Shown here: piece by piece, positions 1-64,000 of the stretch
Position numbering within the stretch: position 1 is the stretch's first letter
How the letters are laid out: the number at the start of each line of letters is the position of its first letter
Virus record (IMG/VR): IMGVR_UViG_3300035210_000102
Location: 28,354-92,353 of that record
Length of the DNA: 64,000 bases
Reading direction: 5' to 3' (one strand)
Source of the DNA: a virus
Lineage: Duplodnaviria > Heunggongvirae > Uroviricota > Caudoviricetes
Made by a program: the position numbers and the translations under genes
The notes under the pieces: model-generated
Database searches by the model: none
What the model saw: the letters and a program-made list of their open reading frames with translations, nothing else
What the model was told of the DNA's origin: nothing

Positions 1-25
1 CAGCAGAGCATGCAGTTTTAGGTGA

Positions 26-622
26 GTGATGTTTGAATATGTTTCGCCGACGCTTTCTTACGATGAGTGGCTAAAAACGCTTTCGAACGATAAAGCGTGG
101 GCCGGAAGGCGGCGGCCAAAGAAAACCTTCACGCAGGCCGCGCCGCAACGAACAGGGTCAAGACGAGCCTTTCTTGGGCCGGAAGAGCGCCGAGAATATC
201 GCCGTACACCCGAGGGGAGAGTGAAACTACTCGCGGAAGGGGCCATTCAGCGCGAAAAACAAAAAGGAAAAAACACAACAACAGTGCGTGCCCTTATAGA
301 TAGCCTTCGCCCATTTCCTACTCATTGCCCGCTAACTGGCGTTGAATTGAGTTATGCCGGCAGCGGAAGCATTGCAGTGCGACACCCTAACGCCGCCAGC
401 ATAGACCAGATAATCCCCGGCGCTGGCTATGGAAACAACAACGCCCGCATTGTTGCTTTGCGAATAAATGTAATCTTGAGCAATTCCAGCGCAGAGCGGC
501 ACCGTGCTCTCGAGCAGAAACATCTTACTCTCGCCCAAGACCACCTCATCGCCGCAGAAGACCGCCTTCGCACCGAACAGCTCATCCAAGCCGCCGCCAA
601 CGACGCCGGCCCAGAACTCTGA
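26..622 (+). CDS. HNH homing endonuclease
   Basis: Motif HCPLTG...SIDQIIP...N typical of the HNH fold. C-terminal tail ...AAANDAGPEL is shared with the next ORF. Confidence 0.55.
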   Translation: MMFEYVSPTLSYDEWLKTLSNDKAWAGRRRPKKTFTQAAPQRTGSRRAFLGPEERREYRRTPEGRVKLLAEGAIQREKQKGKNTTTVRALIDSLRPFPTHCPLTGVELSYAGSGSIAVRHPNAASIDQIIPGAGYGNNNARIVALRINVILSNSSAERHRALEQKHLTLAQDHLIAAEDRLRTEQLIQAAANDAGPEL

Positions 623-634
623 AGTGAAAGCAAG

Positions 635-1126
635 ATGTTTGTAAATTATGCGGCGCGCGGCGAGGTCCGGCCCGATACTCCAGCGAGCAGGCGCTACTAT
701 CAAGGTCTTGCCGAGAACCCGCAACAAACCAAAGCGCGACAGTGCATTACAGATGCGTTTACAAACGATCGGGAGCGCTTATCTGTTGAAAGGACAAGAG
801 AAGAGAGAGCCTCGATCCGCGCGCTCTTAGTCTATATTTTACCGAAAGACCATCGCTGCCAAACATGCGGTAAATTATTTGACTACTCTGGCAAATGCTG
901 GGGGGATCGCATGACTATTGGTCATGTATTCCCTAATTTACCGATCGGTGCTTACACCGATGAGGGCAAATTTAACGCTGTTTGGGAATGTGGCGACTGC
1001 AACACCGACCAAGGCAGACTGTCACCCGCGCGAATGAGGATAGTTGCCGACCTCAAAGATGCCGCCGTCGCCCACGTCTCCCACCTCATCCTCGCCGCCG
1101 CCAACGACGCCGGCCCGGAACTATGA
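635..1126 (+). CDS. HNH endonuclease (second copy, zinc-finger type)
   Basis: HRCQTCG...IGHVFP...N...CGDCN Cys pairs flanking His/Asn. Same C-terminal AAANDAGPEL tail as ORF 26-622. Confidence 0.55.
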   Translation: MFVNYAARGEVRPDTPASRRYYQGLAENPQQTKARQCITDAFTNDRERLSVERTREERASIRALLVYILPKDHRCQTCGKLFDYSGKCWGDRMTIGHVFPNLPIGAYTDEGKFNAVWECGDCNTDQGRLSPARMRIVADLKDAAVAHVSHLILAAANDAGPEL

Positions 1127-1157
1127 CTATGCGAATCTAGCCACCCCCAACCGAGTA

Positions 1158-1892
1158 ATGCGTATGTCCACGAATGTTACCTTTGTCCTCGATCGCTCCG
1201 GCTCTATGCGCCTGATCGCAGGCGACACGATCGGCGCCCTCAATGCCTACATAGACACACTGAAGGAGGGCGACGCTGACATCACATTTAGCCTTTCCCT
1301 ATTCGATTCAATCGACTTGTACGGTGAGCTCGCCGGCGCCCGCATTGAATGCGTGCACACAAATAAGCCGATCAAAGAGGTCGAGCCATTCGCGCTTGAG
1401 GCTTACAAGCCCTGCGGGTTCACGCCTCTGATCGACACCGTCTACAAGACGATCAAAGAGGTCAGCAAAGCCACCAAGGGCACGGACACAAAGGTCGTGA
1501 TCTGCGTGCAGACCGATGGGCAAGAGAACTCATCGAAGAAGCACACCTGGGAACAGTTGAACGCCCTGGTCAAGAAAAAGACCGCCAAGGGCTGGCAATT
1601 CAATTTCATGGGCGCCGGCATCGACGCGTACAAGCAAGCCCGCCAAATGGGCCTGGATGCCGGCCAGACCATGTCCTACGACAGCGGCGACCGCATTTCG
1701 ACTGTGTCGGCATTCTCGGCACAAGCACGGAACACACGCCTGTACGCTTCCGGCAGCCTCGCCGATACGAACTATACTTCCGCACAGAAGAAAATGTCGG
1801 GCGACAAGTTTGTGCCGAAGAGCACCGCAACTGCAAAACCCAGGGGCGCCAAGAAAGCGCCTGTGAGCGCAAACGCGGACCCCGTGACATGA
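1158..1892 (+). CDS. von Willebrand factor A (vWA) domain protein
   Basis: MIDAS motif DRSGSM near the N-terminus, then later conserved T and D residues. Start chosen at the ATG giving MRMSTNVTFVLDRSGSM. Confidence 0.65.
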   Translation: MRMSTNVTFVLDRSGSMRLIAGDTIGALNAYIDTLKEGDADITFSLSLFDSIDLYGELAGARIECVHTNKPIKEVEPFALEAYKPCGFTPLIDTVYKTIKEVSKATKGTDTKVVICVQTDGQENSSKKHTWEQLNALVKKKTAKGWQFNFMGAGIDAYKQARQMGLDAGQTMSYDSGDRISTVSAFSAQARNTRLYASGSLADTNYTSAQKKMSGDKFVPKSTATAKPRGAKKAPVSANADPVT

Positions 1893-2119
1893 TCGGCATC
1901 CCTGACAGTATCCCCGTATGCGGGAACGACGAATGTCCCTCCGCTCAATCGTGTTTGCGGTTCCGTGCTGAGCCGTCCGCATATCAAACGGTCGAATTCT
2001 TCGCGCCCGGCATCGACGGCGTCTGCGAGGAGTACATGGACTATCACGACGAAGACGAGAGGCCAGCAAAGAAGCCACGCGCACGTCGCCGCCCGGCAGC
2101 CCGAAAGGATGCGGCGTAA
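1889..2119 (+). CDS. hypothetical Cys-rich small protein
   Basis: ORF with start overlapping the previous stop (ATGA). CGNDEC...C pattern and a basic C-terminus. Confidence 0.3.
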   Translation: MIGIPDSIPVCGNDECPSAQSCLRFRAEPSAYQTVEFFAPGIDGVCEEYMDYHDEDERPAKKPRARRRPAARKDAA

Positions 2120-2379
2120 TGCTGGATCAAGCTGTTTGGACAGCCGAAAACAAAGAAAGCGGCTTGTTCGTTCTGAAGGGGTTGCGCCGATGCGGCGTGG
2201 CCATTCTCGGGATAACTGATGGCGGGCGGGAAGGCATCACTTTTTGGTGCGAGCACGAGCCGGGGCTGCCGGATGAAACGATCGTGAAGGCCATCGAAGC
2301 GGCCATGGAAGCCGCTGGCTTCGACCCGATAGACGATGTCGAGGAGGAGACGAGCAAAAAGCCCGTCTACAATTCCTAA
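2119..2379 (+). CDS. hypothetical protein
   Basis: Tightly packed ORF in the same operon-like array. Confidence 0.3.
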   Translation: MLDQAVWTAENKESGLFVLKGLRRCGVAILGITDGGREGITFWCEHEPGLPDETIVKAIEAAMEAAGFDPIDDVEEETSKKPVYNS

Positions 2380-2621
2380 TGGACATCATTGCCAGCCTGT
2401 TCATCCTGGTCGCATTCGTTGCCGGCGCGTGGCTCGGCCGCTTCAGTAGCGGGCCTTGTTTCGAGATCGCGGACTTCGGCCAGGACCGCCGCGACAATGA
2501 GGAAGTCTTGCGCTATTGGCACAAGGCTCGCCCCATCCCGCCCGGCTGGGAACTCGCCAGCGATCTTGCCGACTGCCATCACGGCGAGTACGCAATCATC
2601 ATCCGTAAAGTAAAGCAGTAA
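2379..2621 (+). CDS. hypothetical small membrane protein
   Basis: Hydrophobic N-terminal segment IIASLFILVAFVAGAWLG. Start overlaps the upstream stop. Confidence 0.3.
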   Translation: MDIIASLFILVAFVAGAWLGRFSSGPCFEIADFGQDRRDNEEVLRYWHKARPIPPGWELASDLADCHHGEYAIIIRKVKQ

Positions 2622-2806
2622 AGGGCCCGCCCCATGGTGGACATGAAGAAGATTCTGGCGGAAGTCGACGCCGATCTCGACAAGGAGTTCGAAGCCGCCG
2701 CCAAGCGCAAAATCCGAGACAAGAAGGCCGCGATCGCCAACGCCAAGCGCGTCGTCGCCAACCTGGAAAGCGAGCTTGCCGTCCTTATCGAGACGTTGGC
2801 TGAACA

Positions 2807-3337
2807 ATGCGCCGCCACCTGAAACTCTTCTCCGATCCGCTGATCCTTCGCTGGGACGGCTGGGAAGGCCGCACAGACCATCTCCAATACATGGGCTGGC
2901 AGCTGAGTGCGGAGCAGAACGTTCGCCGCGCAACAATGCAGATCGCCGCCTATCACCCACACACGGGCATGTCGCTCATGACCGAGATGCAGGACTTTCG
3001 TTATTACTCCGCCGAAGAGTATTACGTGCGCGGCATCGCCCCCCTGCCCGCGCTGCAAGTCAAGGCGCTCGGCCGTGTCGAGCTGGTCTTGTATGGCGCG
3101 CCCCAAATCCAGTTGTTTGATCGCTTCGACCCGATCGACGCCAAGCCTCATGCGTGTGAGGTCACACGGAGCCGCATGGAAGACTTTTTCCATTTCGCCC
3201 CGGCAGCCTCGCCGAATGACCTGATTGTTCCCGACACGGCGATCCCCGAGCTGCTCGATCGCATCCTGAAGCTGCAGCAACCTGCTTGCGAGCAACGCGC
3301 GAAAGCCCGCGTGGCTGCTCGCCTTCTGACACTGTAG
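2807..3337 (+). CDS. hypothetical protein
   Basis: 176-aa ORF in the co-directional array. No recognisable motif. Confidence 0.35.
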   Translation: MRRHLKLFSDPLILRWDGWEGRTDHLQYMGWQLSAEQNVRRATMQIAAYHPHTGMSLMTEMQDFRYYSAEEYYVRGIAPLPALQVKALGRVELVLYGAPQIQLFDRFDPIDAKPHACEVTRSRMEDFFHFAPAASPNDLIVPDTAIPELLDRILKLQQPACEQRAKARVAARLLTL

Positions 3338-3347
3338 GAGTAACCCA

Positions 3348-3965
3348 GTGCGCCGCCGCCGCAACTATAAGAAACGCCCAAGGCTCACAGATGAACAAGG
3401 CCGCGCCCTCATCCCGGGCGGCCCGGTCGACGCCCGCGGCGCCCGTCGCGGCCGGCTGGCCCTTGAAGTCCGCGCCGCCACAGACAAGGGCACGCCGCTT
3501 GTCATGGGGCAAGTCGTCTCGACCCCTGTGCGCAAACTGTTCGATGAAGGCAACATCGCCGAGCCGCAAATTCACGCCGTTTCACGCTACGTCAATGATC
3601 ACGATACCGCTTATGCCGGCATGAAAAACCCGCTCGCCGCGCTGCATGTTGATGGCGGCACCCCGGGCGCCGGCGACGGGATGGAGCACCGCGCGGAATG
3701 CGGCGCCCGCTTCCGCGCCTGTAACAAATACCTCGGCCCGCGGTTAACTGATATTGCAGCCGCGTTGATTCTGGAGCATCCCAACGCGCAAACCGGCCCT
3801 TCCTATGTGGGAGCCGGGGCGCTCTGCCTGCCAAACGCCAATCGCGACGACCAGCGCGCCGCCGGCCGCGCCACCTTGTCTCTCGTAACCCAAGAGATCG
3901 CCTACTTCTACGGAAGCGGCGCCCGCCACCCGCGCAAAAGGACAGCACATGGCCCCCAGAGCTAA
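3348..3965 (+). CDS. hypothetical protein
   Basis: 205-aa ORF with basic N-terminus. No motif recognised. Confidence 0.35.
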   Translation: MRRRRNYKKRPRLTDEQGRALIPGGPVDARGARRGRLALEVRAATDKGTPLVMGQVVSTPVRKLFDEGNIAEPQIHAVSRYVNDHDTAYAGMKNPLAALHVDGGTPGAGDGMEHRAECGARFRACNKYLGPRLTDIAAALILEHPNAQTGPSYVGAGALCLPNANRDDQRAAGRATLSLVTQEIAYFYGSGARHPRKRTAHGPQS

Positions 3966-4129
3966 AGAGACGTACCGCGGCTATAAGCGCAATCATGAGC
4001 CGGACAAGCGCCGATCGGGTCGCGCTCAAGCGTTGAAAGCGGACAGACGCAGCTGCGGATGGACGATCGCGCAATATGACGGCTGGATTTCAGCCCTCAA
4101 ACGCGTAGAGACAAGAACAGAGGCGCCCG

Positions 4130-4411
4130 ATGTCGGATTTTAGGTACGTCACCAGAGACGACGAGACCTATGGGCGCGACCCGCGCGACATGAGCGTCGA
4201 GGAACTCAACCGCATGGGGCATATAAAGATGCCCATGCTGAAAGTCATCCGCGAGAAGTGCACCGACTGCTCCGGCGGCTCTATTGGCGAGGTGCGCAAA
4301 TGCACGGCGTTCAAATGCGCGCTCTGGCCCTATCGCACGAACAGCAACCCGTTTACCGGGAAACTCGGGCATGCCGCCGCGTTCGCCACTTTAACGCCGC
4401 CTTCATGCTGA
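4130..4411 (+). CDS. hypothetical zinc-ribbon protein
   Basis: CTDCSGG...KCTAFKC four-Cys cluster. Confidence 0.35.
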   Translation: MSDFRYVTRDDETYGRDPRDMSVEELNRMGHIKMPMLKVIREKCTDCSGGSIGEVRKCTAFKCALWPYRTNSNPFTGKLGHAAAFATLTPPSC

Positions 4412-4841
4412 TCGCGAATCGCGCTTGCGAATCAATTACGCAGCCCGCATACTGATTACGCATCGTGAGTACTCGCGGCGACCCTTCCACAAAGGTGAAG
4501 AGCAACCGTTACACCGTTCCTCTTTCTTCTGCGTGCATTCACGATGCACCCCCTGACGATCAACTGGACGGAAGACCCCGTTGATTTCTCAGGCTGAAAG
4601 AGTGGCGGCTCGATGACCGACAGACTGGGTTAGGGGTTCTCCCCGGTCTGTCGGCCCAGCTTTCTTGGAGGGCTTTGCAGTGTACATCCTGGCTCGAGAA
4701 ATGTTCGAGCATCTTGATCGCGAGCCACACATCGATCTCTTCCCGCTCTGGGTTAGAGGCTGCATCTTGGTTAGCGTATTCCTGCTCGGCCTCGCTGTCT
4801 GGGGTGGCGTCATAATGGCAATTCTGTATCTCTCAAGCTGA

Positions 4842-5279
4842 GTGAATTCAATGAGCTTTGAATCTTGCGGCCTTATCCCGCCACCGACCTTCAATCCCAC
4901 CGCTGAGCAAATCAGAAGTCTGCAGCAAGCGGCTATCTGCCAAACGTACCCGGCTTATTCAACCTCACCGCTTTCGCCTTCGGTCCAAAGCCTCACATCG
5001 CAGGAAATGAACCGCCTCATCGAGTCTTCCCGCGAAGAAGGCCGCCGGGCGGGCTATGGTGAGGGGTATGAGAAGGGTTTCAATACTGCAATCGAAAGAC
5101 TTGAGCGCAAAGCAAGCGATCGCCTGGACTGCATTATCGACGTGTTCGATTGCGCCCGCGAAATCGCGGAGGAAAAGGCCGACGCCGCCGATTGTTATGA
5201 TGGCGAAAAGGTCCGGTTCAGCTGGAAATTCCACGCGACCCAACTCAAAAAGCTGCTGGAAACAGCGCGCAAGCTCTAA
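4842..5279 (+). CDS. hypothetical protein
   Basis: 145-aa ORF ending immediately before the tRNA-like gene. Confidence 0.35.
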   Translation: MNSMSFESCGLIPPPTFNPTAEQIRSLQQAAICQTYPAYSTSPLSPSVQSLTSQEMNRLIESSREEGRRAGYGEGYEKGFNTAIERLERKASDRLDCIIDVFDCAREIAEEKADAADCYDGEKVRFSWKFHATQLKKLLETARKL

Positions 5280-5286
5280 AGTTTTC

Positions 5287-5362
5287 GCCCTTGTAGCTCA
5301 GCGGTAGAGCAGCCCCCCTGTAAGGGGCAGGTCGCGGGTTCAAATCCATGCCGGGGGCACCA
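5287..5362 (+). tRNA. tRNA-like gene (anticodon loop cctgtaa, possibly TGT/Thr) with a disrupted T-stem
   Basis: Acceptor stem gcccttg/cgggggc with two G-U pairs, D-arm gctc..gagc, anticodon stem gcccc/ggggc, T-loop ggttcaaatcc and a CCA end. The 3' T-stem reads ccatgc where cccgc is expected, so it may be a pseudo-tRNA or att remnant. Confidence 0.5.
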
Positions 5363-5388
5363 ATACAGTACGCAGGTTGCATAATTTG

Positions 5389-5424
5389 TTTGACGCATAG
5401 GTGCATTCCGTGTAATCCTGTTGT
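5389..5424 (+). promoter_or_regulatory. putative sigma70-type promoter (ttgacg ... tgtaat/taatcc)
   Basis: -35-like ttgacg followed ~17 nt later by a taat-containing hexamer in the 350-bp non-coding gap after the tRNA. Confidence 0.2.
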
Positions 5425-5944
5425 CATAATCAAGAACTACGACGAATACTTGGGCGTCCCGGCCTCTGTTTGCGATCCTGGTTCTCCTTGACGGTCTTGC
5501 GTTTTCTCCCCGTGCCCCATCCAAACGGCGACCTTAGCAATAGGGTCGCCGTTTTTCGTATATGCTGACGGGAATACTTGTCGGCATTGACCGCCGCCCT
5601 TACGCTCCGCGCGATTCCTTTTTTGGGTCGGCCCGCGCACGCCTATGTGGGCCCTGAAAGTTTACGCCTGTCTTTTCGGCCAAAACAGGCGATTCCTACT
5701 CATCGTAAGAGGTCCCATGCCAGCTCGCATCAAGCTGTTGTGCACGCTCGTTCAGCCGCTCAGCTATTCCGACCGTGTGCATTTCAAAGTTCTGTCCGAT
5801 GACGCGCCTGATGCACCGACCATTGCCGGCAAGCTGACCATCGACGTTTCCAGTACGAACGACAACCCACCACTTTTCGAGCGCGACCGTACCTATGCCG
5901 CGGACATTGTAGAGCTCGACTGACCCCCAACCCTGTAGGCCCAC

Positions 5945-6118
5945 ATGGCAAAGAGTAAAGCCCCCCAGAAATGGAAAGAGGGTAACGCAGTTGATGAGCA
6001 GATGGATGCCGCCGAGGAAAAGGTTGGCATCGCCAAAGAGTCCAAAAAGGACAGGGCCATCGACAAGATTATGAAGTCGGCCGGCAAAGCCAAGCCCAAG
6101 GGCAAGAAGCGCAAGTAG
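5945..6118 (+). CDS. hypothetical small Lys-rich protein (57 aa)
   Basis: ATG at 5945, stop TAG at 6116-6118. Translation MAKSKAPQKWKEG...KPKGKKRK. This ORF is below the cutoff of the supplied ORF track. Confidence 0.25.
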   Translation: MAKSKAPQKWKEGNAVDEQMDAAEEKVGIAKESKKDRAIDKIMKSAGKAKPKGKKRK

Positions 6119-6119
6119 C

Positions 6120-6479
6120 ATGCCCATCAATCGAACTGAGGGCGAGATCATCGGCAATCTGGGCGGCGACTTCGAGATTATGCCCGTCGAGATATATGCC
6201 GCCACCGATGAGTTTAAGCAGGCCTGCGAACACGCCGCCGCCAAATTCAAAGATGCTGGCGTGATCGAAACGCCCCTCCGCTTCCATGTCGACGATGTGC
6301 AGGCGCAATACTATCCGCGTGCCAAGCCCGCCCCGCTCCTTGTGTTCCTGTTTTGCAAGAAATGCCGCGGCGGCCACGACTCCGCTGAAGGCCCCAAGCG
6401 CGAAGATATGCCGATCGAACGTTTCGTCACTTATCAGTTCAGCGTTATCGACACGCCGCACGCGCCAGGACACGCCTAA
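6120..6479 (+). CDS. hypothetical protein
   Basis: 119-aa ORF directly upstream of the terminase small subunit. Confidence 0.35.
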   Translation: MPINRTEGEIIGNLGGDFEIMPVEIYAATDEFKQACEHAAAKFKDAGVIETPLRFHVDDVQAQYYPRAKPAPLLVFLFCKKCRGGHDSAEGPKREDMPIERFVTYQFSVIDTPHAPGHA

Positions 6480-6673
6480 TGCCTTGGACCCCCGCCCAAT
6501 TCCGCAACCGGCACAACCGGAAACTCACACTCGCCCAAGCCAAGAAAGCGACAGAGATGGCAGCCGCCATGCTGCGCGGTGGCGTCCCCGAAGGCGAAGC
6601 AATCGCGACCGCAAACAAGCACGCCCGCGACAAACCCAAACCCAAAGGGAAACAACATGGCAAAGAAACCTGA
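6479..6673 (+). CDS. hypothetical small basic protein
   Basis: 64-aa ORF. Start overlaps the previous stop. Confidence 0.3.
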   Translation: MPWTPAQFRNRHNRKLTLAQAKKATEMAAAMLRGGVPEGEAIATANKHARDKPKPKGKQHGKET

Positions 6674-6753
6674 AAAGCCGAAAGGCGACAAACCCAAGGG
6701 CGGCAAAGGTTGCGGCCCCAAAAAGTGTTAACGAAAAGACCAGGCGCTAGTTA

Positions 6754-7389
6754 ATGCCCGGCACCATCCCCAAGGATAAACGGGGCAGCAAAGGTCTCAC
6801 GTTTTCGCAAGATAAGTTCGCGAGGGCGCTGGTGCAGACCGGCACCTACCATGAAGCTTTCCTGATCGCTCGCCCCGAAACAGCCAAACCCCTTACACGT
6901 GCCGAACGTTCGATGCGCGGCCGGGTTTGGGCCAACTACCCGCCCGTCGCGAAGCGCATTGACCAAATGCGAGCACAAGCCCGCAAGCGCAACGATGACG
7001 TTGTCGACCGCCTCATTCACGAGCTCGCCGGCATCGCATTCTCCGACATCCGTGATGTTCTCGACTTCGACAAAGACGGCGTCACGATCAAGAATTCCGA
7101 AGACATCCCCGACAGCGTCGCGCGCACGATCTCCGAAGTTTCCAGTGATGGCGACAAAGTGAAGGTCAAACTGTACGACAAGCTAGCCGCGATCGATAAG
7201 CTGGGCAAGCACCTCGGAATGTTTGTCGAGCGCCGCGAGCTTACCGGCGCCGGCGGCAAAGACCTAATTCCCAAGCAAATGGACGATTTAGAGCTTGCCC
7301 GCCTTGTGGCCTTTCTGATGGGCAACGGCGAGCGGCAACAGGCGGCCTTGACCGTCATCGACACTGACAGCGAGACCGTCAATGAGTGA
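6754..7389 (+). CDS. terS: terminase small subunit
   Basis: LTFSQDKFARALVQTGTYHEAFLIA...RVL.ELAGIAFSDIRDV...KLYDKLAAIDKLGKHLGMF matches the P27/Terminase_2-type small-subunit pattern. Confidence 0.6.
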   Translation: MPGTIPKDKRGSKGLTFSQDKFARALVQTGTYHEAFLIARPETAKPLTRAERSMRGRVWANYPPVAKRIDQMRAQARKRNDDVVDRLIHELAGIAFSDIRDVLDFDKDGVTIKNSEDIPDSVARTISEVSSDGDKVKVKLYDKLAAIDKLGKHLGMFVERRELTGAGGKDLIPKQMDDLELARLVAFLMGNGERQQAALTVIDTDSETVNE

Positions 7390-7891
7390 ACAAGACAGCT
7401 ACTCAACCCGCATCTATACGGTGCCATTTGTCGCCTTTCCCGTCTCCACAACGGCCGGCGCTTCTTATTATGACTTGTGGGCCGGAACCGCGACGACCGT
7501 CGGCCGCGTCGAGCTGAAAGAGGTCAACCTCGGCCAGCTCTCAACGGCCACCGCCGGTAACCAACAACTCAATGTGCAAATCTATCGCGGCTCGACTGCG
7601 ATCGGCGGCGGCTCTGCCGTTACGCCGGTGAACTTGAAAGGCTGGGCGACAGCCCCGGCCGCGGGCACCATTGTAAATGCGCCAGCCGCAACCCTGTCTT
7701 CGACCGTCGCGGCCACCCTGGTCATCGCCGACAACACGGACTGGTCGGGCAACTGGGACTATAGGCCAGACGATTTCGAAGAGCTTACCATCGACACCGG
7801 GCAAAGCTTCTTTGTGCGCGTCTCGGCGCCTCCCATACTCACGTATCTGTCGGGCACCCTGAAGTTTAAGGAAGTCACGAAGACAAAATAA
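7382..7891 (+). CDS. Ser/Thr/Gly/Ala-rich structural-type protein (paralog family member)
   Basis: Low-complexity beta-type composition. Motif IYRGSTA is shared with ORF 22839 (IFRGSTA). Confidence 0.4.
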   Translation: MSEQDSYSTRIYTVPFVAFPVSTTAGASYYDLWAGTATTVGRVELKEVNLGQLSTATAGNQQLNVQIYRGSTAIGGGSAVTPVNLKGWATAPAAGTIVNAPAATLSSTVAATLVIADNTDWSGNWDYRPDDFEELTIDTGQSFFVRVSAPPILTYLSGTLKFKEVTKTK

Positions 7892-8739
7892 TGTGCGCCA
7901 ATTCCGTCCTCATCACTGGCGGCACCGGCACGCTCGGCAACGCGCTGGCCCGCCACATCCTCAATTACGACCTATCGGACCGCATTTGCATTTATAGCCG
8001 TGGCGAGCACGCCCAGGCTGAAATGCGCGAACGTTTCAACAATGACCCCCGCCTGCGCTGGTTTATCGGCGACGTGCGCGACGCCAGCCGGCTCCGGCGG
8101 GCTATGAACGGTGTCGATCTCGTTATTCACGCCGCCGCTCTCAAGCGCATCGAGGTCGGCTTCTACAATCCGCTCGAGATGGTCAAAACCAATGTCGACG
8201 GAACCGCTAATGTCATCGAAGCATCGCAAGATGCCGGCGTGTCCAAAGTTGTCTTTGTTTCCTCAGATAAGGCCTATCAGCCGGTTTCGGCCTATGGCTT
8301 TTCCAAGGCGCTCGGCGAGGCGCTGATTCTCGCCGCAAATAACACCACGGGAGACACTACGCGTTTTGCGGCGGTCCGCTACGGCAATGTCTGGGGCTCT
8401 AATGGGAGCGTCGTGCCGAAATGGCGGAACATGGTCGCCACCGGCGCGAAGGAAGTCCCTGTGACGGACCCCGATTGTACACGCTTTTTTATGCGAATCG
8501 ATCAGGCTGTTAACCTTGTGTTAGAGACGGCGCAGTCAATGATGGGTGGCGAACTCGCCATTCCTGATCTTCCCGCGTACCGGATGGGAGACCTCGCGCA
8601 AGCGTTCGGCGTAGGCCCTCGCGTAGTCGGACTTCCCCCGTGGGAAAAACGACATGAGGGCATGTCGGCCGACAAGACCAGCGACAAAGCCCGCCGCATG
8701 AGCGTTGACGAACTGCAAGCGCTTCTGAAGGCCGCATGA
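7891..8739 (+). CDS. UDP-GlcNAc 4,6-dehydratase/epimerase (PseB/CapD/FlaA1-like SDR, short form)
   Basis: ITGGTGTLG Rossmann motif, IYSRGEHAQAEM, FIGDVRD, VIHAAALK, SSDKAY...YGFSK (catalytic YxxxK). Confidence 0.7.
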   Translation: MCANSVLITGGTGTLGNALARHILNYDLSDRICIYSRGEHAQAEMRERFNNDPRLRWFIGDVRDASRLRRAMNGVDLVIHAAALKRIEVGFYNPLEMVKTNVDGTANVIEASQDAGVSKVVFVSSDKAYQPVSAYGFSKALGEALILAANNTTGDTTRFAAVRYGNVWGSNGSVVPKWRNMVATGAKEVPVTDPDCTRFFMRIDQAVNLVLETAQSMMGGELAIPDLPAYRMGDLAQAFGVGPRVVGLPPWEKRHEGMSADKTSDKARRMSVDELQALLKAA

Positions 8740-9449
8740 GCAACCCGTTCGACATCAATCGCGAGTTTGAGGCGGCGATCGGCCTGTACACCGGCTCGCC
8801 CTATGTTGTCGCGGTCAACAGCTGCACCTCTGCGCTGTTCCTTGCGCTCAAATGGCACGAGATGAACAAGTTCGGCCGGGATGATTTTGAAGAGATTTAC
8901 GACTGGCCTGTCACGGTGACCATTCCGAAACGCACCTACGTGTCAGTCCCGATGCAAATCAAGCTTGCTGGGCTGCGCCTCGCATTCGAGGACAAAGAAT
9001 GGTCCGGAATGTATCCGCTAAAGCCTTTCCGCATTTGGGATAGCGCCCGATGGTTCACGGCGGGGCTGTTCCATAAGGCCTGCACCACCGGCGGTGGCCA
9101 CCCCCACAACTATGTGTGTGTCAGCTTTCACAGCACCAAGACGCTCGGTATCAAGCGCCGTTGGGGCGATGAGTACCGTGAAGGCTGGGACATCGAGCAG
9201 GGCGGCGCCATCCTGCACAATGACGCCGCGGCCGACAAATGGTTCCGCCGCGCCCGCTTTGACGGTCGCACTGAAGGCGTACCTGCGGCGGAAGACACCT
9301 TCGATATGCTCGGCTACCACTGCTACATGAACCCGAGCACGGCGCGGTTGGGGTTGCAGTTGTTACGTCGGTTGCCAAAAGATAACCCCCCGCTCCCCAA
9401 CGACCCCTACCCCGATTTGAGTAAGGCGCCGATTTTCAAATACGCCTAA
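8736..9449 (+). CDS. DegT/DnrJ/EryC1-family aminotransferase-like protein (short)
   Basis: AVNSCTSALFLAL, SFHSTKTLG (PLP-Lys region) and GYHCYMNPSTARLGLQLL near the C-terminus. Confidence 0.45.
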   Translation: MSNPFDINREFEAAIGLYTGSPYVVAVNSCTSALFLALKWHEMNKFGRDDFEEIYDWPVTVTIPKRTYVSVPMQIKLAGLRLAFEDKEWSGMYPLKPFRIWDSARWFTAGLFHKACTTGGGHPHNYVCVSFHSTKTLGIKRRWGDEYREGWDIEQGGAILHNDAAADKWFRRARFDGRTEGVPAAEDTFDMLGYHCYMNPSTARLGLQLLRRLPKDNPPLPNDPYPDLSKAPIFKYA

Positions 9450-10429
9450 GCCGCCTTCTTGTGCGGCTTTTGTGGCGTCCTGACCTCTGGGTTCTCTATC
9501 TTCTCCTTCGCAAACAGCGCGCCTTCCCTGGTCAGCCACCATTCCTCGCCTTTTCGCACCAAAAGTTGCTTCTTCTCTTGGTTGGTGAGTAACCCGCTCA
9601 GCAGGCTTGGGTTGCCGCCATACCCCGTAAATCCGGCCTCCCTCAATTCCGCTGTGGTTTGCTGCCCATTTTTGTAGATGTAAATCAGCAGTGCATGATT
9701 CTGCGGAATTGCCGGCGCCGCCTCGACCTTTGCCACCGCCTGCACAGGTTCGGCCACCACCGGCACACTCGGCTCCGGCTCCGGCTCCGGCTCGGCTGGC
9801 CTCGGCTCAGGCTGCGCGACAACCTCTAACGGTTTCACAGTCGGCGCGGCCTCGATCAGCTTCGGCTCTGACTTCGATTCACTGTCGGCCCCGGCTACGC
9901 GAAGAAATCTGAATTTCCTGGTTGCATGCTCTTCCTCGACCGCCAAAAGGTCCAGGATTAGGCCCATTACCCGGCCGCTCACTTCCGTTTGTATGCGAAA
10001 CAGGCCACCTTCCCGCGCTTCCGTTGCTCTCGCGATTCGCTCAAGCGTAGGCTTCACATCGAGGATCAAGTCAACCAGGGCCTCGTGATCGTCCGCTAGT
10101 TGGTCGATACGGCTTTTGATTATATTGGCGGGCTCGGTTGTCGAAACGAGGCGGGGCATTTTTGTCACCCTCACCACTTTTTCTGCAGGCGATAACGGCT
10201 TGATGCCCCTCACTTTTAGTTGCCGCCGCACCTCACCCCTTACATTCATCCACGTTCGGCCATCAGAGGGTGTCGCGCTTGTTGTGACCACTCCCTCGTT
10301 CCCGTTATGCCGCCACCTTATTTGGTAGTGGCCGCCGCCCGTGTAATGGTGGTTGACGTCGACAACCCCGTATCGTCGGAATTCCTGCTTTATCCGGTCT
10401 ACATTCTCGTTGCCTGCTGCTGCAGCCAT
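9446..10429 (-). CDS. hypothetical protein with (PE)n linker
   Basis: Only sizeable minus-strand gene in the island. Start taken at the ATG giving MAAAAGNEN. The supplied ORF extends to a GTG at 10477. Encodes a PEPEPEP repeat. Confidence 0.4.
   Translation of the reverse strand: MAAAAGNENVDRIKQEFRRYGVVDVNHHYTGGGHYQIRWRHNGNEGVVTTSATPSDGRTWMNVRGEVRRQLKVRGIKPLSPAEKVVRVTKMPRLVSTTEPANIIKSRIDQLADDHEALVDLILDVKPTLERIARATEAREGGLFRIQTEVSGRVMGLILDLLAVEEEHATRKFRFLRVAGADSESKSEPKLIEAAPTVKPLEVVAQPEPRPAEPEPEPEPSVPVVAEPVQAVAKVEAAPAIPQNHALLIYIYKNGQQTTAELREAGFTGYGGNPSLLSGLLTNQEKKQLLVRKGEEWWLTREGALFAKEKIENPEVRTPQKPHKKAA
9771..9800. repeat. hexanucleotide microsatellite (ccggct)n encoding the PE repeat
   Basis: ctccggctccggctccggctcggct, read directly from the sequence. 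Confidence 0.6.
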
Positions 10430-10468
10430 GCGCCTTTCACTCCTTGCGCGTTGTGTGCATACCCTATG

Positions 10469-10491
10469 CAAATGCACGGAAAGTGCATTTG
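10469..10491. promoter_or_regulatory. perfect 9-bp inverted repeat, candidate operator
   Basis: caaatgcac-ggaaa-gtgcatttg lies in the divergent intergenic region. ttacgca/tgcgtaa repeats sit further downstream at ~10537-10588. Confidence 0.4.
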
Positions 10492-10580
10492 GCCCACTCT
10501 TCCACTCTGCTCATCTTTCGTCAACCACGCCTTGCGAATTACGCACCTTGCATTTGCCAAGCTGCCGAAAATTACGCAAA

Positions 10581-11285
10581 ATGCGTACTATGACAATGAC
10601 AGTAGCCATAGTAGAAGCCCGCCTGAGATCGAAGCGTCTCCCGTGCAAAACGCTCCTTCCGTTGCCCACAGCGCGCCTTGTTATTCAAGAGGTGCTGTAT
10701 CGCGCCAGCAAAATCAAAGGTGTCGACGTGGTCATCGCCGCTTTGGCTGACGATCCCGGAACAGATTTATTGTTGCCTTGGATTAGCTACTCCATTGACT
10801 TCGCCTACGACAGCCACGCAGCCAAGATCGGCGTTGTTCGTGGCCCCGAAAACGACGTTCTAAGTCGCGACTTACTTGCTGCAAAGCATGTGGGGGCCGA
10901 CACGATAATGCGCCTCACCTCAGACTGCCCCCTACTCGATCCAGTAATCTGCGGGCAGGTCTTAGAGGCCTATCGTGGCGGCTTCGTCGATTATTGTACG
11001 AACGCTTTTCCCCGCACTTGGCCGCGCGGTTATGACTGTGAAGTCTTCTCGATAGACCTTCTCGAGGAAGCCAACAAATACGGCGACGACCAATACCCCG
11101 ACAACCGCCAAGGCGTCGACGTTTGGATGCAAGCCAGCCCAGATGTGCGCCGCCTGAACATCACAGCCCCAGGTGAAAGCAGAGGACACATTCAGTGGTC
11201 ACTGGACGAGGAACCCGACTACGAGCGTATTGTCGCGGAATTCAATCGCCGCATAGCCGCTGGGGGCGATACGCTATGCGAGTAG
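10581..11285 (+). CDS. sugar-nucleotide cytidylyltransferase (PseF/NeuA/SpsF-like)
   Basis: N-terminal IVEARLRSKRLPCKTLLPL...LV.QEVL.RA matches the acylneuraminate cytidylyltransferase P-loop-like motif. Start chosen at MRTMTMTVAIVEARL. Confidence 0.55.
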   Translation: MRTMTMTVAIVEARLRSKRLPCKTLLPLPTARLVIQEVLYRASKIKGVDVVIAALADDPGTDLLLPWISYSIDFAYDSHAAKIGVVRGPENDVLSRDLLAAKHVGADTIMRLTSDCPLLDPVICGQVLEAYRGGFVDYCTNAFPRTWPRGYDCEVFSIDLLEEANKYGDDQYPDNRQGVDVWMQASPDVRRLNITAPGESRGHIQWSLDEEPDYERIVAEFNRRIAAGGDTLCE

Positions 11286-11367
11286 CTGAATTCGTCTTTT
11301 CCTTCGCTGTTGCGGTCGCAATCGGAAAAGCTTTTGCATACGCACTCTTGCCGACGCCGTTGATGCC

Positions 11368-11856
11368 ATGAAGCTCGTCCCCGTCGACCCGAAAAACAAG
11401 GCTCACGTGCGCTTCCTGTGGCGGCTACTCAGGACCCGGTTGGCAGTTTCCCGCATAAGCCATGACGGCAAGACCACCTGGAAACAGCACCAAGCGTTTG
11501 TCGCCAACCATCCTTACCATGATTGGTGCCTCGTTGAAGTAGCAAAAACAGGGCATTGGTGGAACTGGCCCCGCTACCCGCGCTTTGCAGGCGCCGCTTT
11601 CATCTCCATGCCGGCTAAACCAAGCGTTGTCGGCGATGAGCTGCATGTCGAGTTGCTGCCAAAACACCAAGGTCGCGGCCTCGCTGAAAAAGCACTGCTC
11701 GCCTTGATGAAGAAGCACCCCCGCAAGCGCTACGTGGCGAATGTCGCGCCCGGCAATCTCGGCTCATATTCTCTTTTTAACAAGATGGGCTTTCGCCTCT
11801 GCCAGTATACGCTGGAGCGCATTATCGACGAATATACGCCAGAGCGGGTAAAATGA
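11368..11856 (+). CDS. GNAT-family N-acetyltransferase (PseH-like candidate)
   Basis: Motif-A-like QGRGLAEKALLAL. Size matches the GNAT fold. Confidence 0.5.
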   Translation: MKLVPVDPKNKAHVRFLWRLLRTRLAVSRISHDGKTTWKQHQAFVANHPYHDWCLVEVAKTGHWWNWPRYPRFAGAAFISMPAKPSVVGDELHVELLPKHQGRGLAEKALLALMKKHPRKRYVANVAPGNLGSYSLFNKMGFRLCQYTLERIIDEYTPERVK

Positions 11857-12836
11857 TCCCGCATAACAAAGTCTTAACCACAGAGCAGGACATCGAAGCC
11901 CTTGTCCGCGTGGGGCGTTCGAACCAGCTTACCCAAGGCCCCGAAGTGGAAGCGCTCGAGGCAGAATACTGCGCCTACACCGGGCGCAAATATGCGGTTG
12001 CGGTGGGGAGCGGTTTAGCAGCCCTTCGTCTTGCGTTGCTGTGTCGTCGCGATCTCATCCCCACCGTGCCCGCATATTCCTGTGTCGCCCTGGCGAATGC
12101 CGCCTACAGCTATTCGGCCAAGCTTGGCATTGCTGACGCACTCCCGCTTTCCTGGACGCTTGACCCGAGCGACATTGGCGAATCGCCCGGCCAAACCGCC
12201 GTCGTCACAGTCAACACGTTTGGCGTGAAGGCACCGCTCCCGCGCGCCCCGCTTCTTGTAATCGAAGACTGCACGCACGGATTTGGCGATCATCGATCAG
12301 ACATTGAAGTCTTGAGCCTGCACGCCACGAAACTTGTTGGCGGCGCCGCCGGCGGCATGATTTTGACCGACGTGAAGACCTACGCCGACCAATGCCGCGA
12401 TCGGCGTGATTACGACGACAAGGCCAGCTCCGGCACACGCTTAAATGACAAGATGAGCGACATTCACGCCGCTTTGGCCCGCGCCAAGTTGGCTCGCCTG
12501 CCCGAACTTATTGAAGAGCGCGAAGAGCATGCTGCCGCATATCGTTGTGGTCTCGAGCATATTGACCCCGGCCTGCTCACGTTACCTTTGGGCGGCGACC
12601 GGACTTGGTATCGCTTTGTGATACGCACCAAGATGGAAGCACCTCTCCTACGCGCCGCCCTGCATCGTAAGGGTGTCGGCGCCGAACTTCCTATCGAGTG
12701 GTGGCCAGATGACAAAGCGCCCTACCCCGCCGCGCTCAACGCTTACCGGCGCAACGTTTCCCTCCCCCTTTATCCCGGGCTCTCCAAAGAGGCCCTTCAT
12801 CATGTCTGCAAGGCTGTATCGGAGATTATAGCGTGA
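11853..12836 (+). CDS. DegT/DnrJ/EryC1 PLP-dependent sugar aminotransferase (PseC/LegC-like)
   Basis: AVAVGSGLAALRLAL, D..H.FG, SLHATKLV (PLP lysine) and the typical C-terminal helical region. Confidence 0.7.
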   Translation: MIPHNKVLTTEQDIEALVRVGRSNQLTQGPEVEALEAEYCAYTGRKYAVAVGSGLAALRLALLCRRDLIPTVPAYSCVALANAAYSYSAKLGIADALPLSWTLDPSDIGESPGQTAVVTVNTFGVKAPLPRAPLLVIEDCTHGFGDHRSDIEVLSLHATKLVGGAAGGMILTDVKTYADQCRDRRDYDDKASSGTRLNDKMSDIHAALARAKLARLPELIEEREEHAAAYRCGLEHIDPGLLTLPLGGDRTWYRFVIRTKMEAPLLRAALHRKGVGAELPIEWWPDDKAPYPAALNAYRRNVSLPLYPGLSKEALHHVCKAVSEIIA

Positions 12837-12957
12837 CCTGGGTTCTCATCATCTTCCTGAGTAACTTCGCGACATCCGTCGATTTTGACTCAAAGGAAGC
12901 CTGCCATGCCGCGCAAAAGGCGATCACGCAAATCAAGAACGGCAACCCGTCCTCGGT

Positions 12958-13671
12958 GTGCGCCGCCAAAACTGGCTACCTCTATCCGATCAGGCGGGCA
13001 CAGTGACAAACGTTCTCTGCGTCGCCGCCCACCCCGACGATGAATCCCTCGGCTGCGGTGGCACACTCGCAAAACACGCCCTCAACGGCGACAATGTGTA
13101 CGTCATGTTCATGACCGACGGCGTCGGCGCCCGGCAACCCAACGATGACAGCTTGCAACAGCGCCGTGACGCTTCGATCAAGGCATGCCGCGCCCTCGGC
13201 GTGACGCCAATGTGGGCGAACACTCTGCTGCCCGATAACGCCATGGACTCCGTTCCGCTGCTCGAGGTCGTGCGGCGCATAGAGAAAGCGCCCTACCCTG
13301 CTCCCGACATCATATACACGCACCACGGGGGCGATTTAAACGTCGATCACGTCATAACCCACAAGGCGGTCATGACGGCGTTTCGACCAAAACCCGGCTC
13401 GAGCGTAAAGGCGATTTACTGCTTTGAAGTGCCGAGCTCGACGGAATGGGCGCCTAGCAGTTCACCGCAGTTCAATCCAAGACATCACGTCAACATCACC
13501 GGCGCACCCGGCGAGAAAAAAATCGAAGCCCTCAACGTTTACCGAATGGAGATGCTCGCATGGCCGCATGCGCGCTCCATGATGGGCATCCGTGCACTTA
13601 TGCAGTGGCGGGGCGCGAGCAGAGGATTTGACGCAGCAGAAGCGTTTGTAGTGGAAAGGTCAATCGCGTGA
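12958..13671 (+). CDS. PIG-L/LmbE-family N-deacetylase
   Basis: LCVAAHPDDESLGCGGTLAKH, the signature AHPDDE zinc-binding motif, plus downstream HxDH. Confidence 0.7.
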   Translation: MRRQNWLPLSDQAGTVTNVLCVAAHPDDESLGCGGTLAKHALNGDNVYVMFMTDGVGARQPNDDSLQQRRDASIKACRALGVTPMWANTLLPDNAMDSVPLLEVVRRIEKAPYPAPDIIYTHHGGDLNVDHVITHKAVMTAFRPKPGSSVKAIYCFEVPSSTEWAPSSSPQFNPRHHVNITGAPGEKKIEALNVYRMEMLAWPHARSMMGIRALMQWRGASRGFDAAEAFVVERSIA

Positions 13672-14696
13672 AAATCGGTGATCGCATCATCGGAAAGGGT
13701 CTTTGCCCCTATGTCGTTGCGGACATCTCGGCAAGCCACAATGGCTCACTCGATCGCGGCCTCGCGCTGATAGATGCCGCCAAGGCCGCGGGCGCGGACG
13801 CTGTCAAATTCCAGGCGTATTTGCCGGAGCTCGTGAGCTGTCATGTTGACCGACCGGAGTTCATCATCCAGGGTGGCCCTTGGAAGGGCATGCACCTTTA
13901 CGAGCTTTACCAGGACGCCTACACCCCGCGGCAAATGTTGCAAGCGTTCTTCGGCTACGCGCGTGAAATCGGCATAACCGCCTTCTCCACGGCATGCGCC
14001 AATGAGGACGTTGATTTCCTGGAAACGCTCGATAATCCGGTCATAAAAATCGCCTCTATGGACATTGTGAACCTGCCGCTGATCGATTACGCCGCGAGCA
14101 AGCGCCGCCCGCTCATCATCTCAACTGGCATGGCCAGCGAAGATGAAATTATGGACGCAATGGACGTGGTCGAAATGCAGGGCGCGGAATATTTGCTTTT
14201 GCACTGCGTATCCGAATACCCTTGTCCCCTTGCGAAGGCCAACATTGCCGGCCTTGTCGACCTCGATTGCTGGGCTGGTCCATCCGGTTATTCCGATCAC
14301 ACTCTTGGTTTTGCTGCTGCCGTGATGGCTACCACGGCCGGCGCCACCATGATCGAAAAGCACCTTACCCTTGACGCCAAGGGTGGCGGTCCCGATGATC
14401 ACTTTGCGACTGAACCGCACGAATTCAAAACGATGGTTTCGATGATCCACGACGCGCACAAGGCTATGACGCCGGTCGCCGCTGAAGCAGAAAACCCCCA
14501 CAAGGCTTTGCGCCCATCCCTTTACGTCGTTTCGGATTTGAAAGCCGGAGAGCTGTTCACGCCGCAAAGCGTCAGGGCGATCCGGCCATCCTTCGGTCTT
14601 CCCCCGGTCGAGCTCCCCGCGGTCCTGGGATGCCGCGCCTCTCGTGACATTGCCCGCGGCGAACCGCTGCATTGGAATATGGCGGAGGCGGCATAA
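13668..14696 (+). CDS. nonulosonic acid synthase (NeuB/PseI/LegI family)
   Basis: ISASHNGSLDRGLALIDAAKAAGADAVKFQ NeuB signature and a C-terminal SAF domain. Confidence 0.8.
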   Translation: MKIGDRIIGKGLCPYVVADISASHNGSLDRGLALIDAAKAAGADAVKFQAYLPELVSCHVDRPEFIIQGGPWKGMHLYELYQDAYTPRQMLQAFFGYAREIGITAFSTACANEDVDFLETLDNPVIKIASMDIVNLPLIDYAASKRRPLIISTGMASEDEIMDAMDVVEMQGAEYLLLHCVSEYPCPLAKANIAGLVDLDCWAGPSGYSDHTLGFAAAVMATTAGATMIEKHLTLDAKGGGPDDHFATEPHEFKTMVSMIHDAHKAMTPVAAEAENPHKALRPSLYVVSDLKAGELFTPQSVRAIRPSFGLPPVELPAVLGCRASRDIARGEPLHWNMAEAA

Positions 14697-15385
14697 TGCG
14701 AAAGATTGGCTCCCCCGTCCCCACGCCGCAGGAATATTACAGCAATCTTCTCCGGGAGCACGGCCCGGGTCCGGCCTCTGTCGATGTGACGCGCGAAGGC
14801 CAGCTCCAACGGTTCGAAATTCTCTTGAAGGCTTTCGGCGACACGACCAATTGCCAGTTTTTGGATGTTGGCTGCGGTTACGGCGCATTTGCTGATTTTC
14901 TTTACGACAATGGCCGCCACAGCGCCAGTTATCACGGCATCGACGTCTGCTCTGAAATGATCCGTGCGGCATGCGACAGATTCATGGCGCGTAAGCCGAG
15001 CGAGCGGTTGGATGATCTCGCATTTGAGGTGCGCGATCTTCTCGCGGCGCCTCTTCCCCGGACTTATGAATGCGTCGTCGCTTCCGGCCTTTTCCAACTG
15101 CACCACGGGCTCTGGCACGCCGAGCGTCTCATCAGGGCGCTTTGGGAGCACACTGAACACATTCTTGCGTTCAACATGCTGTCGGTTCACGCGCCCCAGC
15201 CACACACAAACGGCGAGCTGTACGCGGACCCCAAACGCATCTGGGATATTTGTGAGCGTCTGACTCCGCACGTTTTGCTGGATCACACGTACCGGCGGAA
15301 CGATTTCACGGTTGTGCTCCACCGCGGACCTGATACGGTCGGACAGTTCAGTTTTCCAAAGGTTATGGAAGCCGCCGCGGCATGA
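14696..15385 (+). CDS. class I SAM-dependent methyltransferase
   Basis: LDVGCGYGAF motif I. The ATG overlaps the NeuB stop (ATAATG) and follows a ggagg RBS. Confidence 0.6.
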   Translation: MRKIGSPVPTPQEYYSNLLREHGPGPASVDVTREGQLQRFEILLKAFGDTTNCQFLDVGCGYGAFADFLYDNGRHSASYHGIDVCSEMIRAACDRFMARKPSERLDDLAFEVRDLLAAPLPRTYECVVASGLFQLHHGLWHAERLIRALWEHTEHILAFNMLSVHAPQPHTNGELYADPKRIWDICERLTPHVLLDHTYRRNDFTVVLHRGPDTVGQFSFPKVMEAAAA

Positions 15386-16092
15386 CCGTCGCTCATATCA
15401 ACCAATTCCGGTTTCTCCCCGCCCTCAACTTTATGCAACGTCCGCTCATCGCCGATTGGTTCATTTGGCGCGATGACGTGCAATATCAGCCGAAAGACTG
15501 GGAAAACCGAAACAAGATCAAGACGCGCGACGGCTGGATGTGGCTCACCGTGCCGATGAAGAAACAGCCGATCGGCGTTCCGATCGGCGAGGCGGAGATT
15601 GATAATTCGGTCCCCCGGTGGCGCGGTAAGATGCTGCAATCTCTGATCTGCAACTATGCGCGCTCGCCCTATTATGATGAATTTATGCCCGGCTTTGAGG
15701 AAATCCTTTCCGAGGATTGGCGCTATCTGGCAGACCTGAATTTGGCGCTGTTTGATTGGCTGCGCGGGGCCTTCCGCTTTCCGCTCAAATGTCGCTTCGT
15801 CCGAGCTTCCGAGCTGGGCTGCACCGGCGACAAGGATGATATCCTGATCGAAATGTGCAAGAAGGTCGGCGCCACGACGTACCTATCGGGCGCTGAAGGG
15901 CGTAATTACAACCGGCCGGAACGCTGGACCGAGGCAAACATCGCCCTGACCTACCACGACTACACTTATCCGATTTACCCGCAACAGCACGGCGAATTCG
16001 AGCCATGGATGTGCGCGCTTGATTTGCTGCTCAACTGCGGCGGACAGCGCGGAAGGGAAATCCTGGAGCAACCCATGAATTTCACATCCTAA
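15382..16092 (+). CDS. WbqC-like family protein
   Basis: HINQFRFLPALNFMQ...WRDDVQYQPKDWENRNKI...WLTVP matches the WbqC pattern seen in O-antigen/nonulosonic-acid clusters. Confidence 0.6.
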   Translation: MTVAHINQFRFLPALNFMQRPLIADWFIWRDDVQYQPKDWENRNKIKTRDGWMWLTVPMKKQPIGVPIGEAEIDNSVPRWRGKMLQSLICNYARSPYYDEFMPGFEEILSEDWRYLADLNLALFDWLRGAFRFPLKCRFVRASELGCTGDKDDILIEMCKKVGATTYLSGAEGRNYNRPERWTEANIALTYHDYTYPIYPQQHGEFEPWMCALDLLLNCGGQRGREILEQPMNFTS

Positions 16093-16106
16093 ACCTGCTC
16101 GCGCTG

Positions 16107-16415
16107 TTGCTCCTGGCAACAGCTTTTGTCGGCCCTGCCCGCGCTGAATGCGGCATCGCTTCGACCTATCACGAAGGCAGCCGCACGGCGAGCGGCGAGC
16201 ACTACAACCCCCATGGCATCTCAGCCGCTCACAGAACGCTTCCGTTCGGTAGTCGCGTCGTGGTTCGTAATCAGCGCACTGGACGCACAATCGAAGTCCG
16301 TATCAATGACCGCGGACCCTTCATTGCCGGACGCATCATCGATCTTTCAGCGGGCGCAATGCGCGCCCTGGCTGGCGCAGCAGGGCTGGTCCCCGTTTGC
16401 ATCGAGCGCCGCTAA
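16107..16415 (+). CDS. secreted RlpA-like double-psi beta-barrel (DPBB) protein
   Basis: Signal-peptide-like N-terminus, then GIASTYHEG..TASGE...AAH.TLPFGS.V.V.N..TGR...VRINDRGPF..GRIIDLS. Confidence 0.55.
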   Translation: MLLATAFVGPARAECGIASTYHEGSRTASGEHYNPHGISAAHRTLPFGSRVVVRNQRTGRTIEVRINDRGPFIAGRIIDLSAGAMRALAGAAGLVPVCIERR

Positions 16416-16470
16416 TCAGGCCCTGACCTGATCGCAAACTCCCAAACTCAGCCTACGACCTGATTATTTT

Positions 16471-16548
16471 CGCGGGGTAGCGCAGCTTGGTCAGCGCGCG
16501 TGGCTCATAACCACGAGGCCGTGAGTTCAAATCTCACTCCCGCAACCA
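16471..16548 (+). tRNA. tRNA-Met (anticodon CAT), initiator-like with a C1:A72 mismatch
   Basis: cgcgggg...ctcataa...ttcaaat...cccgcaacca aligns closely to bacterial tRNA-fMet. Confidence 0.85.
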
Positions 16549-16551
16549 GAT

Positions 16552-16576
16552 AGCCGCTCCTGAGCGGCTTTTTTTA
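16552..16576 (+). terminator. rho-independent terminator
   Basis: agccgctcctgagcggct hairpin followed by T7. Confidence 0.7.
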
Positions 16577-16645
16577 TGCCCGCCGCCATGCGGGTATTGG
16601 CCATCCGGCCCAGCAAACCAGCAATAAGCAAATCGGAGGAAACCA

Positions 16646-17163
16646 TGGCAACACCACCTGTCGCCCAATACGGCATGTATTCGTGGAACGATTCAATGAA
16701 GACCAGCATGCACGGTCGGCGTTGCGGTCTCGACAATTTGGATTTCGGCGTAGGCGGCCCCGGTAGCCGCGATGGCGTTGAAATCTGGACGCAAGGCAGT
16801 ACCGGCTCTGGCGCATCCAGCACGGCCATTCTTCATCCCGGCGGCCTTAGCATGCTGCAATGCACGACTGCGTCGACGTTTACAATGCCAGCACCTTCCG
16901 CCACCTATGGCGGTGTCAACAAGAGCATCCAGTTCTACACGACCGCCGCCGGCGTCACGATGGAAATCGATATCACCTCTGGGAACTTCCAGACGTCCGC
17001 GAGTTCCACTTGGGTAAAAATTACAATGGCGTCCGCGGCCGGCGCAGTAAACGGCGGCATCTACCTACAGTGTATCCCGACATCGAGCGGCGCCTACTAC
17101 TGGGCGCTGAACGGCTCTACCGGCGTCACCGGCTCCGGCTCTACTCACATCGTCTTCGCTTAA
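16646..17163 (+). CDS. Ser/Thr/Gly-rich protein (paralog family member)
   Basis: Start at MATPPVAQ after a ggagg RBS. S/T/G-rich beta-type composition. Confidence 0.4.
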
Positions 17164-17182
17164 CCTCCAACAAGGAACTATC

Positions 17183-18097
17183 TTGAAGAAGATTGCTCTG
17201 ATCGGGTCCGCTCCATCATCGGTGAAGCGGGCCCCTTACGATGATCCATCTTGGACCATCTTCGCGTGCTCCCCTGGTGCGATCGGCCATTGCCGTCGCA
17301 TCGACCATTTTTTCGAGATGCACGCTTGGCGGCCGGAAAACCCGTGCTGCGAAATCAACTACGTCAAGAAACTGGCCGCCCTTGAGTGCCCGGTTTATAT
17401 GGTCAATCCGGTTCCGGATGTGCCGACGTCAGTGTCTTATCCAAAAGAGCAAGTGCTCGGCTGGTCTTACGGCACGGTGCGCAACCATAAAGGCGAAGAG
17501 CGCCACCTCAGATTTAATCCAAACGATTTTGCCTCGAGCCTCTCCTGGATGCTGGCCTTTGCAATTATGCAAGGCCCCGAGGAGATAGGGTTGTGGGGCG
17601 TCGACATGGCCGCCAATGAAGAATATGGCGGACAGAAAGATGGATGCCTCGCGCTTATCCATATCGCCAAATCACTTGGTATCAGAATTACCGTTCCGCC
17701 CGAAAGCGATTTACTGCGCCCCGCGCCGCTATACGGCTACCAAGAACACGACCACATGTACATCAAGCTTAATCAGCGTCTGCTGGAGCTTGATCAACGT
17801 ATCAACGAAGCAATTCAGCGAGAAGGAGCAGCGCGCGAGGAGCGCATGTTCCTCATGGGCGCGAAAGACGACATAGTGTACACACTCCGAACATGGATTG
17901 CTGACGGACAAGCTATCCATCGTATGTTTTCCGAACCCGAAGACGCGCTCAATCCGCGTGACGGAATTTACCAAGCCCTACTTGATGGCGAAGAAGCAGA
18001 GCCCGGCTTTGCCCCGCCACCGCGCGCACGGCGCAACCCAAAAAAGCCGCCGCATAAGCACGTTAGCGTGGTCGCGCGAGAAGAAGCCACCGCCTAG
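17183..18097 (+). CDS. DUF115/Maf-like protein, candidate nonulosonic-acid (pseudaminyl) transferase
   Basis: TTG start after an aaggaa RBS. The N-terminal IALIGSAPS, the FACS..A block and SSLSWMLAFAI.QGPEEIGLWGVDMA resemble the MptE/motility-accessory-factor DUF115 blocks. Confidence 0.4.
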   Translation: MKKIALIGSAPSSVKRAPYDDPSWTIFACSPGAIGHCRRIDHFFEMHAWRPENPCCEINYVKKLAALECPVYMVNPVPDVPTSVSYPKEQVLGWSYGTVRNHKGEERHLRFNPNDFASSLSWMLAFAIMQGPEEIGLWGVDMAANEEYGGQKDGCLALIHIAKSLGIRITVPPESDLLRPAPLYGYQEHDHMYIKLNQRLLELDQRINEAIQREGAAREERMFLMGAKDDIVYTLRTWIADGQAIHRMFSEPEDALNPRDGIYQALLDGEEAEPGFAPPPRARRNPKKPPHKHVSVVAREEATA

Positions 18098-19666
18098 ATG
18101 GGCCTAGTCGAGGAGCTCTTCGCCAAACTGGCGGGGATGAGCGCTGAGCAAAAAGCAGAGCTGCAAAGGGCTGTCCTTAGTAAAGGCAAGCCCATTTGGT
18201 TCCCGAACCCCGGCCCGCAGACGCAAGCCTACATGTCGGAAGCGGATGAACTGTTCTACGGAGGTTCCGCAGGCGGAGGGAAAACGGACTTACTTGTTGG
18301 GTTATCCCTTACCGAGCATAAGCGCGCTTTGATCTTGCGCCGCACAAACAAAGAAGCATCAAAACTATTCGACCGCTACTTTGACATACTCGGTTCTCGA
18401 GACGGCTGGAACGGCCAGGATCACACATGGCGCCTTCCGGAAGGCCGCGTTATTGACTTGGCCGGCGTTCAACTTGAAGACGACAAACAGAAACTGAAGG
18501 GCACCGCCCGCGACTTCTATGGCTTCGACGAGGTCAGCGATTTTTCGGAAACGCAATTCAGGTTCATCATCGGCTGGAACCGCTCGCCAAATTCCGCCCA
18601 GCGCTGCCGCGTAGTCGCTGCAGGCAACCCACCTACCCAGCCCGAGGGTTTGTGGGTCATCAAATACTGGGGCCCGTGGTTGGACGAAACGCATCCCAAT
18701 CCCGCGAAACCCGGCGAGCTGCGCTGGTTCACCACCGTCGCTGGCAAGGATATGGAAGTCGACGGCCCGGGCCCGCACCTCATCAACGATGAGTATATCC
18801 GCGCCCGATCTAGAACATTTATCCCCGCCAGACTGGACGACAACCCCTATCTCGCCCGCACAAACTATGAGGCCAGTCTAGCCGCCCTGCCCGAGCCATT
18901 GCGCAGCGCGTACAAAGATGGCCGCTTCGACATCTCGATTAAGGACGCCGATTTTCAGTGCATTCCGACTGCCTGGATTCTTGCCGCTCAAGCGCGCTGG
19001 GACAAGGACGGATACAGGAAAGCCCCGATGACGGCCATGTCTTATGATCCGGCCGGCGGGGGCAAGGATGCCGCTGAACTGTGCTGGCGTCACGATGCGT
19101 GGTTCGCGCCGCTGGTATCCGAAAAAGGCGAGGAAACTTCGGACGGCTCACGTTCCGCGGCTTACATCGTCAAGCACCGTAAAGACGACGCGCCCGTGGT
19201 GGTCGACGTTGGCGGCGGGTATGGCGGCGCAGTGACAATGCGCCTGCGCGACAACAACATTGATCACACCAGTTTCAACGGCTCCAAAAGCTCCACAGCG
19301 CGCACAAAAGACGGCAAGCTGACATTTGCCAACCGACGCGCCGAAGCGTGGTGGAAATTCCGCGAAGAGCTCGATCCGGACCAACCCGGCGGCTCAGTTA
19401 TTGCCCTGCCCCCTGATCCCGAGTTGCGGGCCGATTTGGCCGCGCCGAGCTATGAAGTCAAGGCACGCGGCATTCAAATCGAGTCCAAGGACAAATTGCG
19501 TGAACGCCTCGGCCGATCGCCCGGAAAAGGCGATGCAGTTGTCATGTGCCTCTCCGTAGGCAACACCGCCGTTCGGCGTGCCCTGGCGCGCAAATCTGCA
19601 GATCAAGGGCCGCAATTTGCGCACATGCGCGAGGGGCCGCTTTCTCGCTATAGGAGACAGCAATAA
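18098..19666 (+). CDS. terL: terminase large subunit
   Basis: Walker A YGGSAGGGKT, ATPase coupling motif and a C-terminal nuclease region. Confidence 0.8.
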   Translation: MGLVEELFAKLAGMSAEQKAELQRAVLSKGKPIWFPNPGPQTQAYMSEADELFYGGSAGGGKTDLLVGLSLTEHKRALILRRTNKEASKLFDRYFDILGSRDGWNGQDHTWRLPEGRVIDLAGVQLEDDKQKLKGTARDFYGFDEVSDFSETQFRFIIGWNRSPNSAQRCRVVAAGNPPTQPEGLWVIKYWGPWLDETHPNPAKPGELRWFTTVAGKDMEVDGPGPHLINDEYIRARSRTFIPARLDDNPYLARTNYEASLAALPEPLRSAYKDGRFDISIKDADFQCIPTAWILAAQARWDKDGYRKAPMTAMSYDPAGGGKDAAELCWRHDAWFAPLVSEKGEETSDGSRSAAYIVKHRKDDAPVVVDVGGGYGGAVTMRLRDNNIDHTSFNGSKSSTARTKDGKLTFANRRAEAWWKFREELDPDQPGGSVIALPPDPELRADLAAPSYEVKARGIQIESKDKLRERLGRSPGKGDAVVMCLSVGNTAVRRALARKSADQGPQFAHMREGPLSRYRRQQ

Positions 19667-20109
19667 TGGGCAGTTCCCCCTCTTATTCATCCGCGCCACC
19701 GCCGACCGACAAGGTGAGCATTACACCCACCGTAACCGCCGCACGCGGCGCCGGCGTCGACCCCTTACAGGGGCTCCGGGTTGGTCAGGGTAGCAGCAAT
19801 TCAAGCGTTTTGGGCTCTAACCCGCTCGGTAGCCCAACGCGAACGTCCGGCGCTCAGCCTTATTCCTCCGGCACGCTCGGCAGCGGAAGGCTCTAATGCC
19901 AACGCACAGCACAAAGGTCATCTGATGGGAAGCGTACCAGCACCTCCTCCCGTGCCGCCGCCACCGCGGATGCCGGTCCCCAATGACGCCGCCGCGCAAG
20001 CGCGAGAAGCGCAAGCTAAGCAAAGCCTTCTCCTGCCGCAAGGGCGGGAATCGACCGATTTGACCGGACCTAACAGGAATGCCGGCGTCGGCACGGTGTT
20101 GGGCAAATA

Positions 20110-22827
20110 GTGGCGATCGACCAGCGCGCGCTAGAGCTCATCACATTAGGTGACAAGCTCTTCGGGGATAAGAAGCAGCTCGATTCGCTCTGCCAGGAGG
20201 TTGCGTGGCATTTCGCGCCAGACCTCGCCGATTTTACGACCAAACTGATTTTGGGCCAAGATTTCGCGATCGACCGCATGGACAGTTTTCCCGAGCTGAT
20301 GAGCCGGGAGTTGACAAACCAGCTGAGTGCGATGCTTCGGCCGACTGACCGGCCATGGTTCCGGCTAACGACGTTGAATGATGAGGTGGACGCAAACGAA
20401 GACAATGCCCGCTATCTTGAGTATGTCAGTCACGTCATAAGGCGCTACATCTACGACCCGCGGTCTAAATTTGTGCGGGCTACGAAGCTTGCCGATCGGT
20501 TCTATGTCAATTTTGGTATGGCGGTCATCTCGGTCGAGGAAGCGCCCAGAACCCGCGATCACTTATTCTTCCGCAGCCACCATTTGAAGGACTGCGCTTG
20601 GCTCGAAAACGAGACCGGCGAAGTCGATCACTTGCATCGCAAGGAGATGATCACAGCCCGCAAAATGGTCGAGCGCTTTGGTAAAAGCGGAGCTCTGGCC
20701 CCGGAAGTCAAGGAGGCGGCCGAGAAGACCCCAAACAAGGAATTTGAAATTCGTGTCGTGGTCATGCCGGCCGACGAATACGACACGGTCAAAGAGGGCC
20801 CGAAAGGCCCGCGCAAGAAACTTCCCTATGTCGTTCTGTATCTTGATCAGGCCCATCAGCGCGTAATCCGCGAGGGCGGCCTCCCGACTTTCAATTACGT
20901 TGTGCCCCGCTGGTCGATGTTCGCATCGACGCAATACGCCTTTTCGCCCTGCGCAATGCTGGCCCTGCCAGATGCCAGGATGGCGCAGATGGTCAATCAG
21001 ATTTTGCTCGAGGCTGGCGAAAAGTCTATCGATCCGCCCCTTATCGCAAAGCAAGAAATAGTAATCGGCGAGCCGAATATTCAAGCTGGCGGTATATCCT
21101 GGGTCGATCTTGAGCATGACGCCAGTCTGAAAGAAGCGATCGACGCTATTCGTCTCGAGCCTGACATGAAAACAGGCTTCGAGATCAGAAAAGACTTGCG
21201 CGAAATGCTGTCGAAGGCCTTCTTTATCGACAAGCTGGGTCTACCCGAACCAAGCCCGCGCATGACGGCGTATGAACTGGGTCGAAGATTAGAAGAGCAT
21301 ATCCGCAACTTGTTGCCACTATTCGAACCGATGCAGCAAGAATACAATACACGTTTGCTAGATAAAACCTACGCCACTCTAGCAAACATGAATGTATTTG
21401 CAAAGGATGCTGCCGCCGGAATTGCCGCCCCTCTGCCTCCTGGCCTTTCAGGCGCAGACGTCACATGGGCCTTTGAGTCCCCCATTCAGCAAGCGTCGGA
21501 TCAGGTCAAGGTCGAGTATTTCAAGGGTGCGCTGGAATTGGTTGGCTTGGGCATGCAGGGCGGCGCCACCGCCAACCCACTGCACGTCGATCGCAGTTTG
21601 CGCGACGCAATTCGAGGTCTCGGGACGCCCGCGACTTGGCGGAAGACGGACGGCGAACTGCAGCACGATCAGCAGCAAATGGCCCAAGAAAAAGCAGCCG
21701 CGGCGCAAATGCAGGCGGCTCATGCCGTTTCCCAGATCGCACAGAACGCCGGCGACGCCGGTTCGAAAATGGGCGATGCCGGCCAGAAATTCGGACTACT
21801 GCCGCCAGCCGCTCAAAAGGTTGTGCAGGGCTCGGCCCAAGGCAGCCCAGAACTTGCTGGGGCGATGGGCATGTCCGCGCCCGACGTTGGCGATCAAGGC
21901 CCGGCGGCCAACCCCAACGAAAGCATGCCTCAGCCTTGGATGCCAAATCAAACGCAGGCCGTTCTCTCTGGGGATGCCGGAACAGGATTTAGCGCTGGGG
22001 CAGGGCTTGATGCCAGCCCCGGGCCTGCATTGATCCCGCAGGCGCAACCCGCGCAGAAGCCGGTTTCCGTCCCGATGCAACAGCCACGGTCGCGCACCGC
22101 TTCTTCGGCTTCGTCCTCACCCTCTCCCCGTCCAGCCAATCAGCAACCCCGCGATGCCGCTGCAAGCGCAGGCCCAATAGTGCAAGTTGCGCGTGACCTC
22201 GTGCGTGAACTGAGCTCGGCCCGCGAAGACTCAATGCGCACCGTGAGCGATATTGCGGCCAAGTTCGGAGAGTCAAACGCTGAGATTTTGGCAAAGTTCC
22301 ATGAGGCCACGGTTGAGTCTGGCAAGTCTAATACTGCGTCCATGAAGACCGTAAAAGACCTTGTCGAGTCATTAAGCAATCGAGACTTTGAGAAGGACCT
22401 GCTTCAGGCAATCAAAAAAATCGCCGAAACTGGGGAAAACAAGGACGCTGGAAAAGAGCTCTTGGGCGCTATGCAAAAAGTTGCAGACGCGACCGTCGGC
22501 GCGAATGCTGACACGTTGCAGGCTGTAGAAAAGGCCACAAGCGAAATGAGCGTCGCCGTGATCGAGCTTGCGAAATCTCGCGAACTCGCAGCTAAGCCCG
22601 ACCCAGCCCCCCAGACCCCAGGTCAAATTCATGCAATGCCGCCGGGCGGCGCGATGGCTCCACAGCAACTCCCCGCTTCAGGCGGAACTGATTTGGCAAG
22701 TCTGCTCGCTAGGCTTGTATCGCAGGTCTCCACTCTCGAGGAGAACGTGAATAAGCCGAAGAAAATAAGCATCCAGCGCAACGAAAAAGGGCAAATCGTC
22801 GGAGCGACGGCGACCCCGCAAATCTAA
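20110..22827 (+). CDS. portal protein (with long low-complexity C-terminal extension)
   Basis: Lies immediately downstream of terL. The N-terminal ~500 aa have a portal-like profile. The C-terminus is Q/A/P-rich. Confidence 0.5.
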   Translation: MAIDQRALELITLGDKLFGDKKQLDSLCQEVAWHFAPDLADFTTKLILGQDFAIDRMDSFPELMSRELTNQLSAMLRPTDRPWFRLTTLNDEVDANEDNARYLEYVSHVIRRYIYDPRSKFVRATKLADRFYVNFGMAVISVEEAPRTRDHLFFRSHHLKDCAWLENETGEVDHLHRKEMITARKMVERFGKSGALAPEVKEAAEKTPNKEFEIRVVVMPADEYDTVKEGPKGPRKKLPYVVLYLDQAHQRVIREGGLPTFNYVVPRWSMFASTQYAFSPCAMLALPDARMAQMVNQILLEAGEKSIDPPLIAKQEIVIGEPNIQAGGISWVDLEHDASLKEAIDAIRLEPDMKTGFEIRKDLREMLSKAFFIDKLGLPEPSPRMTAYELGRRLEEHIRNLLPLFEPMQQEYNTRLLDKTYATLANMNVFAKDAAAGIAAPLPPGLSGADVTWAFESPIQQASDQVKVEYFKGALELVGLGMQGGATANPLHVDRSLRDAIRGLGTPATWRKTDGELQHDQQQMAQEKAAAAQMQAAHAVSQIAQNAGDAGSKMGDAGQKFGLLPPAAQKVVQGSAQGSPELAGAMGMSAPDVGDQGPAANPNESMPQPWMPNQTQAVLSGDAGTGFSAGAGLDASPGPALIPQAQPAQKPVSVPMQQPRSRTASSASSSPSPRPANQQPRDAAASAGPIVQVARDLVRELSSAREDSMRTVSDIAAKFGESNAEILAKFHEATVESGKSNTASMKTVKDLVESLSNRDFEKDLLQAIKKIAETGENKDAGKELLGAMQKVADATVGANADTLQAVEKATSEMSVAVIELAKSRELAAKPDPAPQTPGQIHAMPPGGAMAPQQLPASGGTDLASLLARLVSQVSTLEENVNKPKKISIQRNEKGQIVGATATPQI

Positions 22828-22838
22828 GGAAACTACCC

Positions 22839-23297
22839 ATGCCGCTTTCCCCCCAATGGAGCTACGGTATTCTGCAGCTGATCTTTCAGGCTGCCAGCGC
22901 CAACACAACGAATATTGCAGTAGCCTCAACTCTTGGCACGAACACTTCGTTGTGGCTATCGCTGCATACAGCCGCGCCTACGACGAATTCGCAGGCAACA
23001 TCCGAGGCCGCGTATACGAGCTATACGCGCATCCCTATTTTCCGCGGTTCCACAGCCGGCGCTTTCACGGCCACACAAGGGTCGTCAGCTGGTGCGGCGA
23101 GCTCGATTAGCCCGAATGTGACGCTAAGTTTCCCGCAAGCAACCGGCGGCGGTGAAACCGAAACCTATTTCGGCATCGGGCTGTCTTCGGCCGGCGCAGG
23201 CACACTTCTGCTTTCTGGCTCGATCTCGCCAACGCTGGCGGTTTCAAACGGCGTCACTCCGCAATTGACGACCGGCACAGCCATCACGATCGTTTAG
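22839..23297 (+). CDS. Ser/Thr/Ala/Gly-rich structural-type protein (paralog family)
   Basis: IFRGSTAGAF motif shared with ORF 7382. Confidence 0.4.
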   Translation: MPLSPQWSYGILQLIFQAASANTTNIAVASTLGTNTSLWLSLHTAAPTTNSQATSEAAYTSYTRIPIFRGSTAGAFTATQGSSAGAASSISPNVTLSFPQATGGGETETYFGIGLSSAGAGTLLLSGSISPTLAVSNGVTPQLTTGTAITIV

Positions 23298-23300
23298 CCT

Positions 23301-24281
23301 GTGGCCTTCTCCACCTTACAAAACCTCGTTCGCGTTTTAACGGCGACAACGGGGACCGGCACGTTAACGCTTGGGGCCACCGTAACCGGCTTCATTGGCG
23401 TACCGGCGGCTTTGGACGGCAAGTATGTCACCTATGAGATAGCAGAACCGGGAAGCGCTCCGACTGCTCGCGAGGTGGGGAGAGGTCTGTACACGCTTTC
23501 GGGCGCAACGCTTACTCGTGCCACGATTTTTGCCTCCACCAATGGCGGGTCGGCGATCAACTTGACTAGTGGCGCCGCCTATGTGTCGCTCACCCTATGC
23601 GATGACGACATCGAGAATCTGTGGCCGATCAGTATTACTTGCCAAGCCGGCACAACCAGCGTCGATCCGCTCACATTTACATCCGGGACGAACCTATCAG
23701 CTGCGGCAAACGGGGCTTGCGAATACAACGGCACCGCTTTGATGTTCACGCCCTGCGCGTCGTCGCGCGGCGCTGTCCCGGCCGTACAGTTCGCGGCCCT
23801 GACCGCCGATTACACGCTGACATCGACAACGGCGGCACAGAAAATCTTCAACGTGCCATCCGCTGGCTCGCTCACAGTGGCGGCATCCACACGGTACTTT
23901 TTCAAGGCGCTTCTCTACATCACCGGCTTTTCGAGCGCCTCGGGAAACGCCAAAATCGACCTGATCGGCACCGGCAACGCCACATTCAGCTCGACCCTTT
24001 GGACCGCGTTCGGCCTCGACGGCGCGACGCCAACAACGGCAGCCGCACCTGTCGGCGTGTTGATCACGGCCACTGGTTCCGGCGCCTCGATCATGACGGC
24101 GAGCACCGCAACTAACCTGTACGTCATGTGCGATGGCCAGTTTCGCGTAAACGCCGGCGGCACCCTTGTCCCTGCCATCTCACTCGTAACGGCTATTGCT
24201 GCGGTGGTGAAGGCAGATTCGTACTTCACATGCTGGCCGGTGAGCACCGGCGCCACAACAACTCTGGGAGCTTGGACATAA
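23301..24281 (+). CDS. Ser/Thr/Ala/Gly-rich structural-type protein (326 aa)
   Basis: Composition and position among the virion genes. Confidence 0.4.
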   Translation: MAFSTLQNLVRVLTATTGTGTLTLGATVTGFIGVPAALDGKYVTYEIAEPGSAPTAREVGRGLYTLSGATLTRATIFASTNGGSAINLTSGAAYVSLTLCDDDIENLWPISITCQAGTTSVDPLTFTSGTNLSAAANGACEYNGTALMFTPCASSRGAVPAVQFAALTADYTLTSTTAAQKIFNVPSAGSLTVAASTRYFFKALLYITGFSSASGNAKIDLIGTGNATFSSTLWTAFGLDGATPTTAAAPVGVLITATGSGASIMTASTATNLYVMCDGQFRVNAGGTLVPAISLVTAIAAVVKADSYFTCWPVSTGATTTLGAWT

Positions 24282-24331
24282 CCACACTCGTTGCCTACTG
24301 CATTCCATCTGGAGACACGTGGAAAGCGGAC

Positions 24332-24889
24332 ATGGGCGTCTGCTTTGGTGGCCTATGCGGCACTACGGCAGAAAACGGCATAAGAGCCGGCATCCTCAAT
24401 TTTCGCATGTGCGGGATTTCGCATTCGCGCAATCAGCATGTGCATGAAGTCTTGGCCGCGCCCCAGCAGTTCACGCACCTGTTATGGATCGACAGCGACA
24501 TGGCCTTTCCGACTGATGCCCTTGTTCGGTTGCTGGCGCATGACAAAGACATCGTCGGCGCCTTCTATATGCAGAAGGCTGAGCCGTACAAGATTGTCGG
24601 CCGACCAAAGGACTTAAGCGACACCTCGATAACGGGCTTGAAGGAAGCTGAACTTTTGGGCGGCGGCTTTGTGCTCGTGAAGCGCGAAGTTTACGAGAAA
24701 ATCCCCTATCCTTGGTACGAAGAGCGACATACGCCACCGCGTGAATTCATTTCTGAAGACGTCATGTTCTGCCACAAATGCCGCGCCGCTGGCATTGAAA
24801 TGTGGGCCGACATGGACCTGAGTCTCGAGATGGGGCACAGCGGCAATCACCTCATCCGATTTGGCCCGCCCAGTCAGGTTGCCGGCTGA
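24332..24889 (+). CDS. GT-A-fold glycosyltransferase-like protein
   Basis: LLWIDSDMAF DxD-type motif, IVGAFY and GGGFVLVKREVYEKIPYPW. The N-terminal boundary is uncertain (the ORF opens at 24128). Confidence 0.35.
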   Translation: MGVCFGGLCGTTAENGIRAGILNFRMCGISHSRNQHVHEVLAAPQQFTHLLWIDSDMAFPTDALVRLLAHDKDIVGAFYMQKAEPYKIVGRPKDLSDTSITGLKEAELLGGGFVLVKREVYEKIPYPWYEERHTPPREFISEDVMFCHKCRAAGIEMWADMDLSLEMGHSGNHLIRFGPPSQVAG

Positions 24890-25422
24890 TGGAACTGCTC
24901 ATCGGCTCCGGCTACAACCACAAAAAGAAGCTCTCCTGCAACGAGCGCGACGACTGGGCCAAACTCGTCACGCTTGACATCAACCCGGACTGCAAGCCTG
25001 ATGTGCTTTGGGACCTGACAAAGCTCCCGCTGCCATTTGACGACAACACCTTCGACGAAATCCACGCCAGCCAAGTTTTAGAGCATGTAGGGCAGCAAGG
25101 GGACTGGCGCTTCTGGCTCAATCAATGGGCCGACTTCTGGCGCATCCTCAAGCCGGACGGCATGTTCTTCGCCGACTGCCCGCATTACACGTCGCCCTGG
25201 TGCTGGGGCGACCCCGGCCACTCCCGGGCCATCACCCTCGAAAGCTTGATTTTTCTCGACCAGACCGAATACGCCAAACAAGTCGGCGTCACGCCCATGA
25301 CGGATTACCGCCCGTACTACAGGGCGGATTTCCGTCCACTTTTTCAGCAGACCGTCGCCGGCGAAATACGTTTTGTTGTGCAGGCGGTTAAGCCCGCGCG
25401 TCTTTTAGACCATTCAGGATAG
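24889..25422 (+). CDS. class I SAM-dependent methyltransferase (Methyltransf_11/23-like)
   Basis: FDEIHASQVLEHV...WRILKPDGMFF. Start overlaps the upstream stop. Confidence 0.5.
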   Translation: MELLIGSGYNHKKKLSCNERDDWAKLVTLDINPDCKPDVLWDLTKLPLPFDDNTFDEIHASQVLEHVGQQGDWRFWLNQWADFWRILKPDGMFFADCPHYTSPWCWGDPGHSRAITLESLIFLDQTEYAKQVGVTPMTDYRPYYRADFRPLFQQTVAGEIRFVVQAVKPARLLDHSG

Positions 25423-25426
25423 CCCC

Positions 25427-26008
25427 ATGCCCTATATTGCTAAAGTTTCCGACGCCTCCGGATCATGGCAGGTTACAGAGCTTCGCTTGGCTACAAATGG
25501 GCTCAACGATGTTGGGCAGGCGGAGCGTGCCGAATGGCGTTTAGTCATCGACAACCGTCCTGTTGTCGACAACTATACTCAGGTTCTTATCCCGCAAACG
25601 CTGAACGTCAACGAGGATGGCTCGGAAGCAACGATAATTTGGCAAGCCGTTGATACGCCCGCCGCTTGGGGCAAAATGCGCCTCAGAGACTATGCCTTGC
25701 AATGCTCGACTACGAAAGCAAATGCTGGGTTGATGCTTCCTAACGGCATTCAACTTTCGACCACGGGCGAGCAGACCGGCATGGTTGTGGCGGCGATCGT
25801 GGCCCTCGAACGGGGCTGGCTCACCGAGCCGTTACTCTTCCAGGCCCTAAACGGCGAATGGGTTACTCTGAGTCTTTCTGCTCTACAAGCCGCCGGCGCG
25901 GCTATTGCTCAATTCCGACAAGGAATTTACCAGACGCGCAAAGCGGTCTACGACGCGATCGACGCCGGCACAATTGTGTCGACCGCGCAAGTCGATGCAG
26001 CGATCTAG
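25427..26008 (+). CDS. hypothetical protein (possible fiber-assembly/chaperone-like)
   Basis: 193-aa ORF just upstream of the large repeat protein. Confidence 0.3.
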   Translation: MPYIAKVSDASGSWQVTELRLATNGLNDVGQAERAEWRLVIDNRPVVDNYTQVLIPQTLNVNEDGSEATIIWQAVDTPAAWGKMRLRDYALQCSTTKANAGLMLPNGIQLSTTGEQTGMVVAAIVALERGWLTEPLLFQALNGEWVTLSLSALQAAGAAIAQFRQGIYQTRKAVYDAIDAGTIVSTAQVDAAI

Positions 26009-26023
26009 TGTAGACGCTGATTT

Positions 26024-28402
26024 ATGGCAATCGTCCTTGCCTCCGCATATAGCAGTGGGAACACGCTTCTAGCCCCTGGAACCGCGAGTTCCAGCTTTAC
26101 GCCGCCTAACAACTCCCTTGTTATTGTCGTTGCGCAAGCGCTAACCGCCAATCTTGCCAATTTAAGCACCGCGACGATTTCGGGCGGCAGCCTTAGTTGG
26201 ACGGTGCGGCATTCCCAGTTAAACCCTGTTTCCACAGCGGACCAGGGTGCCTGTATTGTTTGGACTGCCCCCGTGACAACGGGCGCGTCGATGACGGTTT
26301 CGGTTTCATTTGCCGGGTCGGCGCCCGCCGGCGTCAACATTTTCACCATTACCGGCTACAATACCTCTACTCCAGTTGGGGCCACCGCAACCGGCACGTC
26401 CACGGCTGCAGGTGCGGGATCGATTACCTTGTCCAGCGCCCCGGCCGCTACATCGCTTGTCATGGCCACGCAGGGATACTGCCCGGTCGGGGCCGGCAGT
26501 GCGCCAACACAGGGTTCCGGCTGGACTCAAAGCGCCACTCTTGTTAATGGCACCTTTTCCGGCGACATTCAGACACTATACGGTACAACATCAACCACTG
26601 TGCCGTGGGTGGCGTTGTGCGGCAGCGATGCCGTTGCTAACAACGCGGCGGGCCAACTTGCCCTTGAGTTTCTTGGCTTGGGCGGCATCGGCACCGCAAC
26701 CATTACGACTTCGGCCACCGCTGTCGGTTTACCCCTCGCTTCCGGCGGTTCGACGGTCTCTATTCAGACAGCCGTCGCCGGCGCCGGAAGCGCAATAAAG
26801 GGAGCGCCGCAATACTGGAGCGGTGCGCTTGGCGATGGTCCGCTCGGGTCCGGCGTACTCGGTACAGCTGACCTATCCGGCGATATCTCGGCTGGCGGGT
26901 CAGCGCCTGCGGCTGGCACGGTCGCAATCGCGGCAACAGCCAGCGCGACCGGCAGCGAAACAGCGGCTTCTAGTACAACTTCACCCATTACGACCGCTGC
27001 GACTGCCATCGGAGCGGCGCTGACGGCGACGGTTGGCGCCGCTCCGCTCACAACAACCGCATCCGCGGCAAGCTCATTCAATATTATGGTCGCTGGCGCG
27101 GGGTCCTGCGCTTGTGCGACATCCGCGACCGCGATCGGCTCGGAACTGGATAGCGCTGCAGGCTCTGTCGCGCTGGCGACAACAGCAAGCGCAACCTCCT
27201 CGGAAATAACCGGCGGAGCGGGCTCTTCGGCGATCGTCACTGTGGCGACAGCGGCAAGCACATCCGGTGCAGCCGCCAGTGGTGCCGGCTCTTCCACTAT
27301 AACAACGGCAGCTTCGGCCGTAGGTGCCGAAACTCAAAGCACTGCCGGCTCTGCCTTGATCGCACTTGCGGCAACCGCGGCCGGCGGCGCCTCGGCATCC
27401 TCGGCCATTTCAACCACTGCGTCTGCGGTAGGCGCCGAAACTCAAAACGCCGCCGGTACAGGGGCGGTTTCAACCGCTGCCGCAGGCGCCAGTAGCGAAC
27501 TTATCGCGGCCTCCGGAACGGCTTCGATATTGACGTCCGCGGCAGCGCTCGGCACAGAGACCGCTTTAACTGCTGGCACGGCGACGATCACAACAACGGC
27601 CACGGCGACTGGTGCGGCCACTTCTGCTGGGCAATCGGTTGGAACCGTTTCGGTTTCAACGACCGCCGCAGCTGTCGGCGCAGAAAGCGCAAAAGCCGCC
27701 GGGTCCGCGGATATTACAACTGTGGCGACGGCCGGAGAGACGACGTCTATCAGCGCTTCCGGGATAGCCGCAATTGTTACCGAAGCGACCGCGGCCGGAA
27801 GTGCCACAAAGTCGGCCATAGGTGTAGCCACCCTTTCGACAACGCAAGCCGCCACCGGCGTTGTATCTGCCGGCGCCGCCGGCAGTGCGGCAATTCTGAC
27901 TTCAGAGGCCGCAAGCACAGAGAGTGCGTTTTCGGCGACCGGGTCGGCCGCAATCACGTTTTTGGCTACAGCAAATGGACAGGCGACAGCAAACAGCGGC
28001 GCCGGGTCCTCTGCGATCAGCACAAGCGCTACAGCGGAAGGGTTGGAGACAAAGGATGCTATTGCCCTTCCTCCACCGATCGGGAAGCCTCTCGGCTCGG
28101 TCCCTGGCGGCGTGCGCAACGTCAATCCCGAAGGCGAGCAGAAAAAGAAACGGCGCAAGCCGAAGCTTATCAGGGCGATTTCGCAAACTGTCGCCCCCTC
28201 CGAGCCAACCGCCGAAGCACCATCCATTGACCATCCTGGCCCCAATCGGGATGCCTCCCCCTCCGAGCCGACCGCCAAAACACTACCCATCGACTATTTC
28301 GACCCCAATCGGGATGTCGCCGCAATTTTGCGGGTCTTGCCACCCGACGTGGGCGATGACGATGATGAAGCGATGGCGTTGATTTTGGCTCTTGCTGCCT
28401 AA
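26024..28402 (+). CDS. fiber/decoration-like protein with ~16 tandem ~20-aa A/S/T/G repeats
   Basis: The N-terminal domain resembles the N-terminus of ORF 29513. The central part is built of GS.AI.T.ATA.G.ET...A repeats. The C-terminus carries a duplicated PSEPTA...PNRD module. Confidence 0.5.
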   Translation: MAIVLASAYSSGNTLLAPGTASSSFTPPNNSLVIVVAQALTANLANLSTATISGGSLSWTVRHSQLNPVSTADQGACIVWTAPVTTGASMTVSVSFAGSAPAGVNIFTITGYNTSTPVGATATGTSTAAGAGSITLSSAPAATSLVMATQGYCPVGAGSAPTQGSGWTQSATLVNGTFSGDIQTLYGTTSTTVPWVALCGSDAVANNAAGQLALEFLGLGGIGTATITTSATAVGLPLASGGSTVSIQTAVAGAGSAIKGAPQYWSGALGDGPLGSGVLGTADLSGDISAGGSAPAAGTVAIAATASATGSETAASSTTSPITTAATAIGAALTATVGAAPLTTTASAASSFNIMVAGAGSCACATSATAIGSELDSAAGSVALATTASATSSEITGGAGSSAIVTVATAASTSGAAASGAGSSTITTAASAVGAETQSTAGSALIALAATAAGGASASSAISTTASAVGAETQNAAGTGAVSTAAAGASSELIAASGTASILTSAAALGTETALTAGTATITTTATATGAATSAGQSVGTVSVSTTAAAVGAESAKAAGSADITTVATAGETTSISASGIAAIVTEATAAGSATKSAIGVATLSTTQAATGVVSAGAAGSAAILTSEAASTESAFSATGSAAITFLATANGQATANSGAGSSAISTSATAEGLETKDAIALPPPIGKPLGSVPGGVRNVNPEGEQKKKRRKPKLIRAISQTVAPSEPTAEAPSIDHPGPNRDASPSEPTAKTLPIDYFDPNRDVAAILRVLPPDVGDDDDEAMALILALAA
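26890..28060. repeat. intragenic degenerate ~60-bp tandem repeat array
   Basis: Protein-level periodicity of ~20 aa across ~390 aa. Confidence 0.55.
28194..28319. repeat. 63-bp direct tandem duplication (x2)
   Basis: ccctccgagcc(a/g)accgcc... is repeated with period 63. Confidence 0.6.
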
Positions 28403-28887
28403 TGAAAGAAAGCCGTCGCATGGGTTTGATCAACGAACATGCCCTAACTCACCGCGAAGACTATTTGACTGCGCGATACTGCATTCGTCTGGGCCCAGAC
28501 GTGAGCTATGACGATCTCTTCATCCCGAAGAACTGGGCGAAATGCAACAAACAGATGCACCCCTACGATGTAATCAGGGTGATTGGTCATAATGATGAAT
28601 TCGACGTTGAATTGACCGTCACGCTAATTACGCCAGCTGGCGCAACCATGCGCTTGCGCCACAAGCTACCAGGGCAAAGCGACACGGAGCGAACGTTTGT
28701 GCCAGCTCCTCCAGAGGTTCGTTTGCAGTTCACCGCGGCGACCCGCTGGCGACTCCTTGGCGTCGGCAACGAAGAAATCAAGCGCGGAATGTCGAAGCCG
28801 GAAGCTGATGTCGAACTTCAGCAATACCTTAAGGACGCCGGCCTGTACCTGCTTAATCCGATTTCCGCAGAAGAGGTTATCGAATGA
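28402..28887 (+). CDS. hypothetical protein
   Basis: 161-aa ORF with a start/stop overlap. Confidence 0.35.
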   Translation: MKESRRMGLINEHALTHREDYLTARYCIRLGPDVSYDDLFIPKNWAKCNKQMHPYDVIRVIGHNDEFDVELTVTLITPAGATMRLRHKLPGQSDTERTFVPAPPEVRLQFTAATRWRLLGVGNEEIKRGMSKPEADVELQQYLKDAGLYLLNPISAEEVIE

Positions 28888-29516
28888 CGTATGCGGTTTC
28901 CAATCCTCCATTCCTGGCAGTCCCAGCTTTGGCCGGCGGCGCCAGCGGAAGCAACAAGGGTGGCAACATCTGGGTCTACAGATCGACAGATTCGATCCCA
29001 GCCGTTGTGGCCCCTTATTACTTTTCCAATGGCGCGCTCGAGGGCATGCAAGTCAGTGACGTTGTAGTCGTCATTGACACCGCAACGCCAGCCATCGCCA
29101 TTTGCAGCGTCGTGAACGCCTCTCTTTCCCTTGGCGTTTCCGTACAGCTATCCCAGGAAGCGTCCGGACTATTCGGCCCGCTCTACGTGACCAATACGCG
29201 AGCGTCGAACGGCACCGCCGGGAACATCACGCTTACAGACGCTGACGCGGGTTGTCTGATTGTGCAAGCGTCGACTGACACATCATCTCGCACCGTAACG
29301 ATTGCCAAGGGGCTCAACGCTGGCGCGCGTGCATTTCACCTTTATTCGGAACCAAGCGCTGGCGGGCTTGTCGTGACACCGGCTGCCGGCGTTACTTTGC
29401 AAAGAGCGGACGGAACGGGCGCGGTTGCGAATGCAACATTAGCTGCCGGCAGTGACGCCACCATTATGCACGTGCGCGCTGAGATTTACAAAATAACGGG
29501 AAGCTCGCTGTCATGA
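28884..29516 (+). CDS. Ser/Thr-rich protein, paralog of ORF 34196
   Basis: Shared N-terminal motif L.VPALAGG...GN.W.YR.TD.I..V....YF..G. Confidence 0.45.
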   Translation: MTYAVSNPPFLAVPALAGGASGSNKGGNIWVYRSTDSIPAVVAPYYFSNGALEGMQVSDVVVVIDTATPAIAICSVVNASLSLGVSVQLSQEASGLFGPLYVTNTRASNGTAGNITLTDADAGCLIVQASTDTSSRTVTIAKGLNAGARAFHLYSEPSAGGLVVTPAAGVTLQRADGTGAVANATLAAGSDATIMHVRAEIYKITGSSLS

Positions 29517-31288
29517 CCGGCGTTGTGACCGCCGCCGCGGCAGGCCCATCGACAATTGGCGTCACTCTGCCCGTAACCCCCGTCTGCACCTATGTTGGCA
29601 GTGCAACCTTCCCGGCCGTAGCGACGTCATGCACATACTCGGCGGCTCCAGTAGGAACGCCAGACGCCAATCGTGTTGCGGTGGCTGTCGTCACTCTTAA
29701 CGGTGAGGGCACTGTAACCATATCGAGTGTGACCATCGGCGGCGTTGCGGCGACACAAGCAGTCTACACGCAAGGGTCGACGGTAACTCACGCCGCACAA
29801 GGCATCTATTACGCATCGCTGCCTACGGGCACAACGGCCGACGTAGTCGTCACACCGTCTGCAGCTGTCGGCTATTATGTCGGTGTCGACGTCTACACGA
29901 TCACGGGCGGCGCTGTTTCGTTCGTATCCGGCACGTCAACCACTACGCCGGGCGACCGATGGGATGCGACATACTCTGTCACGACGCCGGCGGCGGGAGT
30001 TGCGATTTTCGGCGTGGCCGGCGCGGACAACTACGCTATTGACACAAACCTTATTACATGGAGCGGCGCGACCAAAGACCTTTACACCCACCCTGGAAAT
30101 TACATGAACCGATCGGTGGCGCACCTTGCGACACCCGAGGCGCTCACCAGTTTCCCCGTCGTCGTGGACTCGACAAACAACGCCGTGAGCACTTTTGGGC
30201 ATGGGCACACGCAGGCGGTTTTTCAGGTCAATACCGGAACCTACATTGCTCGCCTTCCGCGTGCATCCGACGCTACCCGCATTTCGTTTACAACTGAAGG
30301 TTCAACCTTTGCGCCAATGATCACCACGACGGGATCGCAGCTGATTGTCTGGCAATTCAGCGACGGCAGCGTCTCCGCCATTGGTGCTCCATCAAAGAAT
30401 TTCGGGTCTTCCAGCCAGCGGAAACACACCCTGTACGTTAAGCCTTGGTCCGCGCTGACAGACATCAACGTCGGCTATGACGCTGCAGACGGCGGCACCA
30501 ATACAATTCCCTTGCTGACGCAACAAAACGTATCTGCCGTTAGCGGCCTTCAGCTTGCTAAAACGTCTTTAAAAACGTGGGCGTCAAACTACAACCCCAT
30601 TACGCAGCTCGATTTCTCCAACTTCTCTGCCATCACCGACATAGAGTGCTATGGGTGTTCGTCTCTTACATCCATAAATCTAACCGGAACATCCGCAGTG
30701 AAGCGCGTTGCTGTAGAAGGCGGCCGGTTAACATCCTTGGACCTGAGTCAGTCCCCTCTTTTGGAAGACCTTCGCGGCGCGGTGCAGACCAGCGCGTCGT
30801 ATCATATCAATTGGGGGGCGACCGGCACACACTCATGGCACGTGTGCATTCGCGATAACCCCCAGTTTACAGGCGATCTCCCATTGCCGCAATTGACGGC
30901 TGTCTCCCAGCTGTGGATTTGGGGCATGGGGCTGAGTGGCACCCTGACCCCGAATTCAAATTTCCTCACAAGCGTGCTGGCGCATTATAACAATTACACG
31001 AGTGCAAACTTTTCCGGAAGGTTTGCCGCCGGCACCAACGCTCAGCTGCAAATGGATCACAACCAGCTCACGAGCATAAACATAGACAATTGCCCGGGCC
31101 TGAGCTGGGTTATTCTTCAGAATAACAACTTTAACCAAGCGGCCGTCGACTACATTCTAGCGACGCTGGACTCATACAACACAAATAATGGCACGCTTAA
31201 TATTGCAGTTAACTCCGTGCCATCCGCAACAGGCATAACCCACGCGAACAATCTAACCGCAAGGGGTTGGACTATTACCCGCGACTAA
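29513..31288 (+). CDS. virion-associated protein with C-terminal leucine-rich-repeat (LRR) domain
   Basis: The C-terminal ~250 aa show LxxLxLxxNxLT periodicity (LTSINLTG..., LTSLDLSQSPLLEDL, LTSINIDNCPGLSWVILQNNNF). The N-terminus is S/T-rich, like ORF 26024. Confidence 0.5.
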   Translation: MTGVVTAAAAGPSTIGVTLPVTPVCTYVGSATFPAVATSCTYSAAPVGTPDANRVAVAVVTLNGEGTVTISSVTIGGVAATQAVYTQGSTVTHAAQGIYYASLPTGTTADVVVTPSAAVGYYVGVDVYTITGGAVSFVSGTSTTTPGDRWDATYSVTTPAAGVAIFGVAGADNYAIDTNLITWSGATKDLYTHPGNYMNRSVAHLATPEALTSFPVVVDSTNNAVSTFGHGHTQAVFQVNTGTYIARLPRASDATRISFTTEGSTFAPMITTTGSQLIVWQFSDGSVSAIGAPSKNFGSSSQRKHTLYVKPWSALTDINVGYDAADGGTNTIPLLTQQNVSAVSGLQLAKTSLKTWASNYNPITQLDFSNFSAITDIECYGCSSLTSINLTGTSAVKRVAVEGGRLTSLDLSQSPLLEDLRGAVQTSASYHINWGATGTHSWHVCIRDNPQFTGDLPLPQLTAVSQLWIWGMGLSGTLTPNSNFLTSVLAHYNNYTSANFSGRFAAGTNAQLQMDHNQLTSINIDNCPGLSWVILQNNNFNQAAVDYILATLDSYNTNNGTLNIAVNSVPSATGITHANNLTARGWTITRD

Positions 31289-31300
31289 ATCGGAGTTTTT

Positions 31301-31651
31301 GTGACACAGCAGACTTTCTGGCGGCCCAAACAGCACCCTTGGCTTCCGCCCGACCACGATCAAGGAGTGGTCTATGCCTATCGTGCACTGGTTGAAGGCG
31401 TAGCGAATGCCGGGCAGCAAAAGCTGTTCGTCGAATACCTCAAATACATAACAGACCAGGATGTTCTTTCGTATCGCCCTGGCTCCGACCGCGACAGCGC
31501 CTTCGCGGAGGGTAAGCGGTTTGTCGGCCTCGAACTGGCCAAGCTGCTACATCCACTGATGACACCACCAAGCAAATCGCGGGCAAGGCCACTCGCACTC
31601 GCACAAGAGCGTTTGCGCGCCAAGTACCAAAGGGAAACCCCAAATGAGTAA
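31301..31651 (+). CDS. hypothetical protein
   Basis: 116-aa ORF. Confidence 0.3.
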   Translation: MTQQTFWRPKQHPWLPPDHDQGVVYAYRALVEGVANAGQQKLFVEYLKYITDQDVLSYRPGSDRDSAFAEGKRFVGLELAKLLHPLMTPPSKSRARPLALAQERLRAKYQRETPNE

Positions 31652-31919
31652 ATCAAAAGAAACGGCGAAGCCCACCAAAGATGGCGGGCATGACGACTAT
31701 CAGGCCCACTCCGACCTCCATACCATGATCGAGCACGCTAAAATTCACAAAGACCCAAAGCGGAAGAAAGCCGCAATGGCAAAACATGCGGAGATGTTGG
31801 CCGCACTGCAGGCCGTCGCCGCTCAAGCCCAGCAACCCCAACAACAACAAATGCCACCCGAAGGCGCAGCGCCCCCGGTTGCCCCGGCTGGCCCAACCGC
31901 TAATGGTGGAGCTTACTAA
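31644..31919 (+). CDS. hypothetical protein
   Basis: 91-aa basic/Q-rich ORF overlapping the previous stop. Confidence 0.3.
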   Translation: MSKSKETAKPTKDGGHDDYQAHSDLHTMIEHAKIHKDPKRKKAAMAKHAEMLAALQAVAAQAQQPQQQQMPPEGAAPPVAPAGPTANGGAY

Positions 31920-31921
31920 GC

Positions 31922-33079
31922 ATGGCCGATGCCGAAGATTTCTCGCTGGATGACCTGACCCTCCTTAATGAAGGAACGCCCGACAACCCAAAGCCGGACA
32001 CGCCGGCCGAGGACAAGCCCGCCGACCCAGCGCCCTCCCAAGAGCAAAAGGAAGATGCACCGGCTGCCGAAGACAAACCCGCTGCGCAAGATGCCAAACC
32101 GGCCGCGAAACCGAGGTCCACATCGATCTTGGATGACGCCGATGGCGAGGACGCGCCGGCCGAGGGAAAAGCGGACGAAAAGCCCGGCGACAAGCCCGTT
32201 ACTGCCGACGAAGACCCCAAATGGCGCGAAGCTTTTGCGGACAAGCTTCTCGAGCGGCTGAAAGACAAACTTCCGGCCGACAAGTTGGAGGGACGGCGAA
32301 AGGCTATCTTGAACCAGCTCGGCCGCTATCGCAGCAGCTTCGACTACATGGTGAGCGGCTTCTCTGCACAGGAACGTATCCGCGCTGGCGATCTCCGCTC
32401 TCAGTTGCCGGCCGACGCCAGCGATGACGAAAAGGCGGCGTGGCGCGAAGAGAACGGCCTGCCGGCCGCCCCCAAAGACTACGACTTCCCCAAGGTTGCC
32501 GGGCACAAGTGGACCGACGCCGACGCGCCCTACATCGACAGCTTCAAAGAACTGGCCTATGCGGAGAACATGTCGCAAAGCCAGCTGAATAAAGCTGCCG
32601 CTTGGTACGCCGACACGATCGCAAAACAGCAAGCCGCATATTGGGAAACCGCCCAGGTGACCGACGCCGAGGACGGCGACAAAATGCGTGAGATACTGCG
32701 CGCCGAGCTTGGGCCAGCTGACTACAAGCCCACCGCCGCGCTCGTGCGCCGTTTTCTCGAAGACCCGGCTATGATGGGCGAGTCCGCGCGGACGGCATTC
32801 ACGCAGGCGCGCTGGACCGACGCCAATGGCGTCTCGCACAAACTGATCAATGACCCGGACGTGCTGCGCATCATTATCGATGCAGCCAGAAACACCTACG
32901 GCGATGCCAGCTTCATTCGAGGTGACGCGCGAACCCAGTCGCAAAACGACATCGAAGAGGGCGAGCGGCTCATGAACACGAACATCGACGAGTATTGGCG
33001 GGGCGGCTGGGACAAGAAAATTGCGGACGCCCGCGAGGCTCTGGAAGCCCAATCACGCGGCCGACGCAGAGCCGCATAA
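31922..33079 (+). CDS. scaffolding-like protein (acidic, helical)
   Basis: Very acidic, Pro/Ala/Lys-rich N-terminus. Sits immediately upstream of the capsid gene. Confidence 0.4.
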   Translation: MADAEDFSLDDLTLLNEGTPDNPKPDTPAEDKPADPAPSQEQKEDAPAAEDKPAAQDAKPAAKPRSTSILDDADGEDAPAEGKADEKPGDKPVTADEDPKWREAFADKLLERLKDKLPADKLEGRRKAILNQLGRYRSSFDYMVSGFSAQERIRAGDLRSQLPADASDDEKAAWREENGLPAAPKDYDFPKVAGHKWTDADAPYIDSFKELAYAENMSQSQLNKAAAWYADTIAKQQAAYWETAQVTDAEDGDKMREILRAELGPADYKPTAALVRRFLEDPAMMGESARTAFTQARWTDANGVSHKLINDPDVLRIIIDAARNTYGDASFIRGDARTQSQNDIEEGERLMNTNIDEYWRGGWDKKIADAREALEAQSRGRRRAA

Positions 33080-33343
33080 TACATGTATTCCTAGATTTAA
33101 TTAGTGGCTGTGAGATTTAATTCACGGCCACCCTTAGTCCCTTTTCCAAAAGTGACAGTCGACGCGCCCGGCCACCCTGCTTTGCAGCCCCGCACACGCA
33201 ACGACACAAACTACCAGCCAACAAGTAGCGCCCCTGAACACGCGCAAGCGGCCCCGTAAGGATACCCCGCAACGTGCGCCATTACGGCCACCCTCTACTC
33301 ACGGCTCGAAAGCAACCCATCGTTCCCCTCTAGTATTGGAGAA
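33080..33343 (+). promoter_or_regulatory. AT-rich intergenic region with direct repeats (candidate late promoter for capsid gene)
   Basis: The locally AT-rich stretch contains agatttaatt twice. A strong ggag RBS precedes the capsid ATG. Confidence 0.25.
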
Positions 33344-34183
33344 TTGACCATGGCTGACTCAGCCTTCGTCACCCAGTACCGCAAGGAACACATTGCAGCG
33401 TTCGAGCAGACTTATTCTCTCCTGCGCGCGACGTGTGTTCGCGAAGCGGTTATAAAGGGCAATCAGGCAGTATTCCTGGTAGCCGGCTCTGGCGGTATGG
33501 CCGCCACATCTCGCGGCGTCAATGGATACATTCCATTCGCGACCGTTAGCAACGTGCAAAGCACAGTAACGCTTACCGAATTCCATTCGGCATTTGAGCG
33601 CACTGGCTTCAATATTTTTGCGTCTCAGGGTGATCAGAAAAAGATCATGCAATCGGCTTCGGTTGCAGTCCTGAACCGAAATATTGATGCTGTGATTACC
33701 GCACAGCTCGACACGGCCACCACAACCACAGGCACTGCCACCACGGCTAATTTGCCTATGGTTATCCACGCACGTAGTATCCTCGGCAACAACGCCGTCC
33801 CGCTTTGGGAAGAGGATAATATGTTTGCGATCATCACACCGGCGTTTGAAGGTTATCTCATGCAGGCCACAGAATTCGCTTCTGCGGACTATGTAGAGGT
33901 TAAACCTTTTGCTGGTCCCGCAAAGCAAATGCGGCGCTGGATGGGCGTAAATTGGTTCGTGCATCCCAACCTCACCGGAAAGTCGACTACAAGTGAGAAA
34001 TGTTACATGTACCACAAGAACTCTATTGGCCATGCTGCAAACAGCACGGAAATGGACGTAAAGGTGGACTATGAAGCAAAACAGGACTTGTCCTGGTCTC
34101 GCGCTAGTCTTTTCCATGGCTCGCTGTTGCTGCAACAGACTGGTATTGTCCAGATGCTGCACGATGGCTCGGCTTACGCATAG
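33344..34183 (+). CDS. major capsid protein (candidate)
   Basis: Strong RBS, a 264-bp upstream leader and two rho-independent terminators downstream. The size and position are typical of a highly expressed coat gene. Confidence 0.5.
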   Translation: MTMADSAFVTQYRKEHIAAFEQTYSLLRATCVREAVIKGNQAVFLVAGSGGMAATSRGVNGYIPFATVSNVQSTVTLTEFHSAFERTGFNIFASQGDQKKIMQSASVAVLNRNIDAVITAQLDTATTTTGTATTANLPMVIHARSILGNNAVPLWEEDNMFAIITPAFEGYLMQATEFASADYVEVKPFAGPAKQMRRWMGVNWFVHPNLTGKSTTSEKCYMYHKNSIGHAANSTEMDVKVDYEAKQDLSWSRASLFHGSLLLQQTGIVQMLHDGSAYA

Positions 34184-34195
34184 GAGGGCTAGACT

Positions 34196-34510
34196 ATGGC
34201 TACTTGGCTGACTACCGGCTCTACAACGCCCCACCTCTTGGTGCCGGCGCTTGCGGGCGGCTTCACACCCGGTTCCACTCTCGACTTCATCGGGACTGGC
34301 GGCAACGTGTGGGCATATCGCACAACCGACACCATCACGCAGATTGTTGGTTCGCAGTATTTCACGGACGGCTTCCGCCGTGGCATGCGCAAATACGACC
34401 TTGTGTCGCTTCTGGACGTGACCACACCACGCGCGACTTGGAGCTATGTCTCCGCGCTGTCGACTGTGTCGACTGGCGGCGCGACGGTTACGCTTTTCTC
34501 GAGCACATAA
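34196..34510 (+). CDS. small Ser/Thr-rich protein, paralog of ORF 28884 (possible decoration protein)
   Basis: LLVPALAGG..G.NVWAYRTTDTI motif. Lies directly after the capsid gene and before a terminator. Confidence 0.45.
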   Translation: MATWLTTGSTTPHLLVPALAGGFTPGSTLDFIGTGGNVWAYRTTDTITQIVGSQYFTDGFRRGMRKYDLVSLLDVTTPRATWSYVSALSTVSTGGATVTLFSST

Positions 34511-34517
34511 CCTTAGA

Positions 34518-34542
34518 GGGCGGCTTCGGCCGCCCTTTTTCT
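34518..34542 (+). terminator. rho-independent terminator
   Basis: gggcggcttcggccgccc hairpin followed by T5. Confidence 0.6.
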
Positions 34543-34748
34543 CGTATTCATTTGGAAATTTTTTGGAAAACCGCTGTTTCAGCAAACGCTGAAATTCACT
34601 GTGCAGTGAAAATGGGCCTTCCAGCGAATAACCGCCAAAGGGGCCGGTTGCAAAACCCCCCTGGCGGCCATCTTCCTGTAGCTTGTGGCACTAGACCCAG
34701 GACGCTACGCAGCTTGCATAGAACACCCCCTCACGTCAACGCCTTTCC

Positions 34749-34771
34749 AGCCGCAATCAGCGGCTTTTTTT
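34749..34771 (+). terminator. rho-independent terminator
   Basis: agccgcaatcagcggct hairpin followed by T7. Confidence 0.6.
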
Positions 34772-34789
34772 ACGCCCCCAAGGAGCAAC

Positions 34790-35419
34790 ATGACCAAGCA
34801 TCTCCGCCACAATGCCTTCCAGAATAATGCCGCAAACAGAGACGGCTTGGAGACACAGGAATACCTGACAGTCCTCGGCGAAACCGAAACTTTCGAAGAC
34901 CTTTTCGACCCCAGTTTCTGGCGGCACCACGCGACAGGTCGGCTTAAAGACCTGGACGTGCTTCGCGTGCGAGCCGCCGACGGTTCGTTCGATGTGTTTG
35001 TCACCGTCGAGCGCATCATTCCTGGCGGCGCCGAAATTCACGTTTTGTCCGGCCGCCTGCCGGCCAAATATCACGGCATGCACAGCTTCGAAATTCGCGA
35101 GCTCCTGACAAAGGATGAGGCGGATTTCGAAATCGTCAAAATGAACCAGGACGGTCGGGCCGTTCCACGGGTCGAGCAGCTGGCCACAGGTTGGCGCGTC
35201 GTCGGCAACGACAATGAAGTTGTCGACAAGGATATGAAATCCAAAACGCTCGCCGACAATCGCCTCGAGCGGTATTTGCGCGACCTGATGTTGCGCATGC
35301 CGACGCCGGCTGAAGCCGCCGCGCACAAGTCGGCGATCGAAGCGCGCGAAGCAGAACAGCTCGCCGCCATTGCACGAAAATCCGCAACACCCGGCCGCCG
35401 CCAGCAAGCGGCTGCCTAA
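34790..35419 (+). CDS. hypothetical virion protein
   Basis: Start at MTKHL after an aaggag RBS. The supplied ORF opens earlier, at 34685. Confidence 0.4.
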   Translation: MTKHLRHNAFQNNAANRDGLETQEYLTVLGETETFEDLFDPSFWRHHATGRLKDLDVLRVRAADGSFDVFVTVERIIPGGAEIHVLSGRLPAKYHGMHSFEIRELLTKDEADFEIVKMNQDGRAVPRVEQLATGWRVVGNDNEVVDKDMKSKTLADNRLERYLRDLMLRMPTPAEAAAHKSAIEAREAEQLAAIARKSATPGRRQQAAA

Positions 35420-35437
35420 TTATTCCGAGGGGCGCAC

Positions 35438-36079
35438 ATGGCCGATAAACTCGACATATTCAGTCGCACGCTTGTAAAGTGCGGCCAGCGCCCTTTGCTT
35501 TCGCTCAGTGACGCCCGCCCAGAACAGCGCGCTATCGATCGCGTCTACGATTCCGCAGTTGAGAAACTCATTGAAGGCGCTTTGTGGAAGTTTGCCGCGC
35601 GCACAGATGAGCTTCAACCCTCCGCTACGGTGACATCCAACTTTGGCTACCAGTACGTGTACGAGCAGCCCGAGGACTATGTTCGCATTATCCGCATCTG
35701 CGACAACGAACGCCTTCGCCCGACGCTTCGCGACTTCATGCTCGAGGGCGAGTTCATCTACGCGGACTGCAACCCACTATATTTGCAATACGTTTCGGAT
35801 GACCCGAGGCACGGCTACGATGTTGGCAAATGGACGCCATCATTCACTGATGCGCTGGTCGACGAACTCGTTGTTCGGACAGCCCCGTTTCTGATGAATG
35901 CCGATGTGCAGAAAATCGAACAGCTCGAGAAACAGGCGAAGCGCAGCTTTTATGTGGCGAAAGGAAGGGATGCGGTCAATCAGCCGGAGTGCTGGACGCC
36001 CCCCGGCCGGCTCGTTCGTGCCCGTTCTGGCGGCACACGCATCAACAATATGCGCGCTTCGGGCTACCCGTATTATTAA
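35438..36079 (+). CDS. hypothetical virion protein (possible head-tail adaptor/tubular protein A-like by size and position)
   Basis: 213-aa ORF after the capsid block. The call rests only on position and size. Confidence 0.3.
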   Translation: MADKLDIFSRTLVKCGQRPLLSLSDARPEQRAIDRVYDSAVEKLIEGALWKFAARTDELQPSATVTSNFGYQYVYEQPEDYVRIIRICDNERLRPTLRDFMLEGEFIYADCNPLYLQYVSDDPRHGYDVGKWTPSFTDALVDELVVRTAPFLMNADVQKIEQLEKQAKRSFYVAKGRDAVNQPECWTPPGRLVRARSGGTRINNMRASGYPYY

Positions 36080-37011
36080 GGCCGCAAGTGCTGATCGACG
36101 TTCATAAAAGGCATGACGCTGGACAGCATTGACTTCGGCAGCTCGCCATTCCAGCGATCGGCTTTTTTGTATTCCACGTAGGTTGGATTTGTTGAGATGG
36201 CCTTGCCTTGCGCTTCGATGGCTTTCGCTTCCGCCTCGCCTTTCAGCTGAATGCCTTTCGCGGTCGCCTCGGCTTGCAATAGCGTAGCGTCGGCCGACCC
36301 CCTTGCCTTCTCGCGTGCTGCGTTGGCCTCACCTTCCGCGGCGATCTTCACCATCTGGGCCGTCTTCTCGGCTTGCTGGCGTTGATATTCAACGGCTTCG
36401 ATGTTGGCTTTTTGTACCGCCGCATTGCCAACTGCGTTCCGGAACGACTCTTTGTATTGCAAGTCGGTGAGCTGGAAATCCACGACCTCCACGCCGAGAT
36501 GCACGGCGTCCGTCTTCAAGGTGGAAAAGATGGCATCACGAATGGAACCACGATCGCCGGCAATCTTCTGCGCGTTGGCATGCCCAAACGCCGTTTTCAC
36601 GCGGTCATTTGAAAGAGATGCCAGCCGCGACTCATAGTCCTGCACGTGTTCGAACAAATATAGCAGCCGGTCCTTTGGCAGGACGTAAAACACGGTGTAG
36701 GAAATGTCGACTTCCTGATTATCGACCGTGTAGGTGTTGGCATGCTTTGTCGGCACGAGCTCGAGAATGTCCGTGCGGTACGTATTGGCCGTCTCCACCC
36801 ATGGTAGTTTGAAGTTCAAGCCCGGGCCCGCAAGGCGTACCGCCTTACCGAATTGCGTCACGACGGCCACTTGGTTCTGCTGCACCGAAAAGTAGGCCAG
36901 TAGCCCCGTAATGATCACGAGGGCTGCGATAGCAACCCCCACAATGAGTTTGATGCGGCCCCTTCCAGGCGCCGGCTTGTGCGGGTTTCTGTAATCTGCT
37001 TCGAGTGTCAT
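36076..37011 (-). CDS. SPFH/band-7 (stomatin/prohibitin/HflC-like) membrane protein
   Basis: N-terminal TM segment, SPFH core (VVTQFGK...LPWVE...VDNQEVDISYTVFY) and a C-terminal coiled coil AEGEANAAREKARG. Confidence 0.7.
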   Translation of the reverse strand: MTLEADYRNPHKPAPGRGRIKLIVGVAIAALVIITGLLAYFSVQQNQVAVVTQFGKAVRLAGPGLNFKLPWVETANTYRTDILELVPTKHANTYTVDNQEVDISYTVFYVLPKDRLLYLFEHVQDYESRLASLSNDRVKTAFGHANAQKIAGDRGSIRDAIFSTLKTDAVHLGVEVVDFQLTDLQYKESFRNAVGNAAVQKANIEAVEYQRQQAEKTAQMVKIAAEGEANAAREKARGSADATLLQAEATAKGIQLKGEAEAKAIEAQGKAISTNPTYVEYKKADRWNGELPKSMLSSVMPFMNVDQHLRP

Positions 37012-37015
37012 TGGC

Positions 37016-37336
37016 TCACCAGTAGTAGACGTGCGGTTTCTTTGAAAGAGGCCAGCAAACCCCCTCGGGATCGTCTTGGCCGGTTAAAATGCGATGTTCC
37101 AGCCGCGCCTCGGCCGCTCGCCTTCTGCGCGAATGGTAGATGATGTCGTGCCATCGTGGGTATGCCCACCAATGGCAACGCCCAGAGCCCGCCGGCCAGT
37201 AATCGATCTCCGGATCGCGCTCGGTCCAGTGCGGCACGCGAACGGGCTTCAACCCAAGTCTCCCCCTTCTGAATGTTTCGCCGCTGCGGCGGCCCTTCCC
37301 CTGATAACGGCACTTGCCGCGCTTGTAATGTGACAT
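37016..37336 (-). CDS. hypothetical Arg/Trp/His-rich protein upstream of SPFH gene
   Basis: Co-oriented with and abutting the SPFH gene. No motif recognised, and it is not obviously NfeD-like. Confidence 0.3.
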   Translation of the reverse strand: MSHYKRGKCRYQGKGRRSGETFRRGRLGLKPVRVPHWTERDPEIDYWPAGSGRCHWWAYPRWHDIIYHSRRRRAAEARLEHRILTGQDDPEGVCWPLSKKPHVYYW

Positions 37337-37446
37337 GGCGTAACTCCGCTCGAGTGTCGGTGACTACGTCATGTTTTCCCCCTCTCGATTCCGGCCAGTA
37401 CGCGCGTTGCATTATAGCGCTACGCAGCCTGCAAAGGAATTAACGC

Positions 37447-40047
37447 ATGGCTGATGAAGCGATAAAAGCTGCCCTTGTCGCGCAGCTCAGCTGTTTCCGC
37501 ACGCCGCTCTGCGCCTCGATTAGCTCGACCAATCTGACGATTGACGTCGAGGTCCGAGGATTCGGCCTCCCCCCAATCTACACAGCCAAATGTGCCGGCG
37601 GATGCGGAAACAGCGCATCCAACGCAGGAGACGTGCTTATGGTCGACAATTATAATCGCCTCCAAGGCGCGACGGCAACAACTGTCGGCAAGATGCCGGT
37701 GCGTGCTGCGACAACCGAAAATATTACGCTGTCGGGCTACCAAACTATAGACGGGCAAACCTTCGGCTCATCCGACGAAAGCGCCTATCACAATATGCGC
37801 GTACTTGTGTGGAAACAGTCGGACCCGAAGCAAAATGGAATTTATTTGGCAAATTCCGGGGCCTGGACGCGCACGCCTGACTTTGACGGCAACACGGACT
37901 TCGTATGCGGCAGCACGGTCTATGTTACAAACGGCACCATCTATGGTGGCCAGTTGTTTGTTGTTTCGTCAGCCGACCCGCAAAGCGTCGGCGTGAACAA
38001 CATCACGTTCAGCCAGTTTACGATTACGAAAAACCTATCGGTCGAATACTTCGGCGTAACCCCCGGCCTGCCTTCATCTGGTAGTGCTTCTGCAGTGGCC
38101 GCCGCCAACACAAGCGCGATGACCGCGGCCCTGTCCTATTGCGCGTCAAACGGCATCAGTCAGATATTCGCGCTTTCGCAGTATTATGTTTTCAGCGGCG
38201 CCGGCATCCGCATCCCCGATAGCGTGACCATCAAGGGCGGCGGCGTTGGCTTCTGGGACCCCGGCAGCACATCGCGGCAGAAGACCTGGGCCGGCACGAG
38301 CTTTATCGCCTACGGGACAGGGAGCAAGGTCGAATCGGTGTCCGGCATCACCGACCGTTCGGCCACGGGCGGCACGCGCACCGATGGCGTAAACACCTAC
38401 AAGCTCACAAACCTTATGAACACGGATGGTTCGGGCACAACGCCGGCAACCGCCAAAGCCTTCTCGGCCTTTGTCGCCCCACTTACCCGCGCGAGCGGCT
38501 ACTCCTACGCGTCCCATTGGGGCCTCGAGGATGTTCGCCTTGTCCCCTGGATCGGCACGGACGGCATTTCCGATTGGAATGACACAGGCAAAACCGCGCT
38601 TGCAGCGAACTGGGATGTCGGCCTCTACTCTCCGGACTCGGAATATGAGTGCTGCAAAAACGTTCAAGTTGTCGGCGATTGGCGCATTGCCGCGCTGTTC
38701 CGCGTGCAGGGCGATAATAGCGCTGCTACTGGCGCCGGCGGCGAGCGCGGCTACTACGAACGCTGCAGCTTCCAAGGATATCGAGGCGTCCTGCTTCGCG
38801 CACACGACATGTTGCCCGTGGTCGCAACAACTGTCAGCACCATCGACCTCCCCCTGACCTCTTCGAACTGGGTGCCAACTTCCGGCCAGCTTAAAACAGC
38901 CTCAACCACATATACCTATACGAACACGAGCTCTCCTGGCGGTGGCCTTCTTCGGCTGACAGGCGTTACGCCTGATCCATCATCCGTTACGGCCGGAACG
39001 CAAATGCGCGTTACCTACACGGGGTCCGGCGTCTCTGGCACGATTTTTCTTGGCTGTGAGATTCGCCCACTGATGCACGTATCTCAGCAGCCGGCGACGG
39101 CCCTTGGCTGGTCCTCGCCATCGCTCGCGCTTGAGGTCGACGGTTATCCGTTGCGCCGTTATGTGTTCATTTCCACGCGAATGATGAACCAGTCCGTTGA
39201 GCCCGGGAACACTTTCTTTGGCAACTGTTCGGACCTGGAGTTCCACGCATGCCAATTTGAAAACGGCTCTGTTATAGCGACGCCGAACTATTCCGATCAG
39301 ATTTGGGCCGCATATCCAGTAGGCGATACGCGCGGGATGATCTGGCTTCGGTGCGACCAAACGGCGGACCTAACACTATTTACACCTAGAACATTTTTCG
39401 ACTTCGACACTATATTCCCGTCATCTCGTAATTTCTCTTCGACCACTGAGGTTATTACGTCGGCCGCGACCCGCCCTCTTAGCATTCAGAACATTGGCGA
39501 CCTGACCTACAACAATACCGCAATCGGGACAATAGTCGCTCCATCGGCCTACAGCTGGTATCTAAAAGGCGGAGTCACAAATAGACTTGCCCTATTCGCG
39601 TCCGGGAATTTTGGGGCCGGCGTTGATAATACGCAAACCTTTGGCACGGGTTCACTTCGCTGGTCGACTATCTATGCCGGCACCGGCGCGATCAATACGT
39701 CGGACGAACGTGAAAAGCAGGACATTGAGGAGTTCGGCGATGCTGAGCGCCGCGTGGCTGCACGCCTGAAGCGCCTGTTGCGCAAGTTCCGCTTCAAAGA
39801 CGCCGTCACCGCAAAAGGCAATGAAGCGCGAATCCACTCCGGCGTTATCGCGCAAGACGTAATCGCAGCTTTTGACACGGAAGGCCTGGATGCTTCCCGC
39901 TACGGCCTACTCTGTCACGACGCGTGGGCGGCCGAGGCGGAAACATTCAACGAGGACGGCACTATAGCATCGCCAGCGCGCGATGCCGGCGAACGCTACG
40001 GCGTGCGCTACGAAGAACTGTTCTCTTTCATCCTGGCGGCACTTTAA
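37447..40047 (+). CDS. tailspike/tail fibre with pectin-lyase-like beta-helix and C-terminal peptidase-S74 intramolecular chaperone
   Basis: C-terminus AINTSDEREKQDIEEF...RIHSGVIAQDV...YEELFSFILAAL matches the endosialidase-type auto-cleaving chaperone domain (S-DxRxK, HxGxIAQ). The middle region is Gly/Thr/Ser beta-rich. Confidence 0.7.
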   Translation: MADEAIKAALVAQLSCFRTPLCASISSTNLTIDVEVRGFGLPPIYTAKCAGGCGNSASNAGDVLMVDNYNRLQGATATTVGKMPVRAATTENITLSGYQTIDGQTFGSSDESAYHNMRVLVWKQSDPKQNGIYLANSGAWTRTPDFDGNTDFVCGSTVYVTNGTIYGGQLFVVSSADPQSVGVNNITFSQFTITKNLSVEYFGVTPGLPSSGSASAVAAANTSAMTAALSYCASNGISQIFALSQYYVFSGAGIRIPDSVTIKGGGVGFWDPGSTSRQKTWAGTSFIAYGTGSKVESVSGITDRSATGGTRTDGVNTYKLTNLMNTDGSGTTPATAKAFSAFVAPLTRASGYSYASHWGLEDVRLVPWIGTDGISDWNDTGKTALAANWDVGLYSPDSEYECCKNVQVVGDWRIAALFRVQGDNSAATGAGGERGYYERCSFQGYRGVLLRAHDMLPVVATTVSTIDLPLTSSNWVPTSGQLKTASTTYTYTNTSSPGGGLLRLTGVTPDPSSVTAGTQMRVTYTGSGVSGTIFLGCEIRPLMHVSQQPATALGWSSPSLALEVDGYPLRRYVFISTRMMNQSVEPGNTFFGNCSDLEFHACQFENGSVIATPNYSDQIWAAYPVGDTRGMIWLRCDQTADLTLFTPRTFFDFDTIFPSSRNFSSTTEVITSAATRPLSIQNIGDLTYNNTAIGTIVAPSAYSWYLKGGVTNRLALFASGNFGAGVDNTQTFGTGSLRWSTIYAGTGAINTSDEREKQDIEEFGDAERRVAARLKRLLRKFRFKDAVTAKGNEARIHSGVIAQDVIAAFDTEGLDASRYGLLCHDAWAAEAETFNEDGTIASPARDAGERYGVRYEELFSFILAAL

Positions 40048-40050
40048 CCA

Positions 40051-42981
40051 GTGGCCCGCGCACTTCGGTCTATCCACGCCTTCAATGGAGGCGAGGCGAG
40101 TTATGCCGCCATGGCGAGGGTGGACCAGGAGTCCATCAAGCTTGCGGCCGAGGAGCAAGTAAACCTGCTCCCTTACGTGGTGGGCAAGGCGATCCAGCGC
40201 CCCGGCACAAAGCATCTCGGATCGGCACGCATTACACCGGCACAGGGGAGTGTCAAACTTATCCCCTTCGCCCGCAACGCGGACACCACGGCGCTGTTGG
40301 AGCTCTGCCTCCGGCCGTCATCGCCATCTGTCAGCATGCGCGTTTACGACAGCACCGACACCCTTGTCTCGATCCCGGCCGTTAGTTGCACAATAGCCGA
40401 CTCGACGCTTACGGGGTCCGGATGGACTAATGCGTCGACCGGCGGCGCAACTGTAACCTACGCCGCTCCTCCCGGATGCTTGATGTATTCGTCGTACACC
40501 GGCGGCAAAGCCGTCATTTGGCAGAAGGTAACGACAGCCTCGGTTGGCACGTCACATTCGCTTTCGATCACAAACGCCAATTCGGCAAACCCGGTGAGCC
40601 TGCGCATCGGCACATCGCTCAATGGGCAAGACCTCGTTAAACTGACAAGCCTCCCGCCGGGCAATCACATCGTCAGTTTTACGCCGGCCGCCGCTGATTT
40701 CTGGGTTCAATTTGAGACGTCTGGCGGCGCGGTGCACGTAGCGGAATGCTCCATCGCATCAGCCGGGCCCTTGGTCGTGTGGGTTCCAAACCCGACAAGC
40801 TGGGCGACGGCCAATCTCGCAGACCTTCGATATACGCAATCGCTGGATGAAATCTTTATCGCCGCGGCCGATAGCCAGCAGCTCATCATCCAACACCGCG
40901 GGCCTACATCCTGGTCATTGTGTTACTACTTCACAAATGATGGTCCTTTCCAGGACACTCAGTCCGACCCGAACATCTTCATCTCGCCGAGCTCGACACA
41001 GGGCACGCCCCTGTTGACCTCAAATTACGACTTCTTCACCAGCGACAAAGTCGGGCAATTGCTGCAAATCTCGCATTCCAAAACGAATGCAGATTACTTC
41101 ATTGCGGCGCAGGGCGCCTCCACCGCACCTATTCGTGTGACGGGTATTCAGGTTGCCGGCGACCGCGAATGGAGCGCCACAATCAGCGGCACATGGGTCG
41201 GCACAATTTCCGTCGAGCGGTCCTTCAACAATCAATTTTCGGGCTATGAAGTCTACAAGCCTATGGTGGCCTCCGGAGACACTTACGTGGCCGGCTCGCC
41301 CGTTACCACAACCGTCAACGCCACGATCAGCGTTAATGATGCCAGTGACAACGCGATCGCTTGGTATCGCCTGACATTTTCGTCTTACACTTCCGGCGCC
41401 GCGACAGTGCATATCAACTATGGCGGCTTCGGCGGCACGGGCATTTGCCGTATCATCGAAGCGGTGACACCTACCACCGCTTACGCTGAAGTCTTCACGC
41501 CATTCACCGACGTTACGCCAAGCAAGGTGTGGCTCGAGGGGGACTGGTCCGACGCAAGAGGCTGGCCGACAGCCTGCGCATTCTTCGATGGTCGGCTCTG
41601 GTGGGCGCGAGACAACCAGTTCTGGGGCAGTGTCGCAGACTCGTTCTTCTCCATGGCCGTCGCGGAATCGGCAAGCACGACGACGTCGGGCACAACGATG
41701 ACCACCGACGCGAGCTCAATCCAACGCTACATCGCGACCGGCGGCACATTCGATGATGTGCAGTATATGTTGCCGTTGCAACGGCTCTTAATGGGAACTT
41801 CCGGCGCCGAGATCCCAGCCCGATCGTCAAATCTCGACGAGCCGCTTACCCCAACCAACGTCACACTGCGCGATTCGTCGAGCCAGGGCTCCGCCAACAT
41901 CCAGGCCGTCAAGATCGACAAGCGCGGCATCATGGTGCAGGGCTCGACGCACAAACTGTATGCGCTGGCCTACAACCCCTATAACCAGGACTTCGACGCT
42001 GAAAATATTTTGCGCATCAACGAGGATATTGGCTATCCGGACAACCCGGCCTATACGACCGGCTTTGTTGATCTAGCCGTTCAGCGGCAGCCTGAAACAT
42101 ATATTTGGGCGGCGCGCTCTGATGGCATTGCGGTTTGTGTTCTTTATGAGCCGGCAGAAAAGGTGCAAGCCCTCTTTCGCATCATGACAGGCACAGGCGA
42201 ATTCTCCTATGACGGAGCAGGCCAAACACCGGATGAAATCTTGCAAGTCGTCGTGATCCCGCAGACCGGCGAAGATAGCGTTTACTGGCTGGTAAAGCGT
42301 TACATTTCCGGCGTAGCCTGTTATTATATTGAGAAAATGGAAGCCCATCGCGACACGCTGACTCGCGTTTGGGATAGCACTACTCGAAAACAAGTTACAG
42401 CGCCCGGCACCCGCCAAGTCGACTCTTACGTCTATGCAACACCAGATGCCACAAACACAGTTTCCGGCCTCTCACACCTTGCGGGACGTACCGTCATGGC
42501 TTTGGGATACTCGGATGAGCGGGCGACATACGGGCCGCTGCTTAATTCAGTCGGCGGAACAACATTCACTGTCTCTGGTGCTGGCACAATTACACTCGGA
42601 GAAACCGCAAGCACCGGCGTTCGTGTAGGCATACCCTATTACGGATATTACAAATCGTCCAAACTGGTCAGTGCCACAGCCCAAGGGGACACGACGCTGC
42701 TGAAGCCCAAGAAGGTCGGCGCGATCGGTCTCTTGATGCAGGACACACACCCCGACGCGCTACTACTCGGGTCTGACTTCGACGGCATTGAAACGATGGA
42801 CCCGCTGCCGCGGATCGAAGACCTGAAGCCCGTCCAGACAAAAGGCGCCCTCCAACGCCTTTACGACAAACGCCTGTTCCCGTTCGCGAATGTCTGGGAC
42901 ACGGACGCCCGGGTTTGTATTCAGGTGCAGCCCGGCTACTCGACAACCCTTAGCCATATAGTGCTTGAACTTGAAACATGA
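40051..42981 (+). CDS. large tail/nozzle-type structural protein (976 aa)
   Basis: Sits between the tailspike and the internal-virion-type proteins. Beta-rich composition. Confidence 0.45.
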   Translation: MARALRSIHAFNGGEASYAAMARVDQESIKLAAEEQVNLLPYVVGKAIQRPGTKHLGSARITPAQGSVKLIPFARNADTTALLELCLRPSSPSVSMRVYDSTDTLVSIPAVSCTIADSTLTGSGWTNASTGGATVTYAAPPGCLMYSSYTGGKAVIWQKVTTASVGTSHSLSITNANSANPVSLRIGTSLNGQDLVKLTSLPPGNHIVSFTPAAADFWVQFETSGGAVHVAECSIASAGPLVVWVPNPTSWATANLADLRYTQSLDEIFIAAADSQQLIIQHRGPTSWSLCYYFTNDGPFQDTQSDPNIFISPSSTQGTPLLTSNYDFFTSDKVGQLLQISHSKTNADYFIAAQGASTAPIRVTGIQVAGDREWSATISGTWVGTISVERSFNNQFSGYEVYKPMVASGDTYVAGSPVTTTVNATISVNDASDNAIAWYRLTFSSYTSGAATVHINYGGFGGTGICRIIEAVTPTTAYAEVFTPFTDVTPSKVWLEGDWSDARGWPTACAFFDGRLWWARDNQFWGSVADSFFSMAVAESASTTTSGTTMTTDASSIQRYIATGGTFDDVQYMLPLQRLLMGTSGAEIPARSSNLDEPLTPTNVTLRDSSSQGSANIQAVKIDKRGIMVQGSTHKLYALAYNPYNQDFDAENILRINEDIGYPDNPAYTTGFVDLAVQRQPETYIWAARSDGIAVCVLYEPAEKVQALFRIMTGTGEFSYDGAGQTPDEILQVVVIPQTGEDSVYWLVKRYISGVACYYIEKMEAHRDTLTRVWDSTTRKQVTAPGTRQVDSYVYATPDATNTVSGLSHLAGRTVMALGYSDERATYGPLLNSVGGTTFTVSGAGTITLGETASTGVRVGIPYYGYYKSSKLVSATAQGDTTLLKPKKVGAIGLLMQDTHPDALLLGSDFDGIETMDPLPRIEDLKPVQTKGALQRLYDKRLFPFANVWDTDARVCIQVQPGYSTTLSHIVLELET

Positions 42982-43393
42982 GTTCCGCCTTGCCGAGTTA
43001 TCGGAACTAAAACACTTTTACGAAGCCCCCGCATTGCCTCCTATGTTGGCCATGTGGGGGCTTTTCCTGCATAATGAGATCGTCGGCGCCGCGGGCGTGA
43101 TCCTCGACCCCAGGGATGTCGGAACGATCCTGGAAGAGGATGCCCGGCATATTGTTTTTTTCGACCTGCGCCACCAAGCGGATGTCTTTCTTGGCGCCGA
43201 GATCGTGCGCCGCATTCGTGACTGGCTGCGTCAATTCGGCCGCCCCGTCTGGGCGCAGCACGATGACAGGCATCCACAATCTGAGAAATTCTTGACCGTC
43301 CTCGGCTTCCGACCAACTGGTCGGGTCCGCAGCGACTTACAAAATACCGGCCGCATGCTCCAAATGTGGGTGCGCCCGAGCGACTTAAAGTGA
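42965..43393 (+). CDS. hypothetical protein
   Basis: 142-aa ORF. Confidence 0.3.
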   Translation: MNLKHEFRLAELSELKHFYEAPALPPMLAMWGLFLHNEIVGAAGVILDPRDVGTILEEDARHIVFFDLRHQADVFLGAEIVRRIRDWLRQFGRPVWAQHDDRHPQSEKFLTVLGFRPTGRVRSDLQNTGRMLQMWVRPSDLK

Positions 43394-43400
43394 GGCTACA

Positions 43401-43880
43401 ATGGCAGAATTAGCGGCAATTTCCGCGATCGCCTCAATTGCGGGCGGCGGCATTGGTGCCATGGGCGCGATGCAGCAAGGCGCGGCAGCAAAGGCGGCTG
43501 GGGAATATCAGAACAAGGTCGACATTGCGCAGGGCAAACAGGCCTTCGCTGAAAGCCAGATTCCGGAATTCAACCAGTATCGCAAAGGCGACGCTGAAGC
43601 CGGCAAGTTTCGCACAATCGCGGCGGGGTCTGGGGCCGGCGGCGGCCCGACCGTCAAAGAGCTGTACGGCCAGATGGCCAGTCTCAACGAAACGCAGGCC
43701 GACGAAGAGCTCTTCAAGGGCCAACAAAAGCAACAAGCCTACAACGTGGCCGGGGCGAACGCGCTCTATCAAGGGCAGGTCCAGAAAGACGCGTCGATGT
43801 GGAACGCGGCTGGAACTTTCCTTTCCGGCGCCTCGAAGGCCTTCGCCGGAAAGACCGGCTCAGACTTCAATTTTACTTAA
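43401..43880 (+). CDS. hypothetical internal-virion-type protein
   Basis: 159 aa, Ala/Gly/Gln-rich. Confidence 0.35.
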   Translation: MAELAAISAIASIAGGGIGAMGAMQQGAAAKAAGEYQNKVDIAQGKQAFAESQIPEFNQYRKGDAEAGKFRTIAAGSGAGGGPTVKELYGQMASLNETQADEELFKGQQKQQAYNVAGANALYQGQVQKDASMWNAAGTFLSGASKAFAGKTGSDFNFT

Positions 43881-43895
43881 TACGGGCCAACGCTC

Positions 43896-46800
43896 ATGGT
43901 TAAACTACCCGACCAATTCTCACTGGGTGAAATTCCCGATCCGTATGTTCGCGTGCCAGTTCCGACCGCGAGCGAAGTCGATGCTGGCGCGATCGGCCGG
44001 GCGATGCAGCATTTCGGCAGCGCTGTTGGCGACGTCTCCACCGCGCTCGCAAACCACCAGAACCAAAACAACGCGCTCGAGCTCGCAAAAGCCGACACCG
44101 CCTATAAGGTCGGCATCGCGGGTCTTTCGGAGTCGCTCGCAAACGACCCGGACCCCGACACGCATGTGCAGCGCTACAATGAAGGCGAGGCCGCGCTTCG
44201 GCAGCAGTCCAAGAGCATGTTCAGCAAGCCGGAAAAGGGCGATCTCTGGGAACAGCACGCAATCCCGCATGGCGTGAATACCGGAATAGGCGTCGGCCGA
44301 TACGCAAACGGGCTGATCAAGGAACGGCAGAGCGGCGAGTTTGACGACACATTCAAGTCAGCGCTGACCCACTTTTACGCCAACCCGACTAGCGAAAATC
44401 TGACAGCCCTTGAGCATCACGTCGACAATGGCGAACATTCTGGGTTGCTCAACCCGAAGACGGCGCGGCAATACCGGGCCGATATCAACTCAGCGATGAA
44501 TGGCGTCTATCTCGGCGTCGGTGCTCCAACCGCGCAACCGCAGTCAAACATGCCCGGTGGGGCACCAGGTATTGCGCCTCCGCCCGCAAACGAAACGATA
44601 GAGGCACAAGGCGGCGAGCCGACAGAACAAAAGCCAGACCAGTCGCGGCTTGTGTCCGCGCCTGCAAAGCCAACAATGCAGCCGACGCAGGTTTCGACCG
44701 CGCCGGAACAACCGGCGCAAAGTTCGGTCGACTATCTGGCGCCCTATGCTGGCAAGTCGAACATCAAAGACCTGAACCCCGATTTTCGTCAGCGCGTAGT
44801 AAGCGCACTTTCCGATATGCCGGAGAATTTACGCTCCACAATTCGCATCACCGGATATCGGAACGACCAGGAACAGCATGACGCCATCGTCCGACATCTG
44901 CGAGCAGCCGGCATGCCGGTCACGCAGGCTAATCTGGAGCGCGGCATACCGGGCGTAGTCGCTGGCCTCGATTTCAATCCCGATGGCAGCTACACCTCAA
45001 GGTCAAGGCATTCGGTGAAAGGCGAAAACGGCGATCCATCTGGCGAAGCCGTCGATATCACCGGCTCGGATGCCGCGATGGCGTGGCTGCACCGCAAAGG
45101 GTTTGGCACCCAATATGGGTTTGAGAACCCCGCAAATCTTCGCGGCTCGGACCCTGTGCATTTCCAGATGACCGGAGGCGCCGGGCAAGATTTCAGCTCG
45201 CGCACGGGCGGCGTCATTAACGCCCCCACCCGGCAAGCCATCGCTGATGTATCTGGCGCCTACGGCTTTAAGCCGGGCGTGCTGCCGTCCCTGATAAACT
45301 TGGAGTCCGGCTGGAACACAAAGAACAGCACAGGCTCATACAGCGGTCTGACCCAAATGGGCAAGGATACGTTCGATGAGGCCGGCGGTCGCTTGGCCGG
45401 ACTGACATACAGCCAATATCTGAACGCTGGCCCGGCCGACCAGATCAAGGCCTACGGCGCATGGCTGCAGCATTACGGCTTCAGCGACAAGATGCAGCGC
45501 AATGGCATCGATTTCGCCAACTTGCCGCCTGAAAAACAAGCCGCTGTCCTGCAGGCGTTTCAGTTCGGGCCCAACGATGAACGATGGATGGAGGCCGCGG
45601 GCCGGGGTGATTGGCATACGCCAGTCACCAACACTAAGCAGGCGGACGCGCTCGGCGACACGTCCCTTAGCGTTATGTCACAATATTATGGCGGGCAGGT
45701 TAGAATCGCATCCGCCCAAACTGGTACGGCAACCGATGCCAGCCGCGCCCCGCGCAGCCTGAGTGACCCTGCCCTGCCAGATGGCCCGCAGGTCGACATG
45801 TCCAAGGTTCCGGACTGGATGCGCGAACGCCGATCGCCGTTTGAGATTCAACAGCTGGAACGGATACGGCAGTCGCAAGTCGCAAAAGTCGATGATGCCG
45901 TGCGCGAGCAGGCGGAGAGCTCAATCAGAAACGACATCGCTCGGCTGAAGGACGGCGTTCCTGTTGCCAAAAACGAAGCCGGCCTCGCGTCTATCGACGC
46001 TTTGCGCGATCGCTTTCAGGGGCCGAAAGGGCAAGCCAAGATTTCGAAGCTCGGGCGCGAGTGGAATGTCGCGCAATACGAGCATAACCTCAAAGCTCCG
46101 CTCACCGGCATGAGTTACTCAGACGGCATGGCCTGGATTGCCAACAATGACCCACGGAAACTGGACAGCAAAGATTTCGATTACGAAGACGCCAAAGTCG
46201 CACACGATGAAGTGCAACACTACTTCGAGCAGCTTCACAAGGTCCGGAACGATGACGCGGCGCGGTCTGTAAGCGGCTTCCAAATCTCGAAAATGAGCAA
46301 CGGGGCAGGTATTGTCCCGCCGGCGCCGGAAGTGCAGGCCGCTATGGAAGAGGCGCGCACCGGCGGCACACGTCAGTTCGATGGCTCGATCATCCCCTAT
46401 ACCCATCAGCAACGCTGGGGCGTGCTTTTCAAGGGGCGGCTGGCAGCGCAAGAAAAAGCCGGCCTTGATGAAGGGCAGCAGCGCGTGCTTACAGTCCCAG
46501 AGTCCGAGCAGCTGCTCAACATGGATATCTCGCACATTCCGGACGGCAATCTTCTGACCGAAAAATTGGATGAGGCGGCCGCCAGAGCCAAGGTGTGGTT
46601 TGGGCCGGAAAATGCCGAGCGCGGATTGCGCGATGCCATCGCTGTGATGATGCACAAAACGGAGCAGCGCGACGCGGCCACTAACGCGCTGAGCGAACTA
46701 GCGACCTACAGAACCCTGCAGCCCGCCACGATCGCCGCTCTGCAAAACCAAAGCAAACTCGACCCGCTCTCGCAATACATTAGGCGACAGCAAGTAATGG

Positions 46801-47396
46801 GCGCGCGCGTCGATACCACCCTCCCCGTGCCGGCAGTTGCGGCAACTGGCTTCGGCGAGATGCCGCCGTCAAAGCAGGACATCAAGGATCTTCGAATGAA
46901 CCCGGCCAACTGGCGCAATTTCGATTCTCAGTTCGGCGACGGCGCCGCAGCTCGAGCGCTCATGTCGCCGGATGCCCAGTACGACAAGTCGGCCTATTAC
47001 CCCGGCAATTCAGGGGGTTACGACCGGCCAATCAGAATCGGACATCAGCTGTCCGCGGCCACCCGAAAAGAAGCGGCCAACTTTACTGGACGCAACCCGG
47101 TAAGCATCGATGAGATCAGGCAGCAAGCAGGATCGGGCGCCGATCCGATGGTTCGGCCAAGTGCGAACTACATGCCGGAGCCGGAAGCTCAAAGCCTCCC
47201 TCGTTGGGCTGGAATATCTCGTCGTGACATGCCGCAAACAGAAAAATCCAGCACTGAAGAGCCCGCAACGCCGTTTGGCGGCCACACAGCCGGCGGCTAC
47301 ACCATTGGCGGCGTCAAGCCGATCGGTAGCGGACAACGTTTTGGAGGCAAACGTTATGGCGCCTCCGCAATACCAAAAACTATGGAAGCGCAATAA
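43896..47396 (+). CDS. large virion protein with peptidase-M15 (VanY/D-Ala-D-Ala carboxypeptidase-like) and lysozyme-like regions
   Basis: ITGYRNDQEQHDAI...SRHSVKGENGDPSGEAVDI...PVHFQ resembles the M15 zinc-ligand pattern. The size and position resemble ejection-type (gp15/16-like) proteins. Confidence 0.55.
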   Translation: MVKLPDQFSLGEIPDPYVRVPVPTASEVDAGAIGRAMQHFGSAVGDVSTALANHQNQNNALELAKADTAYKVGIAGLSESLANDPDPDTHVQRYNEGEAALRQQSKSMFSKPEKGDLWEQHAIPHGVNTGIGVGRYANGLIKERQSGEFDDTFKSALTHFYANPTSENLTALEHHVDNGEHSGLLNPKTARQYRADINSAMNGVYLGVGAPTAQPQSNMPGGAPGIAPPPANETIEAQGGEPTEQKPDQSRLVSAPAKPTMQPTQVSTAPEQPAQSSVDYLAPYAGKSNIKDLNPDFRQRVVSALSDMPENLRSTIRITGYRNDQEQHDAIVRHLRAAGMPVTQANLERGIPGVVAGLDFNPDGSYTSRSRHSVKGENGDPSGEAVDITGSDAAMAWLHRKGFGTQYGFENPANLRGSDPVHFQMTGGAGQDFSSRTGGVINAPTRQAIADVSGAYGFKPGVLPSLINLESGWNTKNSTGSYSGLTQMGKDTFDEAGGRLAGLTYSQYLNAGPADQIKAYGAWLQHYGFSDKMQRNGIDFANLPPEKQAAVLQAFQFGPNDERWMEAAGRGDWHTPVTNTKQADALGDTSLSVMSQYYGGQVRIASAQTGTATDASRAPRSLSDPALPDGPQVDMSKVPDWMRERRSPFEIQQLERIRQSQVAKVDDAVREQAESSIRNDIARLKDGVPVAKNEAGLASIDALRDRFQGPKGQAKISKLGREWNVAQYEHNLKAPLTGMSYSDGMAWIANNDPRKLDSKDFDYEDAKVAHDEVQHYFEQLHKVRNDDAARSVSGFQISKMSNGAGIVPPAPEVQAAMEEARTGGTRQFDGSIIPYTHQQRWGVLFKGRLAAQEKAGLDEGQQRVLTVPESEQLLNMDISHIPDGNLLTEKLDEAAARAKVWFGPENAERGLRDAIAVMMHKTEQRDAATNALSELATYRTLQPATIAALQNQSKLDPLSQYIRRQQVMGARVDTTLPVPAVAATGFGEMPPSKQDIKDLRMNPANWRNFDSQFGDGAAARALMSPDAQYDKSAYYPGNSGGYDRPIRIGHQLSAATRKEAANFTGRNPVSIDEIRQQAGSGADPMVRPSANYMPEPEAQSLPRWAGISRRDMPQTEKSSTEEPATPFGGHTAGGYTIGGVKPIGSGQRFGGKRYGASAIPKTMEAQ

Positions 47397-50300
47397 TGAC
47401 TGACAACCAAGGTTACGGCGCGCAACTCAACGCGCTTGTCAGCGACGAAGAAGCGCCTCCGATTACGGCGCAAGAGCTGCTCGGCGATCAAACCTATCAG
47501 GCCGTAAAGCTTTGGCAGCAAGACCAAGAACAGCGGTCGCTCCAGCAAGCAATTCAAGGGTCGGCGGATAATGCTGCGCGTTCGCAGCAGAACTTCGCCA
47601 TGCCCGAGCATCACACGCTGCGCGAGCCGCACGAGCGCCCGGTCACCGTGCCGAGCCCATTTGGCATGCCGGGCTCCCCGAACATTGAGCGCAATACGGC
47701 AGGACCCGTGCGCGCCCAGCCGGCCGAGACCGGAACACCAATCACGCCGCCCTCGGCCGAACAGACGGCTGGCGGGTCCGTTGAGGCAACGAAGGGCCTC
47801 GAGGAGCGGCAGAAAAAGGGCGAGCAGCTCGCCGCGCAAGCCGCTTCCGCAAAGCAGCAATTCGACAAAGCCACCAAAGAGCTCGAGTATTTCGATCGCC
47901 AAGCCGCGGCGCAAATGCAAGCCGAGGAGACTGGCGCGCAGCCGACGCAAGACTTGAACGCTATGCGCGCCAACATTGAAAACCGCGTGCGCAATGCGTG
48001 GGCGTTGTACGCCTCGGCCGAGCACGAGCAGGCGCAACACGAATATGCCGCCGCGCATACCGGCAAACCCATGCCGATGCCCTGGACGGCTGCGCTGCAG
48101 GGCCTTGTCGTCGGCAGCGTGAAAAAGCCCCAACAAACCTTGGAAGCGTTGCGGCATCAAAGGCCGACACCGATCGAGGAAAGCCCGGCCGCTCAGCCAA
48201 TAGAACTCGGCTGGCCCTCGCTGTCGGGCATTTCAAAGGGCTTCTATGGATTGGGCGAAAGCGCCCCCGAAATGGGCGGCGGCATCTTTGGCGCTATGCT
48301 CGGAAGCGAGTACGGCCCGCTCGGAACACTCGCAGGAACCGCCGGCGGCGCGGCTTTTGTCAACAGGCTTAAGTCGTTCGGCTCGTTCTATGAGCAACGC
48401 CTAAACGAAACGCCCGACAACCCGGACGCCGCCTATGTGAAGGCGATGGCCGACGCGCAGACATCTTCGCTATTCACCGGCGCGGGCTGGGCGCTCTTTG
48501 CTGCCAAGCCGTTCCAGAGCGAAATCCGCAATGCCCTGATGCAATCTTTCGGCGTGCAACCGAGCGTCGCGGTTATGGAGCGGATGACCAATAACATTCG
48601 CGACAACAAGCCGCTTTCAGAGGGGACGCAAGAAGCCTACACGCAGGGCGTGTTCGGCGTTGCTCCGCTTATGCTGGGCCACGTCGCCATAAACCGCATA
48701 ACCGGCCACACACCGACCCAAGGCACGGACGGGCGCGGCGCCGCGCGGCCAACTGTCGAAATGGCCTACCCTGGCGCCGGCCTGCAAACGATGGAAGCCG
48801 GCGTTACCACGCCCGAGCTGAAAGCCCCCGCCGAACCGCAGGCAATCGCGCCAAGTGCAAACGCGCAAGCCAGGGAAGGCGACGGCGGCCCGACGCTGCC
48901 GACAACTCCCGAAGCGCAGGCGGTATCTGCCGGCAACGAAAAGCTGAAAGCCGGGATTGAGGGATGGCAAAAACCGGCGGACGCCACGGAAGCCGCAGCG
49001 CCCGTAGAAGCACCGGCCGCGCCGGCAGAAGTCAGCACGGGTACGGAATGGCGTGACATCGCGAAGGCAGGCGAGCCGGGCGTAAAGCTTCCGGAAGCGC
49101 CAGCCACGGCGCCGGCCTCCCCTTTCGACGCGCTCTATAATAAAGCCGTCGACCTCGTTCGCACCGATAACAGGCCGAGCGCCAACTACCTGCAACGCAA
49201 GATGGGGCTTGGCTATATTCCGGCGTCCGAGCTTATGGCGCGCATGGAAAAGGAAGGCGTCGTAAGCTCGCCGCATCCAACGACCGGGCGCCGCCTTGTT
49301 CTCCCGCCAAAAGTGCAGGAACCTGTCGCACAACCTGAACAGCCGCAGACGGCCCCGGCGCCGATCGCGGCCGAGGCGGCGCCTGTCGCCATGCCGATCT
49401 ATTCCGGCCCTGCATCTGGCTTTTCGAATGTCGACATCTCGCGCGTCGGTGACCGCATTGTCGTCAAGGGCACTGACACCAGCGGCCGGCCGTTTACGCA
49501 AAGCTTCAACGAACAAGACTGGACCGGCGGGAACACCGGACAGGCAAAATGGGAACGGCTCACAAGCGCGCAGCTAAAGGAAACGCCCGAACAGATTATG
49601 GCGAAAGGCGCCGCCCAGTTTCAGAACTCAGCCAAAAACTACCCACCAGTAAAGCTGGCGGGCATATATCGAGGTCTTCGCCAGCATATCGCTAATGTCG
49701 AGCTCACCGTGAATGACCCGGTAGAGCGCGCCCGCCAAGCCGGAACGGGCATGATCGAACACCTCGAGGAGCAACTTGCCAGTATGAAGGGCTGGGTTGG
49801 TGCTTACGAGGCACGCGAAGCAATTTCCCCTACCCTCAAGCGCCTGCCCTCCGCAATTCCGCAGTCGGAGCTTCCGCCCGCATACAGGAACCCGCCGAGA
49901 CAGGCGTGGCTGCGCCCCGAAAGAGCGCCAGAGCCTTACGAGCACAACTACGCTTTCGGCCCCGACGATGAACCCTGGCGGCGCACCGACGCGCCGTACT
50001 ATAGCGGCATTCCCGACACGGCCGATATCCGCGGTGGGCCGAAATATCGAAACATCGCCGAAAACCCGAATGCCGAGCCCGGCCGACCCGACCTCGAGCG
50101 CGTATTCGGTTGGAATACAGTCGCCGAAAATCCGAAAGCAGAGCCGGGCGGGCCAAGCCTTGTCAGGCCTCACCGCTGGAATACCATCGCGGAAAACCCG
50201 AACGCAGAGCCCGGCAGTCCCGAAGTCAAAGGTAAGCCCGGCCTTTCCGAGCGCATAAGGGACGCCCTTGTCGGCGCGGCTAAGCGCCTGAAGGAGATGG

Positions 50301-53300
50301 CGACCGGAAAGACGGAAGCACACGAAGACCCGGTTGCCGAGGCGATCGCGACTTCGCTGCATGAAGACGGGCAAACGCCCGAGCAAATAAAGGGAAAGTT
50401 GGATGAGCTCGAGCAGCACATTACCGCCGGGGCTGAAGAAGAAAAGCCACAGCAGCAGCCAGGGGATGGCAGTGGGGCGGCAGAAACACACGAAGCCGGG
50501 AGCGGGAGCAATGCACCCACAACACCTGAAAGCAGTGGCGAACGGCCTACGGAAGATGTCGAACAACACCCCAGCGATGCAGGAGCAGGCGAACAAGCTG
50601 GACCAGATGGCGCAGGAGCAGGAGCAGGCGAACCAAAACCCGCAGCCGAGCTCACCGATGCCGAACGAAACGCCTTCGACGCCATCCTTGCCAGCCGCGC
50701 CAAGCAATCCGAATGGGGATCAAAGCTCGGAGTCTCTGCTGACGATCTAAAGCGCTATATCGAGGACGCGGTTCGCCGCGGCAAACTGCGCGAGGCCGAC
50801 CGCAACGGCATCTATCGCCGCACGCCGAAAGGGAAGGAAAAGCCGGCCGAGACGCAGGTGCCACAAACGCCGGCCGACATCGCCGACCTGATGGCTGACA
50901 ACGTCTTGCCCGCGGTCCCGGTTGATGAAGCGGGATGGAAAGCACTCATTCCGCAGCTTGTTGACCGCTACACAAAGGCCGCCTACTCGGTTGAGCAGGG
51001 GCAATCCGACGCTGCCTACGCACGCACTATGATGGGCGAGATGTATTATTTCCACCGCGGCGCAACGGAAACGGGCGCCACGGAAGCCGCGAATACATTG
51101 ACGGTCATAGGTCAGCGACTGTATCAGGCGATGGAAGCCGCCGAACGTCGCGAAGCGCTTGATGGCCCGCTTGATGAAAGGCCGCCAGAGAAGCCAGCCG
51201 AGCAGCCGCCGGCGCCGGCACCTCAAGACGAAACGCCGCCGGCCGACCTACACGAGCGCTTTGTTGCGCATGTGAAGGCGCGGCTGATCGCGGGCGAACG
51301 CCCCTTCAAGAATATCATTGAGGCGCGGCAGCTCGCGAAAGCCCTCGGTCTCGAATTCCCGGAAAACACATCCGCCAACAAACAGGTCGACGAGCTCGTT
51401 GAACGCGCCGTTGTCGAGGCCGCCCGCGTTGTGGTTGAGCACGGCCGGGCCGAGGGCGCGCCGTCCGATGAAATATATGAACGCATGGTCAAGCTGTACG
51501 ACAATCAGCCAAACCTTGCCACGCGCACCGGCAAAAGCATTTCTGAGCAAGCGTACTCTACGCCGGCGCCGCTCGCGTATGTCGCCAGTCGCCTTGCAGG
51601 TATTGACGCCAACACGCGCGTGCTTGAGCCAACAGCAGGCAACGGCATGCTTCTCATGGAAGCAACGCCGAAGCATGCGCGCGTCAACGAGATCGATGCC
51701 ACGCGAGCGAAGGCGCTCGAGGCGCAGGGCTTCCAGGTCACCAAGTGGGATGCAACCGAAGCACAAACCTTTGCGGGCACCACTGGCAAGTATGACGTCG
51801 TAATCACCAACCCGCCCTTCGGCGCGGTGAAAGTTGGCGGCAAGTCCAAGGTGTTCAAGGCGCCCGGGCTCAATACAACGAACATTGACCATGCGATTGC
51901 ATTGAATGCGCTGCAAAGCATGAAGAGCGATGGCCGGGCCGTGCTAATCGTGGGTGGCGTAAAGGCCGACAGCCCGGCAGAACGTGCCGCGGGCTACGGC
52001 AGCGCCAAGCGCAAATTTTGGAATCAGCTGCTGACCAAATATAAGGTTGCCGACGTTTTCACCGTCGATGGCGACCTCTATGCAAAACAAGGTGCGGGCT
52101 GGCCTGTCGATGTTATTGTTATCCATGGCAAGGGCAGGACGGAAGGTTTCAAGCCGCTAACGCTGGAAGCACCGCCGCTCCTGAAGTCATGGGAAGAGGT
52201 AGGAGAAAGACTTCGTGGAACAGAAAAACAAGAAACCCCTGTCGGACCAGGACTACATGGAGACAGTGGCGGCAAGGGCCCTGAAACTCCTGGAGGAGAG
52301 CCCGCAACCGATGGACCTAATGCGCTGGGCGGATCGTCGTCTGGTGGCGGAGGGGCTGGAGAACGGCAGCCCGGCGGAAAAGACGCCGGAGGCGTGGGTG
52401 GACCACGTGATATCCCAGAACCTGAATCTCCGGGACAACCTCCATTGGGTGAGAAGCCGGGGGAGTCAGCCGGAGAAAGCGGAGACGTTCGAGGACCTGA
52501 TAACGGCCTTCATCCCAACGGAGGGGGGCCTGTAGAAGAACGGCCGACTGAAAAGCCGCCAGAGCGGCCGGCGGATTACGGCTCTAAGAATACGCTTATC
52601 ACAAAGGAACGCGCGGACGCTGTTCGCGAGCGCTTGCGGCAGAAGCTTCGCGAGTCCGGTTCACAGCTAAACGCCGGTATTGACCCGGAATTTGTGCAGC
52701 TCGGGACCGAACTTGCCGTGTTCCACATCGAGGCCGGAGTTCGGAAATTCGCCGACTTTGTCGCGGCAATGACGCAAGACCTTGGCGCCAAGGTTGCTGA
52801 CCTGAAGCCCTACCTGCGTTCCTGGTATAACGGCGCGCGGGACATGATCGAGGATCATGGACTTGACACCGAGGGGCTCGAACACCCCGATGTTGTGCGC
52901 ACCGAACTGGATCGGCTGATCGCCGAAGAGGTCGCGCCAAAAAAAAACCAGGCGCCCCCACCGCGCGAAAAACTCGCCATCAACGAAGGCGACACACAAA
53001 CCCCTTACATGCCTGTCTCTAAGGTCAAAGACAGGTTGGGCACATTGCTGCCCGCCAATTTGCACAACGCGACAAATGAAGCGCTCGACCGTATTCAGCG
53101 CGAGCACGGCAGCATCGATCACTATGTTGCCAATGGGCTCGGCCGAGACCCGATGGAACTTGGCAAATGGTTCGCGCAAGAGCAGGTCGACGCTATCGCC
53201 CTGGCAATGGACAACCTCGAAAGGGGCGGCTCGCTAATCCTCGGTGATCAAACCGGCATCGGCAAAGGGCGTGTCGTTGCGGCGATGATCACCTACGCCC

Positions 53301-56300
53301 GCAAGCGTGGCCTTGTCCCCGTCTTTGTAACCGAAAAGGCCGACTTGTACGGCGACATGTGGCGCGACCTGCACGACATCGAATGGGATAAGCAGCTCGG
53401 CCGTCCCATCGAAATGATGATGACAAACTCAGAGATCAAGGTTCCTCTCGATGAGGCGGCGGTGGCGTGGACCCTAGAGCGCGACGAGGCAAAGGCTGAA
53501 GGCATGCCGCTGCCCCCGCGTTTCGGGCAATTCTCCCCTTCCCAAACCCTCGACATGTCGCGCGACAACATGATGGCGCTTCGGCGCGGCGAGTCGAGCC
53601 CTGACGTCGTGTTCACGACCTACAGCCAAATGCAGAGCACCAAGGGGCAGGAGAACGATCGCCGGGCCTTCTTGCTCGACATCGCTCCTGCGGCATTCCT
53701 CATAATGGATGAAGCCCATAACGCCGGCGGCGGAGCGAGCGCTAACGAAAGGGGCACGCCGAAAGGCAAGGCGCCCCCAGCATCAGAGCTGTTCCGCGAG
53801 GCCGTCAATCGCGCCTCGGCGGTCATGTATTCATCGGCGACTTACGCCAAGTCTCCCAACGTCATGACGCTGTACTCGCGCACCGACATGGCAAAGGCGG
53901 TCGAGAAGGTCGACCAGTTGCCGGGCCTGATCGCTCGCGGCGGCGTGCCGTTGCAACAAATCGTTGCCTCGATGCTGGCGAAAGCCGGGCAGTACTTGCG
54001 CCGCGAGCGTTCCTTTGAGGGCGTCGAGTACAAGCAACAGACAGTGCCCGTCAAAGAAGAGGCCTACCAGGAATTCACGCACGGCGTCAGCGGCATCTTC
54101 CGGTTCGATCTTGGTTTTGCAAAAGAGCGCAAGGAAATCGCGAAGAAGATGGCCGCGGCCGAGTTTGGCGGCACAGCAAACGACAACGCGATCGGCGAAC
54201 CGTCCGCGTCTTCCACTTCGTTCTCATCGCTCATGCACAACGTCGTCAATCAGATGGTTGTCGCTATGAAGGTTGAGCAGGCGGGCGATGCGGCGATCGA
54301 GGCGCTGAAGCGCGGCGAAAAGCCGGTCCTCACCCTGTCACGCACGAACCTGTCTTTCATCAAGCAGTTCCGCGAAGAGCAGGGCTACGAGATGGGGCAT
54401 GCGCTGCCTATCGGCTTTGCGGACATCCTACACCGCTACCTCGAACGCACGCGGCGTGTGACGCTCAAGTCTGCCGCCGGCGAAAAAGTGCACAAAATGA
54501 TTGCGCTGGAGGACATGTCTCCTCGGGCGAGGGCGCGCTACAACGAAGTCGCTCAACTCCTCCGCGAGGTCGAGCTCGGCGACCTGCCTATTTCGCCGAT
54601 CGATGCGATCCGGAACAAGATCACACAGGCCGGCTATAGCGTGCGCGAGATCACCGGGCGCAGTGAGATGCTGGATTATTCAGCACGCGAGGAAACGGAA
54701 GATAGCCTCATCGGCCAGGGCTTTGTCTTCGAAGAGCCTGGGAAATGGAGGGACCTGCCGAACCAGCCGAAAAATCAAAATGAGTGGCTGATAGCGACCG
54801 AAAGCGGCTCGGTTATGGCGCATGCTGCAACAAAAGAAGCAGCAATCGCGGCCTACAATAAGAAGTACGCCAACACAGACCCGATCGTGGTCAACCGCCC
54901 GGCAGGCGAACAGGGCGCGCAGGGCAAGGCGGTCACCAAGCAGATGTTCAATGACGGCAGCCTGGACGCCATCATTCTGAACAGCTCAGGCTCGACCGGC
55001 ATATCGCTGCACTCCTATTCGAAGTTCAAGGACCAGCGCCGCCGGCACATGATCATTGTCGAGCCGGATGCGAATATCGACACGCACATGCAAACGCTCG
55101 GCCGTGTACATCGTACCGGGCAAGTCATTCCGCCGATCTACACGCATTTGACGGCCGACATCCCGGCCGAGGTGCGGCCAACAGCTGTGCTTATGCGCAA
55201 GATGGCGTCGCTGAATGCCAACACGACAGGCGCGACCAAGTCGCATGTGTCGGGCGAGGCGGTCGACTTCCTGAACAAATACGGCGATCAGGTCGTTTTG
55301 GAAGCCCTTATCGAAGACCGCGAAATTGCGGATCAGCTTGGCGTCGACCCCGAAGGCGACTTCGAAGGCCTTGCCGCCAAAGCGACCGGCCGCTTAACGT
55401 TGCTTTCGCCAAAAGATCAGAAGACGTTTCTTGATGACATCTCGCAACGCTATACGCGGTTGATTGCGGCTCTCGACGCCACTGGCGCGAACGACCTCGA
55501 GGCGAAGTATCTCAATTTGCAAACACGCATTCTTGAATCGCAGGAGCTGAAGCCGGCAACCGGCGATTCCCCCTTCCAGGAAGCGGTCAAGCTCGACAAA
55601 GTTTCGATCAAATCGCAAGGCCGCGCAATGGCGCCCAGCGAAGTTGTTGAGCGCATCGAGAAGGCGACCAAGAGTAAGGCCGGCGGCGATGGTTTCGCCC
55701 TTGACATGGCGATGCTGCAGAACAAAGGGCGGGACGTTCAGAACAAGCTTGCGCAGGATGTCGACGTCAAAATCGACATGCAAATCCAGGCTATCCGCAA
55801 GGCGATGAAAGACCCGGAAGCGGCACAACGCGCGGTGGACAAGATCCTCGTTGATAAGCGCAAGTGGCGCATGCTGGCGAGCATCGTGTATCCCGGTGCC
55901 CGAGTCGATCTTCACCTTGAAGGGGAAACTGTTCCGGCGATCGCTATCGGATTAGAGCAAACCAAAAACGCCAAAAACCCCATCGCGCTGTCGACCTGGA
56001 CAGCACTATTCGCACTCCCTGACAGCCGTCGCACGCTGGGTGTGCCGCTGTCGAAGCTGGAAGAAGGCGAAGTGATTGTCGATGTCGGCGGGGAAAACAG
56101 CAAAGACATCCATGTCACCCACGGCAAGACTAGCTTTGCTAATCTCGAGGGGATGTTCGAAGCGGCCCGCAAAGAAGGGCGGGAAACCCGCTACATGCTG
56201 TCGGGCAACATTTTGGCTGGCTTCAGCGAGACGCAAGGCGCCGGCCAAATTGTGATGCACTCGCTCGAGGACGGCACGGTGCAGCCCGGCATCTTGATGG

Positions 56301-59300
56301 CACGCCAGTTCAAGCCCAAGGATTTTCTCGAGAACCGCGCCGTGCGTTTTGCAAGCGGGCGGCATGTGCTCGACTTCTTCAAGGAGTCGACAGCCGGTGA
56401 AGTGGTCTCAAGCGACAAGATCGTCACCATCCGACGCGAACCGCAACGGTGGGGGCCGCCGAACTTCGAATTCGAGATGCCCCCTGCCCGCGGTGTCGGC
56501 GGAAAGTATTTCGGCGATCAGCGCGTGCGTGACATCTACGACAATTGGCAGCGAAGCCACGGCAAGATGCGGGCAACCGTGGACGCCGCGATGGCCGAAA
56601 ACCTCATCGACGCCATGCGCGACATCGGCGCGAGCTTCGAAACGCGCACGGAACAGAACCTTGCGAACAGCTCCCGCCCGGCCGAGAAGCCCGTGGCGTC
56701 CTTTGGTGCCGGCGGGCCCGACATTGCGGCAGCCGGCGGCAGGCAGATGATCGACCCGCACACGGGCATTGATGATGTAAAGGAGCTGCTGGCTGCGGGC
56801 CGGACCGCGGTTGTGCACCCCGAAATGACAGCGGCGGTGCACGATGTTCTCACTCGCATGAAAAACGAGATTCCGGCGGAGATGCAGGCCGGCGCGCTGG
56901 TCGCAATCGACCCGATCGGCAAGACGCGGGCTCGGCTGCGCTTCACATCACCGGACGGCGGGAAGTTCTCAGTTGTTGTTGAGTCTCGTTTTGCGGCTAG
57001 TTACCGTGCCCTCTTTGATAGAACGTCCAATTTCGTCTTGGGCATCCTTCATGCTCATGGGGCCGATGGGAGCGCCTCCGAAAGCATCTCGGAAACTCTG
57101 GCCGGACGGGTCAGGCATGAGATCGTTCACTTTCTGAGAGACACCGGGCGCTTTTCCGCGGGTGAGTGGAACCGGCTTGTTGATCATGCGAATAAACTCC
57201 ATCCTTTGGATTGGTCGGCGAAAGCTTGGCTTACGGCATTGCGCGATCCACTTGCAGAACACGCGCGGCATGACGAAAGTCACCGTGATTGGTACGAAGA
57301 TTATTATAAGCACCTCTCGCCCGAGGAGCTACAGAAAAAGCTTGACGAAGAGCAAGTGGCCCATAGCGCTGAATTCTTGTCAACTCTGCTTGACATGGAC
57401 GAGAACGATCCTTTCCGCCAAGAATACTTGCCGCATTTCGACGATGTCATGGACATCTACGGCAAGCTTTTCTCCGGAGAGCTCGCGCGGCGCCTGCCGG
57501 AAGACGTGGCCGACCATAATTCAGAACCCGGCGAGCTGCCCTCCCCTGCCCTCGCTGGCGGTCCGGCCGGCGCCTACACGCTGTCGGCACTCAACGACAA
57601 AAACTCGCCGGAATTCTCCGAACTGCGTAAGGCGCTCGCCGGCGCCCGACGCCTGTTGAGCCTGACGGAAACGTCCGGCAAGCGCGTCGGCGCGGCCAAA
57701 GATAGCTACGCCTATCAGCTCGCCGACACGTTGTCGCTTATTGCTGAGAAAGGCGCGGACGCCCTTGACGCAAAGATGGGCCCCGAGTTTACGGCGCTGA
57801 AAGAGTTGCACCGCGACGAGCTCGAGCTGCTCGCCCCGAGCGGTTCCGCGGACCCCTTGCAAGATGGCTTCCACGCATTCATGCGGTCCTATATCGAGGA
57901 GTCCGACGCCCTACAGAAGGCGGTTCCGGAATTTTTCGAAGCTTTCGAACATCACGTCGAGCATGAAGCTCCGAAACTTTTGGAAAATTTGCAAAAGATA
58001 CAAGAGGCCCTCGGCGTCGGCGGCACGCATCACCTATTAACCTCCGTTCTGTCGGACCCGCACTTCAGTGGAACATTCGGCGTGGATCGCGCCGAGCTGT
58101 TTGACCGGCTTGGTAGGGCGGCCGACGCCTACAAAACCGCGAATGACGGCTACGAGAACGTCAAGGCCGACGTGACAGCGGCAAACGACTATCTGAAGGG
58201 GCTGCCGGCCGACCAGCGGAGCTATGTGCTCTTCAATACCGACCGACACGTCATGCAGGCGCACCCCGTCATCCGCGCGAACAAGATCGCCAACATCATT
58301 CACCAACTCGCGAACGCCCTCAACCTGGGGCAACTGCGCGACACATCGCAGGGGCGCACCGCGCCTTACATCCAGCTTCCGCCGGAACGCGCAAAGGAGG
58401 TCTACAACCTGCTTCTGCAGCATGCGGGCGTCGAGCTGCACAACGCCATGTATGCGGCCGGGCATCCGGGATACAGCGGCGCCGGCAAGGTCAACCCGCG
58501 CGTCACATTGGCGGACCTGAAAGAAGCGTCACCGGCGGTGCGTGCCGAGCTCGATCGCCGGCTGAAGCGTGCCAACATCCAGAAGCCACTCGTGGTTGAT
58601 CGGTTTTACCCGCTCCTCGCCAAGCATATTGAGCATACATGGCAAAGCGCCGCAGCGTCCGATCAATTATTTCGCGCGCAGTTCCGGCCGAGCCGTTGGC
58701 AGCGGATTTGGAAGGCGCCCGCGGGCTTTGTCCAGACCCCGAACCAAGGATTCCAGCCACCGCAGACGCCCGCCGGTGGCGCGTATGGCCCGGCAGGCGT
58801 ACCGAAGAAGCCGAGCCATTTGGCCGCCAAGATCGCCGAGTCTTTCAAGCGCACGATGGCGCCGGAAAGCATTTCGGAAGATGCGCTGAAGGCTGGGCCG
58901 CGCTTCAAGGAATTCAATTCGCTCACGCAGCAAGGCAAAGACGCGTTCGTCAAGCTGTTCGATAACTACCACAAGGCCTGGAACCGCATCTCGGATGCCG
59001 ACCAAATCCGCTGGCTCGGCAACTTCGAGCGCGGCACATGGGACAATATGAACCCATGGGAGCGCGAGTTCGCCGACCTTGTGAAGCCGTTGATGGACTG
59101 GGCCTACGACACCGAAAGGGACTACGGTTCCAAGGCGGCCTATCGCGAGAACTATCTCGCCCACATGTGGGAGCTGGGCGATCGCGTGACCGAACATTTC
59201 AACTCGGTCGCCACACAAAACCGGCTCGGCCCCACTTGGTTTCAGAAAGCCCGCGTGTTCGACTTTGTCGATGAAGGGCTGGCGGCCGGCTACAAACTAA

Positions 59301-61528
59301 AGACTACGAACCCGGCCGAGATCATCACCAAGCGGTTGATGGCCTCGATCGACATGCAAGAGCGCATGAAGCTGCTCGCCGACCTGCGCGATACTTACGG
59401 CTTGGCGGCCAAAGCCAAGGGCGCCCCGCCCGTTCTGGACAAGCTTGGGTGGCGAGAGATCAGCGCGCCTGATCGCGAGAACTGGCTGCTCCATCCCGAC
59501 CTTTTGCCAACATGGGATAACGTGTTGGCCCAGACGGGGTGGTGGGGCTCGCAAGGCTGGGGCGGCAGTATCTTCCGCGGCTGGATGGGCCTGAAAGCGC
59601 TGTGGGTTCCGATCAAGCTTGCCGTCAGCGGCTTCCATCCGCTGCACGTTGTCGGCATCAATTGGGCCGCGCACGTCTCGCGCGGGCTGCACAGTTTCTA
59701 TGGCGCCGCGACAGCCACGAAGACGGTGACACGAAAGGTGGGCGGCGCCACCGTTGTCGAGTCTCGTGTAAGAGATCACGACAAGGCGGGCAAACTGCTG
59801 CAGATGGCCACCACCGATCTGTTACGCAGCCTTGACCCGATGGGCCTGCGTTATGCCGCGAAAGGCGGGGAGAATAGCGGCTGGTATGCAAGGCAGGCCT
59901 GGGAAATCCCCGAAAAGGACCAGACGCCCGAGCAGCGCGCTATCGTCAAGCGCATAGCCGAGATGGGCCTTGTGCCTCAGATGCCCGAAGAAATGCGCGT
60001 CAACTCAAAGCGTGCCTTCTCCAATGCAATGCACGACGTTCGCGAAGAGTGGTCGAAAAATTGGCACTCATGGGACAGCATGAAGGCTCAAGGTGCACTT
60101 GGGTTTGCTGGCGCAAAGCGGGTTGTGGAGCATGGCGGCATCGCCGGCGCAATCGTTGGCGGAAGCATCGGCGGCATCCCTGGCGCGCTGCTCGGCGCCG
60201 CGGCTGACATCGGAATCCGCCGCTTCATCTTTGAGCGCTGGATTCCGGCCATGAAAATCTCGGCCGCCCTTCTCGATGACGCGGCCATGGCCGCACGGCA
60301 TCCGGAAATCTACGCCGACGACATTCAGCGCAAAGTGGCGCGTGAGGCGATCGGCGAGCAGAACGAGAACCGCTTCGGCGAGATGTTCCACAAAAACCTG
60401 TTTTGGGACAAGAAGCTGCGCGAGACGCTTACCGGCGTGTATCTGTCGATGCCCTGGCAGCTCGGCTTCCTTCGCGAGCACCTCGGCGCGCCGATCTCGG
60501 CCGTCGCGCGTGTGTCGGATGCTGCGCGCGGTTTAGTGACCGATCACAAGCCTACAGAGACAAGGGCGACGATCCGCGCGGCGGAAAACAAACTGCTCTA
60601 TGTGCCCGTCTATTTGCTCGGCGGCGCGATGGCGGCGGCGATGATCCAGTATTTTCGCACGGGCAGTCTGCCGGACCCCTACGACCCGCTCAGTCTCGAT
60701 TGGCAAATGCCCAAAGTCGGAGGGAACAACGCTGATGGCTCACCGCGGCGCGTGTCGACGATGTGGTACAACCGCGAATATGTCGCCTGGATCAAACACA
60801 TGCAGGAGATGGGCGGCGGCGTGAGCGGCGCGTGGCAGGGCACTAAGGAGATGAACTGGAACAAACTGATGCTCCAGCCGCTCTGGGAAATGTACACGGG
60901 GCAAGACTATTTCCGCAACGAGATCAGAGATCCGCACGGCACGCTTCCGGAGAAGATCGGACAGACGGCACGCTCGATCCTTACCGAGCAGCTCAGCCCT
61001 ATGTCGTGGACGAACGCACAGCAGGCGTTGAAGTCCAGCAGCTCGCCGGCGTCTGACGTCACCCTATCGCTCCTCGGCTTCGGCCCGGCTCCGGCTTATG
61101 TGTCGCGCACGGCAACACAGAACCGCATCGCCTATCTCTATCGCGAGTACAATCAAGGTGCTCGGCCCTACTCTGAAGTCGAGATCGCGAAATCGAAGAG
61201 AGACGCCCAGTCGGCCTACGATGCCGCCAAGCGCATCGAAGACCCGGCAGCGCGGCGCGCGGCAGAACAAACCGCCGTGGAGAAGATGCACGCGGTTGGC
61301 GCCAAAATCCGATCCAAGGATTTCGACGTGACCATGTTTTCCAAACTGCCTCCGGCCGATCAGCTCGCCATCCTTGAAGAAGCAACGCCGGCCGAGGCGA
61401 ATAAATACGTGTCGCGCGTCAACAAGAAGCTTTACGGAAACCCGGATTTCTGGGCTTTGAGGAAGACTATCACCGGCGCCGCGAAGCAACCGAAGCCGGT
61501 CGGCGACGCAAGCTTAGCTTTGCGTTAA
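47396..61528 (+). CDS. giant 4710-aa multidomain protein: FtsK-gamma-like wHTH, N6-adenine DNA methyltransferase, SNF2/DEAH helicase, HExxH region
   Basis: Single uninterrupted 14.1-kb ORF. Motifs seen: LQRKMGLGYIPASELMARMEKEGVVS (FtsK-gamma-like); VITNPPFG (MTase motif IV) with upstream LEPTAGNG; GDQTGIGKG Walker A; MDEAHNA (DEAH); LGRVHRTGQ (motif VI); HEIVH. It is DarB-like in architecture. Confidence 0.7.
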   Translation: MTDNQGYGAQLNALVSDEEAPPITAQELLGDQTYQAVKLWQQDQEQRSLQQAIQGSADNAARSQQNFAMPEHHTLREPHERPVTVPSPFGMPGSPNIERNTAGPVRAQPAETGTPITPPSAEQTAGGSVEATKGLEERQKKGEQLAAQAASAKQQFDKATKELEYFDRQAAAQMQAEETGAQPTQDLNAMRANIENRVRNAWALYASAEHEQAQHEYAAAHTGKPMPMPWTAALQGLVVGSVKKPQQTLEALRHQRPTPIEESPAAQPIELGWPSLSGISKGFYGLGESAPEMGGGIFGAMLGSEYGPLGTLAGTAGGAAFVNRLKSFGSFYEQRLNETPDNPDAAYVKAMADAQTSSLFTGAGWALFAAKPFQSEIRNALMQSFGVQPSVAVMERMTNNIRDNKPLSEGTQEAYTQGVFGVAPLMLGHVAINRITGHTPTQGTDGRGAARPTVEMAYPGAGLQTMEAGVTTPELKAPAEPQAIAPSANAQAREGDGGPTLPTTPEAQAVSAGNEKLKAGIEGWQKPADATEAAAPVEAPAAPAEVSTGTEWRDIAKAGEPGVKLPEAPATAPASPFDALYNKAVDLVRTDNRPSANYLQRKMGLGYIPASELMARMEKEGVVSSPHPTTGRRLVLPPKVQEPVAQPEQPQTAPAPIAAEAAPVAMPIYSGPASGFSNVDISRVGDRIVVKGTDTSGRPFTQSFNEQDWTGGNTGQAKWERLTSAQLKETPEQIMAKGAAQFQNSAKNYPPVKLAGIYRGLRQHIANVELTVNDPVERARQAGTGMIEHLEEQLASMKGWVGAYEAREAISPTLKRLPSAIPQSELPPAYRNPPRQAWLRPERAPEPYEHNYAFGPDDEPWRRTDAPYYSGIPDTADIRGGPKYRNIAENPNAEPGRPDLERVFGWNTVAENPKAEPGGPSLVRPHRWNTIAENPNAEPGSPEVKGKPGLSERIRDALVGAAKRLKEMATGKTEAHEDPVAEAIATSLHEDGQTPEQIKGKLDELEQHITAGAEEEKPQQQPGDGSGAAETHEAGSGSNAPTTPESSGERPTEDVEQHPSDAGAGEQAGPDGAGAGAGEPKPAAELTDAERNAFDAILASRAKQSEWGSKLGVSADDLKRYIEDAVRRGKLREADRNGIYRRTPKGKEKPAETQVPQTPADIADLMADNVLPAVPVDEAGWKALIPQLVDRYTKAAYSVEQGQSDAAYARTMMGEMYYFHRGATETGATEAANTLTVIGQRLYQAMEAAERREALDGPLDERPPEKPAEQPPAPAPQDETPPADLHERFVAHVKARLIAGERPFKNIIEARQLAKALGLEFPENTSANKQVDELVERAVVEAARVVVEHGRAEGAPSDEIYERMVKLYDNQPNLATRTGKSISEQAYSTPAPLAYVASRLAGIDANTRVLEPTAGNGMLLMEATPKHARVNEIDATRAKALEAQGFQVTKWDATEAQTFAGTTGKYDVVITNPPFGAVKVGGKSKVFKAPGLNTTNIDHAIALNALQSMKSDGRAVLIVGGVKADSPAERAAGYGSAKRKFWNQLLTKYKVADVFTVDGDLYAKQGAGWPVDVIVIHGKGRTEGFKPLTLEAPPLLKSWEEVGERLRGTEKQETPVGPGLHGDSGGKGPETPGGEPATDGPNALGGSSSGGGGAGERQPGGKDAGGVGGPRDIPEPESPGQPPLGEKPGESAGESGDVRGPDNGLHPNGGGPVEERPTEKPPERPADYGSKNTLITKERADAVRERLRQKLRESGSQLNAGIDPEFVQLGTELAVFHIEAGVRKFADFVAAMTQDLGAKVADLKPYLRSWYNGARDMIEDHGLDTEGLEHPDVVRTELDRLIAEEVAPKKNQAPPPREKLAINEGDTQTPYMPVSKVKDRLGTLLPANLHNATNEALDRIQREHGSIDHYVANGLGRDPMELGKWFAQEQVDAIALAMDNLERGGSLILGDQTGIGKGRVVAAMITYARKRGLVPVFVTEKADLYGDMWRDLHDIEWDKQLGRPIEMMMTNSEIKVPLDEAAVAWTLERDEAKAEGMPLPPRFGQFSPSQTLDMSRDNMMALRRGESSPDVVFTTYSQMQSTKGQENDRRAFLLDIAPAAFLIMDEAHNAGGGASANERGTPKGKAPPASELFREAVNRASAVMYSSATYAKSPNVMTLYSRTDMAKAVEKVDQLPGLIARGGVPLQQIVASMLAKAGQYLRRERSFEGVEYKQQTVPVKEEAYQEFTHGVSGIFRFDLGFAKERKEIAKKMAAAEFGGTANDNAIGEPSASSTSFSSLMHNVVNQMVVAMKVEQAGDAAIEALKRGEKPVLTLSRTNLSFIKQFREEQGYEMGHALPIGFADILHRYLERTRRVTLKSAAGEKVHKMIALEDMSPRARARYNEVAQLLREVELGDLPISPIDAIRNKITQAGYSVREITGRSEMLDYSAREETEDSLIGQGFVFEEPGKWRDLPNQPKNQNEWLIATESGSVMAHAATKEAAIAAYNKKYANTDPIVVNRPAGEQGAQGKAVTKQMFNDGSLDAIILNSSGSTGISLHSYSKFKDQRRRHMIIVEPDANIDTHMQTLGRVHRTGQVIPPIYTHLTADIPAEVRPTAVLMRKMASLNANTTGATKSHVSGEAVDFLNKYGDQVVLEALIEDREIADQLGVDPEGDFEGLAAKATGRLTLLSPKDQKTFLDDISQRYTRLIAALDATGANDLEAKYLNLQTRILESQELKPATGDSPFQEAVKLDKVSIKSQGRAMAPSEVVERIEKATKSKAGGDGFALDMAMLQNKGRDVQNKLAQDVDVKIDMQIQAIRKAMKDPEAAQRAVDKILVDKRKWRMLASIVYPGARVDLHLEGETVPAIAIGLEQTKNAKNPIALSTWTALFALPDSRRTLGVPLSKLEEGEVIVDVGGENSKDIHVTHGKTSFANLEGMFEAARKEGRETRYMLSGNILAGFSETQGAGQIVMHSLEDGTVQPGILMARQFKPKDFLENRAVRFASGRHVLDFFKESTAGEVVSSDKIVTIRREPQRWGPPNFEFEMPPARGVGGKYFGDQRVRDIYDNWQRSHGKMRATVDAAMAENLIDAMRDIGASFETRTEQNLANSSRPAEKPVASFGAGGPDIAAAGGRQMIDPHTGIDDVKELLAAGRTAVVHPEMTAAVHDVLTRMKNEIPAEMQAGALVAIDPIGKTRARLRFTSPDGGKFSVVVESRFAASYRALFDRTSNFVLGILHAHGADGSASESISETLAGRVRHEIVHFLRDTGRFSAGEWNRLVDHANKLHPLDWSAKAWLTALRDPLAEHARHDESHRDWYEDYYKHLSPEELQKKLDEEQVAHSAEFLSTLLDMDENDPFRQEYLPHFDDVMDIYGKLFSGELARRLPEDVADHNSEPGELPSPALAGGPAGAYTLSALNDKNSPEFSELRKALAGARRLLSLTETSGKRVGAAKDSYAYQLADTLSLIAEKGADALDAKMGPEFTALKELHRDELELLAPSGSADPLQDGFHAFMRSYIEESDALQKAVPEFFEAFEHHVEHEAPKLLENLQKIQEALGVGGTHHLLTSVLSDPHFSGTFGVDRAELFDRLGRAADAYKTANDGYENVKADVTAANDYLKGLPADQRSYVLFNTDRHVMQAHPVIRANKIANIIHQLANALNLGQLRDTSQGRTAPYIQLPPERAKEVYNLLLQHAGVELHNAMYAAGHPGYSGAGKVNPRVTLADLKEASPAVRAELDRRLKRANIQKPLVVDRFYPLLAKHIEHTWQSAAASDQLFRAQFRPSRWQRIWKAPAGFVQTPNQGFQPPQTPAGGAYGPAGVPKKPSHLAAKIAESFKRTMAPESISEDALKAGPRFKEFNSLTQQGKDAFVKLFDNYHKAWNRISDADQIRWLGNFERGTWDNMNPWEREFADLVKPLMDWAYDTERDYGSKAAYRENYLAHMWELGDRVTEHFNSVATQNRLGPTWFQKARVFDFVDEGLAAGYKLKTTNPAEIITKRLMASIDMQERMKLLADLRDTYGLAAKAKGAPPVLDKLGWREISAPDRENWLLHPDLLPTWDNVLAQTGWWGSQGWGGSIFRGWMGLKALWVPIKLAVSGFHPLHVVGINWAAHVSRGLHSFYGAATATKTVTRKVGGATVVESRVRDHDKAGKLLQMATTDLLRSLDPMGLRYAAKGGENSGWYARQAWEIPEKDQTPEQRAIVKRIAEMGLVPQMPEEMRVNSKRAFSNAMHDVREEWSKNWHSWDSMKAQGALGFAGAKRVVEHGGIAGAIVGGSIGGIPGALLGAAADIGIRRFIFERWIPAMKISAALLDDAAMAARHPEIYADDIQRKVAREAIGEQNENRFGEMFHKNLFWDKKLRETLTGVYLSMPWQLGFLREHLGAPISAVARVSDAARGLVTDHKPTETRATIRAAENKLLYVPVYLLGGAMAAAMIQYFRTGSLPDPYDPLSLDWQMPKVGGNNADGSPRRVSTMWYNREYVAWIKHMQEMGGGVSGAWQGTKEMNWNKLMLQPLWEMYTGQDYFRNEIRDPHGTLPEKIGQTARSILTEQLSPMSWTNAQQALKSSSSPASDVTLSLLGFGPAPAYVSRTATQNRIAYLYREYNQGARPYSEVEIAKSKRDAQSAYDAAKRIEDPAARRAAEQTAVEKMHAVGAKIRSKDFDVTMFSKLPPADQLAILEEATPAEANKYVSRVNKKLYGNPDFWALRKTITGAAKQPKPVGDASLALR
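50050..50240. repeat. three imperfect tandem repeats (63/66 bp) inside giant ORF
   Basis: Encodes N.(I/V)AENP.AEPG.P...W three times. Confidence 0.55.
52939..52947. repeat. A9 homopolymer tract inside giant ORF
   Basis: gcgccaaaaaaaaaccagg in a ~64% GC background. It sits between the MTase and helicase domains. Confidence 0.6.
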
Positions 61529-61600
61529 CCACGCCAGCCGTTAGAGCGCCTACGCAAACAGCGTATAGTGCTATACTAATGGTAACCAATCCCTAAACTT

Positions 61601-62716
61601 TTGGATTCTCCGATGGCTGCGAGCAATTACGAGCGCTGCCTTGCCATTACATTGAAATGGGAAGGCGGCTATTCCAATCATCCCGACGACCCGGGCGGCC
61701 CGACGAACTTCGGCATCATCCAGCGGGAATACGACAAGTGGCGTGTGGCGCATGGGCTTCCTGCGCGTTCTGTCCGTTATATCGAGGTCGGCGAGTATCG
61801 CGACATCTACCGTAAGGAATACTGGGATGTGGTTGGCGGCGACCAGCTGCCGGCCGGGTACGACCTTGCCGTCTTTGATGCCGCGGTAAACAACGGAACC
61901 GGCCGCGCGCGGCAGTGGCAGGCGCAATACCCGAACGATATCGACAAATTCTGCGATGCGCGCCTCGCCTTCGATCAGCGCCTCGGCCGCCTTTGGCGCG
62001 TGTTCGGCGCGGGCTGGGCGCGACGCATCTCTAGCATCCGGCTTGCGGCGCATGCGATGGCCGAACCGAGCACCTACACACCGCCACCGCCCGATGACAC
62101 CGTAAGATGGGCGCAGGGTGTTCTATGCAAAATTGGCCTTCCCTGCATCGTCGATGGATACGACGGGCCAAAGACACAAGGCGCCGTAGTGCTTTTCCAA
62201 TCCACGCATGGGCTTAAGGCGGATGGGCAACTTGATCCGAAAACCATTGCGGCGCTGAAAGCTGCAATCACCCCTCCACCGGCAAAAGCTCCGGCATTCA
62301 ACCCCTTCACCATTTTCTTTGGCACCATCGGAAAGGTCATACACATGGTAACGAGTACCGTGGCAGCCGCCACAACCATTTCGCCCGAGGCGAAGGCTAC
62401 TGCGCAAGGCGCCGTGGTTGGCACGAAGTCGATCGCCGGCACACTCACGAGTTTGTTCGGGAGCGGCATTTTTGCGACCGCGGCAGGCATCTTTGCCACC
62501 TTGGCGCCCACGACCACGCTGGCCATCCTTTCGCTTGTCGCGGCGATCGGTGCCGTCGTCAACGCGATCGGCCACGGCCTACAGGCGATCGGCGTCATTC
62601 GGGCATCGGACGCGGCGACATACGTCATCATCGAAAACCTGCTGAATGAGGTTTCGCAAACGCTCGGCGGCAAGAAGGTTGTGTCCGACTTGGACCCTAC
62701 GCCGGCGACGGCGTAA
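61601..62716 (+). CDS. endolysin: GH108 N-acetylmuramidase + PG_binding_3 domain with hydrophobic C-terminal extension
   Basis: LKWEGGYSNHPDDPGGPTNFGI (GH108 signature with the catalytic Glu), then GYDGPKTQGAVVLFQ..GLKADG (peptidoglycan-binding). The final ~130 aa are Ala/Thr/Gly/Ile-rich and hydrophobic. Confidence 0.7.
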   Translation: MDSPMAASNYERCLAITLKWEGGYSNHPDDPGGPTNFGIIQREYDKWRVAHGLPARSVRYIEVGEYRDIYRKEYWDVVGGDQLPAGYDLAVFDAAVNNGTGRARQWQAQYPNDIDKFCDARLAFDQRLGRLWRVFGAGWARRISSIRLAAHAMAEPSTYTPPPPDDTVRWAQGVLCKIGLPCIVDGYDGPKTQGAVVLFQSTHGLKADGQLDPKTIAALKAAITPPPAKAPAFNPFTIFFGTIGKVIHMVTSTVAAATTISPEAKATAQGAVVGTKSIAGTLTSLFGSGIFATAAGIFATLAPTTTLAILSLVAAIGAVVNAIGHGLQAIGVIRASDAATYVIIENLLNEVSQTLGGKKVVSDLDPTPATA

Positions 62717-63045
62717 TGCAGCGTAGCCTCACCCTCTCCCTTGCTCCAGCGGACAGGGCCGCGCTGGACCGCCTTTCTCAGGCCCTGATTTCGACCTCGC
62801 TCACATTGGAGACCGCTATGTCCGAACTCAAAGACACCGCTGACGCCGTACTCGCCGAATCTAAGAAAGCTGCCGCTTACATCGTTTCACTGGCTGACCA
62901 ACTCCTCGCCGCGATCGCCAGCAATGACCCCGCCGAACGTGACGCTGTCATTGCCGAACTCAAGGAAGCTGTGGCCACCCTAGCCCAGGTCGACACCCCA
63001 ACCGTTGCCGCCGGCGCCGGCTCAAGTGACACCTCCGCATCATAG
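62716..63045 (+). CDS. hypothetical helical protein in lysis cassette
   Basis: 109 aa with coiled-coil-like composition. Start overlaps the endolysin stop. Confidence 0.35.
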   Translation: MQRSLTLSLAPADRAALDRLSQALISTSLTLETAMSELKDTADAVLAESKKAAAYIVSLADQLLAAIASNDPAERDAVIAELKEAVATLAQVDTPTVAAGAGSSDTSAS

Positions 63046-63047
63046 TA

Positions 63048-63425
63048 ATGGCCGGCATACCTGAACCATTACAACAACTACTGGAAGCGCTGCCAGACGC
63101 GGCGCTTTCGGTCGGAGGCGCGCCTATGAGCGACCATACGTGGCTGATCGTGGCCATCCCGATTTTCGTTAATCTTGCCGTTTTCGCTTACTACTTTGGT
63201 GGGCTGGCACAACGAATTCGCATTCTCGAGTCTGACTTTGAAAAGATGGTCAGCACGTACACGCGCGTAGACGATCGCACTCACGGATTGGCGGTGGTCA
63301 TGGGAAAGATCGAAACGAAGATGGACACGCTCTGCAATCGGCTGAGCGGCGACCACTCGGACTGCCCGCTGGCGCCGGCGAGACGCCGGCCACGAATTGA
63401 CGAGACGTCCGCTGTCCTGACATAG
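63048..63425 (+). CDS. single-TM membrane protein (holin or i-spanin-like candidate)
   Basis: TM segment WLIVAIPIFVNLAVFAYYFGGL followed by a helical periplasmic-type domain. Confidence 0.4.
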   Translation: MAGIPEPLQQLLEALPDAALSVGGAPMSDHTWLIVAIPIFVNLAVFAYYFGGLAQRIRILESDFEKMVSTYTRVDDRTHGLAVVMGKIETKMDTLCNRLSGDHSDCPLAPARRRPRIDETSAVLT

Positions 63426-63479
63426 AGGTGCTATAAACGGCACCTAAAGCCCTTTAAGGTGCTATTGATGATACAAAGA

Positions 63480-63504
63480 CCCCGCCAGCTCGGCGGGGTT
63501 TTTT
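63480..63504 (+). terminator. rho-independent terminator
   Basis: ccccgccagctcggcgggg hairpin followed by T6. Confidence 0.7.
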
Positions 63505-63530
63505 GTTGTCCTACTTTCCGGAAAGGTAGG

Positions 63531-63743
63531 TTAATCGTGCCGCTTGCGGTTCTGCTCGGCCATTATATTGGCAAAGAGCTCTTTCGCCATCGCCCAGCCC
63601 GGCGGCTCGCTGAAGCATAGGAGGCATCCCGCGCAATCCTTCAGCGTGACCATGACCGGGTCGAACCCCTGAACCGATTTGCGCAGGCATTTCGCGGTGC
63701 CCTTGTCGTAACGGGCGTCTTCGGAGAAATAGAGACAGTTCAT
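63531..63743 (-). CDS. hypothetical Cys-containing small protein
   Basis: 70-aa minus-strand ORF lying beyond the terminator. Confidence 0.3.
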   Translation of the reverse strand: MNCLYFSEDARYDKGTAKCLRKSVQGFDPVMVTLKDCAGCLLCFSEPPGWAMAKELFANIMAEQNRKRHD

Positions 63744-63784
63744 TGGTCATCCTCGGCTGGCGGGGTCAGCTCCTCGAGCTCGTG

Positions 63785-64000
63785 TCACGCCGCGATCTTG
63801 AGGCGAAACTCAGCGTCAAATTCGCCGTAGTTACACGTGATCTCCTCGCCGGCCCTGATGAGGCGTGTTGTGACGTCAACGCCGAATTCGGGGATGCCCT
63901 CCTTGTACCGGCCGACAGTGTTCGGATTGTCCGAATGGTTCGTGAACCGCGCGTCGTCATTGCACATCACGTAGAGACCGAGGCGTGCATCGAAGTAGCC
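63785..64000 (-). CDS. SET-domain protein (partial, N-terminus beyond window)
   Basis: C-terminal ...RFTNHSDNPN...GEEITCNYG matches the SET NHSxxPN and EELTxxY motifs. The ORF runs off the window edge. Confidence 0.5.
   Translation of the reverse strand, partial: GYFDARLGLYVMCNDDARFTNHSDNPNTVGRYKEGIPEFGVDVTTRLIRAGEEITCNYGEFDAEFRLKIAA

Follow-up and report, generated by a model that had tools for sequence, protein, structure and literature searches.

The two terminase genes of this phage are not adjacent, as had already been noted in the sequence-only reading of the window (the whole stretch of 64,000 nucleotides that was analysed), and 10,708 bp separate them. The left flank is terS, encoding the small subunit (6754-7389; this and all following features are on the + strand unless indicated; PF03592, E 1.5e-15; phrog_51, E 3.6e-19), and the right flank is terL, encoding the large subunit (18098-19666; phrog_979, E 4.8e-40), whose product is 47% identical to TerL of Acidovorax phage AP1. 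The interval 7382-18097 begins where the first ORF behind terS starts and ends with the stop codon of the last ORF ahead of terL, and start and stop codons overlap or abut from terS through to terL. The first ORF (7382-7891), whose start overlaps the terS stop, encodes a Thr/Ser/Gly/Ala-rich protein of 169 aa with only 17 homologs, for which family searches (Pfam, phrog, NCBIfam) gave no match. Homologs are found before PseB in L039 and, in the locus L117, which is free of Pse genes, after terS. This ORF is therefore a terS companion and not a sugar gene, and the sugar cargo does not begin at 7382 as had been proposed.

The profile searches recovered every sugar enzyme of the earlier inventory with strong statistics. 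The block starts with a PseB-like UDP-GlcNAc inverting 4,6-dehydratase of 282 aa with a short C-terminus (7891-8739; PF02719, E 1.6e-75), in whose translation both an SSDK and a YxxxK motif can be read and whose homologs in related loci are 51-59% identical. Its best model is TIGR03589 PseB (299 bits, cutoff 408), while LegB scores 69 bits. The next gene encodes a short DegT-like aminotransferase of 237 aa (8736-9449), of which only residues 8-44 match DegT. It is located directly 3' of PseB in relatives as well (41-55% identity), and the six short forms that were aligned all share the invariant lysine of the S-x-H-x-x-K motif and the WDSAR Asp. Because the short form is the sole DegT protein in most related loci checked, it probably performs the PseC step in the relatives, and the conserved short DegT is the probable PseC enzyme of the pathway in general. 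A full-length DegT/PseC-like aminotransferase of 327 aa (11853-12836; PF01041, E 1.9e-40) is an extra copy compared to most of these loci; its best model is TIGR03588 PseC (119 bits, cutoff 424), and its SLHATK lysine lines up with solved DegT enzymes. The PseF role would be taken by a divergent CMP-sugar cytidylyltransferase (about 10596-11285, the start being the call made on an identical Logan contig; PF02348, E 2.5e-9), which also has weak KdsB-family matches. Homologs are present in L036, L037, L039, and L040 (E 1e-38 to 1e-50), and the relatives L003 and L015 have PseF at 172-186 bits (cutoff 206). A GNAT N-acetyltransferase (11368-11856; PF00583, E 5.7e-7), encoded just 5' of PseI also in relatives, may take the PseH role; it matched nothing in the NCBIfam search, the PseH model included.

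The block also encodes a pseudaminic acid synthase, PseI, with NeuB and SAF domains (13668-14696; E 1e-70). The enzyme scores 354 bits with the NCBIfam model TIGR03586 PseI, above the equivalog cutoff of 340, but only 238 bits with the NeuB model, below its cutoff of 400, and the best solved structure is also a PseI (PDB 8h2c, E 4e-66). The catalytic residues of the synthase were checked, and the metal/PEP motifs SDHT, EKH, KFQ, and KIAS are all there; SDH, EKH, KFQ, and KIAS are invariant across the phage homologs. At one position, which corresponds to Glu25 of Neisseria meningitidis NeuB, the window PseI carries an Asp, in contrast to the Glu of the five other phage PseI in the alignment. 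Putative tailoring functions are encoded by a PIG-L/LmbE-type N-deacetylase (12958-13671; PF02585, E 5e-24), found in only five of 75 PseI-bearing viral loci, a SAM-dependent methyltransferase (14672-15385; PF13649, E 1.4e-10), and a protein of the uncharacterised sugar-tailoring family WbqC (15382-16092; PF08889, E 1.1e-60). The methyltransferase does not match the Pse-associated methylase TIGR03587 that relatives carry in addition to PseF, WbuX, and WbuZ. A small protein with an RlpA/DPBB domain and an N-terminus resembling a signal peptide (16107-16415; PF03330, E 2.5e-22; TIGR00413, 90 bits) is kept at the same place in the closest relatives, to which the order methyltransferase-WbqC-DPBB is common, and probably stands outside the sugar chemistry.

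Judged by these models, the sugar is of the pseudaminic type and not Leg or Neu. The proposal of a Pse/Leg-type sugar is thus upheld in its first half by PseI above its cutoff and by PseB and PseC as best models, although PseB, PseC, and PseF models all score below their equivalog cutoffs for the window ORFs, and is contradicted in its second by the LegB and NeuB scores. The near-complete nonulosonic-acid pathway is borne out as a pseudaminic one by the same models and by 8h2c. The absence of PseG holds as well, as no ORF of the interval matches any PseG model and none was found in any locus examined, in the window or in relatives. Flippases, polymerases, and other membrane-step enzymes were not recognised among the ORFs of the interval.

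Four further features had escaped the sequence-only reading: an ORF on the opposite strand, a tRNA with a neighbouring hairpin, and the two ORFs before terL. The first (9446-10477, - strand) interrupts the operon and encodes 343 aa of unknown function, whose N-terminus resembles phrog_2053 (E 1e-9) and phrog_2089, both families of unknown function; no match was found in Pfam, NCBIfam, PDB, or among GenBank phages, and its codon usage correlates with that of the core genes at r only 0.45. The tRNA-Met (CAU; 16471-16548, ARAGORN) borders the sugar block on the right and was not seen in any of 21 related loci scanned. A terminator-like hairpin with a 7-bp stem and a run of seven T (16552-16576) stands between the sugar block and the unit of small ORF, transferase, and terL, although such sites as a class show no excess over chance across the region.

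The last ORF of the interval, orf304 (17183-18097; 304 aa), abuts terL and is proposed to encode a CMP-nonulosonate transferase with the Maf/GT42 sialyltransferase fold. Its confident AlphaFold model matches Maf and Cst sialyltransferases by two methods, the top 11 Foldseek matches are all CMP-sialic-acid transferases, and the model also resembles DUF115/MptE-like viral proteins. Residues 119-145 resemble the Cst-II segment SGVYMCAVAIALGYKEIYLSGIDFYQN with 44% identity (hhalign), so that an S...G-x-D segment aligns to Cst-II; in Cst-II structures the corresponding segment lines the CMP-binding site. In addition, the family has an invariant glycine/serine motif at the N-terminus, G-S-A-P-x-S, like the GNGPS motif of Cst-II. 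At the sequence level orf304 is not a member of the known families: none of 48 family members matches the Pfam Maf/DUF115 and Cst families, and a PDB search with the sequence gave no match. On the basis of the model, orf304 appears to be a previously unrecognised sialyltransferase-like enzyme. Bacteria hardly contain the family (four MAG contigs in a reference set of 185,579 genomes), and a homolog is present in one GenBank phage only. A complete Microcystis phage genome encodes a homolog before terS-terL but has no PseI match, which fits a consumer of the end product and not a synthesis helper, and in L041 a family member is found without nearby Pse genes.

Thirty-two loci cover about 1 kb or more ahead of their orf304 homolog, and in 31 of them a small ORF stands directly 5' of it. 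In the window this ORF encodes a Ser/Thr-rich, predicted all-beta protein of 172 aa (16645-17163; longest ORF from 16576). The protein has 591 homologs, but none of them is informatively named or matches Pfam, and it resembles neither known virion proteins nor proteins of GenBank phages; its AlphaFold model is of low confidence (pLDDT 54). It is a candidate acceptor or specificity factor for orf304. The earlier inventory was thus correct for the enzymes but missed the small protein and orf304, the two elements with the strongest conservation, which would give the pathway its purpose.

The same module is present in dozens of related metagenomic podophage contigs, with proteins about 40% identical. 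In these contigs the sugar block is found on either side of terS, or terS adjoins terL. Starting from orf304, all 29 IMG/VR loci have the gene adjoining terL wherever their flanking sequence covers this place, and Pse genes are present in those with enough upstream sequence. Starting from PseI, the orf304 family is found within 10 kb in 31 of 75 new viral loci, and in L066 and L091 its gene is inside the Pse cluster. The linkage persists through terS rearrangement, insertion of homing endonucleases, and differences in the tailoring set. Among uncultured viruses the trait is a recurrent one, since relatives of PseI are encoded on at least 181 contigs of IMG/VR, whereas NeuB-like proteins gave only three weak matches in 50,697 GenBank phage records. 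The statement that such a pathway is very unusual on a phage is thus supported for cultured phages. A published description of such a system was not found.

Together, pathway enzymes and a sialyltransferase-like enzyme suggest that the sugar is probably attached to a protein, which may belong to the phage's own particle. We read the region as a cassette of the late module, conserved in an uncultured podophage lineage with a T7-type portal and made up of two functional halves. The first (7891-16092) would convert host UDP-GlcNAc to a CMP-activated pseudaminic-acid derivative through the PseB-like dehydratase, a DegT aminotransferase, and the GNAT protein. The PseG hydrolysis, which is not encoded, would presumably be provided by the host or by an unrecognised protein, before PseI joins the sugar to PEP and the cytidylyltransferase activates the product. 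In the sub-clade of the window, PIG-L deacetylase, second DegT, methyltransferase, and WbqC may tailor the N-acyl groups, while other sub-clades would use the acetamidino-forming WbuX/WbuZ and the Pse-associated methylase instead. The second half is the gene pair fixed directly 5' of terL, in which the Maf/Cst-like orf304 would O-glycosylate a protein with the CMP-sugar in the cytoplasm, the small protein being either acceptor or specificity partner. The likeliest target would be a virion component produced at the same time. We give a slight preference to this phage-encoded pathway with a dedicated transferase for a protein, most likely of the virion, over all other explanations together.

The transferase could instead belong to an auxiliary module that modifies a host protein or surface (flagellin, pilin, S-layer) and leaves the virions unmodified, by which superinfection would be blocked or a host structure kept working. 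This is rather unlikely because orf304 and its partner are fixed beside terS, terL, and portal in the late module wherever the flanks are covered, and because prophages in the genomes of bacterial isolates contain practically no members of the family, which argues against a role in lysogenic conversion. Also, there is neither a flagellin-binding TPR nor a GlfM-like four-helix partner, the partner being predicted all-beta. Even less probable is that orf304 is the missing PseG-like nucleotide-sugar hydrolase or an MptE/thiamine-pyrophosphokinase-like enzyme and that the cassette feeds host enzymes. The Foldseek matches and the alignment to the Cst-II segment that lines the CMP site speak against it, as do the occurrence of orf304 in the Microcystis phage, where PseI is missing, and in L041, where Pse genes are not found nearby, and its separation from the biosynthetic genes by terS in many loci and by tRNA and hairpin here. 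Transfer of the nonulosonate to a modified base of the phage DNA before packaging would explain the place beside the terminase genes; the cassette abuts packaging genes, phage glycosyltransferases are known to put diverse glycans on 5hmC (bioRxiv 10.1101/2023.12.21.572611), and the cluster of one relative contains a ParB-DNA methyltransferase fusion. However, the scanned window ORFs do not include a hydroxymethylase, TET-like, or other base-modifying enzyme (the replication module may lie outside the window), and the orf304 fold is that of protein- or glycan-directed sialyltransferases and not of known DNA glycosyltransferases, so that this explanation is very improbable. Equally improbable is a recent bacterial cargo island (moron) that landed between terS and terL by chance and may be non-functional: the 10.7 kb split, the bordering tRNA-Met, and the one opposite-strand ORF with deviant codon usage would fit, but GC is flat across interval and flanks, codon usage correlates with the core genes at r 0.94 (0.97 between core halves), all enzyme ORFs are intact with conserved motifs where checked (PseB, both DegT proteins, PseI), and many related phages share the module at about 40% identity in differing gene orders, so that the cargo-island framing is not supported and a recent origin largely refuted.

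Compared with the bacterial PseB-PseC-PseH-PseG-PseI-PseF pathway of Campylobacter jejuni and Helicobacter pylori, enzyme families and implied order are alike. The phage pathway differs in lacking PseG, in the conserved aminotransferase of the phages being a short DegT (205-240 aa), in a PseB-like protein about 40 residues below the PseB model length, in a cytidylyltransferase and a GNAT protein under equivalog level, in the additional PIG-L, DegT, methyltransferase, and WbqC genes, and in its place in a phage late operon. orf304 has the catalytic-domain fold of the Maf proteins, which transfer nonulosonic acids to flagellin (Magnetospirillum magneticum, PDB 5mu5; Shewanella Maf-1 and Maf-2/GlfM), and of the GT42 enzymes Cst-I and Cst-II. 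Like Shewanella Maf-2, which is genetically linked to GlfM (bioRxiv 10.1101/2023.12.03.569772), it is linked to a Pse pathway and a small cis-encoded partner. However, it has half the size of Maf (304 versus about 630 aa), does not contain TPR or flagellin-binding domains, has an all-beta instead of a four-helix-bundle partner by prediction, and is phage-encoded beside the terminase. The mycobacteriophages Che8 and Corndog rely on nucleotide sugars of the host and on glycosyltransferases of the conventional kind, whereas the window phage encodes the donor-sugar pathway and its sugar is a nine-carbon acidic nonulosonate. For these two phages, virion glycosylation by phage glycosyltransferases of the structural module is reported (Freeman et al. 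2023, Cell Host Microbe, PMC10527164, cited in PMC12619734), a proposed analogy to the window. Phage genes also act on Pse chemistry in Acinetobacter baumannii prophages, which encode modifiers of host Pse (epaA/epaB, O-acetyltransferases; PMC12053666, PMC6586298). There the phages are temperate and contribute one or two tailoring genes, by which the capsule of the host is altered, in contrast to a nearly whole pathway with a transferase in the late operon of an apparently virulent phage. Mimivirus and the Megavirinae have their own pathways for rare bacterial-type sugars with which they glycosylate their fibrils. The concept of virus-encoded nucleotide-sugar synthesis and transferases for the own particle is the same, but these are eukaryotic viruses with other sugars and other transferases. 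Some giant-virus bins in IMG/VR carry PseI relatives.

The interval between terS (6754-7389) and terL (18098-19666) spans positions 7382-18097, and the ORF map and family scans bear out almost completely the gene-by-gene description of the sequence-only reading. On the plus strand, a 169-aa ORF (orf169, 7382-7891) is followed by a PseB/CapD-type dehydratase (7891-8739), a short DegT-like protein of 237 aa (8736-9449), a cytidylyltransferase (about 10596-11285), a GNAT acetyltransferase (11368-11856), a second DegT protein of 327 aa (11853-12836), a PIG-L deacetylase (12958-13671), a NeuB-type synthase with a SAF domain (13668-14696), a SAM methyltransferase (14672-15385), WbqC (15382-16092), and a small RlpA/DPBB protein (16107-16415). 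Then come a small ORF of 172-195 aa, starting at 16576 or 16645 and ending at 17163 (172 aa if read from the ATG at 16645), and orf304, a 304-aa ORF (17183-18097) that abuts terL, with the gene of the T7-type portal (20110-22827) lying 3' of terL. Adjacent genes mostly abut or share four to eight nucleotides, which gives the layout an operon-like character. Three features go beyond the earlier description. An ORF of 343 aa on the minus strand (9446-10477) interrupts the sugar operon in the opposite direction; over its N-terminal 70-90 residues the protein is similar to functionally uncharacterised PHROGs, it contains a Pro/Glu-rich linker, and it has no match in the PDB or among GenBank phages. 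A tRNA-Met (CAU, 16471-16548) lies 3' of the DPBB gene and 5' of the small ORF, and just 3' of the tRNA there is a 7-bp hairpin with a run of seven T (16552-16576). A tRNA is missing from the tRNA-Met position in all of 21 related loci. Other tRNA genes are a tRNA-Thr (UGU) at 5287-5362, upstream of terS, and a tRNA-Thr (UGU) immediately 5' of PseB in the related locus L018. A direct-repeat search for a shared promoter motif returned only families at chance level, and the counts from sigma-70 and terminator scans equalled the shuffled expectation.

The sequence-only reading had left the sugar as either pseudaminic (Pse) or legionaminic (Leg) acid. Judged by the NCBIfam models the pathway is of the Pse type, because the synthase passes the PseI model and fails the NeuB model, the dehydratase scores far higher as PseB than as LegB, and the 327-aa DegT finds its best model in PseC. 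The pseudaminic half of that proposal thus stands and the legionaminic half falls, and a Neu-type sugar is likewise rejected on the model scores. In numbers, the synthase reaches 354.1 bits on the equivalog TIGR03586 (cutoff 340.25) but only 238.5 bits on the NeuB model (cutoff 399.65), and its closest solved structure is the pseudaminic acid synthase PDB 8h2c (E 4e-66). Its SDH, EKH, KFQ, and KIAS motifs are invariant and the His/Glu metal site is intact. Of the two outcomes that would have refuted the sequence-only reading, damaged catalytic residues or generic dTDP-sugar genes, neither was seen. The dehydratase scores 299 bits on its best model, TIGR03589 (PseB, cutoff 407.75), and only 69 bits on LegB; it has the S-D-K and YxxxK motifs and lacks about 40 C-terminal residues of the PseB model. 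The 327-aa DegT obtains 119 bits on TIGR03588 (PseC, cutoff 423.5). The GNAT protein, the PseH candidate, has only a generic match (PF00583, E 5.7e-7) and no NCBIfam match at E 0.001, and its location beside PseI is conserved in the relatives. The cytidylyltransferase, the PseF candidate, matches PF02348 at 37.7 bits and otherwise only weak KdsB-type models, and in the relatives L003 and L015 PseF reaches 172-186 bits (cutoff 205.7). The dehydratase, aminotransferase, acetyltransferase, and cytidylyltransferase therefore all stay below equivalog level. The description of the pathway as near-complete holds with five of the six steps accounted for. The missing one is PseG, as already noted from the sequence: Pfam and NCBIfam models recognise no PseG or MurG-like protein among the island ORFs of at least 100 aa, and the related clusters examined did not reveal one either.

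Two of the enzymes show variation of their own. The short DegT is present in every related cluster, always immediately 3' of PseB, and is the sole DegT in most of the related loci checked. It retains the Schiff-base lysine of the S-x-H-x-x-K motif and the aspartate of WDSAR, and lacks roughly one third of a normal DegT enzyme. Its conservation together with the catalytic lysine rules out a truncated pseudogene, and it probably performs the PseC step. In the synthase, residue 19 of the window protein is Asp, and Glu in the other five aligned phage PseI proteins; we take this position to be Glu25 of N. meningitidis NeuB. The PseI homologs of L036 (5515-6363) and L037 (5591-6472) comprise only 282-293 aa and have no SAF domain at the C-terminus, where it would normally help to form the active site of the partner subunit.

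Related loci were collected in two surveys. With orf304 as bait in IMG/VR and the window proteins then mapped on the matches, an orf304 homolog (37-43% identical) was found directly 5' of terL and portal in all 29 loci, wherever this flank is present, and loci with enough upstream sequence also have homologs of PseB, the short DegT, GNAT, and PseI that are 39-59% identical to the window proteins. The annotated relatives share a core of PseB, short DegT, PseF, GNAT, and PseI and differ in their tailoring genes: most have a Pse-associated methylase and the acetamidino-forming pair WbuX and WbuZ/HisF, and the window and its closest relatives instead have PIG-L, methyltransferase, WbqC, and DPBB. 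In the second survey the bait was independent of orf304. A PseI profile matched at least 181 viral contigs, and the orf304 family was located within 10 kb in 31 of 75 new loci, mostly together with the small ORF, terL, and portal; in L066 and L091 a divergent member of the family lies inside the Pse cluster. Co-occurrence in the loci collected here is subject to sampling bias. Other PseI-baited loci belong to at least one further lineage on contigs of about 71-77 kb with the order CTase-PseB-(PseC)-PseI. The orf304 family is absent within 10 kb in L042, L046, L047, L052, L053, L055, L056, L062, L065, and L067, a set in which several contigs have this length of about 71-77 kb. PseI relatives are further encoded in several giant-virus MAG bins, which account for some of the PseI-baited loci without the orf304 family, and GenBank phages yielded only three NeuB-like matches, all weak.

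The idea of a recently acquired bacterial cargo island, as the interval had been interpreted before, is essentially refuted. The GC content is flat (0.55-0.60 throughout), and the codon usage (RSCU) of the ten enzyme genes correlates with that of the packaging and structural genes at r = 0.94, compared to 0.97 between the two halves of this core. The comparison of the island with its flanks thus reveals no deviation, except for the opposite-strand ORF at 9446-10477 (r = 0.45 against the core). In addition, the relatives do not lack the module, since dozens of related contigs contain it. A Logan metagenome contig is identical to the window, the source samples being SRR10968280 and JGI 3300034349, and a megablast of window positions 6000-23000 against 50,697 GenBank phage records gave no match at the DNA level. 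The separation of terS from terL is a rearrangement inside an old module and not an insertion of foreign DNA, because the position of terS varies among the relatives: it lies before the sugar block in the window, between the sugar block and the orf304 homolog in L003, L007, L010, and L022, and after the orf304 homolog, adjoining terL, in L036 and L037. The ORF orf169 travels with terS, as even a contig without Pse genes has, after terS, a homolog with 58% identity. The related Pse clusters are dotted with homing endonuclease genes of the HNH and GIY-YIG types. In two relatives terL has an intein-like (LAGLIDADG) insertion and a length of about 900 aa, and L040 contains an AcrVA2-like gene inside the cluster. 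The sites of these features are in L003 (6071-6544), L037 (3408-3944, 8118-8675, 11474-14173), L040 (4671-5399, 9510-10004), and the ENA contig of P0004. In L015 a ParB-domain/N6-adenine DNA methyltransferase fusion (6541-8016) occupies the slot of the other relatives' PseI, which in this case may be encoded further upstream on the contig.

By sequence, orf304 matches nothing in PDB, Pfam, PHROGs, or NCBIfam. Neither PF01973 (MptE-like/DUF115) nor PF06002 (CST-I) matches any of 48 family members even at E 1, and the family profile, like the single sequence, finds no PDB entry. Only structure prediction was informative. The AlphaFold model built from the 48-sequence alignment is confident (pLDDT 87), and the top 11 Foldseek matches in the PDB are all Cst-II or Cst-I (best E 3e-6), so that the predicted protein has a sialyltransferase-like (modified GT-A/Rossmann) catalytic fold. 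In a viral structure library it resembles DUF115/MptE-like proteins and phage proteins that are uncharacterised. A structure of Cst-II with CMP-3F-Neu5Ac is available (1ro7). Invariant in the family are G8-S-A-P-x-S13, S118, D141 (in G-x-D141-M), E147, and Q151, of which the N-terminal G-S-A-P-x-S resembles the GNGPS motif of Cst-II. An hhalign comparison with a Cst-II sequence places residues 119-145 on Cst-II 132-158 with 44% identity (E 0.0011) at a low probability of 21%; this segment alignment is only a lead, and a counterpart to the catalytic His did not emerge in orf304. The family is large, with at least 4,800 unannotated cluster representatives (4,821 at E 0.001 or better), and nearly absent from reference bacterial genomes. 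A scan of 185,579 reference genomes for a host or prophage context gave four MAG contigs only, and the names of the cluster members are all blank. Two tandem paralogs precede terL in L026 (9998-10858 and 10855-12222), which is reminiscent of the multiple maf genes of Campylobacter. The only homolog in a GenBank phage (34% identical) is encoded by Microcystis phage Mvi-Yong1342-1 (L038, PP496355.1, 8908-9711), directly 5' of terS-terL. Its annotation, 'type 11 methyltransferase', looks mistaken, and PseI has no match in this complete genome.

About 590 unannotated proteins, with a length of about 156 aa, make up the family of the small ORF. Its homolog is found immediately 5' of the orf304 homolog in 31 of the 32 loci in which the upstream sequence extends for about 1 kb or more, and the same pairing occurs in 26 of the 31 PseI-baited loci bearing the transferase family. 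The protein is rich in Ser/Thr (24%) and predicted to be all-beta; its AlphaFold model is unreliable (pLDDT 54). We found no likeness to known virion proteins: the family profile has no credible match in the PDB, tblastn against GenBank phages gave nothing, and so did hhalign against the head protein (22839-23297), a probable capsid protein (23301-24281), and orf169. A relationship with orf169 was accordingly rejected for lack of similarity.

Taken as a whole, our reading of these data is a bioinformatic lead from sequences and predicted models. We tentatively propose, as a possibility still short of an even chance, a self-contained protein O-pseudaminylation system of the phage, in which a minimal Maf-like transferase would work with a small protein devoted to it as acceptor or adaptor and with a pared-down route to a CMP-Pse derivative that dispenses with PseG. 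The virions of a widespread uncultured podophage lineage would in this way be coated with a sialic-acid-like sugar of bacterial type. The TerL relatives point to Proteobacteria as the likely hosts of the clade. The sugar block would convert UDP-GlcNAc to a CMP-pseudaminic-acid derivative, with the PseG step left to the host or to a protein not recognised as such. PIG-L, the second DegT, the methyltransferase, and WbqC, for which no functional literature was found in the library searched, would remodel the N-acyl groups, and in the relatives the likely product would carry an (N-methyl)acetamidino group. By analogy to Maf proteins, orf304 may transfer the sugar onto Ser/Thr of a protein in the cytoplasm, with either the small partner or a protein of the virion as a possible acceptor. 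In established work on flagellin, each Pse5Ac7Ac residue increases the mass by about 316 Da. The sugar could instead be destined for a host protein or the host surface, which seems rather unlikely; we favour a virion target because enzymes for membrane steps are absent, the pair of small ORF and orf304 is fixed in the late module, and the clade was not found as prophage in bacterial genomes, although these three observations are no proof. For orf304 a role as PseG substitute or kinase-like enzyme is improbable. The family is linked to Pse loci and yet present in the Microcystis phage, which gave no PseI match, and in L041, where the small ORF and the transferase-like gene have no Pse genes in the 10 kb upstream; this occurrence fits an enzyme consuming CMP-nonulosonate, whether phage- or host-made, and fits a biosynthetic enzyme poorly. 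DNA hypermodification as the purpose of the module is hardly to be expected.

Nonulosonic acids are the outermost, recognition-determining sugars on many bacterial and animal surfaces. A Pse-making phage lineage with its own transferase would thus imply an acidic, host-like coat on virions or on an infection-stage protein, which could affect adsorption, stability, particle aggregation, grazing, and immune recognition. If virion O-pseudaminylation is true, no tailed phage before this one would have been shown to synthesise a nonulosonic acid and place it on its own particle. Phage-encoded virion glycosylation as such is known from mycobacteriophages (Freeman 2023, as cited in PMC12619734), as is the tailoring of host Pse by a phage (PMC12053666), and for bacteria there is a substantial body of work on the Pse pathway and on Maf enzymes (PMC7910423, PMC7591256, bioRxiv 10.1101/2023.12.03.569772). 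In the literature searched we came upon no phage described as encoding a Pse pathway or a Maf-like transferase, or as coupling the two; pseI appears only in a table footnote of one review. The proposal gives a testable function to large hypothetical families beside terminase genes, namely the 4,821 transferase-like representatives and their roughly 590 partners. It also offers compact enzymes (a 304-aa candidate pseudaminyltransferase, a 205-240-aa aminotransferase, PseI variants without SAF) at a time when Pse glycoconjugates attract interest for antibodies and vaccines directed at Acinetobacter and Campylobacter; pan-Pse antibodies are described in bioRxiv 10.1101/2025.07.13.664564. The consistent absence of PseG raises the biochemical question of how this step is bypassed.

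Some further genes of the window deserve mention. The portal protein comprises 905 aa, of which only residues 55-482 form the T7-type portal domain, leaving a long C-terminal extension. A single ORF of 4,710 aa (47396-61528) combines a methyltransferase-like region, a Strawberry-notch-type helicase (AAA_34 and Helicase_C_4), and an FtsK-gamma domain; the protein is reminiscent of a giant DarB-like protein and is possibly an injected anti-restriction protein. Within the tail region, the gene of an SPFH/Band-7 protein (36076-37011) runs on the opposite (minus) strand.

What the first reader, a model, noticed from the sequence alone, without database searches (positions are those of the whole stretch)
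17183..18097. DUF115/Maf-like candidate glycosyltransferase that may attach the nonulosonic acid to proteins
The last ORF of the island has an N-terminal IALIGSAPS Rossmann-like block and a later SSLSWMLAFAIMQGPEEIGLWGVDMA block. Both resemble the conserved blocks of DUF115 (MptE-like) proteins. That family includes the motility-accessory-factor (Maf) pseudaminyltransferases that O-glycosylate flagellin. A biosynthesis pathway plus a dedicated transferase on one phage would amount to a self-contained protein O-glycosylation system. This is not a described phage function.
Basis: inference. Interest (0 to 1): 0.85.

Follow-up and report, generated by a model that had tools for sequence, protein, structure and literature searches.

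The report
Phage sialyltransferase-like enzyme beside pseudaminic-acid genes
This phage gene encodes a member of a very large, unnamed, virus-only protein family that is predicted to fold like the bacterial enzymes that attach sialic-acid-type sugars, and it usually sits next to genes that make such a sugar, so it is probably the enzyme that attaches the sugar, although its target is still unknown.

Summary

The family has at least 4,329 clusters (50% identity) and is almost entirely viral. In 30 of 37 loci with enough upstream sequence (a few are the same contig fetched twice), a NeuB/PseI gene lies within 10 kb. In an unrelated marine virus a homologue sits inside a nonulosonic-acid gene cassette.

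My best reading is a CMP-pseudaminic-acid-dependent transferase. The acceptor was not tested. A conserved Ser/Thr-rich small protein encoded immediately upstream (74 of 85 loci) is a new candidate acceptor.

The gene is not really the last gene of the island. Together with the Ser/Thr-rich gene it belongs to the phage backbone and persists in four loci with no island genes in the 10 kb read upstream. Verdict: new variant of a known kind; interpretation partly supported.

The parts
17183..18097 (+). Focal gene, 304 aa. Residues 1-190 form a sialyltransferase-like (GT42/Maf/MptE-fold) domain and residues 191-237 a long helix. The C-terminal tail is poorly predicted and includes a basic stretch (RARRNPKKPPHKH). 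The protein looks soluble, with no transmembrane segment.
16645..17163 (+). Ser/Thr-rich small protein, 172 aa, 25% S+T. It has a conserved N-terminal motif S-[IL]-[HY]-G-R-x-L-G-[LI]-D, and an all-beta core is predicted at low confidence. It is a conserved upstream partner of the focal gene and a candidate acceptor or virion surface protein.
   Evidence: The ORF immediately upstream of the focal gene falls into one homologous cluster in 74 of 85 loci. Gene call of 172 aa. No Pfam, PHROGs or PDB match. AF2 pLDDT 53. Composition.
16552..16569 (+). Terminator-like GC hairpin followed by a T run, lying between the island and the Ser/Thr-rich gene.
   Evidence: Consensus scan. The number of such sites equals that in shuffled sequence, so this is only suggestive.
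7891..8739 (+). PseB-like UDP-GlcNAc 4,6-dehydratase.
   Evidence: Polysacc_synt_2 1.6e-75. TIGR03589 PseB is the best hit at 299 bits, below its cut-off.
8736..9449 (+). Short DegT/PseC-like protein. Only about 37 residues match the aminotransferase profile.
   Evidence: Short versions recur in related islands.
10596..11285 (+). CMP-sugar synthetase (CTP_transf_3; a PseF/KdsB-like cytidylyltransferase). The start shown is the one used by the public gene call.
11368..11856 (+). GNAT acetyltransferase (PseH-like role).
11853..12836 (+). Full-length DegT/PseC-like aminotransferase.
12958..13671 (+). PIG-L family deacetylase (tailoring).
13668..14696 (+). Pseudaminic acid synthase PseI (NeuB + SAF domains).
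   Evidence: TIGR03586 PseI scores 354.1 bits against a cut-off of 340.25. NeuB 9.8e-71.
14672..15385 (+). SAM-dependent methyltransferase (tailoring).
15382..16092 (+). WbqC-family protein (tailoring; exact function unknown).
   Evidence: PF08889 1.1e-60.
18098..19666 (+). Terminase large subunit. Its start codon directly abuts the stop codon of the focal gene.
   Evidence: tblastn to annotated TerL genes, e.g. Acidovorax phage AP1 at 46.8% identity; sequence junction.
6754..7389 (+). Terminase small subunit. The island lies between it and the terminase large subunit.
   Evidence: Terminase_2 1.5e-15.

Best explanation
The gene encodes a soluble, cytoplasmic, single-domain nonulosonic-acid transferase, i.e. 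a sialyltransferase-like inverting glycosyltransferase of the GT42/Maf fold class. The adjacent island makes a CMP-activated pseudaminic-acid derivative: PseB, PseC, PseH-like GNAT and PseI build the sugar, the cytidylyltransferase activates it, and PIG-L, the methyltransferase, WbqC and a second aminotransferase tailor it. The enzyme binds this donor through the N-terminal G-S-A-P-S loop, the S118/S119 motif and the G-V-D141 motif, and transfers the sugar to a hydroxyl group of an acceptor. The most likely acceptors are Ser/Thr residues of phage proteins made at the same late stage. The first candidate is the conserved Ser/Thr-rich small protein encoded 19 bp upstream; the other Ser/Thr-rich fibre-like virion proteins are also possible. 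Phages that keep the gene pair but show no island genes nearby would draw on the host's CMP-sugar pool.

Shown here: the fold class, the conservation of the motifs, and the genomic association with nonulosonic-acid genes. Inferred: the donor identity, the catalytic roles of individual residues, and above all the acceptor. My confidence is about 0.7 for the enzyme class and about 0.4 for a protein acceptor; the 0.55 given is for the combined statement.

For: Sequence. With a diverse family profile, the only eight PDB sequences with E <= 10 are all GT42 sialyltransferases, aligned at the same motif (E 0.12-0.53). hhalign against Cst-II reaches probability 51% and E 1.5e-4, with S118/S119 aligned to T131/S132 and D141 to D154.

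Catalytic residues. In Maf, residues shown to be essential are an acidic residue, a Ser, and an Asp/Glu/Asn 23 residues after the Ser (10.1101/2020.06.03.131540). The focal protein has conserved E45, S118/S119 and D141, with a Ser-to-Asp spacing of 22-23 and an E-to-D spacing of 96 (85-94 in Maf).

Context. Of 37 loci with at least 8 kb upstream, 30 have NeuB and 33 have at least one pathway gene within 10 kb. In a marine virus of a different type, the homologue P0121 (hhalign probability 98%) lies between the cytidylyltransferase and SDR/NeuB genes, inside a replication module and far from any terminase. No other glycosyltransferase domain was found among the window ORFs that were scanned.

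Candidate acceptor. The Ser/Thr-rich partner is conserved in 74 of 85 loci.
Against: There is no significant sequence-profile match to any curated glycosyltransferase family. The sequence links to GT42 are individually non-significant.

No equivalent of the Cst-II catalytic His188 was identified. The residue equivalences with Maf rest on spacing, not on a superposition, because no model coordinates or Maf sequence were available.

Four loci (L007, L008, L017, L026) carry the gene pair with no nonulosonic-acid gene detected within 10 kb, and the Microcystis phage homologue also has none nearby. The marine homologue has no Ser/Thr-rich neighbour.

Ser/Thr richness is shared by several fibre-like proteins of this phage, so it does not single out the neighbour as the acceptor. 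The related loci are mostly one phage lineage, so the co-occurrence counts are not independent events.
Confidence: 0.55

Rival explanations
1. The enzyme class is the same (a CMP-nonulosonic-acid transferase), but the acceptor is a host glycan rather than a protein. It would act on a lipooligosaccharide, O-antigen or capsule intermediate at the inner face of the membrane, as Cst-II does. That would remodel the infected cell surface, for example to block superinfection or to stop progeny adsorbing to debris.
For: The closest matches by sequence and by Foldseek are the GT42 enzymes that sialylate lipooligosaccharide. Longer family members carry a basic C-terminal tail after a long helix, which recalls a peripheral membrane anchor. 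The marine homologue sits in an early/replication module, not a late one.
Against: The basic tail is missing in the many 220-240-aa family members. No integrase was seen in the window ORFs scanned. The family is almost absent from 185,579 bacterial species genomes: 4 hits, all on MAG contigs (three under 5 kb, one 54 kb). That argues against a lysogenic-conversion role. In this phage lineage the gene is embedded in the packaging/late module and directly abuts TerL.
Confidence: 0.15
2. The protein is not a glycosyltransferase but a nucleotide-dependent enzyme of the same fold, such as a pyrophosphokinase like MptE (6-hydroxymethyl-dihydropterin pyrophosphokinase) or thiamine pyrophosphokinase. 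Its function would be independent of the sugar island.
Against: No pterin or thiamine pathway genes are nearby. The only sequence-level hits in the PDB are sialyltransferases. The top Foldseek hits are exclusively sialyltransferases, and the pyrophosphokinases come much lower. The gene is embedded inside a nonulosonic-acid cassette in an unrelated virus.
Confidence: 0.1
3. The protein is a non-catalytic packaging or assembly accessory. Its constant position next to the terminase would reflect a role in DNA packaging or head assembly, and the fold would be a relic.
For: In the podophage lineage the gene always lies just upstream of TerL or TerS and directly abuts TerL here.
Against: The conserved residues are exactly the donor-binding motifs of the enzyme fold. 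The marine homologue is far from any terminase. A separate TerS is present in the window.
Confidence: 0.05
4. The enzyme is a nonulosonic-acid transferase that decorates phage DNA, acting on hydroxymethylated pyrimidines as an anti-restriction hypermodification.
For: Phage DNA glycosylation by virus-encoded glycosyltransferases is known (10.1101/2023.12.21.572611; PMC13326640). The gene is next to the packaging genes. The marine homologue is in a replication module.
Against: No hydroxymethylase, TET/5mYOX enzyme or other base-modification gene was found among the window ORFs scanned. The two DNA-glycosylation papers checked mention no nonulosonic, sialic or pseudaminic acid, nor NeuB or sialyltransferases.
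Confidence: 0.03

Closest known systems
Maf (motility accessory factor) flagellin nonulosonic-acid transferases; central MAF_flag10/DUF115 domain, Pfam PF01973; structure 5mu5
   Different: There is no Pfam PF01973 hit for any of 149 family members scanned. The focal protein has 304 aa (220-240 in many relatives) against about 630 aa for Maf. It lacks Maf's N-terminal Rossmann-like and C-terminal helical-bundle domains and has one long helix instead. It is encoded by phages with no flagellin nearby, so the acceptor must be different.
CAZy GT42 sialyltransferases Cst-I/Cst-II of Campylobacter jejuni (1ro7, 2p2v) and the Pasteurella enzyme (9c08); Pfam PF06002
   Same: These are the top Foldseek hits (E about 1e-5) and the only PDB sequences picked up by the family profile. 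The donor-binding motif aligns in register: T131-S132...G152-I-D154 of Cst-II with S118-S119...G139-V-D141. Read directly from the two sequences, G-x-x-P-S occupies residues 8-12 in both proteins, and a Cys follows the second strand (C30 in Cst-II, C29 here). A poorly predicted loop follows the G-x-D motif where, from my own knowledge, Cst-II has its flexible lid.
   Different: Sequence identity is only 13-17%, and there is no PF06002 hit. No counterpart of the catalytic His188 or of the phosphate-binding Tyr156/Tyr162 was recognised. The donor is expected to be a pseudaminic-acid derivative, not Neu5Ac. GT42 enzymes act on lipooligosaccharide glycans.
MptE (archaeal 6-hydroxymethyl-7,8-dihydropterin pyrophosphokinase, 8sd5) and thiamine pyrophosphokinases
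   Different: They are kinases, not glycosyltransferases. No pterin or thiamine context is present here. They rank far lower in Foldseek and are absent from the sequence-profile hits.
Phage-encoded virion glycosylation in mycobacteriophages (Freeman et al. 2023, PMC10527164; known to me, seen here only as a citation)
   Same: A phage carries its own glycosyltransferase next to structural genes, and Ser/Thr-rich virion proteins are the presumed acceptors.
   Different: From my own knowledge, those systems use conventional nucleotide-hexose glycosyltransferases and host sugar pools. Here the phage would also carry a complete nine-carbon acidic sugar pathway and a sialyltransferase-fold enzyme. 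Nothing has been shown experimentally for this lineage.

Membership tests
Pfam PF01973 (DUF115 / MptE-like / MAF_flag10) | Match to the family HMM at or above the gathering score | tested here: not met
   There is no hit even at E <= 10 for the protein, for 38 relatives or for 111 cluster representatives.
Maf flagellin glycosyltransferases | Central domain with a modified GT-A, sialyltransferase-like fold | tested here: met
Maf flagellin glycosyltransferases | Three-domain architecture of about 600 aa (N-terminal Rossmann-like, central, and C-terminal helical bundle) | tested here: not met
   The protein has 304 aa, consisting of one domain, one long helix (191-237) and a poorly predicted tail. 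Many relatives have only 220-240 aa.
Maf flagellin glycosyltransferases | Essential acidic, Ser and acidic residues (MmMaf E324/D415; CbMaf D272/S334/D357) | tested here: inconclusive
   E45, S118/S119 and D141 are conserved with matching spacing (paper). No residue-level superposition or Maf sequence alignment could be made.
Maf flagellin glycosyltransferases | Genetic linkage to nonulosonic-acid biosynthesis genes and to flagellin | tested here: inconclusive
   Linkage to the biosynthesis genes is met (30 of 37 loci; marine cassette). No flagellin was found in any locus; instead a Ser/Thr-rich small protein lies upstream.
CAZy GT42 / Pfam PF06002 (CST-I) | Sequence-profile membership | tested here: not met
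   There is no PF06002 hit. Against the PDB, hmmsearch gives E 0.12-0.53 only, and hhalign gives probability 51%.
CAZy GT42 / Pfam PF06002 (CST-I) | Fold and CMP-binding motifs (G-x-G-P-S loop, T-S-G, G-I-D) | tested here: met
CAZy GT42 / Pfam PF06002 (CST-I) | Catalytic His188 and phosphate-binding Tyr156/Tyr162 | tested here: inconclusive
   No aligned His or Tyr was recognised in the lid region. Conserved E147, Q151 and H47 are candidates, but no superposition was possible.
MptE / thiamine pyrophosphokinase | Fold | tested here: met
MptE / thiamine pyrophosphokinase | ATP-dependent pyrophosphoryl transfer, and a pterin or thiamine pathway context | not testable with these tools
   No such pathway genes were found in the window. 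Activity needs an enzyme assay.
Pseudaminic acid pathway (the neighbouring island) | PseI equivalog above the curated cut-off, plus PseB, PseC, PseH and PseF homologues | tested here: met
   TIGR03586 scores 354.1 against a cut-off of 340.25. PseB and PseC are the best hits for their ORFs but fall below their cut-offs. CTP_transf_3 and GNAT are present. No PseG homologue was found.

The most novel reading that the evidence does not exclude
Thousands of environmental phages carry a compact, self-contained module: a Ser/Thr-rich acceptor protein, a minimal sialyltransferase-fold enzyme, and often a full pseudaminic-acid pathway. With it they would coat part of their virion with a bacterial sialic-acid-like sugar. 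This would be a form of phage virion glycosylation based on nine-carbon acidic sugars, carried out by a glycosyltransferase family absent from the Pfam, PHROGs and NCBIfam libraries searched here.
Probability: 0.35. Interest if true: 0.8.

Novelty: new variant of a known kind. Interest (0 to 1): 0.62.

Why it matters
Few nonulosonic-acid transferases are known (a point made in PMC5420450, listed). A family of at least 4,329 clusters with this fold, absent from Pfam, PHROGs and NCBIfam, would greatly enlarge the set. It would also provide very small (220-300 aa) enzymes for glyco-engineering. For phage biology, virions carrying pseudaminic acid would bear on adsorption, particle stability and immune recognition. 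The finding also suggests a concrete, testable acceptor-enzyme pair. If instead the enzyme modifies the host surface or is a kinase, the very wide distribution of the gene pair next to the terminase in environmental podophages still needs explaining.

Tried and rejected
- Pfam, PHROGs and NCBIfam scans of the protein gave nothing. Pfam scans of 38 and 111 relatives gave nothing relevant.
- A PDB sequence search with the first, narrow profile gave only coiled-coil noise from the C-terminal helix.
- megablast of the region against deposited phages found no match. tblastn found a single distant homologue, in a Microcystis phage, annotated as a methyltransferase.
- The afdb50 fold library was not available.
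- I tried to bridge to DUF115 through the divergent marine homologue, but it has no relatives beyond itself.
- The exhaustive representative search was dominated by close family members, so it gave the family size but no bridge.
- The Maf alignment in the paper's supplement is an image, so no Maf sequence could be recovered for a profile comparison.
It was therefore not used for fold search.
- The partner shows no relation to the phage's gp80 fibre, to the PDB, to Pfam or PHROGs, or to deposited phages.
- I considered a DNA-modification role and set it aside for lack of any base-modification genes.
- The closest cultured relative by TerL, Acidovorax phage AP1, has no such gene annotated between TerS and TerL.
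- Literature searches found no description of phage-encoded pseudaminic-acid transfer.

Full report
**Observation.** A good AAGGAA ribosome-binding sequence lies 7 nt upstream. The TAG stop is followed immediately by the ATG of the next gene. That next gene is the terminase large subunit (tblastn to annotated TerL genes). A public contig carrying the identical protein has the same gene call. The two quoted blocks are residues 4-12 and 118-143, and they are the conserved heart of a protein family. In 38 homologues G8, S9, A10, P11, S13, C29, S30, P31, E45, H47, S118, G139, D141, M142, E147, Q151, S175, D176, Y184 and G185 are invariant. In 111 representatives of 50%-identity clusters G8, G139, E147 and Y184 stay invariant, and E45, H47, D141 and Q151 stay at or above 90%.

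**The neighbourhood.** Between the small terminase (6754-7389) and the large terminase lies a sugar island. It holds a PseB-like dehydratase, a short DegT-like protein, a CTP_transf_3 cytidylyltransferase, a GNAT, a full DegT/PseC-like aminotransferase, a PIG-L deacetylase, a NeuB+SAF synthase, a SAM methyltransferase and a WbqC-family protein. The synthase passes NCBIfam's equivalog cut-off for pseudaminic acid synthase PseI (354.1 bits against 340.25). PseB and PseC are the best NCBIfam matches of their ORFs. The island is therefore a pseudaminic-acid pathway with extra tailoring enzymes; no PseG homologue was seen. The rest of the window is a podophage structural region. It contains a T7-type portal, a gp80-like fibre, a Phage_capsid_2 major capsid protein, a tail fibre with an S74 chaperone domain, a 4,710-aa DarB-like protein and a GH108 endolysin.

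**Is it DUF115?** By sequence profile it is not. Pfam, PHROGs and NCBIfam give no hit for the protein. Not one of 38 + 111 relatives touches PF01973 or PF06002, even at E <= 10. By structure it belongs to that fold class.
- The AlphaFold2 model is confident (mean pLDDT 85.6).
- All eleven Foldseek matches with E <= 1e-3 are Cst-II, Cst-I or the Pasteurella sialyltransferase.
- Among predicted viral structures, a DUF115 protein and an MptE-like protein appear in the list.
- A diverse family profile searched against all PDB sequences returns only eight sequences with E <= 10. All eight are GT42 sialyltransferases aligned at the same motif, and none is individually significant.
- hhalign of the family against Cst-II gives probability 51% and E 1.5e-4, with S118/S119 on T131/S132 and D141 on D154. 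I had recalled the Cst-II sequence from memory and confirmed it as identical to 1ro7.
- Residues shown by mutagenesis to be essential in Maf are an acidic residue, a Ser, and an Asp/Glu/Asn 23 residues after that Ser (10.1101/2020.06.03.131540). The focal protein has conserved E45, S118/S119 and D141 with the same spacing. This last point rests on spacing only, because I could not obtain model coordinates or a Maf sequence.

**What the family is.** An exhaustive search of 1.84 billion cluster representatives finds 4,329 with E <= 1e-3 and 1,064 with E <= 1e-30. None of the 120 best clusters listed in the first search carries a Pfam domain or an informative name. IMG/VR holds at least 263 relatives. 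A pattern scan of one genome from each of 185,579 bacterial and archaeal species found only four, all on MAG contigs, three of them under 5 kb. Deposited phage genomes hold one distant homologue, in a Microcystis phage, annotated as a methyltransferase. It is thus a large family, essentially virus-only and uncultured.

**Link to the sugar pathway.** Thirty-seven loci have at least 8 kb of sequence upstream of the gene; a few are the same contig fetched twice. Of these, 30 have a NeuB homologue and 33 have at least one pathway gene within 10 kb. Because most of these phages are related (shared TerL and portal), the count alone is weak. The stronger evidence comes from a marine (Tara) virus of a different type. 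There a divergent homologue (hhalign probability 98%) lies between the cytidylyltransferase and an SDR/NeuB pair. The cassette also holds a UDP-GlcNAc 2-epimerase-like gene. It sits next to ribonucleotide reductase and DNA polymerase genes and far from any terminase. The gene therefore travels with nonulosonic-acid genes, not with packaging genes. Against a strict link, four loci (L007, L008, L017, L026) and the Microcystis phage have the gene with no pathway gene nearby. If the transferase reading is right, these phages would have to use the host's CMP-sugar.

**A new piece: the upstream partner.** In 74 of 85 loci the ORF immediately upstream of the gene belongs to one family of small (about 130-170 aa) proteins with 21-33% Ser+Thr. 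They share a conserved N-terminal motif S-[IL]-[HY]-G-R-x-L-G-[LI]-D and usually end in a Ser/Thr run. In the window this is 16645-17163 (172 aa, 25% S+T). The pair persists in the loci that show no island genes. In the window, a DPBB-type ORF and a terminator-like hairpin (only suggestive) separate the pair from the island. So the focal gene is better described as part of a conserved backbone pair next to which the island sits. The partner has no match in Pfam, PHROGs, the PDB or deposited phages, and its model is poor (pLDDT 53; all-beta core, termini unpredicted). Its Ser/Thr content resembles that of the phage's fibre-like proteins (23-31%), against 7-11% for enzymes. That fits a surface-exposed virion protein, but it also means the partner is not the only plausible acceptor.

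**Mechanism proposed.** The island makes a CMP-activated pseudaminic-acid derivative. The enzyme is soluble and cytoplasmic (no hydrophobic segment). It would bind the donor with the glycine-rich loop, the Ser motif and the G-V-D motif, and transfer the sugar to Ser/Thr hydroxyls of late phage proteins before assembly. The upstream partner is the first candidate. The fold class, motif conservation and gene association are shown. The donor, the residue roles and the acceptor are inferred.

**Rivals.**
- The same chemistry could act on a host glycan, as Cst-II does; this is supported by GT42 being the closest sequence match and by the basic tail of the longer members.
- The protein could be a pyrophosphokinase of the same fold, since MptE scores nearly as high as Maf.
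- It could be a non-catalytic packaging accessory.
- It could glycosylate DNA; no base-modification genes were found, and the two DNA-glycosylation papers checked do not mention such sugars.

**Novelty.** Full-text searches found no description of a phage-encoded pseudaminic-acid or Maf-like transferase. I rate this as a new variant of a known kind. The fold and the likely chemistry are known. The family itself is undescribed, minimal in architecture, virus-specific and very large, and it comes with a candidate acceptor partner.

Noticed in passing
window 47396-61528 (+): A single 4,710-aa ORF with AAA_34, Helicase_C_4 (Strawberry-notch type), FtsK_gamma and methyltransferase-like hits. It is a DarB-like giant protein, probably an injected anti-restriction protein, in a podophage.
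   Followed up: partly
window 16645-17163 (+); also L002 9531-9989, L007 9597-10004, L008 9577-9978 and about 70 other loci: A family of small Ser/Thr-rich proteins with no database match, conserved immediately upstream of the focal gene. The N-terminal motif S-[IL]-[HY]-G-R-x-L-G-[LI]-D lies in a region that was not confidently predicted.
   Followed up: partly
window 9446-10477 (-): A 343-aa ORF on the opposite strand (called as 327 aa on the public contig) is inserted inside the sugar island. It has no Pfam hit and a PEPEPEP linker, and may be a regulator or a moron (an inserted accessory gene). Related islands also carry minus-strand inserts, including an HTH_31 gene (L004/L005).
   Followed up: no
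window 8736-9449 (+): A 237-aa protein matches only about 37 residues of the DegT/PseC N-terminus. Short versions of 205-237 aa are conserved in many related islands, alongside a separate full-length aminotransferase here (11853-12836). Its function is unclear.
   Followed up: no
window 7891-16092: The island has no recognisable PseG. It does carry PIG-L deacetylase, SAM methyltransferase, WbqC and a second aminotransferase, which suggests a modified pseudaminic-acid derivative rather than plain Pse5Ac7Ac.
   Followed up: partly
window 16107-16415 (+) and 16552-16569: A DPBB/RlpA-like lytic transglycosylase ORF (Pfam 2.5e-22) that the public gene caller did not call. It is followed by a GC hairpin plus T run that looks like an intrinsic terminator.
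   Followed up: no
L100/L101 6960-12850 (Tara Oceans contigs): A marine virus carries a different nonulosonic-acid cassette next to ribonucleotide reductase and DNA polymerase genes. The order is Epimerase_2, 2-hydroxyacid dehydrogenase, cytidylyltransferase, a homologue of the focal gene, an SDR and NeuB.
   Followed up: partly
L001 7908-8711 (Microcystis phage Mvi-Yong1342-1, XAN61349.1): The only homologue in deposited phage genomes is annotated 'type 11 methyltransferase'. This is probably a misannotation.
   Followed up: no
P0175, P0272, P0275 (550-594 aa); L003 4906-7626: Some family members are about twice the normal length and match the profile in 2-4 separate stretches, which suggests inserted elements such as inteins or homing endonucleases. 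In L003 the neighbouring gene at the terminase large subunit position is 906 aa and carries a LAGLIDADG domain.
   Followed up: no
window 36076-37011 (-): An SPFH/Band 7 family gene lies on the minus strand in the middle of the structural module.
   Followed up: no
L089, L090, L093: These viral contigs have PseI (44% identity), PseB and cytidylyltransferase homologues but no homologue of the focal gene within 10 kb. They presumably use another transferase.
   Followed up: no

What the first reader, a model, noticed from the sequence alone, without database searches (positions are those of the whole stretch)
37447..40047. Tailspike with endosialidase-type C-terminal chaperone on a phage that makes a sialic-acid-like sugar
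The C-terminus carries the S74 intramolecular chaperone signature: a Ser-Asp-x-Arg-x-Lys cleavage site, HSGVIAQDV, and a YEELFSFI tail. This domain is found on endosialidases and other polysaccharide depolymerase tailspikes. Together with the nonulosonic-acid cluster, it suggests the receptor may be a nonulosonic-acid-containing surface glycan. The phage-encoded sugar might also mask or modify that receptor as superinfection exclusion.
Basis: partly seen in the sequence, partly recalled or inferred. Interest (0 to 1): 0.65.

Follow-up and report, generated by a model that had tools for sequence, protein, structure and literature searches.

The report
Self-cleaving beta-helix phage tailspike
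This gene encodes an ordinary modular phage tailspike: a beta-helix sugar-binding and probably sugar-cutting body followed by a widespread self-cleaving folding domain, and nothing in it links it to sialic-acid-like sugars or to the phage's own pseudaminic-acid genes.

Summary
ORF 37447-40047 (+, 866 aa) ends in a true Peptidase_S74 intramolecular chaperone (Pfam 38.2 bits against a cutoff of 22). All five catalytic-site residues described for the T5 fibre are conserved in register: D727, R738, T751, S752 and K757.

The pseudaminic-acid cluster is real (PseI passes its curated cutoff). It was found only in this phage: no Pse gene was found upstream of TerL in any of 49 related contigs, 12 of them with a full 10 kb of flank. 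The proposed link therefore cannot be tested and has no support.

Verdict: a new member of a known kind, of low interest. The Pse cluster and the 4710-aa DarB-like protein are the more notable features of this phage.

The parts
37447..40047 (+). Tailspike gene, 866 aa, 92.4 kDa precursor. The predicted mature part is aa 1-751 (79.5 kDa) and the released chaperone is aa 752-866 (12.9 kDa).
   Evidence: ORF; phrog_1171 tail spike, 3e-63, aa 244-866; masses.
37447..37638 (+). N-terminal 64-aa extension with four cysteines (C16, C22, C49, C53). It is present in this phage and in P0005 and absent from P0002 and from the L003-L006 spikes. Function unknown; possibly a docking or metal-binding peptide.
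   Evidence: P0005 aligns from residue 1 with all four Cys conserved. In the P0005 contig the spike follows the 213-aa tubA-sized gene directly. AAGGA lies 8 nt upstream of the ATG at 37447. AF2 confidence is low.
37639..38031 (+). Conserved N-terminal anchor domain (aa ~65-195) of the Mtd_N-like or capsid-decoration-like beta type. It is shared with spikes that carry different heads.
   Evidence: 50-57% identity to the spikes of L003-L006 over aa 64-221 only. P0005 is 65% identical over aa 1-233 and then switches to another head. BFVD hits to 'Major tropism determinant N-terminal domain' proteins and related N-terminal fibre modules, 34-38% identity (rmsd 2.5-3.4 A for three, 5.8 A for the Mtd_N-named one). 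PDB 9nx3 capsid decoration protein, E=0.002. pLDDT 76-86.
38032..38160 (+). Linker and helical neck (helix aa 211-235) between the anchor and the beta-helix.
   Evidence: AF2 secondary structure, pLDDT 84-89.
38161..39411 (+). Right-handed parallel beta-helix body (aa ~239-655). This is the receptor-binding and probably polysaccharide-degrading domain. Residues R364, D390, Q407, R413, E433, Q443, R451, R521, H544, E563, R570, D596 and E605 are conserved across the family.
39412..39699 (+). C-terminal stalk (aa ~656-751), presumed triple beta-helix in the trimer. It contains D727 and R738, the stalk residues that complete the autoproteolytic site.
   Evidence: Sub-threshold Pfam End_tail_spike match to aa 715-751, covering only the last 37 profile positions, 16.6 bits against a cutoff of 25. 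Alignment to T5 pb1, Kp7 gp51 and AS12 gp42 starts at aa ~719-727. Low monomer pLDDT, as expected for an intertwined trimer.
39700..40044 (+). Peptidase_S74 intramolecular chaperone (aa 752-866), with nucleophile S752 and base K757. The predicted cut is between T751 and S752.
   Evidence: Pfam PF13884 at 38.2 bits against 22. PDB 3gud aligns from its residue 1 to S752. Foldseek 3gud, probability 1.00, TMt 0.55. Literature: PMC8326128, PMC4690869.
35438..36079 (+). Tail tubular protein A (gp11-like). This is context: the upstream neighbour of the spike in this sub-lineage.
   Evidence: phrog_394 tail protein, 6e-32. 41-67% identical to L003-L006, where the spike gene abuts it.
40051..42981 (+). 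Tail tubular protein B (gp12-like). This is context: it starts 4 nt after the spike stop codon.
   Evidence: phrog_376, 1.8e-99. tblastn to 'tail tubular B' of Pelagibacter phages, up to 29% identity. 50% identical to L001 with the same order.

Best explanation
The gene encodes the trimeric tailspike of an uncultured T7-like podovirus. It has five modules. (1) A short Cys-rich N-terminal peptide and a conserved Mtd_N-like anchor domain dock it to the tail near the tubular A/B proteins. (2) A helical neck follows. (3) A right-handed beta-helix binds, and most likely cleaves, a host surface polysaccharide (capsule, O-antigen or EPS) of unknown composition. (4) A C-terminal stalk follows. (5) A Peptidase_S74 intramolecular chaperone drives trimerisation and folding of the stalk. 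Once Arg738 of a neighbouring chain is in place, the chaperone cuts itself off through the S752/K757 dyad between T751 and S752, leaving a 79.5 kDa mature spike. Shown here: domain homology, conservation of the catalytic residues, the beta-helix fold, the modular anchor/head exchange and the gene position. Inferred: trimer formation, actual cleavage, enzymatic activity (about 60% as against binding only) and the nature of the receptor.
Against: No catalytic residues could be assigned by homology to a characterised enzyme, because identity to every solved beta-helix is only 8-13%, so enzymatic activity is unproven. The model is a monomer built from a 23-sequence alignment, and the stalk and chaperone have low confidence (pLDDT 36-78). 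The N-terminal domain also resembles capsid-decoration modules, so attachment elsewhere on the virion is not strictly excluded. The host is unknown.
Confidence: 0.78

Rival explanations
1. One reading: the spike recognises or degrades a nonulosonic-acid (Pse-type) surface glycan, and the phage-encoded Pse pathway modifies or masks that same receptor as superinfection exclusion, a seroconversion-like logic.
Against: The S74 domain carries no information about substrate (PMC8326128). The head is not an endosialidase fold. There is no preferential similarity to Pse-specific enzymes (rank 24 in a flat list). Head-family members occur in coliphages and other phages with different architectures. No Pse gene was found in the available upstream flank of any of 49 TerL relatives, so there is no co-variation to rely on. 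No transferase or lysogeny gene was recognised in the window.
Confidence: 0.07
2. The beta-helix is a non-catalytic receptor-binding domain that only adheres to the glycan, or it is a deacetylase or esterase rather than a depolymerase.
Against: Near-invariant Asp, Glu, His and Arg residues across 90 representatives at 31-50% identity are more typical of an active site than of a variable binding surface. The top structural neighbours are lyases, epimerases, hydrolases and proven depolymerase spikes.
Confidence: 0.25
3. The protein is a head or neck appendage (a decoration fibre) rather than a tail-tip spike.
For: The N-terminal domain hits PHROGs annotated as head decoration or virion structural protein and a solved capsid decoration protein (9nx3, E=0.002). 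S74 chaperones also occur on the GA-1 neck appendages.
Against: The gene sits between tail tubular A and B and abuts tubA in relatives. The best full-length PHROG is a tail spike at 3e-63. The same N-terminal module occurs in many proteins annotated as tail fibres.
Confidence: 0.06
4. The Pse cluster works independently of the spike, for example by glycosylating virion proteins or altering host flagellin or LPS for reasons unrelated to this phage's receptor.
For: The cluster is an insertion between TerS and TerL inside the late or structural region, and was not found in relatives. Phage PseI is at most 47% identical to any of the roughly 185,000 species genomes and is almost absent from 50,697 phage records, so it looks like an old, private acquisition. 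The spike head family is widespread without it.
Against: No transferase was identified, so no target can be named, and nothing is known about when the cluster is expressed.
Confidence: 0.5

Closest known systems
Peptidase S74 / C-terminal intramolecular chaperone domain (endoNF of phage K1F, T5 pb1 L-shaped fibre, GA-1 gp12, K5 lyase)
   Same: Pfam PF13884 is above threshold. The S-x4-K dyad (S752/K757) is present, with the stalk Arg at -14 and Asp at -25 from the serine and a Thr before the serine. The domain is C-terminal, after a stalk, and contains the HxGxxAQ and YxEL motifs.
   Different: It is attached to a different functional body from any of the founding members (beta-helix here; beta-propeller sialidase in endoNF; bullet-shaped binding domain in T5). 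Cleavage has not been shown experimentally.
Klebsiella phage Kp7 type I tail fibre gp51 (PDB 7y5s) and Acinetobacter phage AS12 gp42 tailspike (PDB 6eu4)
   Different: Identity in the body is only 11-12%. The N-terminal anchors, phage lineages and hosts are different, so substrate specificity cannot be transferred.
Uncharacterised tail-spike family phrog_1171 (coliphages YZ1, SD2, Vectrevirus DIJ06P1 and about 90 metagenomic representatives)
   Same: There is true sequence homology over the beta-helix (29-50% identity, aa ~195-680), with the same conserved Arg, Asp, Glu and His constellation.
   Different: No member has a known substrate as far as I could find. The anchors differ, and some members lack the S74 domain (P0004, P0006, P0162).
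Endosialidase (GH58) tailspikes of K1-specific coliphages
   Same: They share only the last stalk turns and the S74 chaperone.
   Different: The six-bladed beta-propeller catalytic domain and the beta-barrel domain are absent, and a beta-helix takes their place. This protein is not a member.
phiAB6 tailspike (PDB 5js4), a depolymerase of a pseudaminic-acid-containing Acinetobacter capsule (specificity from my own recollection)
   Different: Identity is 8%, and it ranks 24th among generic beta-helix hits, so no specific relationship is evident.
Seroconverting phages whose spikes recognise the O-antigen they modify (P22 gtr, Sf6 Oac, epsilon15; from general knowledge)
   Different: Those phages are temperate and encode the transferase or acetylase itself. 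Here no transferase or integrase was recognised in the window, and the phage encodes a sugar-nucleotide pathway instead.

Membership tests
Peptidase_S74 intramolecular chaperone (CIMCD) | Profile match above the curated threshold | tested here: met
   PF13884, aa 752-813, 38.2 bits against a gathering score of 22, E=1.8e-9.
Peptidase_S74 intramolecular chaperone (CIMCD) | Ser-Lys catalytic dyad with S-x4-K spacing at the N-terminal edge of the domain | tested here: met
   S752 and K757 align with T5 A(S)1264/K1269 and with residue 1 of GA-1 3gud. They are equivalent to endoNF S911/K916 (PMC8326128).
Peptidase_S74 intramolecular chaperone (CIMCD) | Stalk residues that complete the active site: Arg 14 residues and Asp 25 residues before the Ser, and Thr at -1 | tested here: met
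   R738, D727 and T751 align with T5 R1250, D1239 and T1263 (PMC4690869). R738 corresponds by spacing to endoNF R897 (PMC8326128).
Peptidase_S74 intramolecular chaperone (CIMCD) | Fold: helical coiled-coil core with a beta-hairpin, trimeric | tested here: inconclusive
   The AF2 monomer shows helices at 765-780, 783-795, 800-811 and 855-865 and strands at 822-854, but pLDDT is only 45-78. Foldseek to 3gud gives probability 1.00 and TMt 0.55. The trimer was not modelled.
Peptidase_S74 intramolecular chaperone (CIMCD) | Autoproteolytic release of the domain after trimer folding | not testable with these tools
   This needs expression of the protein and S752A/K757A mutants.
Endosialidase (GH58) tailspike | Six-bladed beta-propeller sialidase catalytic domain with an inserted beta-barrel | tested here: not met
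Endosialidase (GH58) tailspike | Cleavage of polysialic acid | not testable with these tools
   This is a biochemical assay.
Beta-helix depolymerase tailspike | Right-handed parallel beta-helix central domain | tested here: met
Beta-helix depolymerase tailspike | Modular build: a lineage-conserved N-terminal anchor and an exchangeable head | tested here: met
   P0005 shares aa 1-233 at 65% and then carries another head. L003-L006 and L090 share only aa ~61-221. P0015, P0162 and coliphages share only the head.
Beta-helix depolymerase tailspike | Encoded in the tail module of the phage | tested here: met
   The gene lies between tail tubular A (phrog_394) and B (phrog_376), and the order is conserved in relatives.
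Beta-helix depolymerase tailspike | Identifiable catalytic carboxylates or base in a groove | tested here: inconclusive
   D390, E433, E563, D596, E605, H544 and five Arg are at least 91% conserved in 90 representatives, and several neighbouring ones are about one rung apart. They were not mapped to a characterised active site.
Beta-helix depolymerase tailspike | Polysaccharide-degrading activity | not testable with these tools
   The host and the glycan are unknown.
Seroconversion-type receptor masking by the phage | A phage-encoded transferase or modifying enzyme that acts on the receptor glycan | tested here: inconclusive
   No glycosyltransferase or Maf-like family was hit among the window ORFs scanned. 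Several ORFs remain unannotated, and about 28 kb of the 92 kb contig lies outside the window.
Seroconversion-type receptor masking by the phage | Co-variation of the modifying genes with the spike specificity among related phages | tested here: inconclusive
   No Pse gene was found within the available upstream flank of TerL in 49 relatives, 12 of them with a full 10 kb. The cluster was found in one phage only, so no correlation can be computed.

The most novel reading that the evidence does not exclude
The phage-made pseudaminic-acid derivative is installed on the very glycan that this beta-helix spike reads. That would make a lytic-type podovirus carry its own receptor-editing sugar pathway, either to exclude superinfection or to keep progeny from being trapped on debris. 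Alternatively the sugar is attached to the virion or to the spike itself. The conserved arginine-rich face of the head would then be a nonulosonic-acid-binding groove shared by a large uncharacterised spike family.
Probability: 0.07. Interest if true: 0.7.

Novelty: new member of a known kind. Interest (0 to 1): 0.25.

Why it matters
As a tailspike it adds little. It is one more beta-helix receptor-binding protein with the common self-cleaving chaperone, in an uncultured podovirus lineage of unknown host. Three practical points come out of it. (a) The word 'endosialidase' in the S74 family's Pfam description ('Chaperone of endosialidase') should not be read as evidence about the receptor sugar. 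(b) The head belongs to a large uncharacterised spike family (about 90 cluster representatives, including coliphage spikes) with a strongly conserved charged constellation, and a single biochemical characterisation could annotate the whole family. (c) The spike defines the receptor question for a phage that also carries a private pseudaminic-acid pathway, and that pathway is the feature worth following up.

Tried and rejected
- Megablast of 22 kb around the gene against 50,697 phage records found no match.
- Three word-indexed homolog searches, including a profile query, returned only 8-14 proteins each. The AF2 alignment therefore stayed shallow at 23 sequences, because representatives from the exhaustive search could not be used for structure prediction.
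- An IMG/VR scan with tail tubular B as a single protein found nothing. Relatives were reached only through the spike anchor and TerL.
- Host inference from PseI failed. The best genome matches are 47% or lower and are spread over Omnitrophota, Planctomycetota, Desulfobacterota, Alphaproteobacteria and archaea.
- A literature search for the substrate specificity of the coliphage homologs (DIJ06P1, LF31P3, Vectrevirus) found nothing usable. A search for lytic phages with complete Pse pathways found only prophage-borne modifying enzymes in Acinetobacter and the Campylobacter FlaGrab protein.
- Attempts to reach the parts of the 92 kb contig outside the window, through genes at the window ends, returned only 1-4 kb contigs.
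- The promoter and terminator scan around the gene was at chance level.
- PDB sequence searches with the two other large structural ORFs found nothing for 26024-28402 and only an LRR (Internalin-J-like) match for 29513-31288.
- I considered M65 as the true start and rejected it, because P0005 conserves aa 1-64.
- I did not use the single metagenome-contig scan. With 10 kb flanks it could not cover both the Pse cluster and the spike, which are more than 20 kb apart.
Full report
OBSERVATION. The ORF at 37447..40047 on the + strand (866 aa) is present as described. Each of the three quoted motifs occurs once: SDEREK at aa 752-757, HSGVIAQDV at aa 797-805 and YEELFSFI at aa 855-862. They are not chance strings. 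Pfam Peptidase_S74 (PF13884) matches aa 752-813 with 38.2 bits against a gathering score of 22 (E=1.8e-9). A phmmer search of all PDB sequences returns six proteins, all phage fibres or spikes carrying this chaperone and all aligned to aa ~716-866: Klebsiella phage Kp7 gp51 7y5s (2.5e-21), the GA-1 neck appendage chaperone 3gud (1.5e-18), Acinetobacter AS12 gp42 6eu4, T5 pb1 4uw8, 9vvr and endoNF 3gw6. The 3gud chain begins SDERHK, exactly opposite S752.

In the residue-by-residue alignment to the T5 S1264A mutant, the residues the T5 authors assign to the proteolytic site are D1239, R1250 (from a neighbouring chain), T1263, S1264 and K1269 (PMC4690869). They correspond to D727, R738, T751, S752 and K757 with identical spacing. 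The same Ser/Lys pair is S911/K916 in endoNF, with R897 at -14 (PMC8326128). In T5 and K1F the serine is not seen in the mature protein and is thought to leave with the chaperone (PMC4690869). The expected scissile bond is therefore T751|S752 rather than S752|D753, although the phi29 structure modelled the serine on the mature side, so this remains a prediction. Cleavage would give a 79.5 kDa mature protein and a 12.9 kDa chaperone.

START CODON. The closest homolog, P0002 (63% identity), begins at the equivalent of M65, and both ATGs have Shine-Dalgarno-like sequences. However, P0005 aligns from residue 1, with about 62% identity over the first 64 residues and all four cysteines conserved (C16, C22, C49, C53). 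In its contig it follows a 213-aa gene of tubular-A size directly. I therefore keep 37447 as the start and regard the 64-residue Cys-rich peptide as an optional N-terminal module.

WHAT THE PROTEIN IS. PHROGs gives phrog_1171 'tail spike protein' over aa 244-866 (3e-63), many tail-fibre families for the C-terminus, and a separate set of families for aa ~57-231. The exhaustive HMMER search against 1.84 billion representatives confirms three independently distributed modules: aa 65-230, aa ~195-680 and aa ~680-866. It found 19,754 hits at E<=0.001, mostly to the chaperone alone.

Across 90 representatives of the head family (31-50% identity), the residues R364, D390, Q407, R413, E433, Q443, R451, R521, H544, E563, R570, D596 and E605 are at least 91% conserved. 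Several neighbouring ones are spaced by about one helix rung (18-26 residues). That would fit a single conserved face, but I could not map it onto a characterised active site.

GENOMIC CONTEXT. The window is a T7-like structural region, almost entirely on the + strand:
- small terminase, 6754-7389;
- large terminase, 18098-19666;
- portal, 20110-22827;
- major capsid protein, 33344-34183, and tail tubular A, 35438-36079;
- the spike;
- tail tubular B, 40051-42981, starting 4 nt after the spike stop codon;
- internal virion proteins, 43401-47396;
- a 4710-aa DarB-like protein, 47396-61528;
- a GH108 endolysin.

No known phage is close. Megablast finds nothing, and tail tubular B is at most 29% identical to those of Pelagibacter, Ralstonia and Xanthomonas podoviruses. 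Local BLAST of the window proteins against fetched contigs shows true relatives in IMG/VR (L003-L006, L090). They have portal at 48-58%, capsid at 56-87% and tubA at 34-67% identity (tubB 40% where it is present, in L004 and L005), and the order tubA, spike, tubB. Their spikes share only aa ~61-221 with this one and then diverge. In more distant TerL relatives, tubA is followed directly by tubB. Conversely, the head occurs behind other anchors and in other phage types: P0015 after an 1836-aa protein, P0162 next to a second pectate-lyase-like spike, and coliphages YZ1, SD2 and Vectrevirus. This is the classical pattern of a conserved anchor with an exchangeable head. A minus-strand Band_7/SPFH gene and a small ORF (36076-37336) are inserted between tubA and the spike. 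They are absent at this position from L003-L006 and from the P0005 contig.

THE PROPOSED LINK TO NONULOSONIC ACIDS. The cluster is real and of the pseudaminic-acid type. PseI scores 354 bits against its equivalog cutoff of 340. A PseB-like dehydratase (299 bits, below cutoff), a PseC-like aminotransferase, a CMP-transferase-like protein, a GNAT, a PIG-L deacetylase, a methyltransferase and WbqC are also present. PseG was not recognised. The inference from the chaperone to the receptor still fails, for five reasons.

- The chaperone is found on proteins with unrelated targets: polysialic acid, K5 heparosan, oligomannose and teichoic acid (PMC8326128, PMC4690869). In the searches here it appears on hundreds of Klebsiella and Escherichia phage spikes.
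- The only endosialidase-specific signal is a sub-threshold match (16.6 bits against 25) to the last 37 positions of the End_tail_spike profile. That is the stalk turns directly abutting the chaperone.
- The body is a beta-helix, not the GH58 propeller.
- The solved spike that I recall as specific for a Pse-containing capsule, phiAB6 5js4, is rank 24 with 8% identity.
- The Pse cluster was found in this phage only. Among 49 TerL-related IMG/VR contigs, 12 of them with a full 10 kb upstream of TerL, no Pse-pathway gene was found. PseI has only three weak matches in 50,697 phage records and at most 47% identity to any of about 185,000 species genomes, with no coherent taxon. With a single carrier there is no co-variation to test, and the host stays unknown.

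No glycosyltransferase, Maf-like protein or integrase was recognised in the window. Several ORFs are unannotated, however, and about 28 kb of the 92 kb source contig lie outside the window and could not be retrieved.

MECHANISM, AS FAR AS SUPPORTED. What is shown: a C-terminal S74 domain with a complete catalytic constellation, a beta-helix body, a lineage-conserved anchor and a position in the tail module. What is inferred from the established behaviour of the family:
- three chains associate through the chaperone, which templates the stalk;
- correct stalk folding brings R738 of a neighbouring chain next to T751/S752;
- K757 activates S752 and the chain is cut, releasing the chaperone;
- the mature trimer is mounted on the tail through its N-terminal modules, and its beta-helix binds, and probably cleaves, a surface polysaccharide to bring the virion to the cell surface.

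I put enzymatic activity at about 60%, because the conserved charged residues look like an active site but could not be matched to a known one.

COMPARISON AND NOVELTY. The closest solved analogues in overall architecture are Kp7 gp51 (7y5s) and AS12 gp42 (6eu4). The closest sequence family is the uncharacterised phrog_1171 group. The protein is a member of the S74 family by every feature that sequence can test. It is not an endosialidase. It is a new member of a known kind. The unusual aspects are minor: the spike gene sits between the tubular A and B genes in this sub-lineage, and there is an optional Cys4 N-terminal peptide.

VERDICT. Interest is low at 0.25. The reading that the phage edits its own receptor with Pse is not excluded. 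I give it about 7%, and it would be interesting if true.

Noticed in passing
window 7891-16092 (flanked by TerS 6754-7389 and TerL 18098-19666): There is a pseudaminic-acid-type biosynthesis cluster inside the packaging and structural region: a PseB-like gene, two DegT-like genes, a CTP_transf_3 gene, a GNAT, PIG-L, PseI (above its equivalog cutoff), a methyltransferase and WbqC. No Pse gene was found upstream of TerL in any of 49 TerL-related viral contigs, and PseI is nearly absent from 50,697 phage records. Phage PseI is at most 47% identical to any species genome. PseG and a transferase were not recognised.
   Followed up: partly
window 47396-61528 (+): A 4710-aa ORF follows the internal virion protein genes. 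It has FtsK_gamma, a weak methyltransferase match, Strawberry-notch-like AAA_34 plus Helicase_C_4 domains, and a DarB-like antirestriction PHROG match (1.6e-42). It is probably an ejected anti-defence 'polyvalent' protein of unusual size for a podovirus.
   Followed up: partly
window 36076-37336 (-): A Band_7/SPFH membrane protein gene (311 aa, Pfam 1.5e-25) and a 106-aa ORF lie on the opposite strand, inserted between tail tubular A and the spike. They are absent at this position in relatives L003-L006 and in the P0005 contig, which looks like a moron insertion.
   Followed up: partly
window 37447-37638 (+): The first 64 residues of the spike carry four cysteines (C-x5-C ... C-x3-C) that are conserved in P0005 but absent from P0002 and from the L003-L006 spikes. 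This may be a metal-binding or docking peptide. AF2 confidence is low.
   Followed up: partly
window 8736-10600: ORF 8736-9449 matches only the first ~40 positions of the DegT aminotransferase profile. The following ~1.1 kb has no recognisable + strand domain, and the 343-aa minus-strand ORF 9446-10477 has no Pfam hit. This may be a degenerate gene or an unrecognised enzyme (a PseG substitute?) within the Pse cluster.
   Followed up: no
window 5287-5362 and 16471-16548 (+): There are two tRNA genes: tRNA-Thr(TGT), and tRNA-Met(CAT) in the TerS-TerL interval just downstream of the Pse cluster.
   Followed up: no
window 29513-31288 (+): A 591-aa protein in the head-to-tail region has a leucine-rich-repeat segment (Internalin-J 3bz5, E=8.7e-8; Pfam LRR_4 weak). 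It may be a second adhesin or virion-associated binding protein. The neighbouring 792-aa ORF 26024-28402 has no recognisable homolog.
   Followed up: partly
L091-L132 versus L003-L006 and L090 (IMG/VR relatives): In most relatives tail tubular A is followed directly by tubular B. Only the sub-lineage nearest the window phage has a spike gene between them, so the spike position is a sub-lineage trait.
   Followed up: partly
window 61601-62716 (+): An endolysin with a GH108 domain plus PG_binding_1 is followed by two small ORFs (62716-63425). The same three genes occur on short contigs from two JGI samples, 3300034349 and 3300034160.
   Followed up: no
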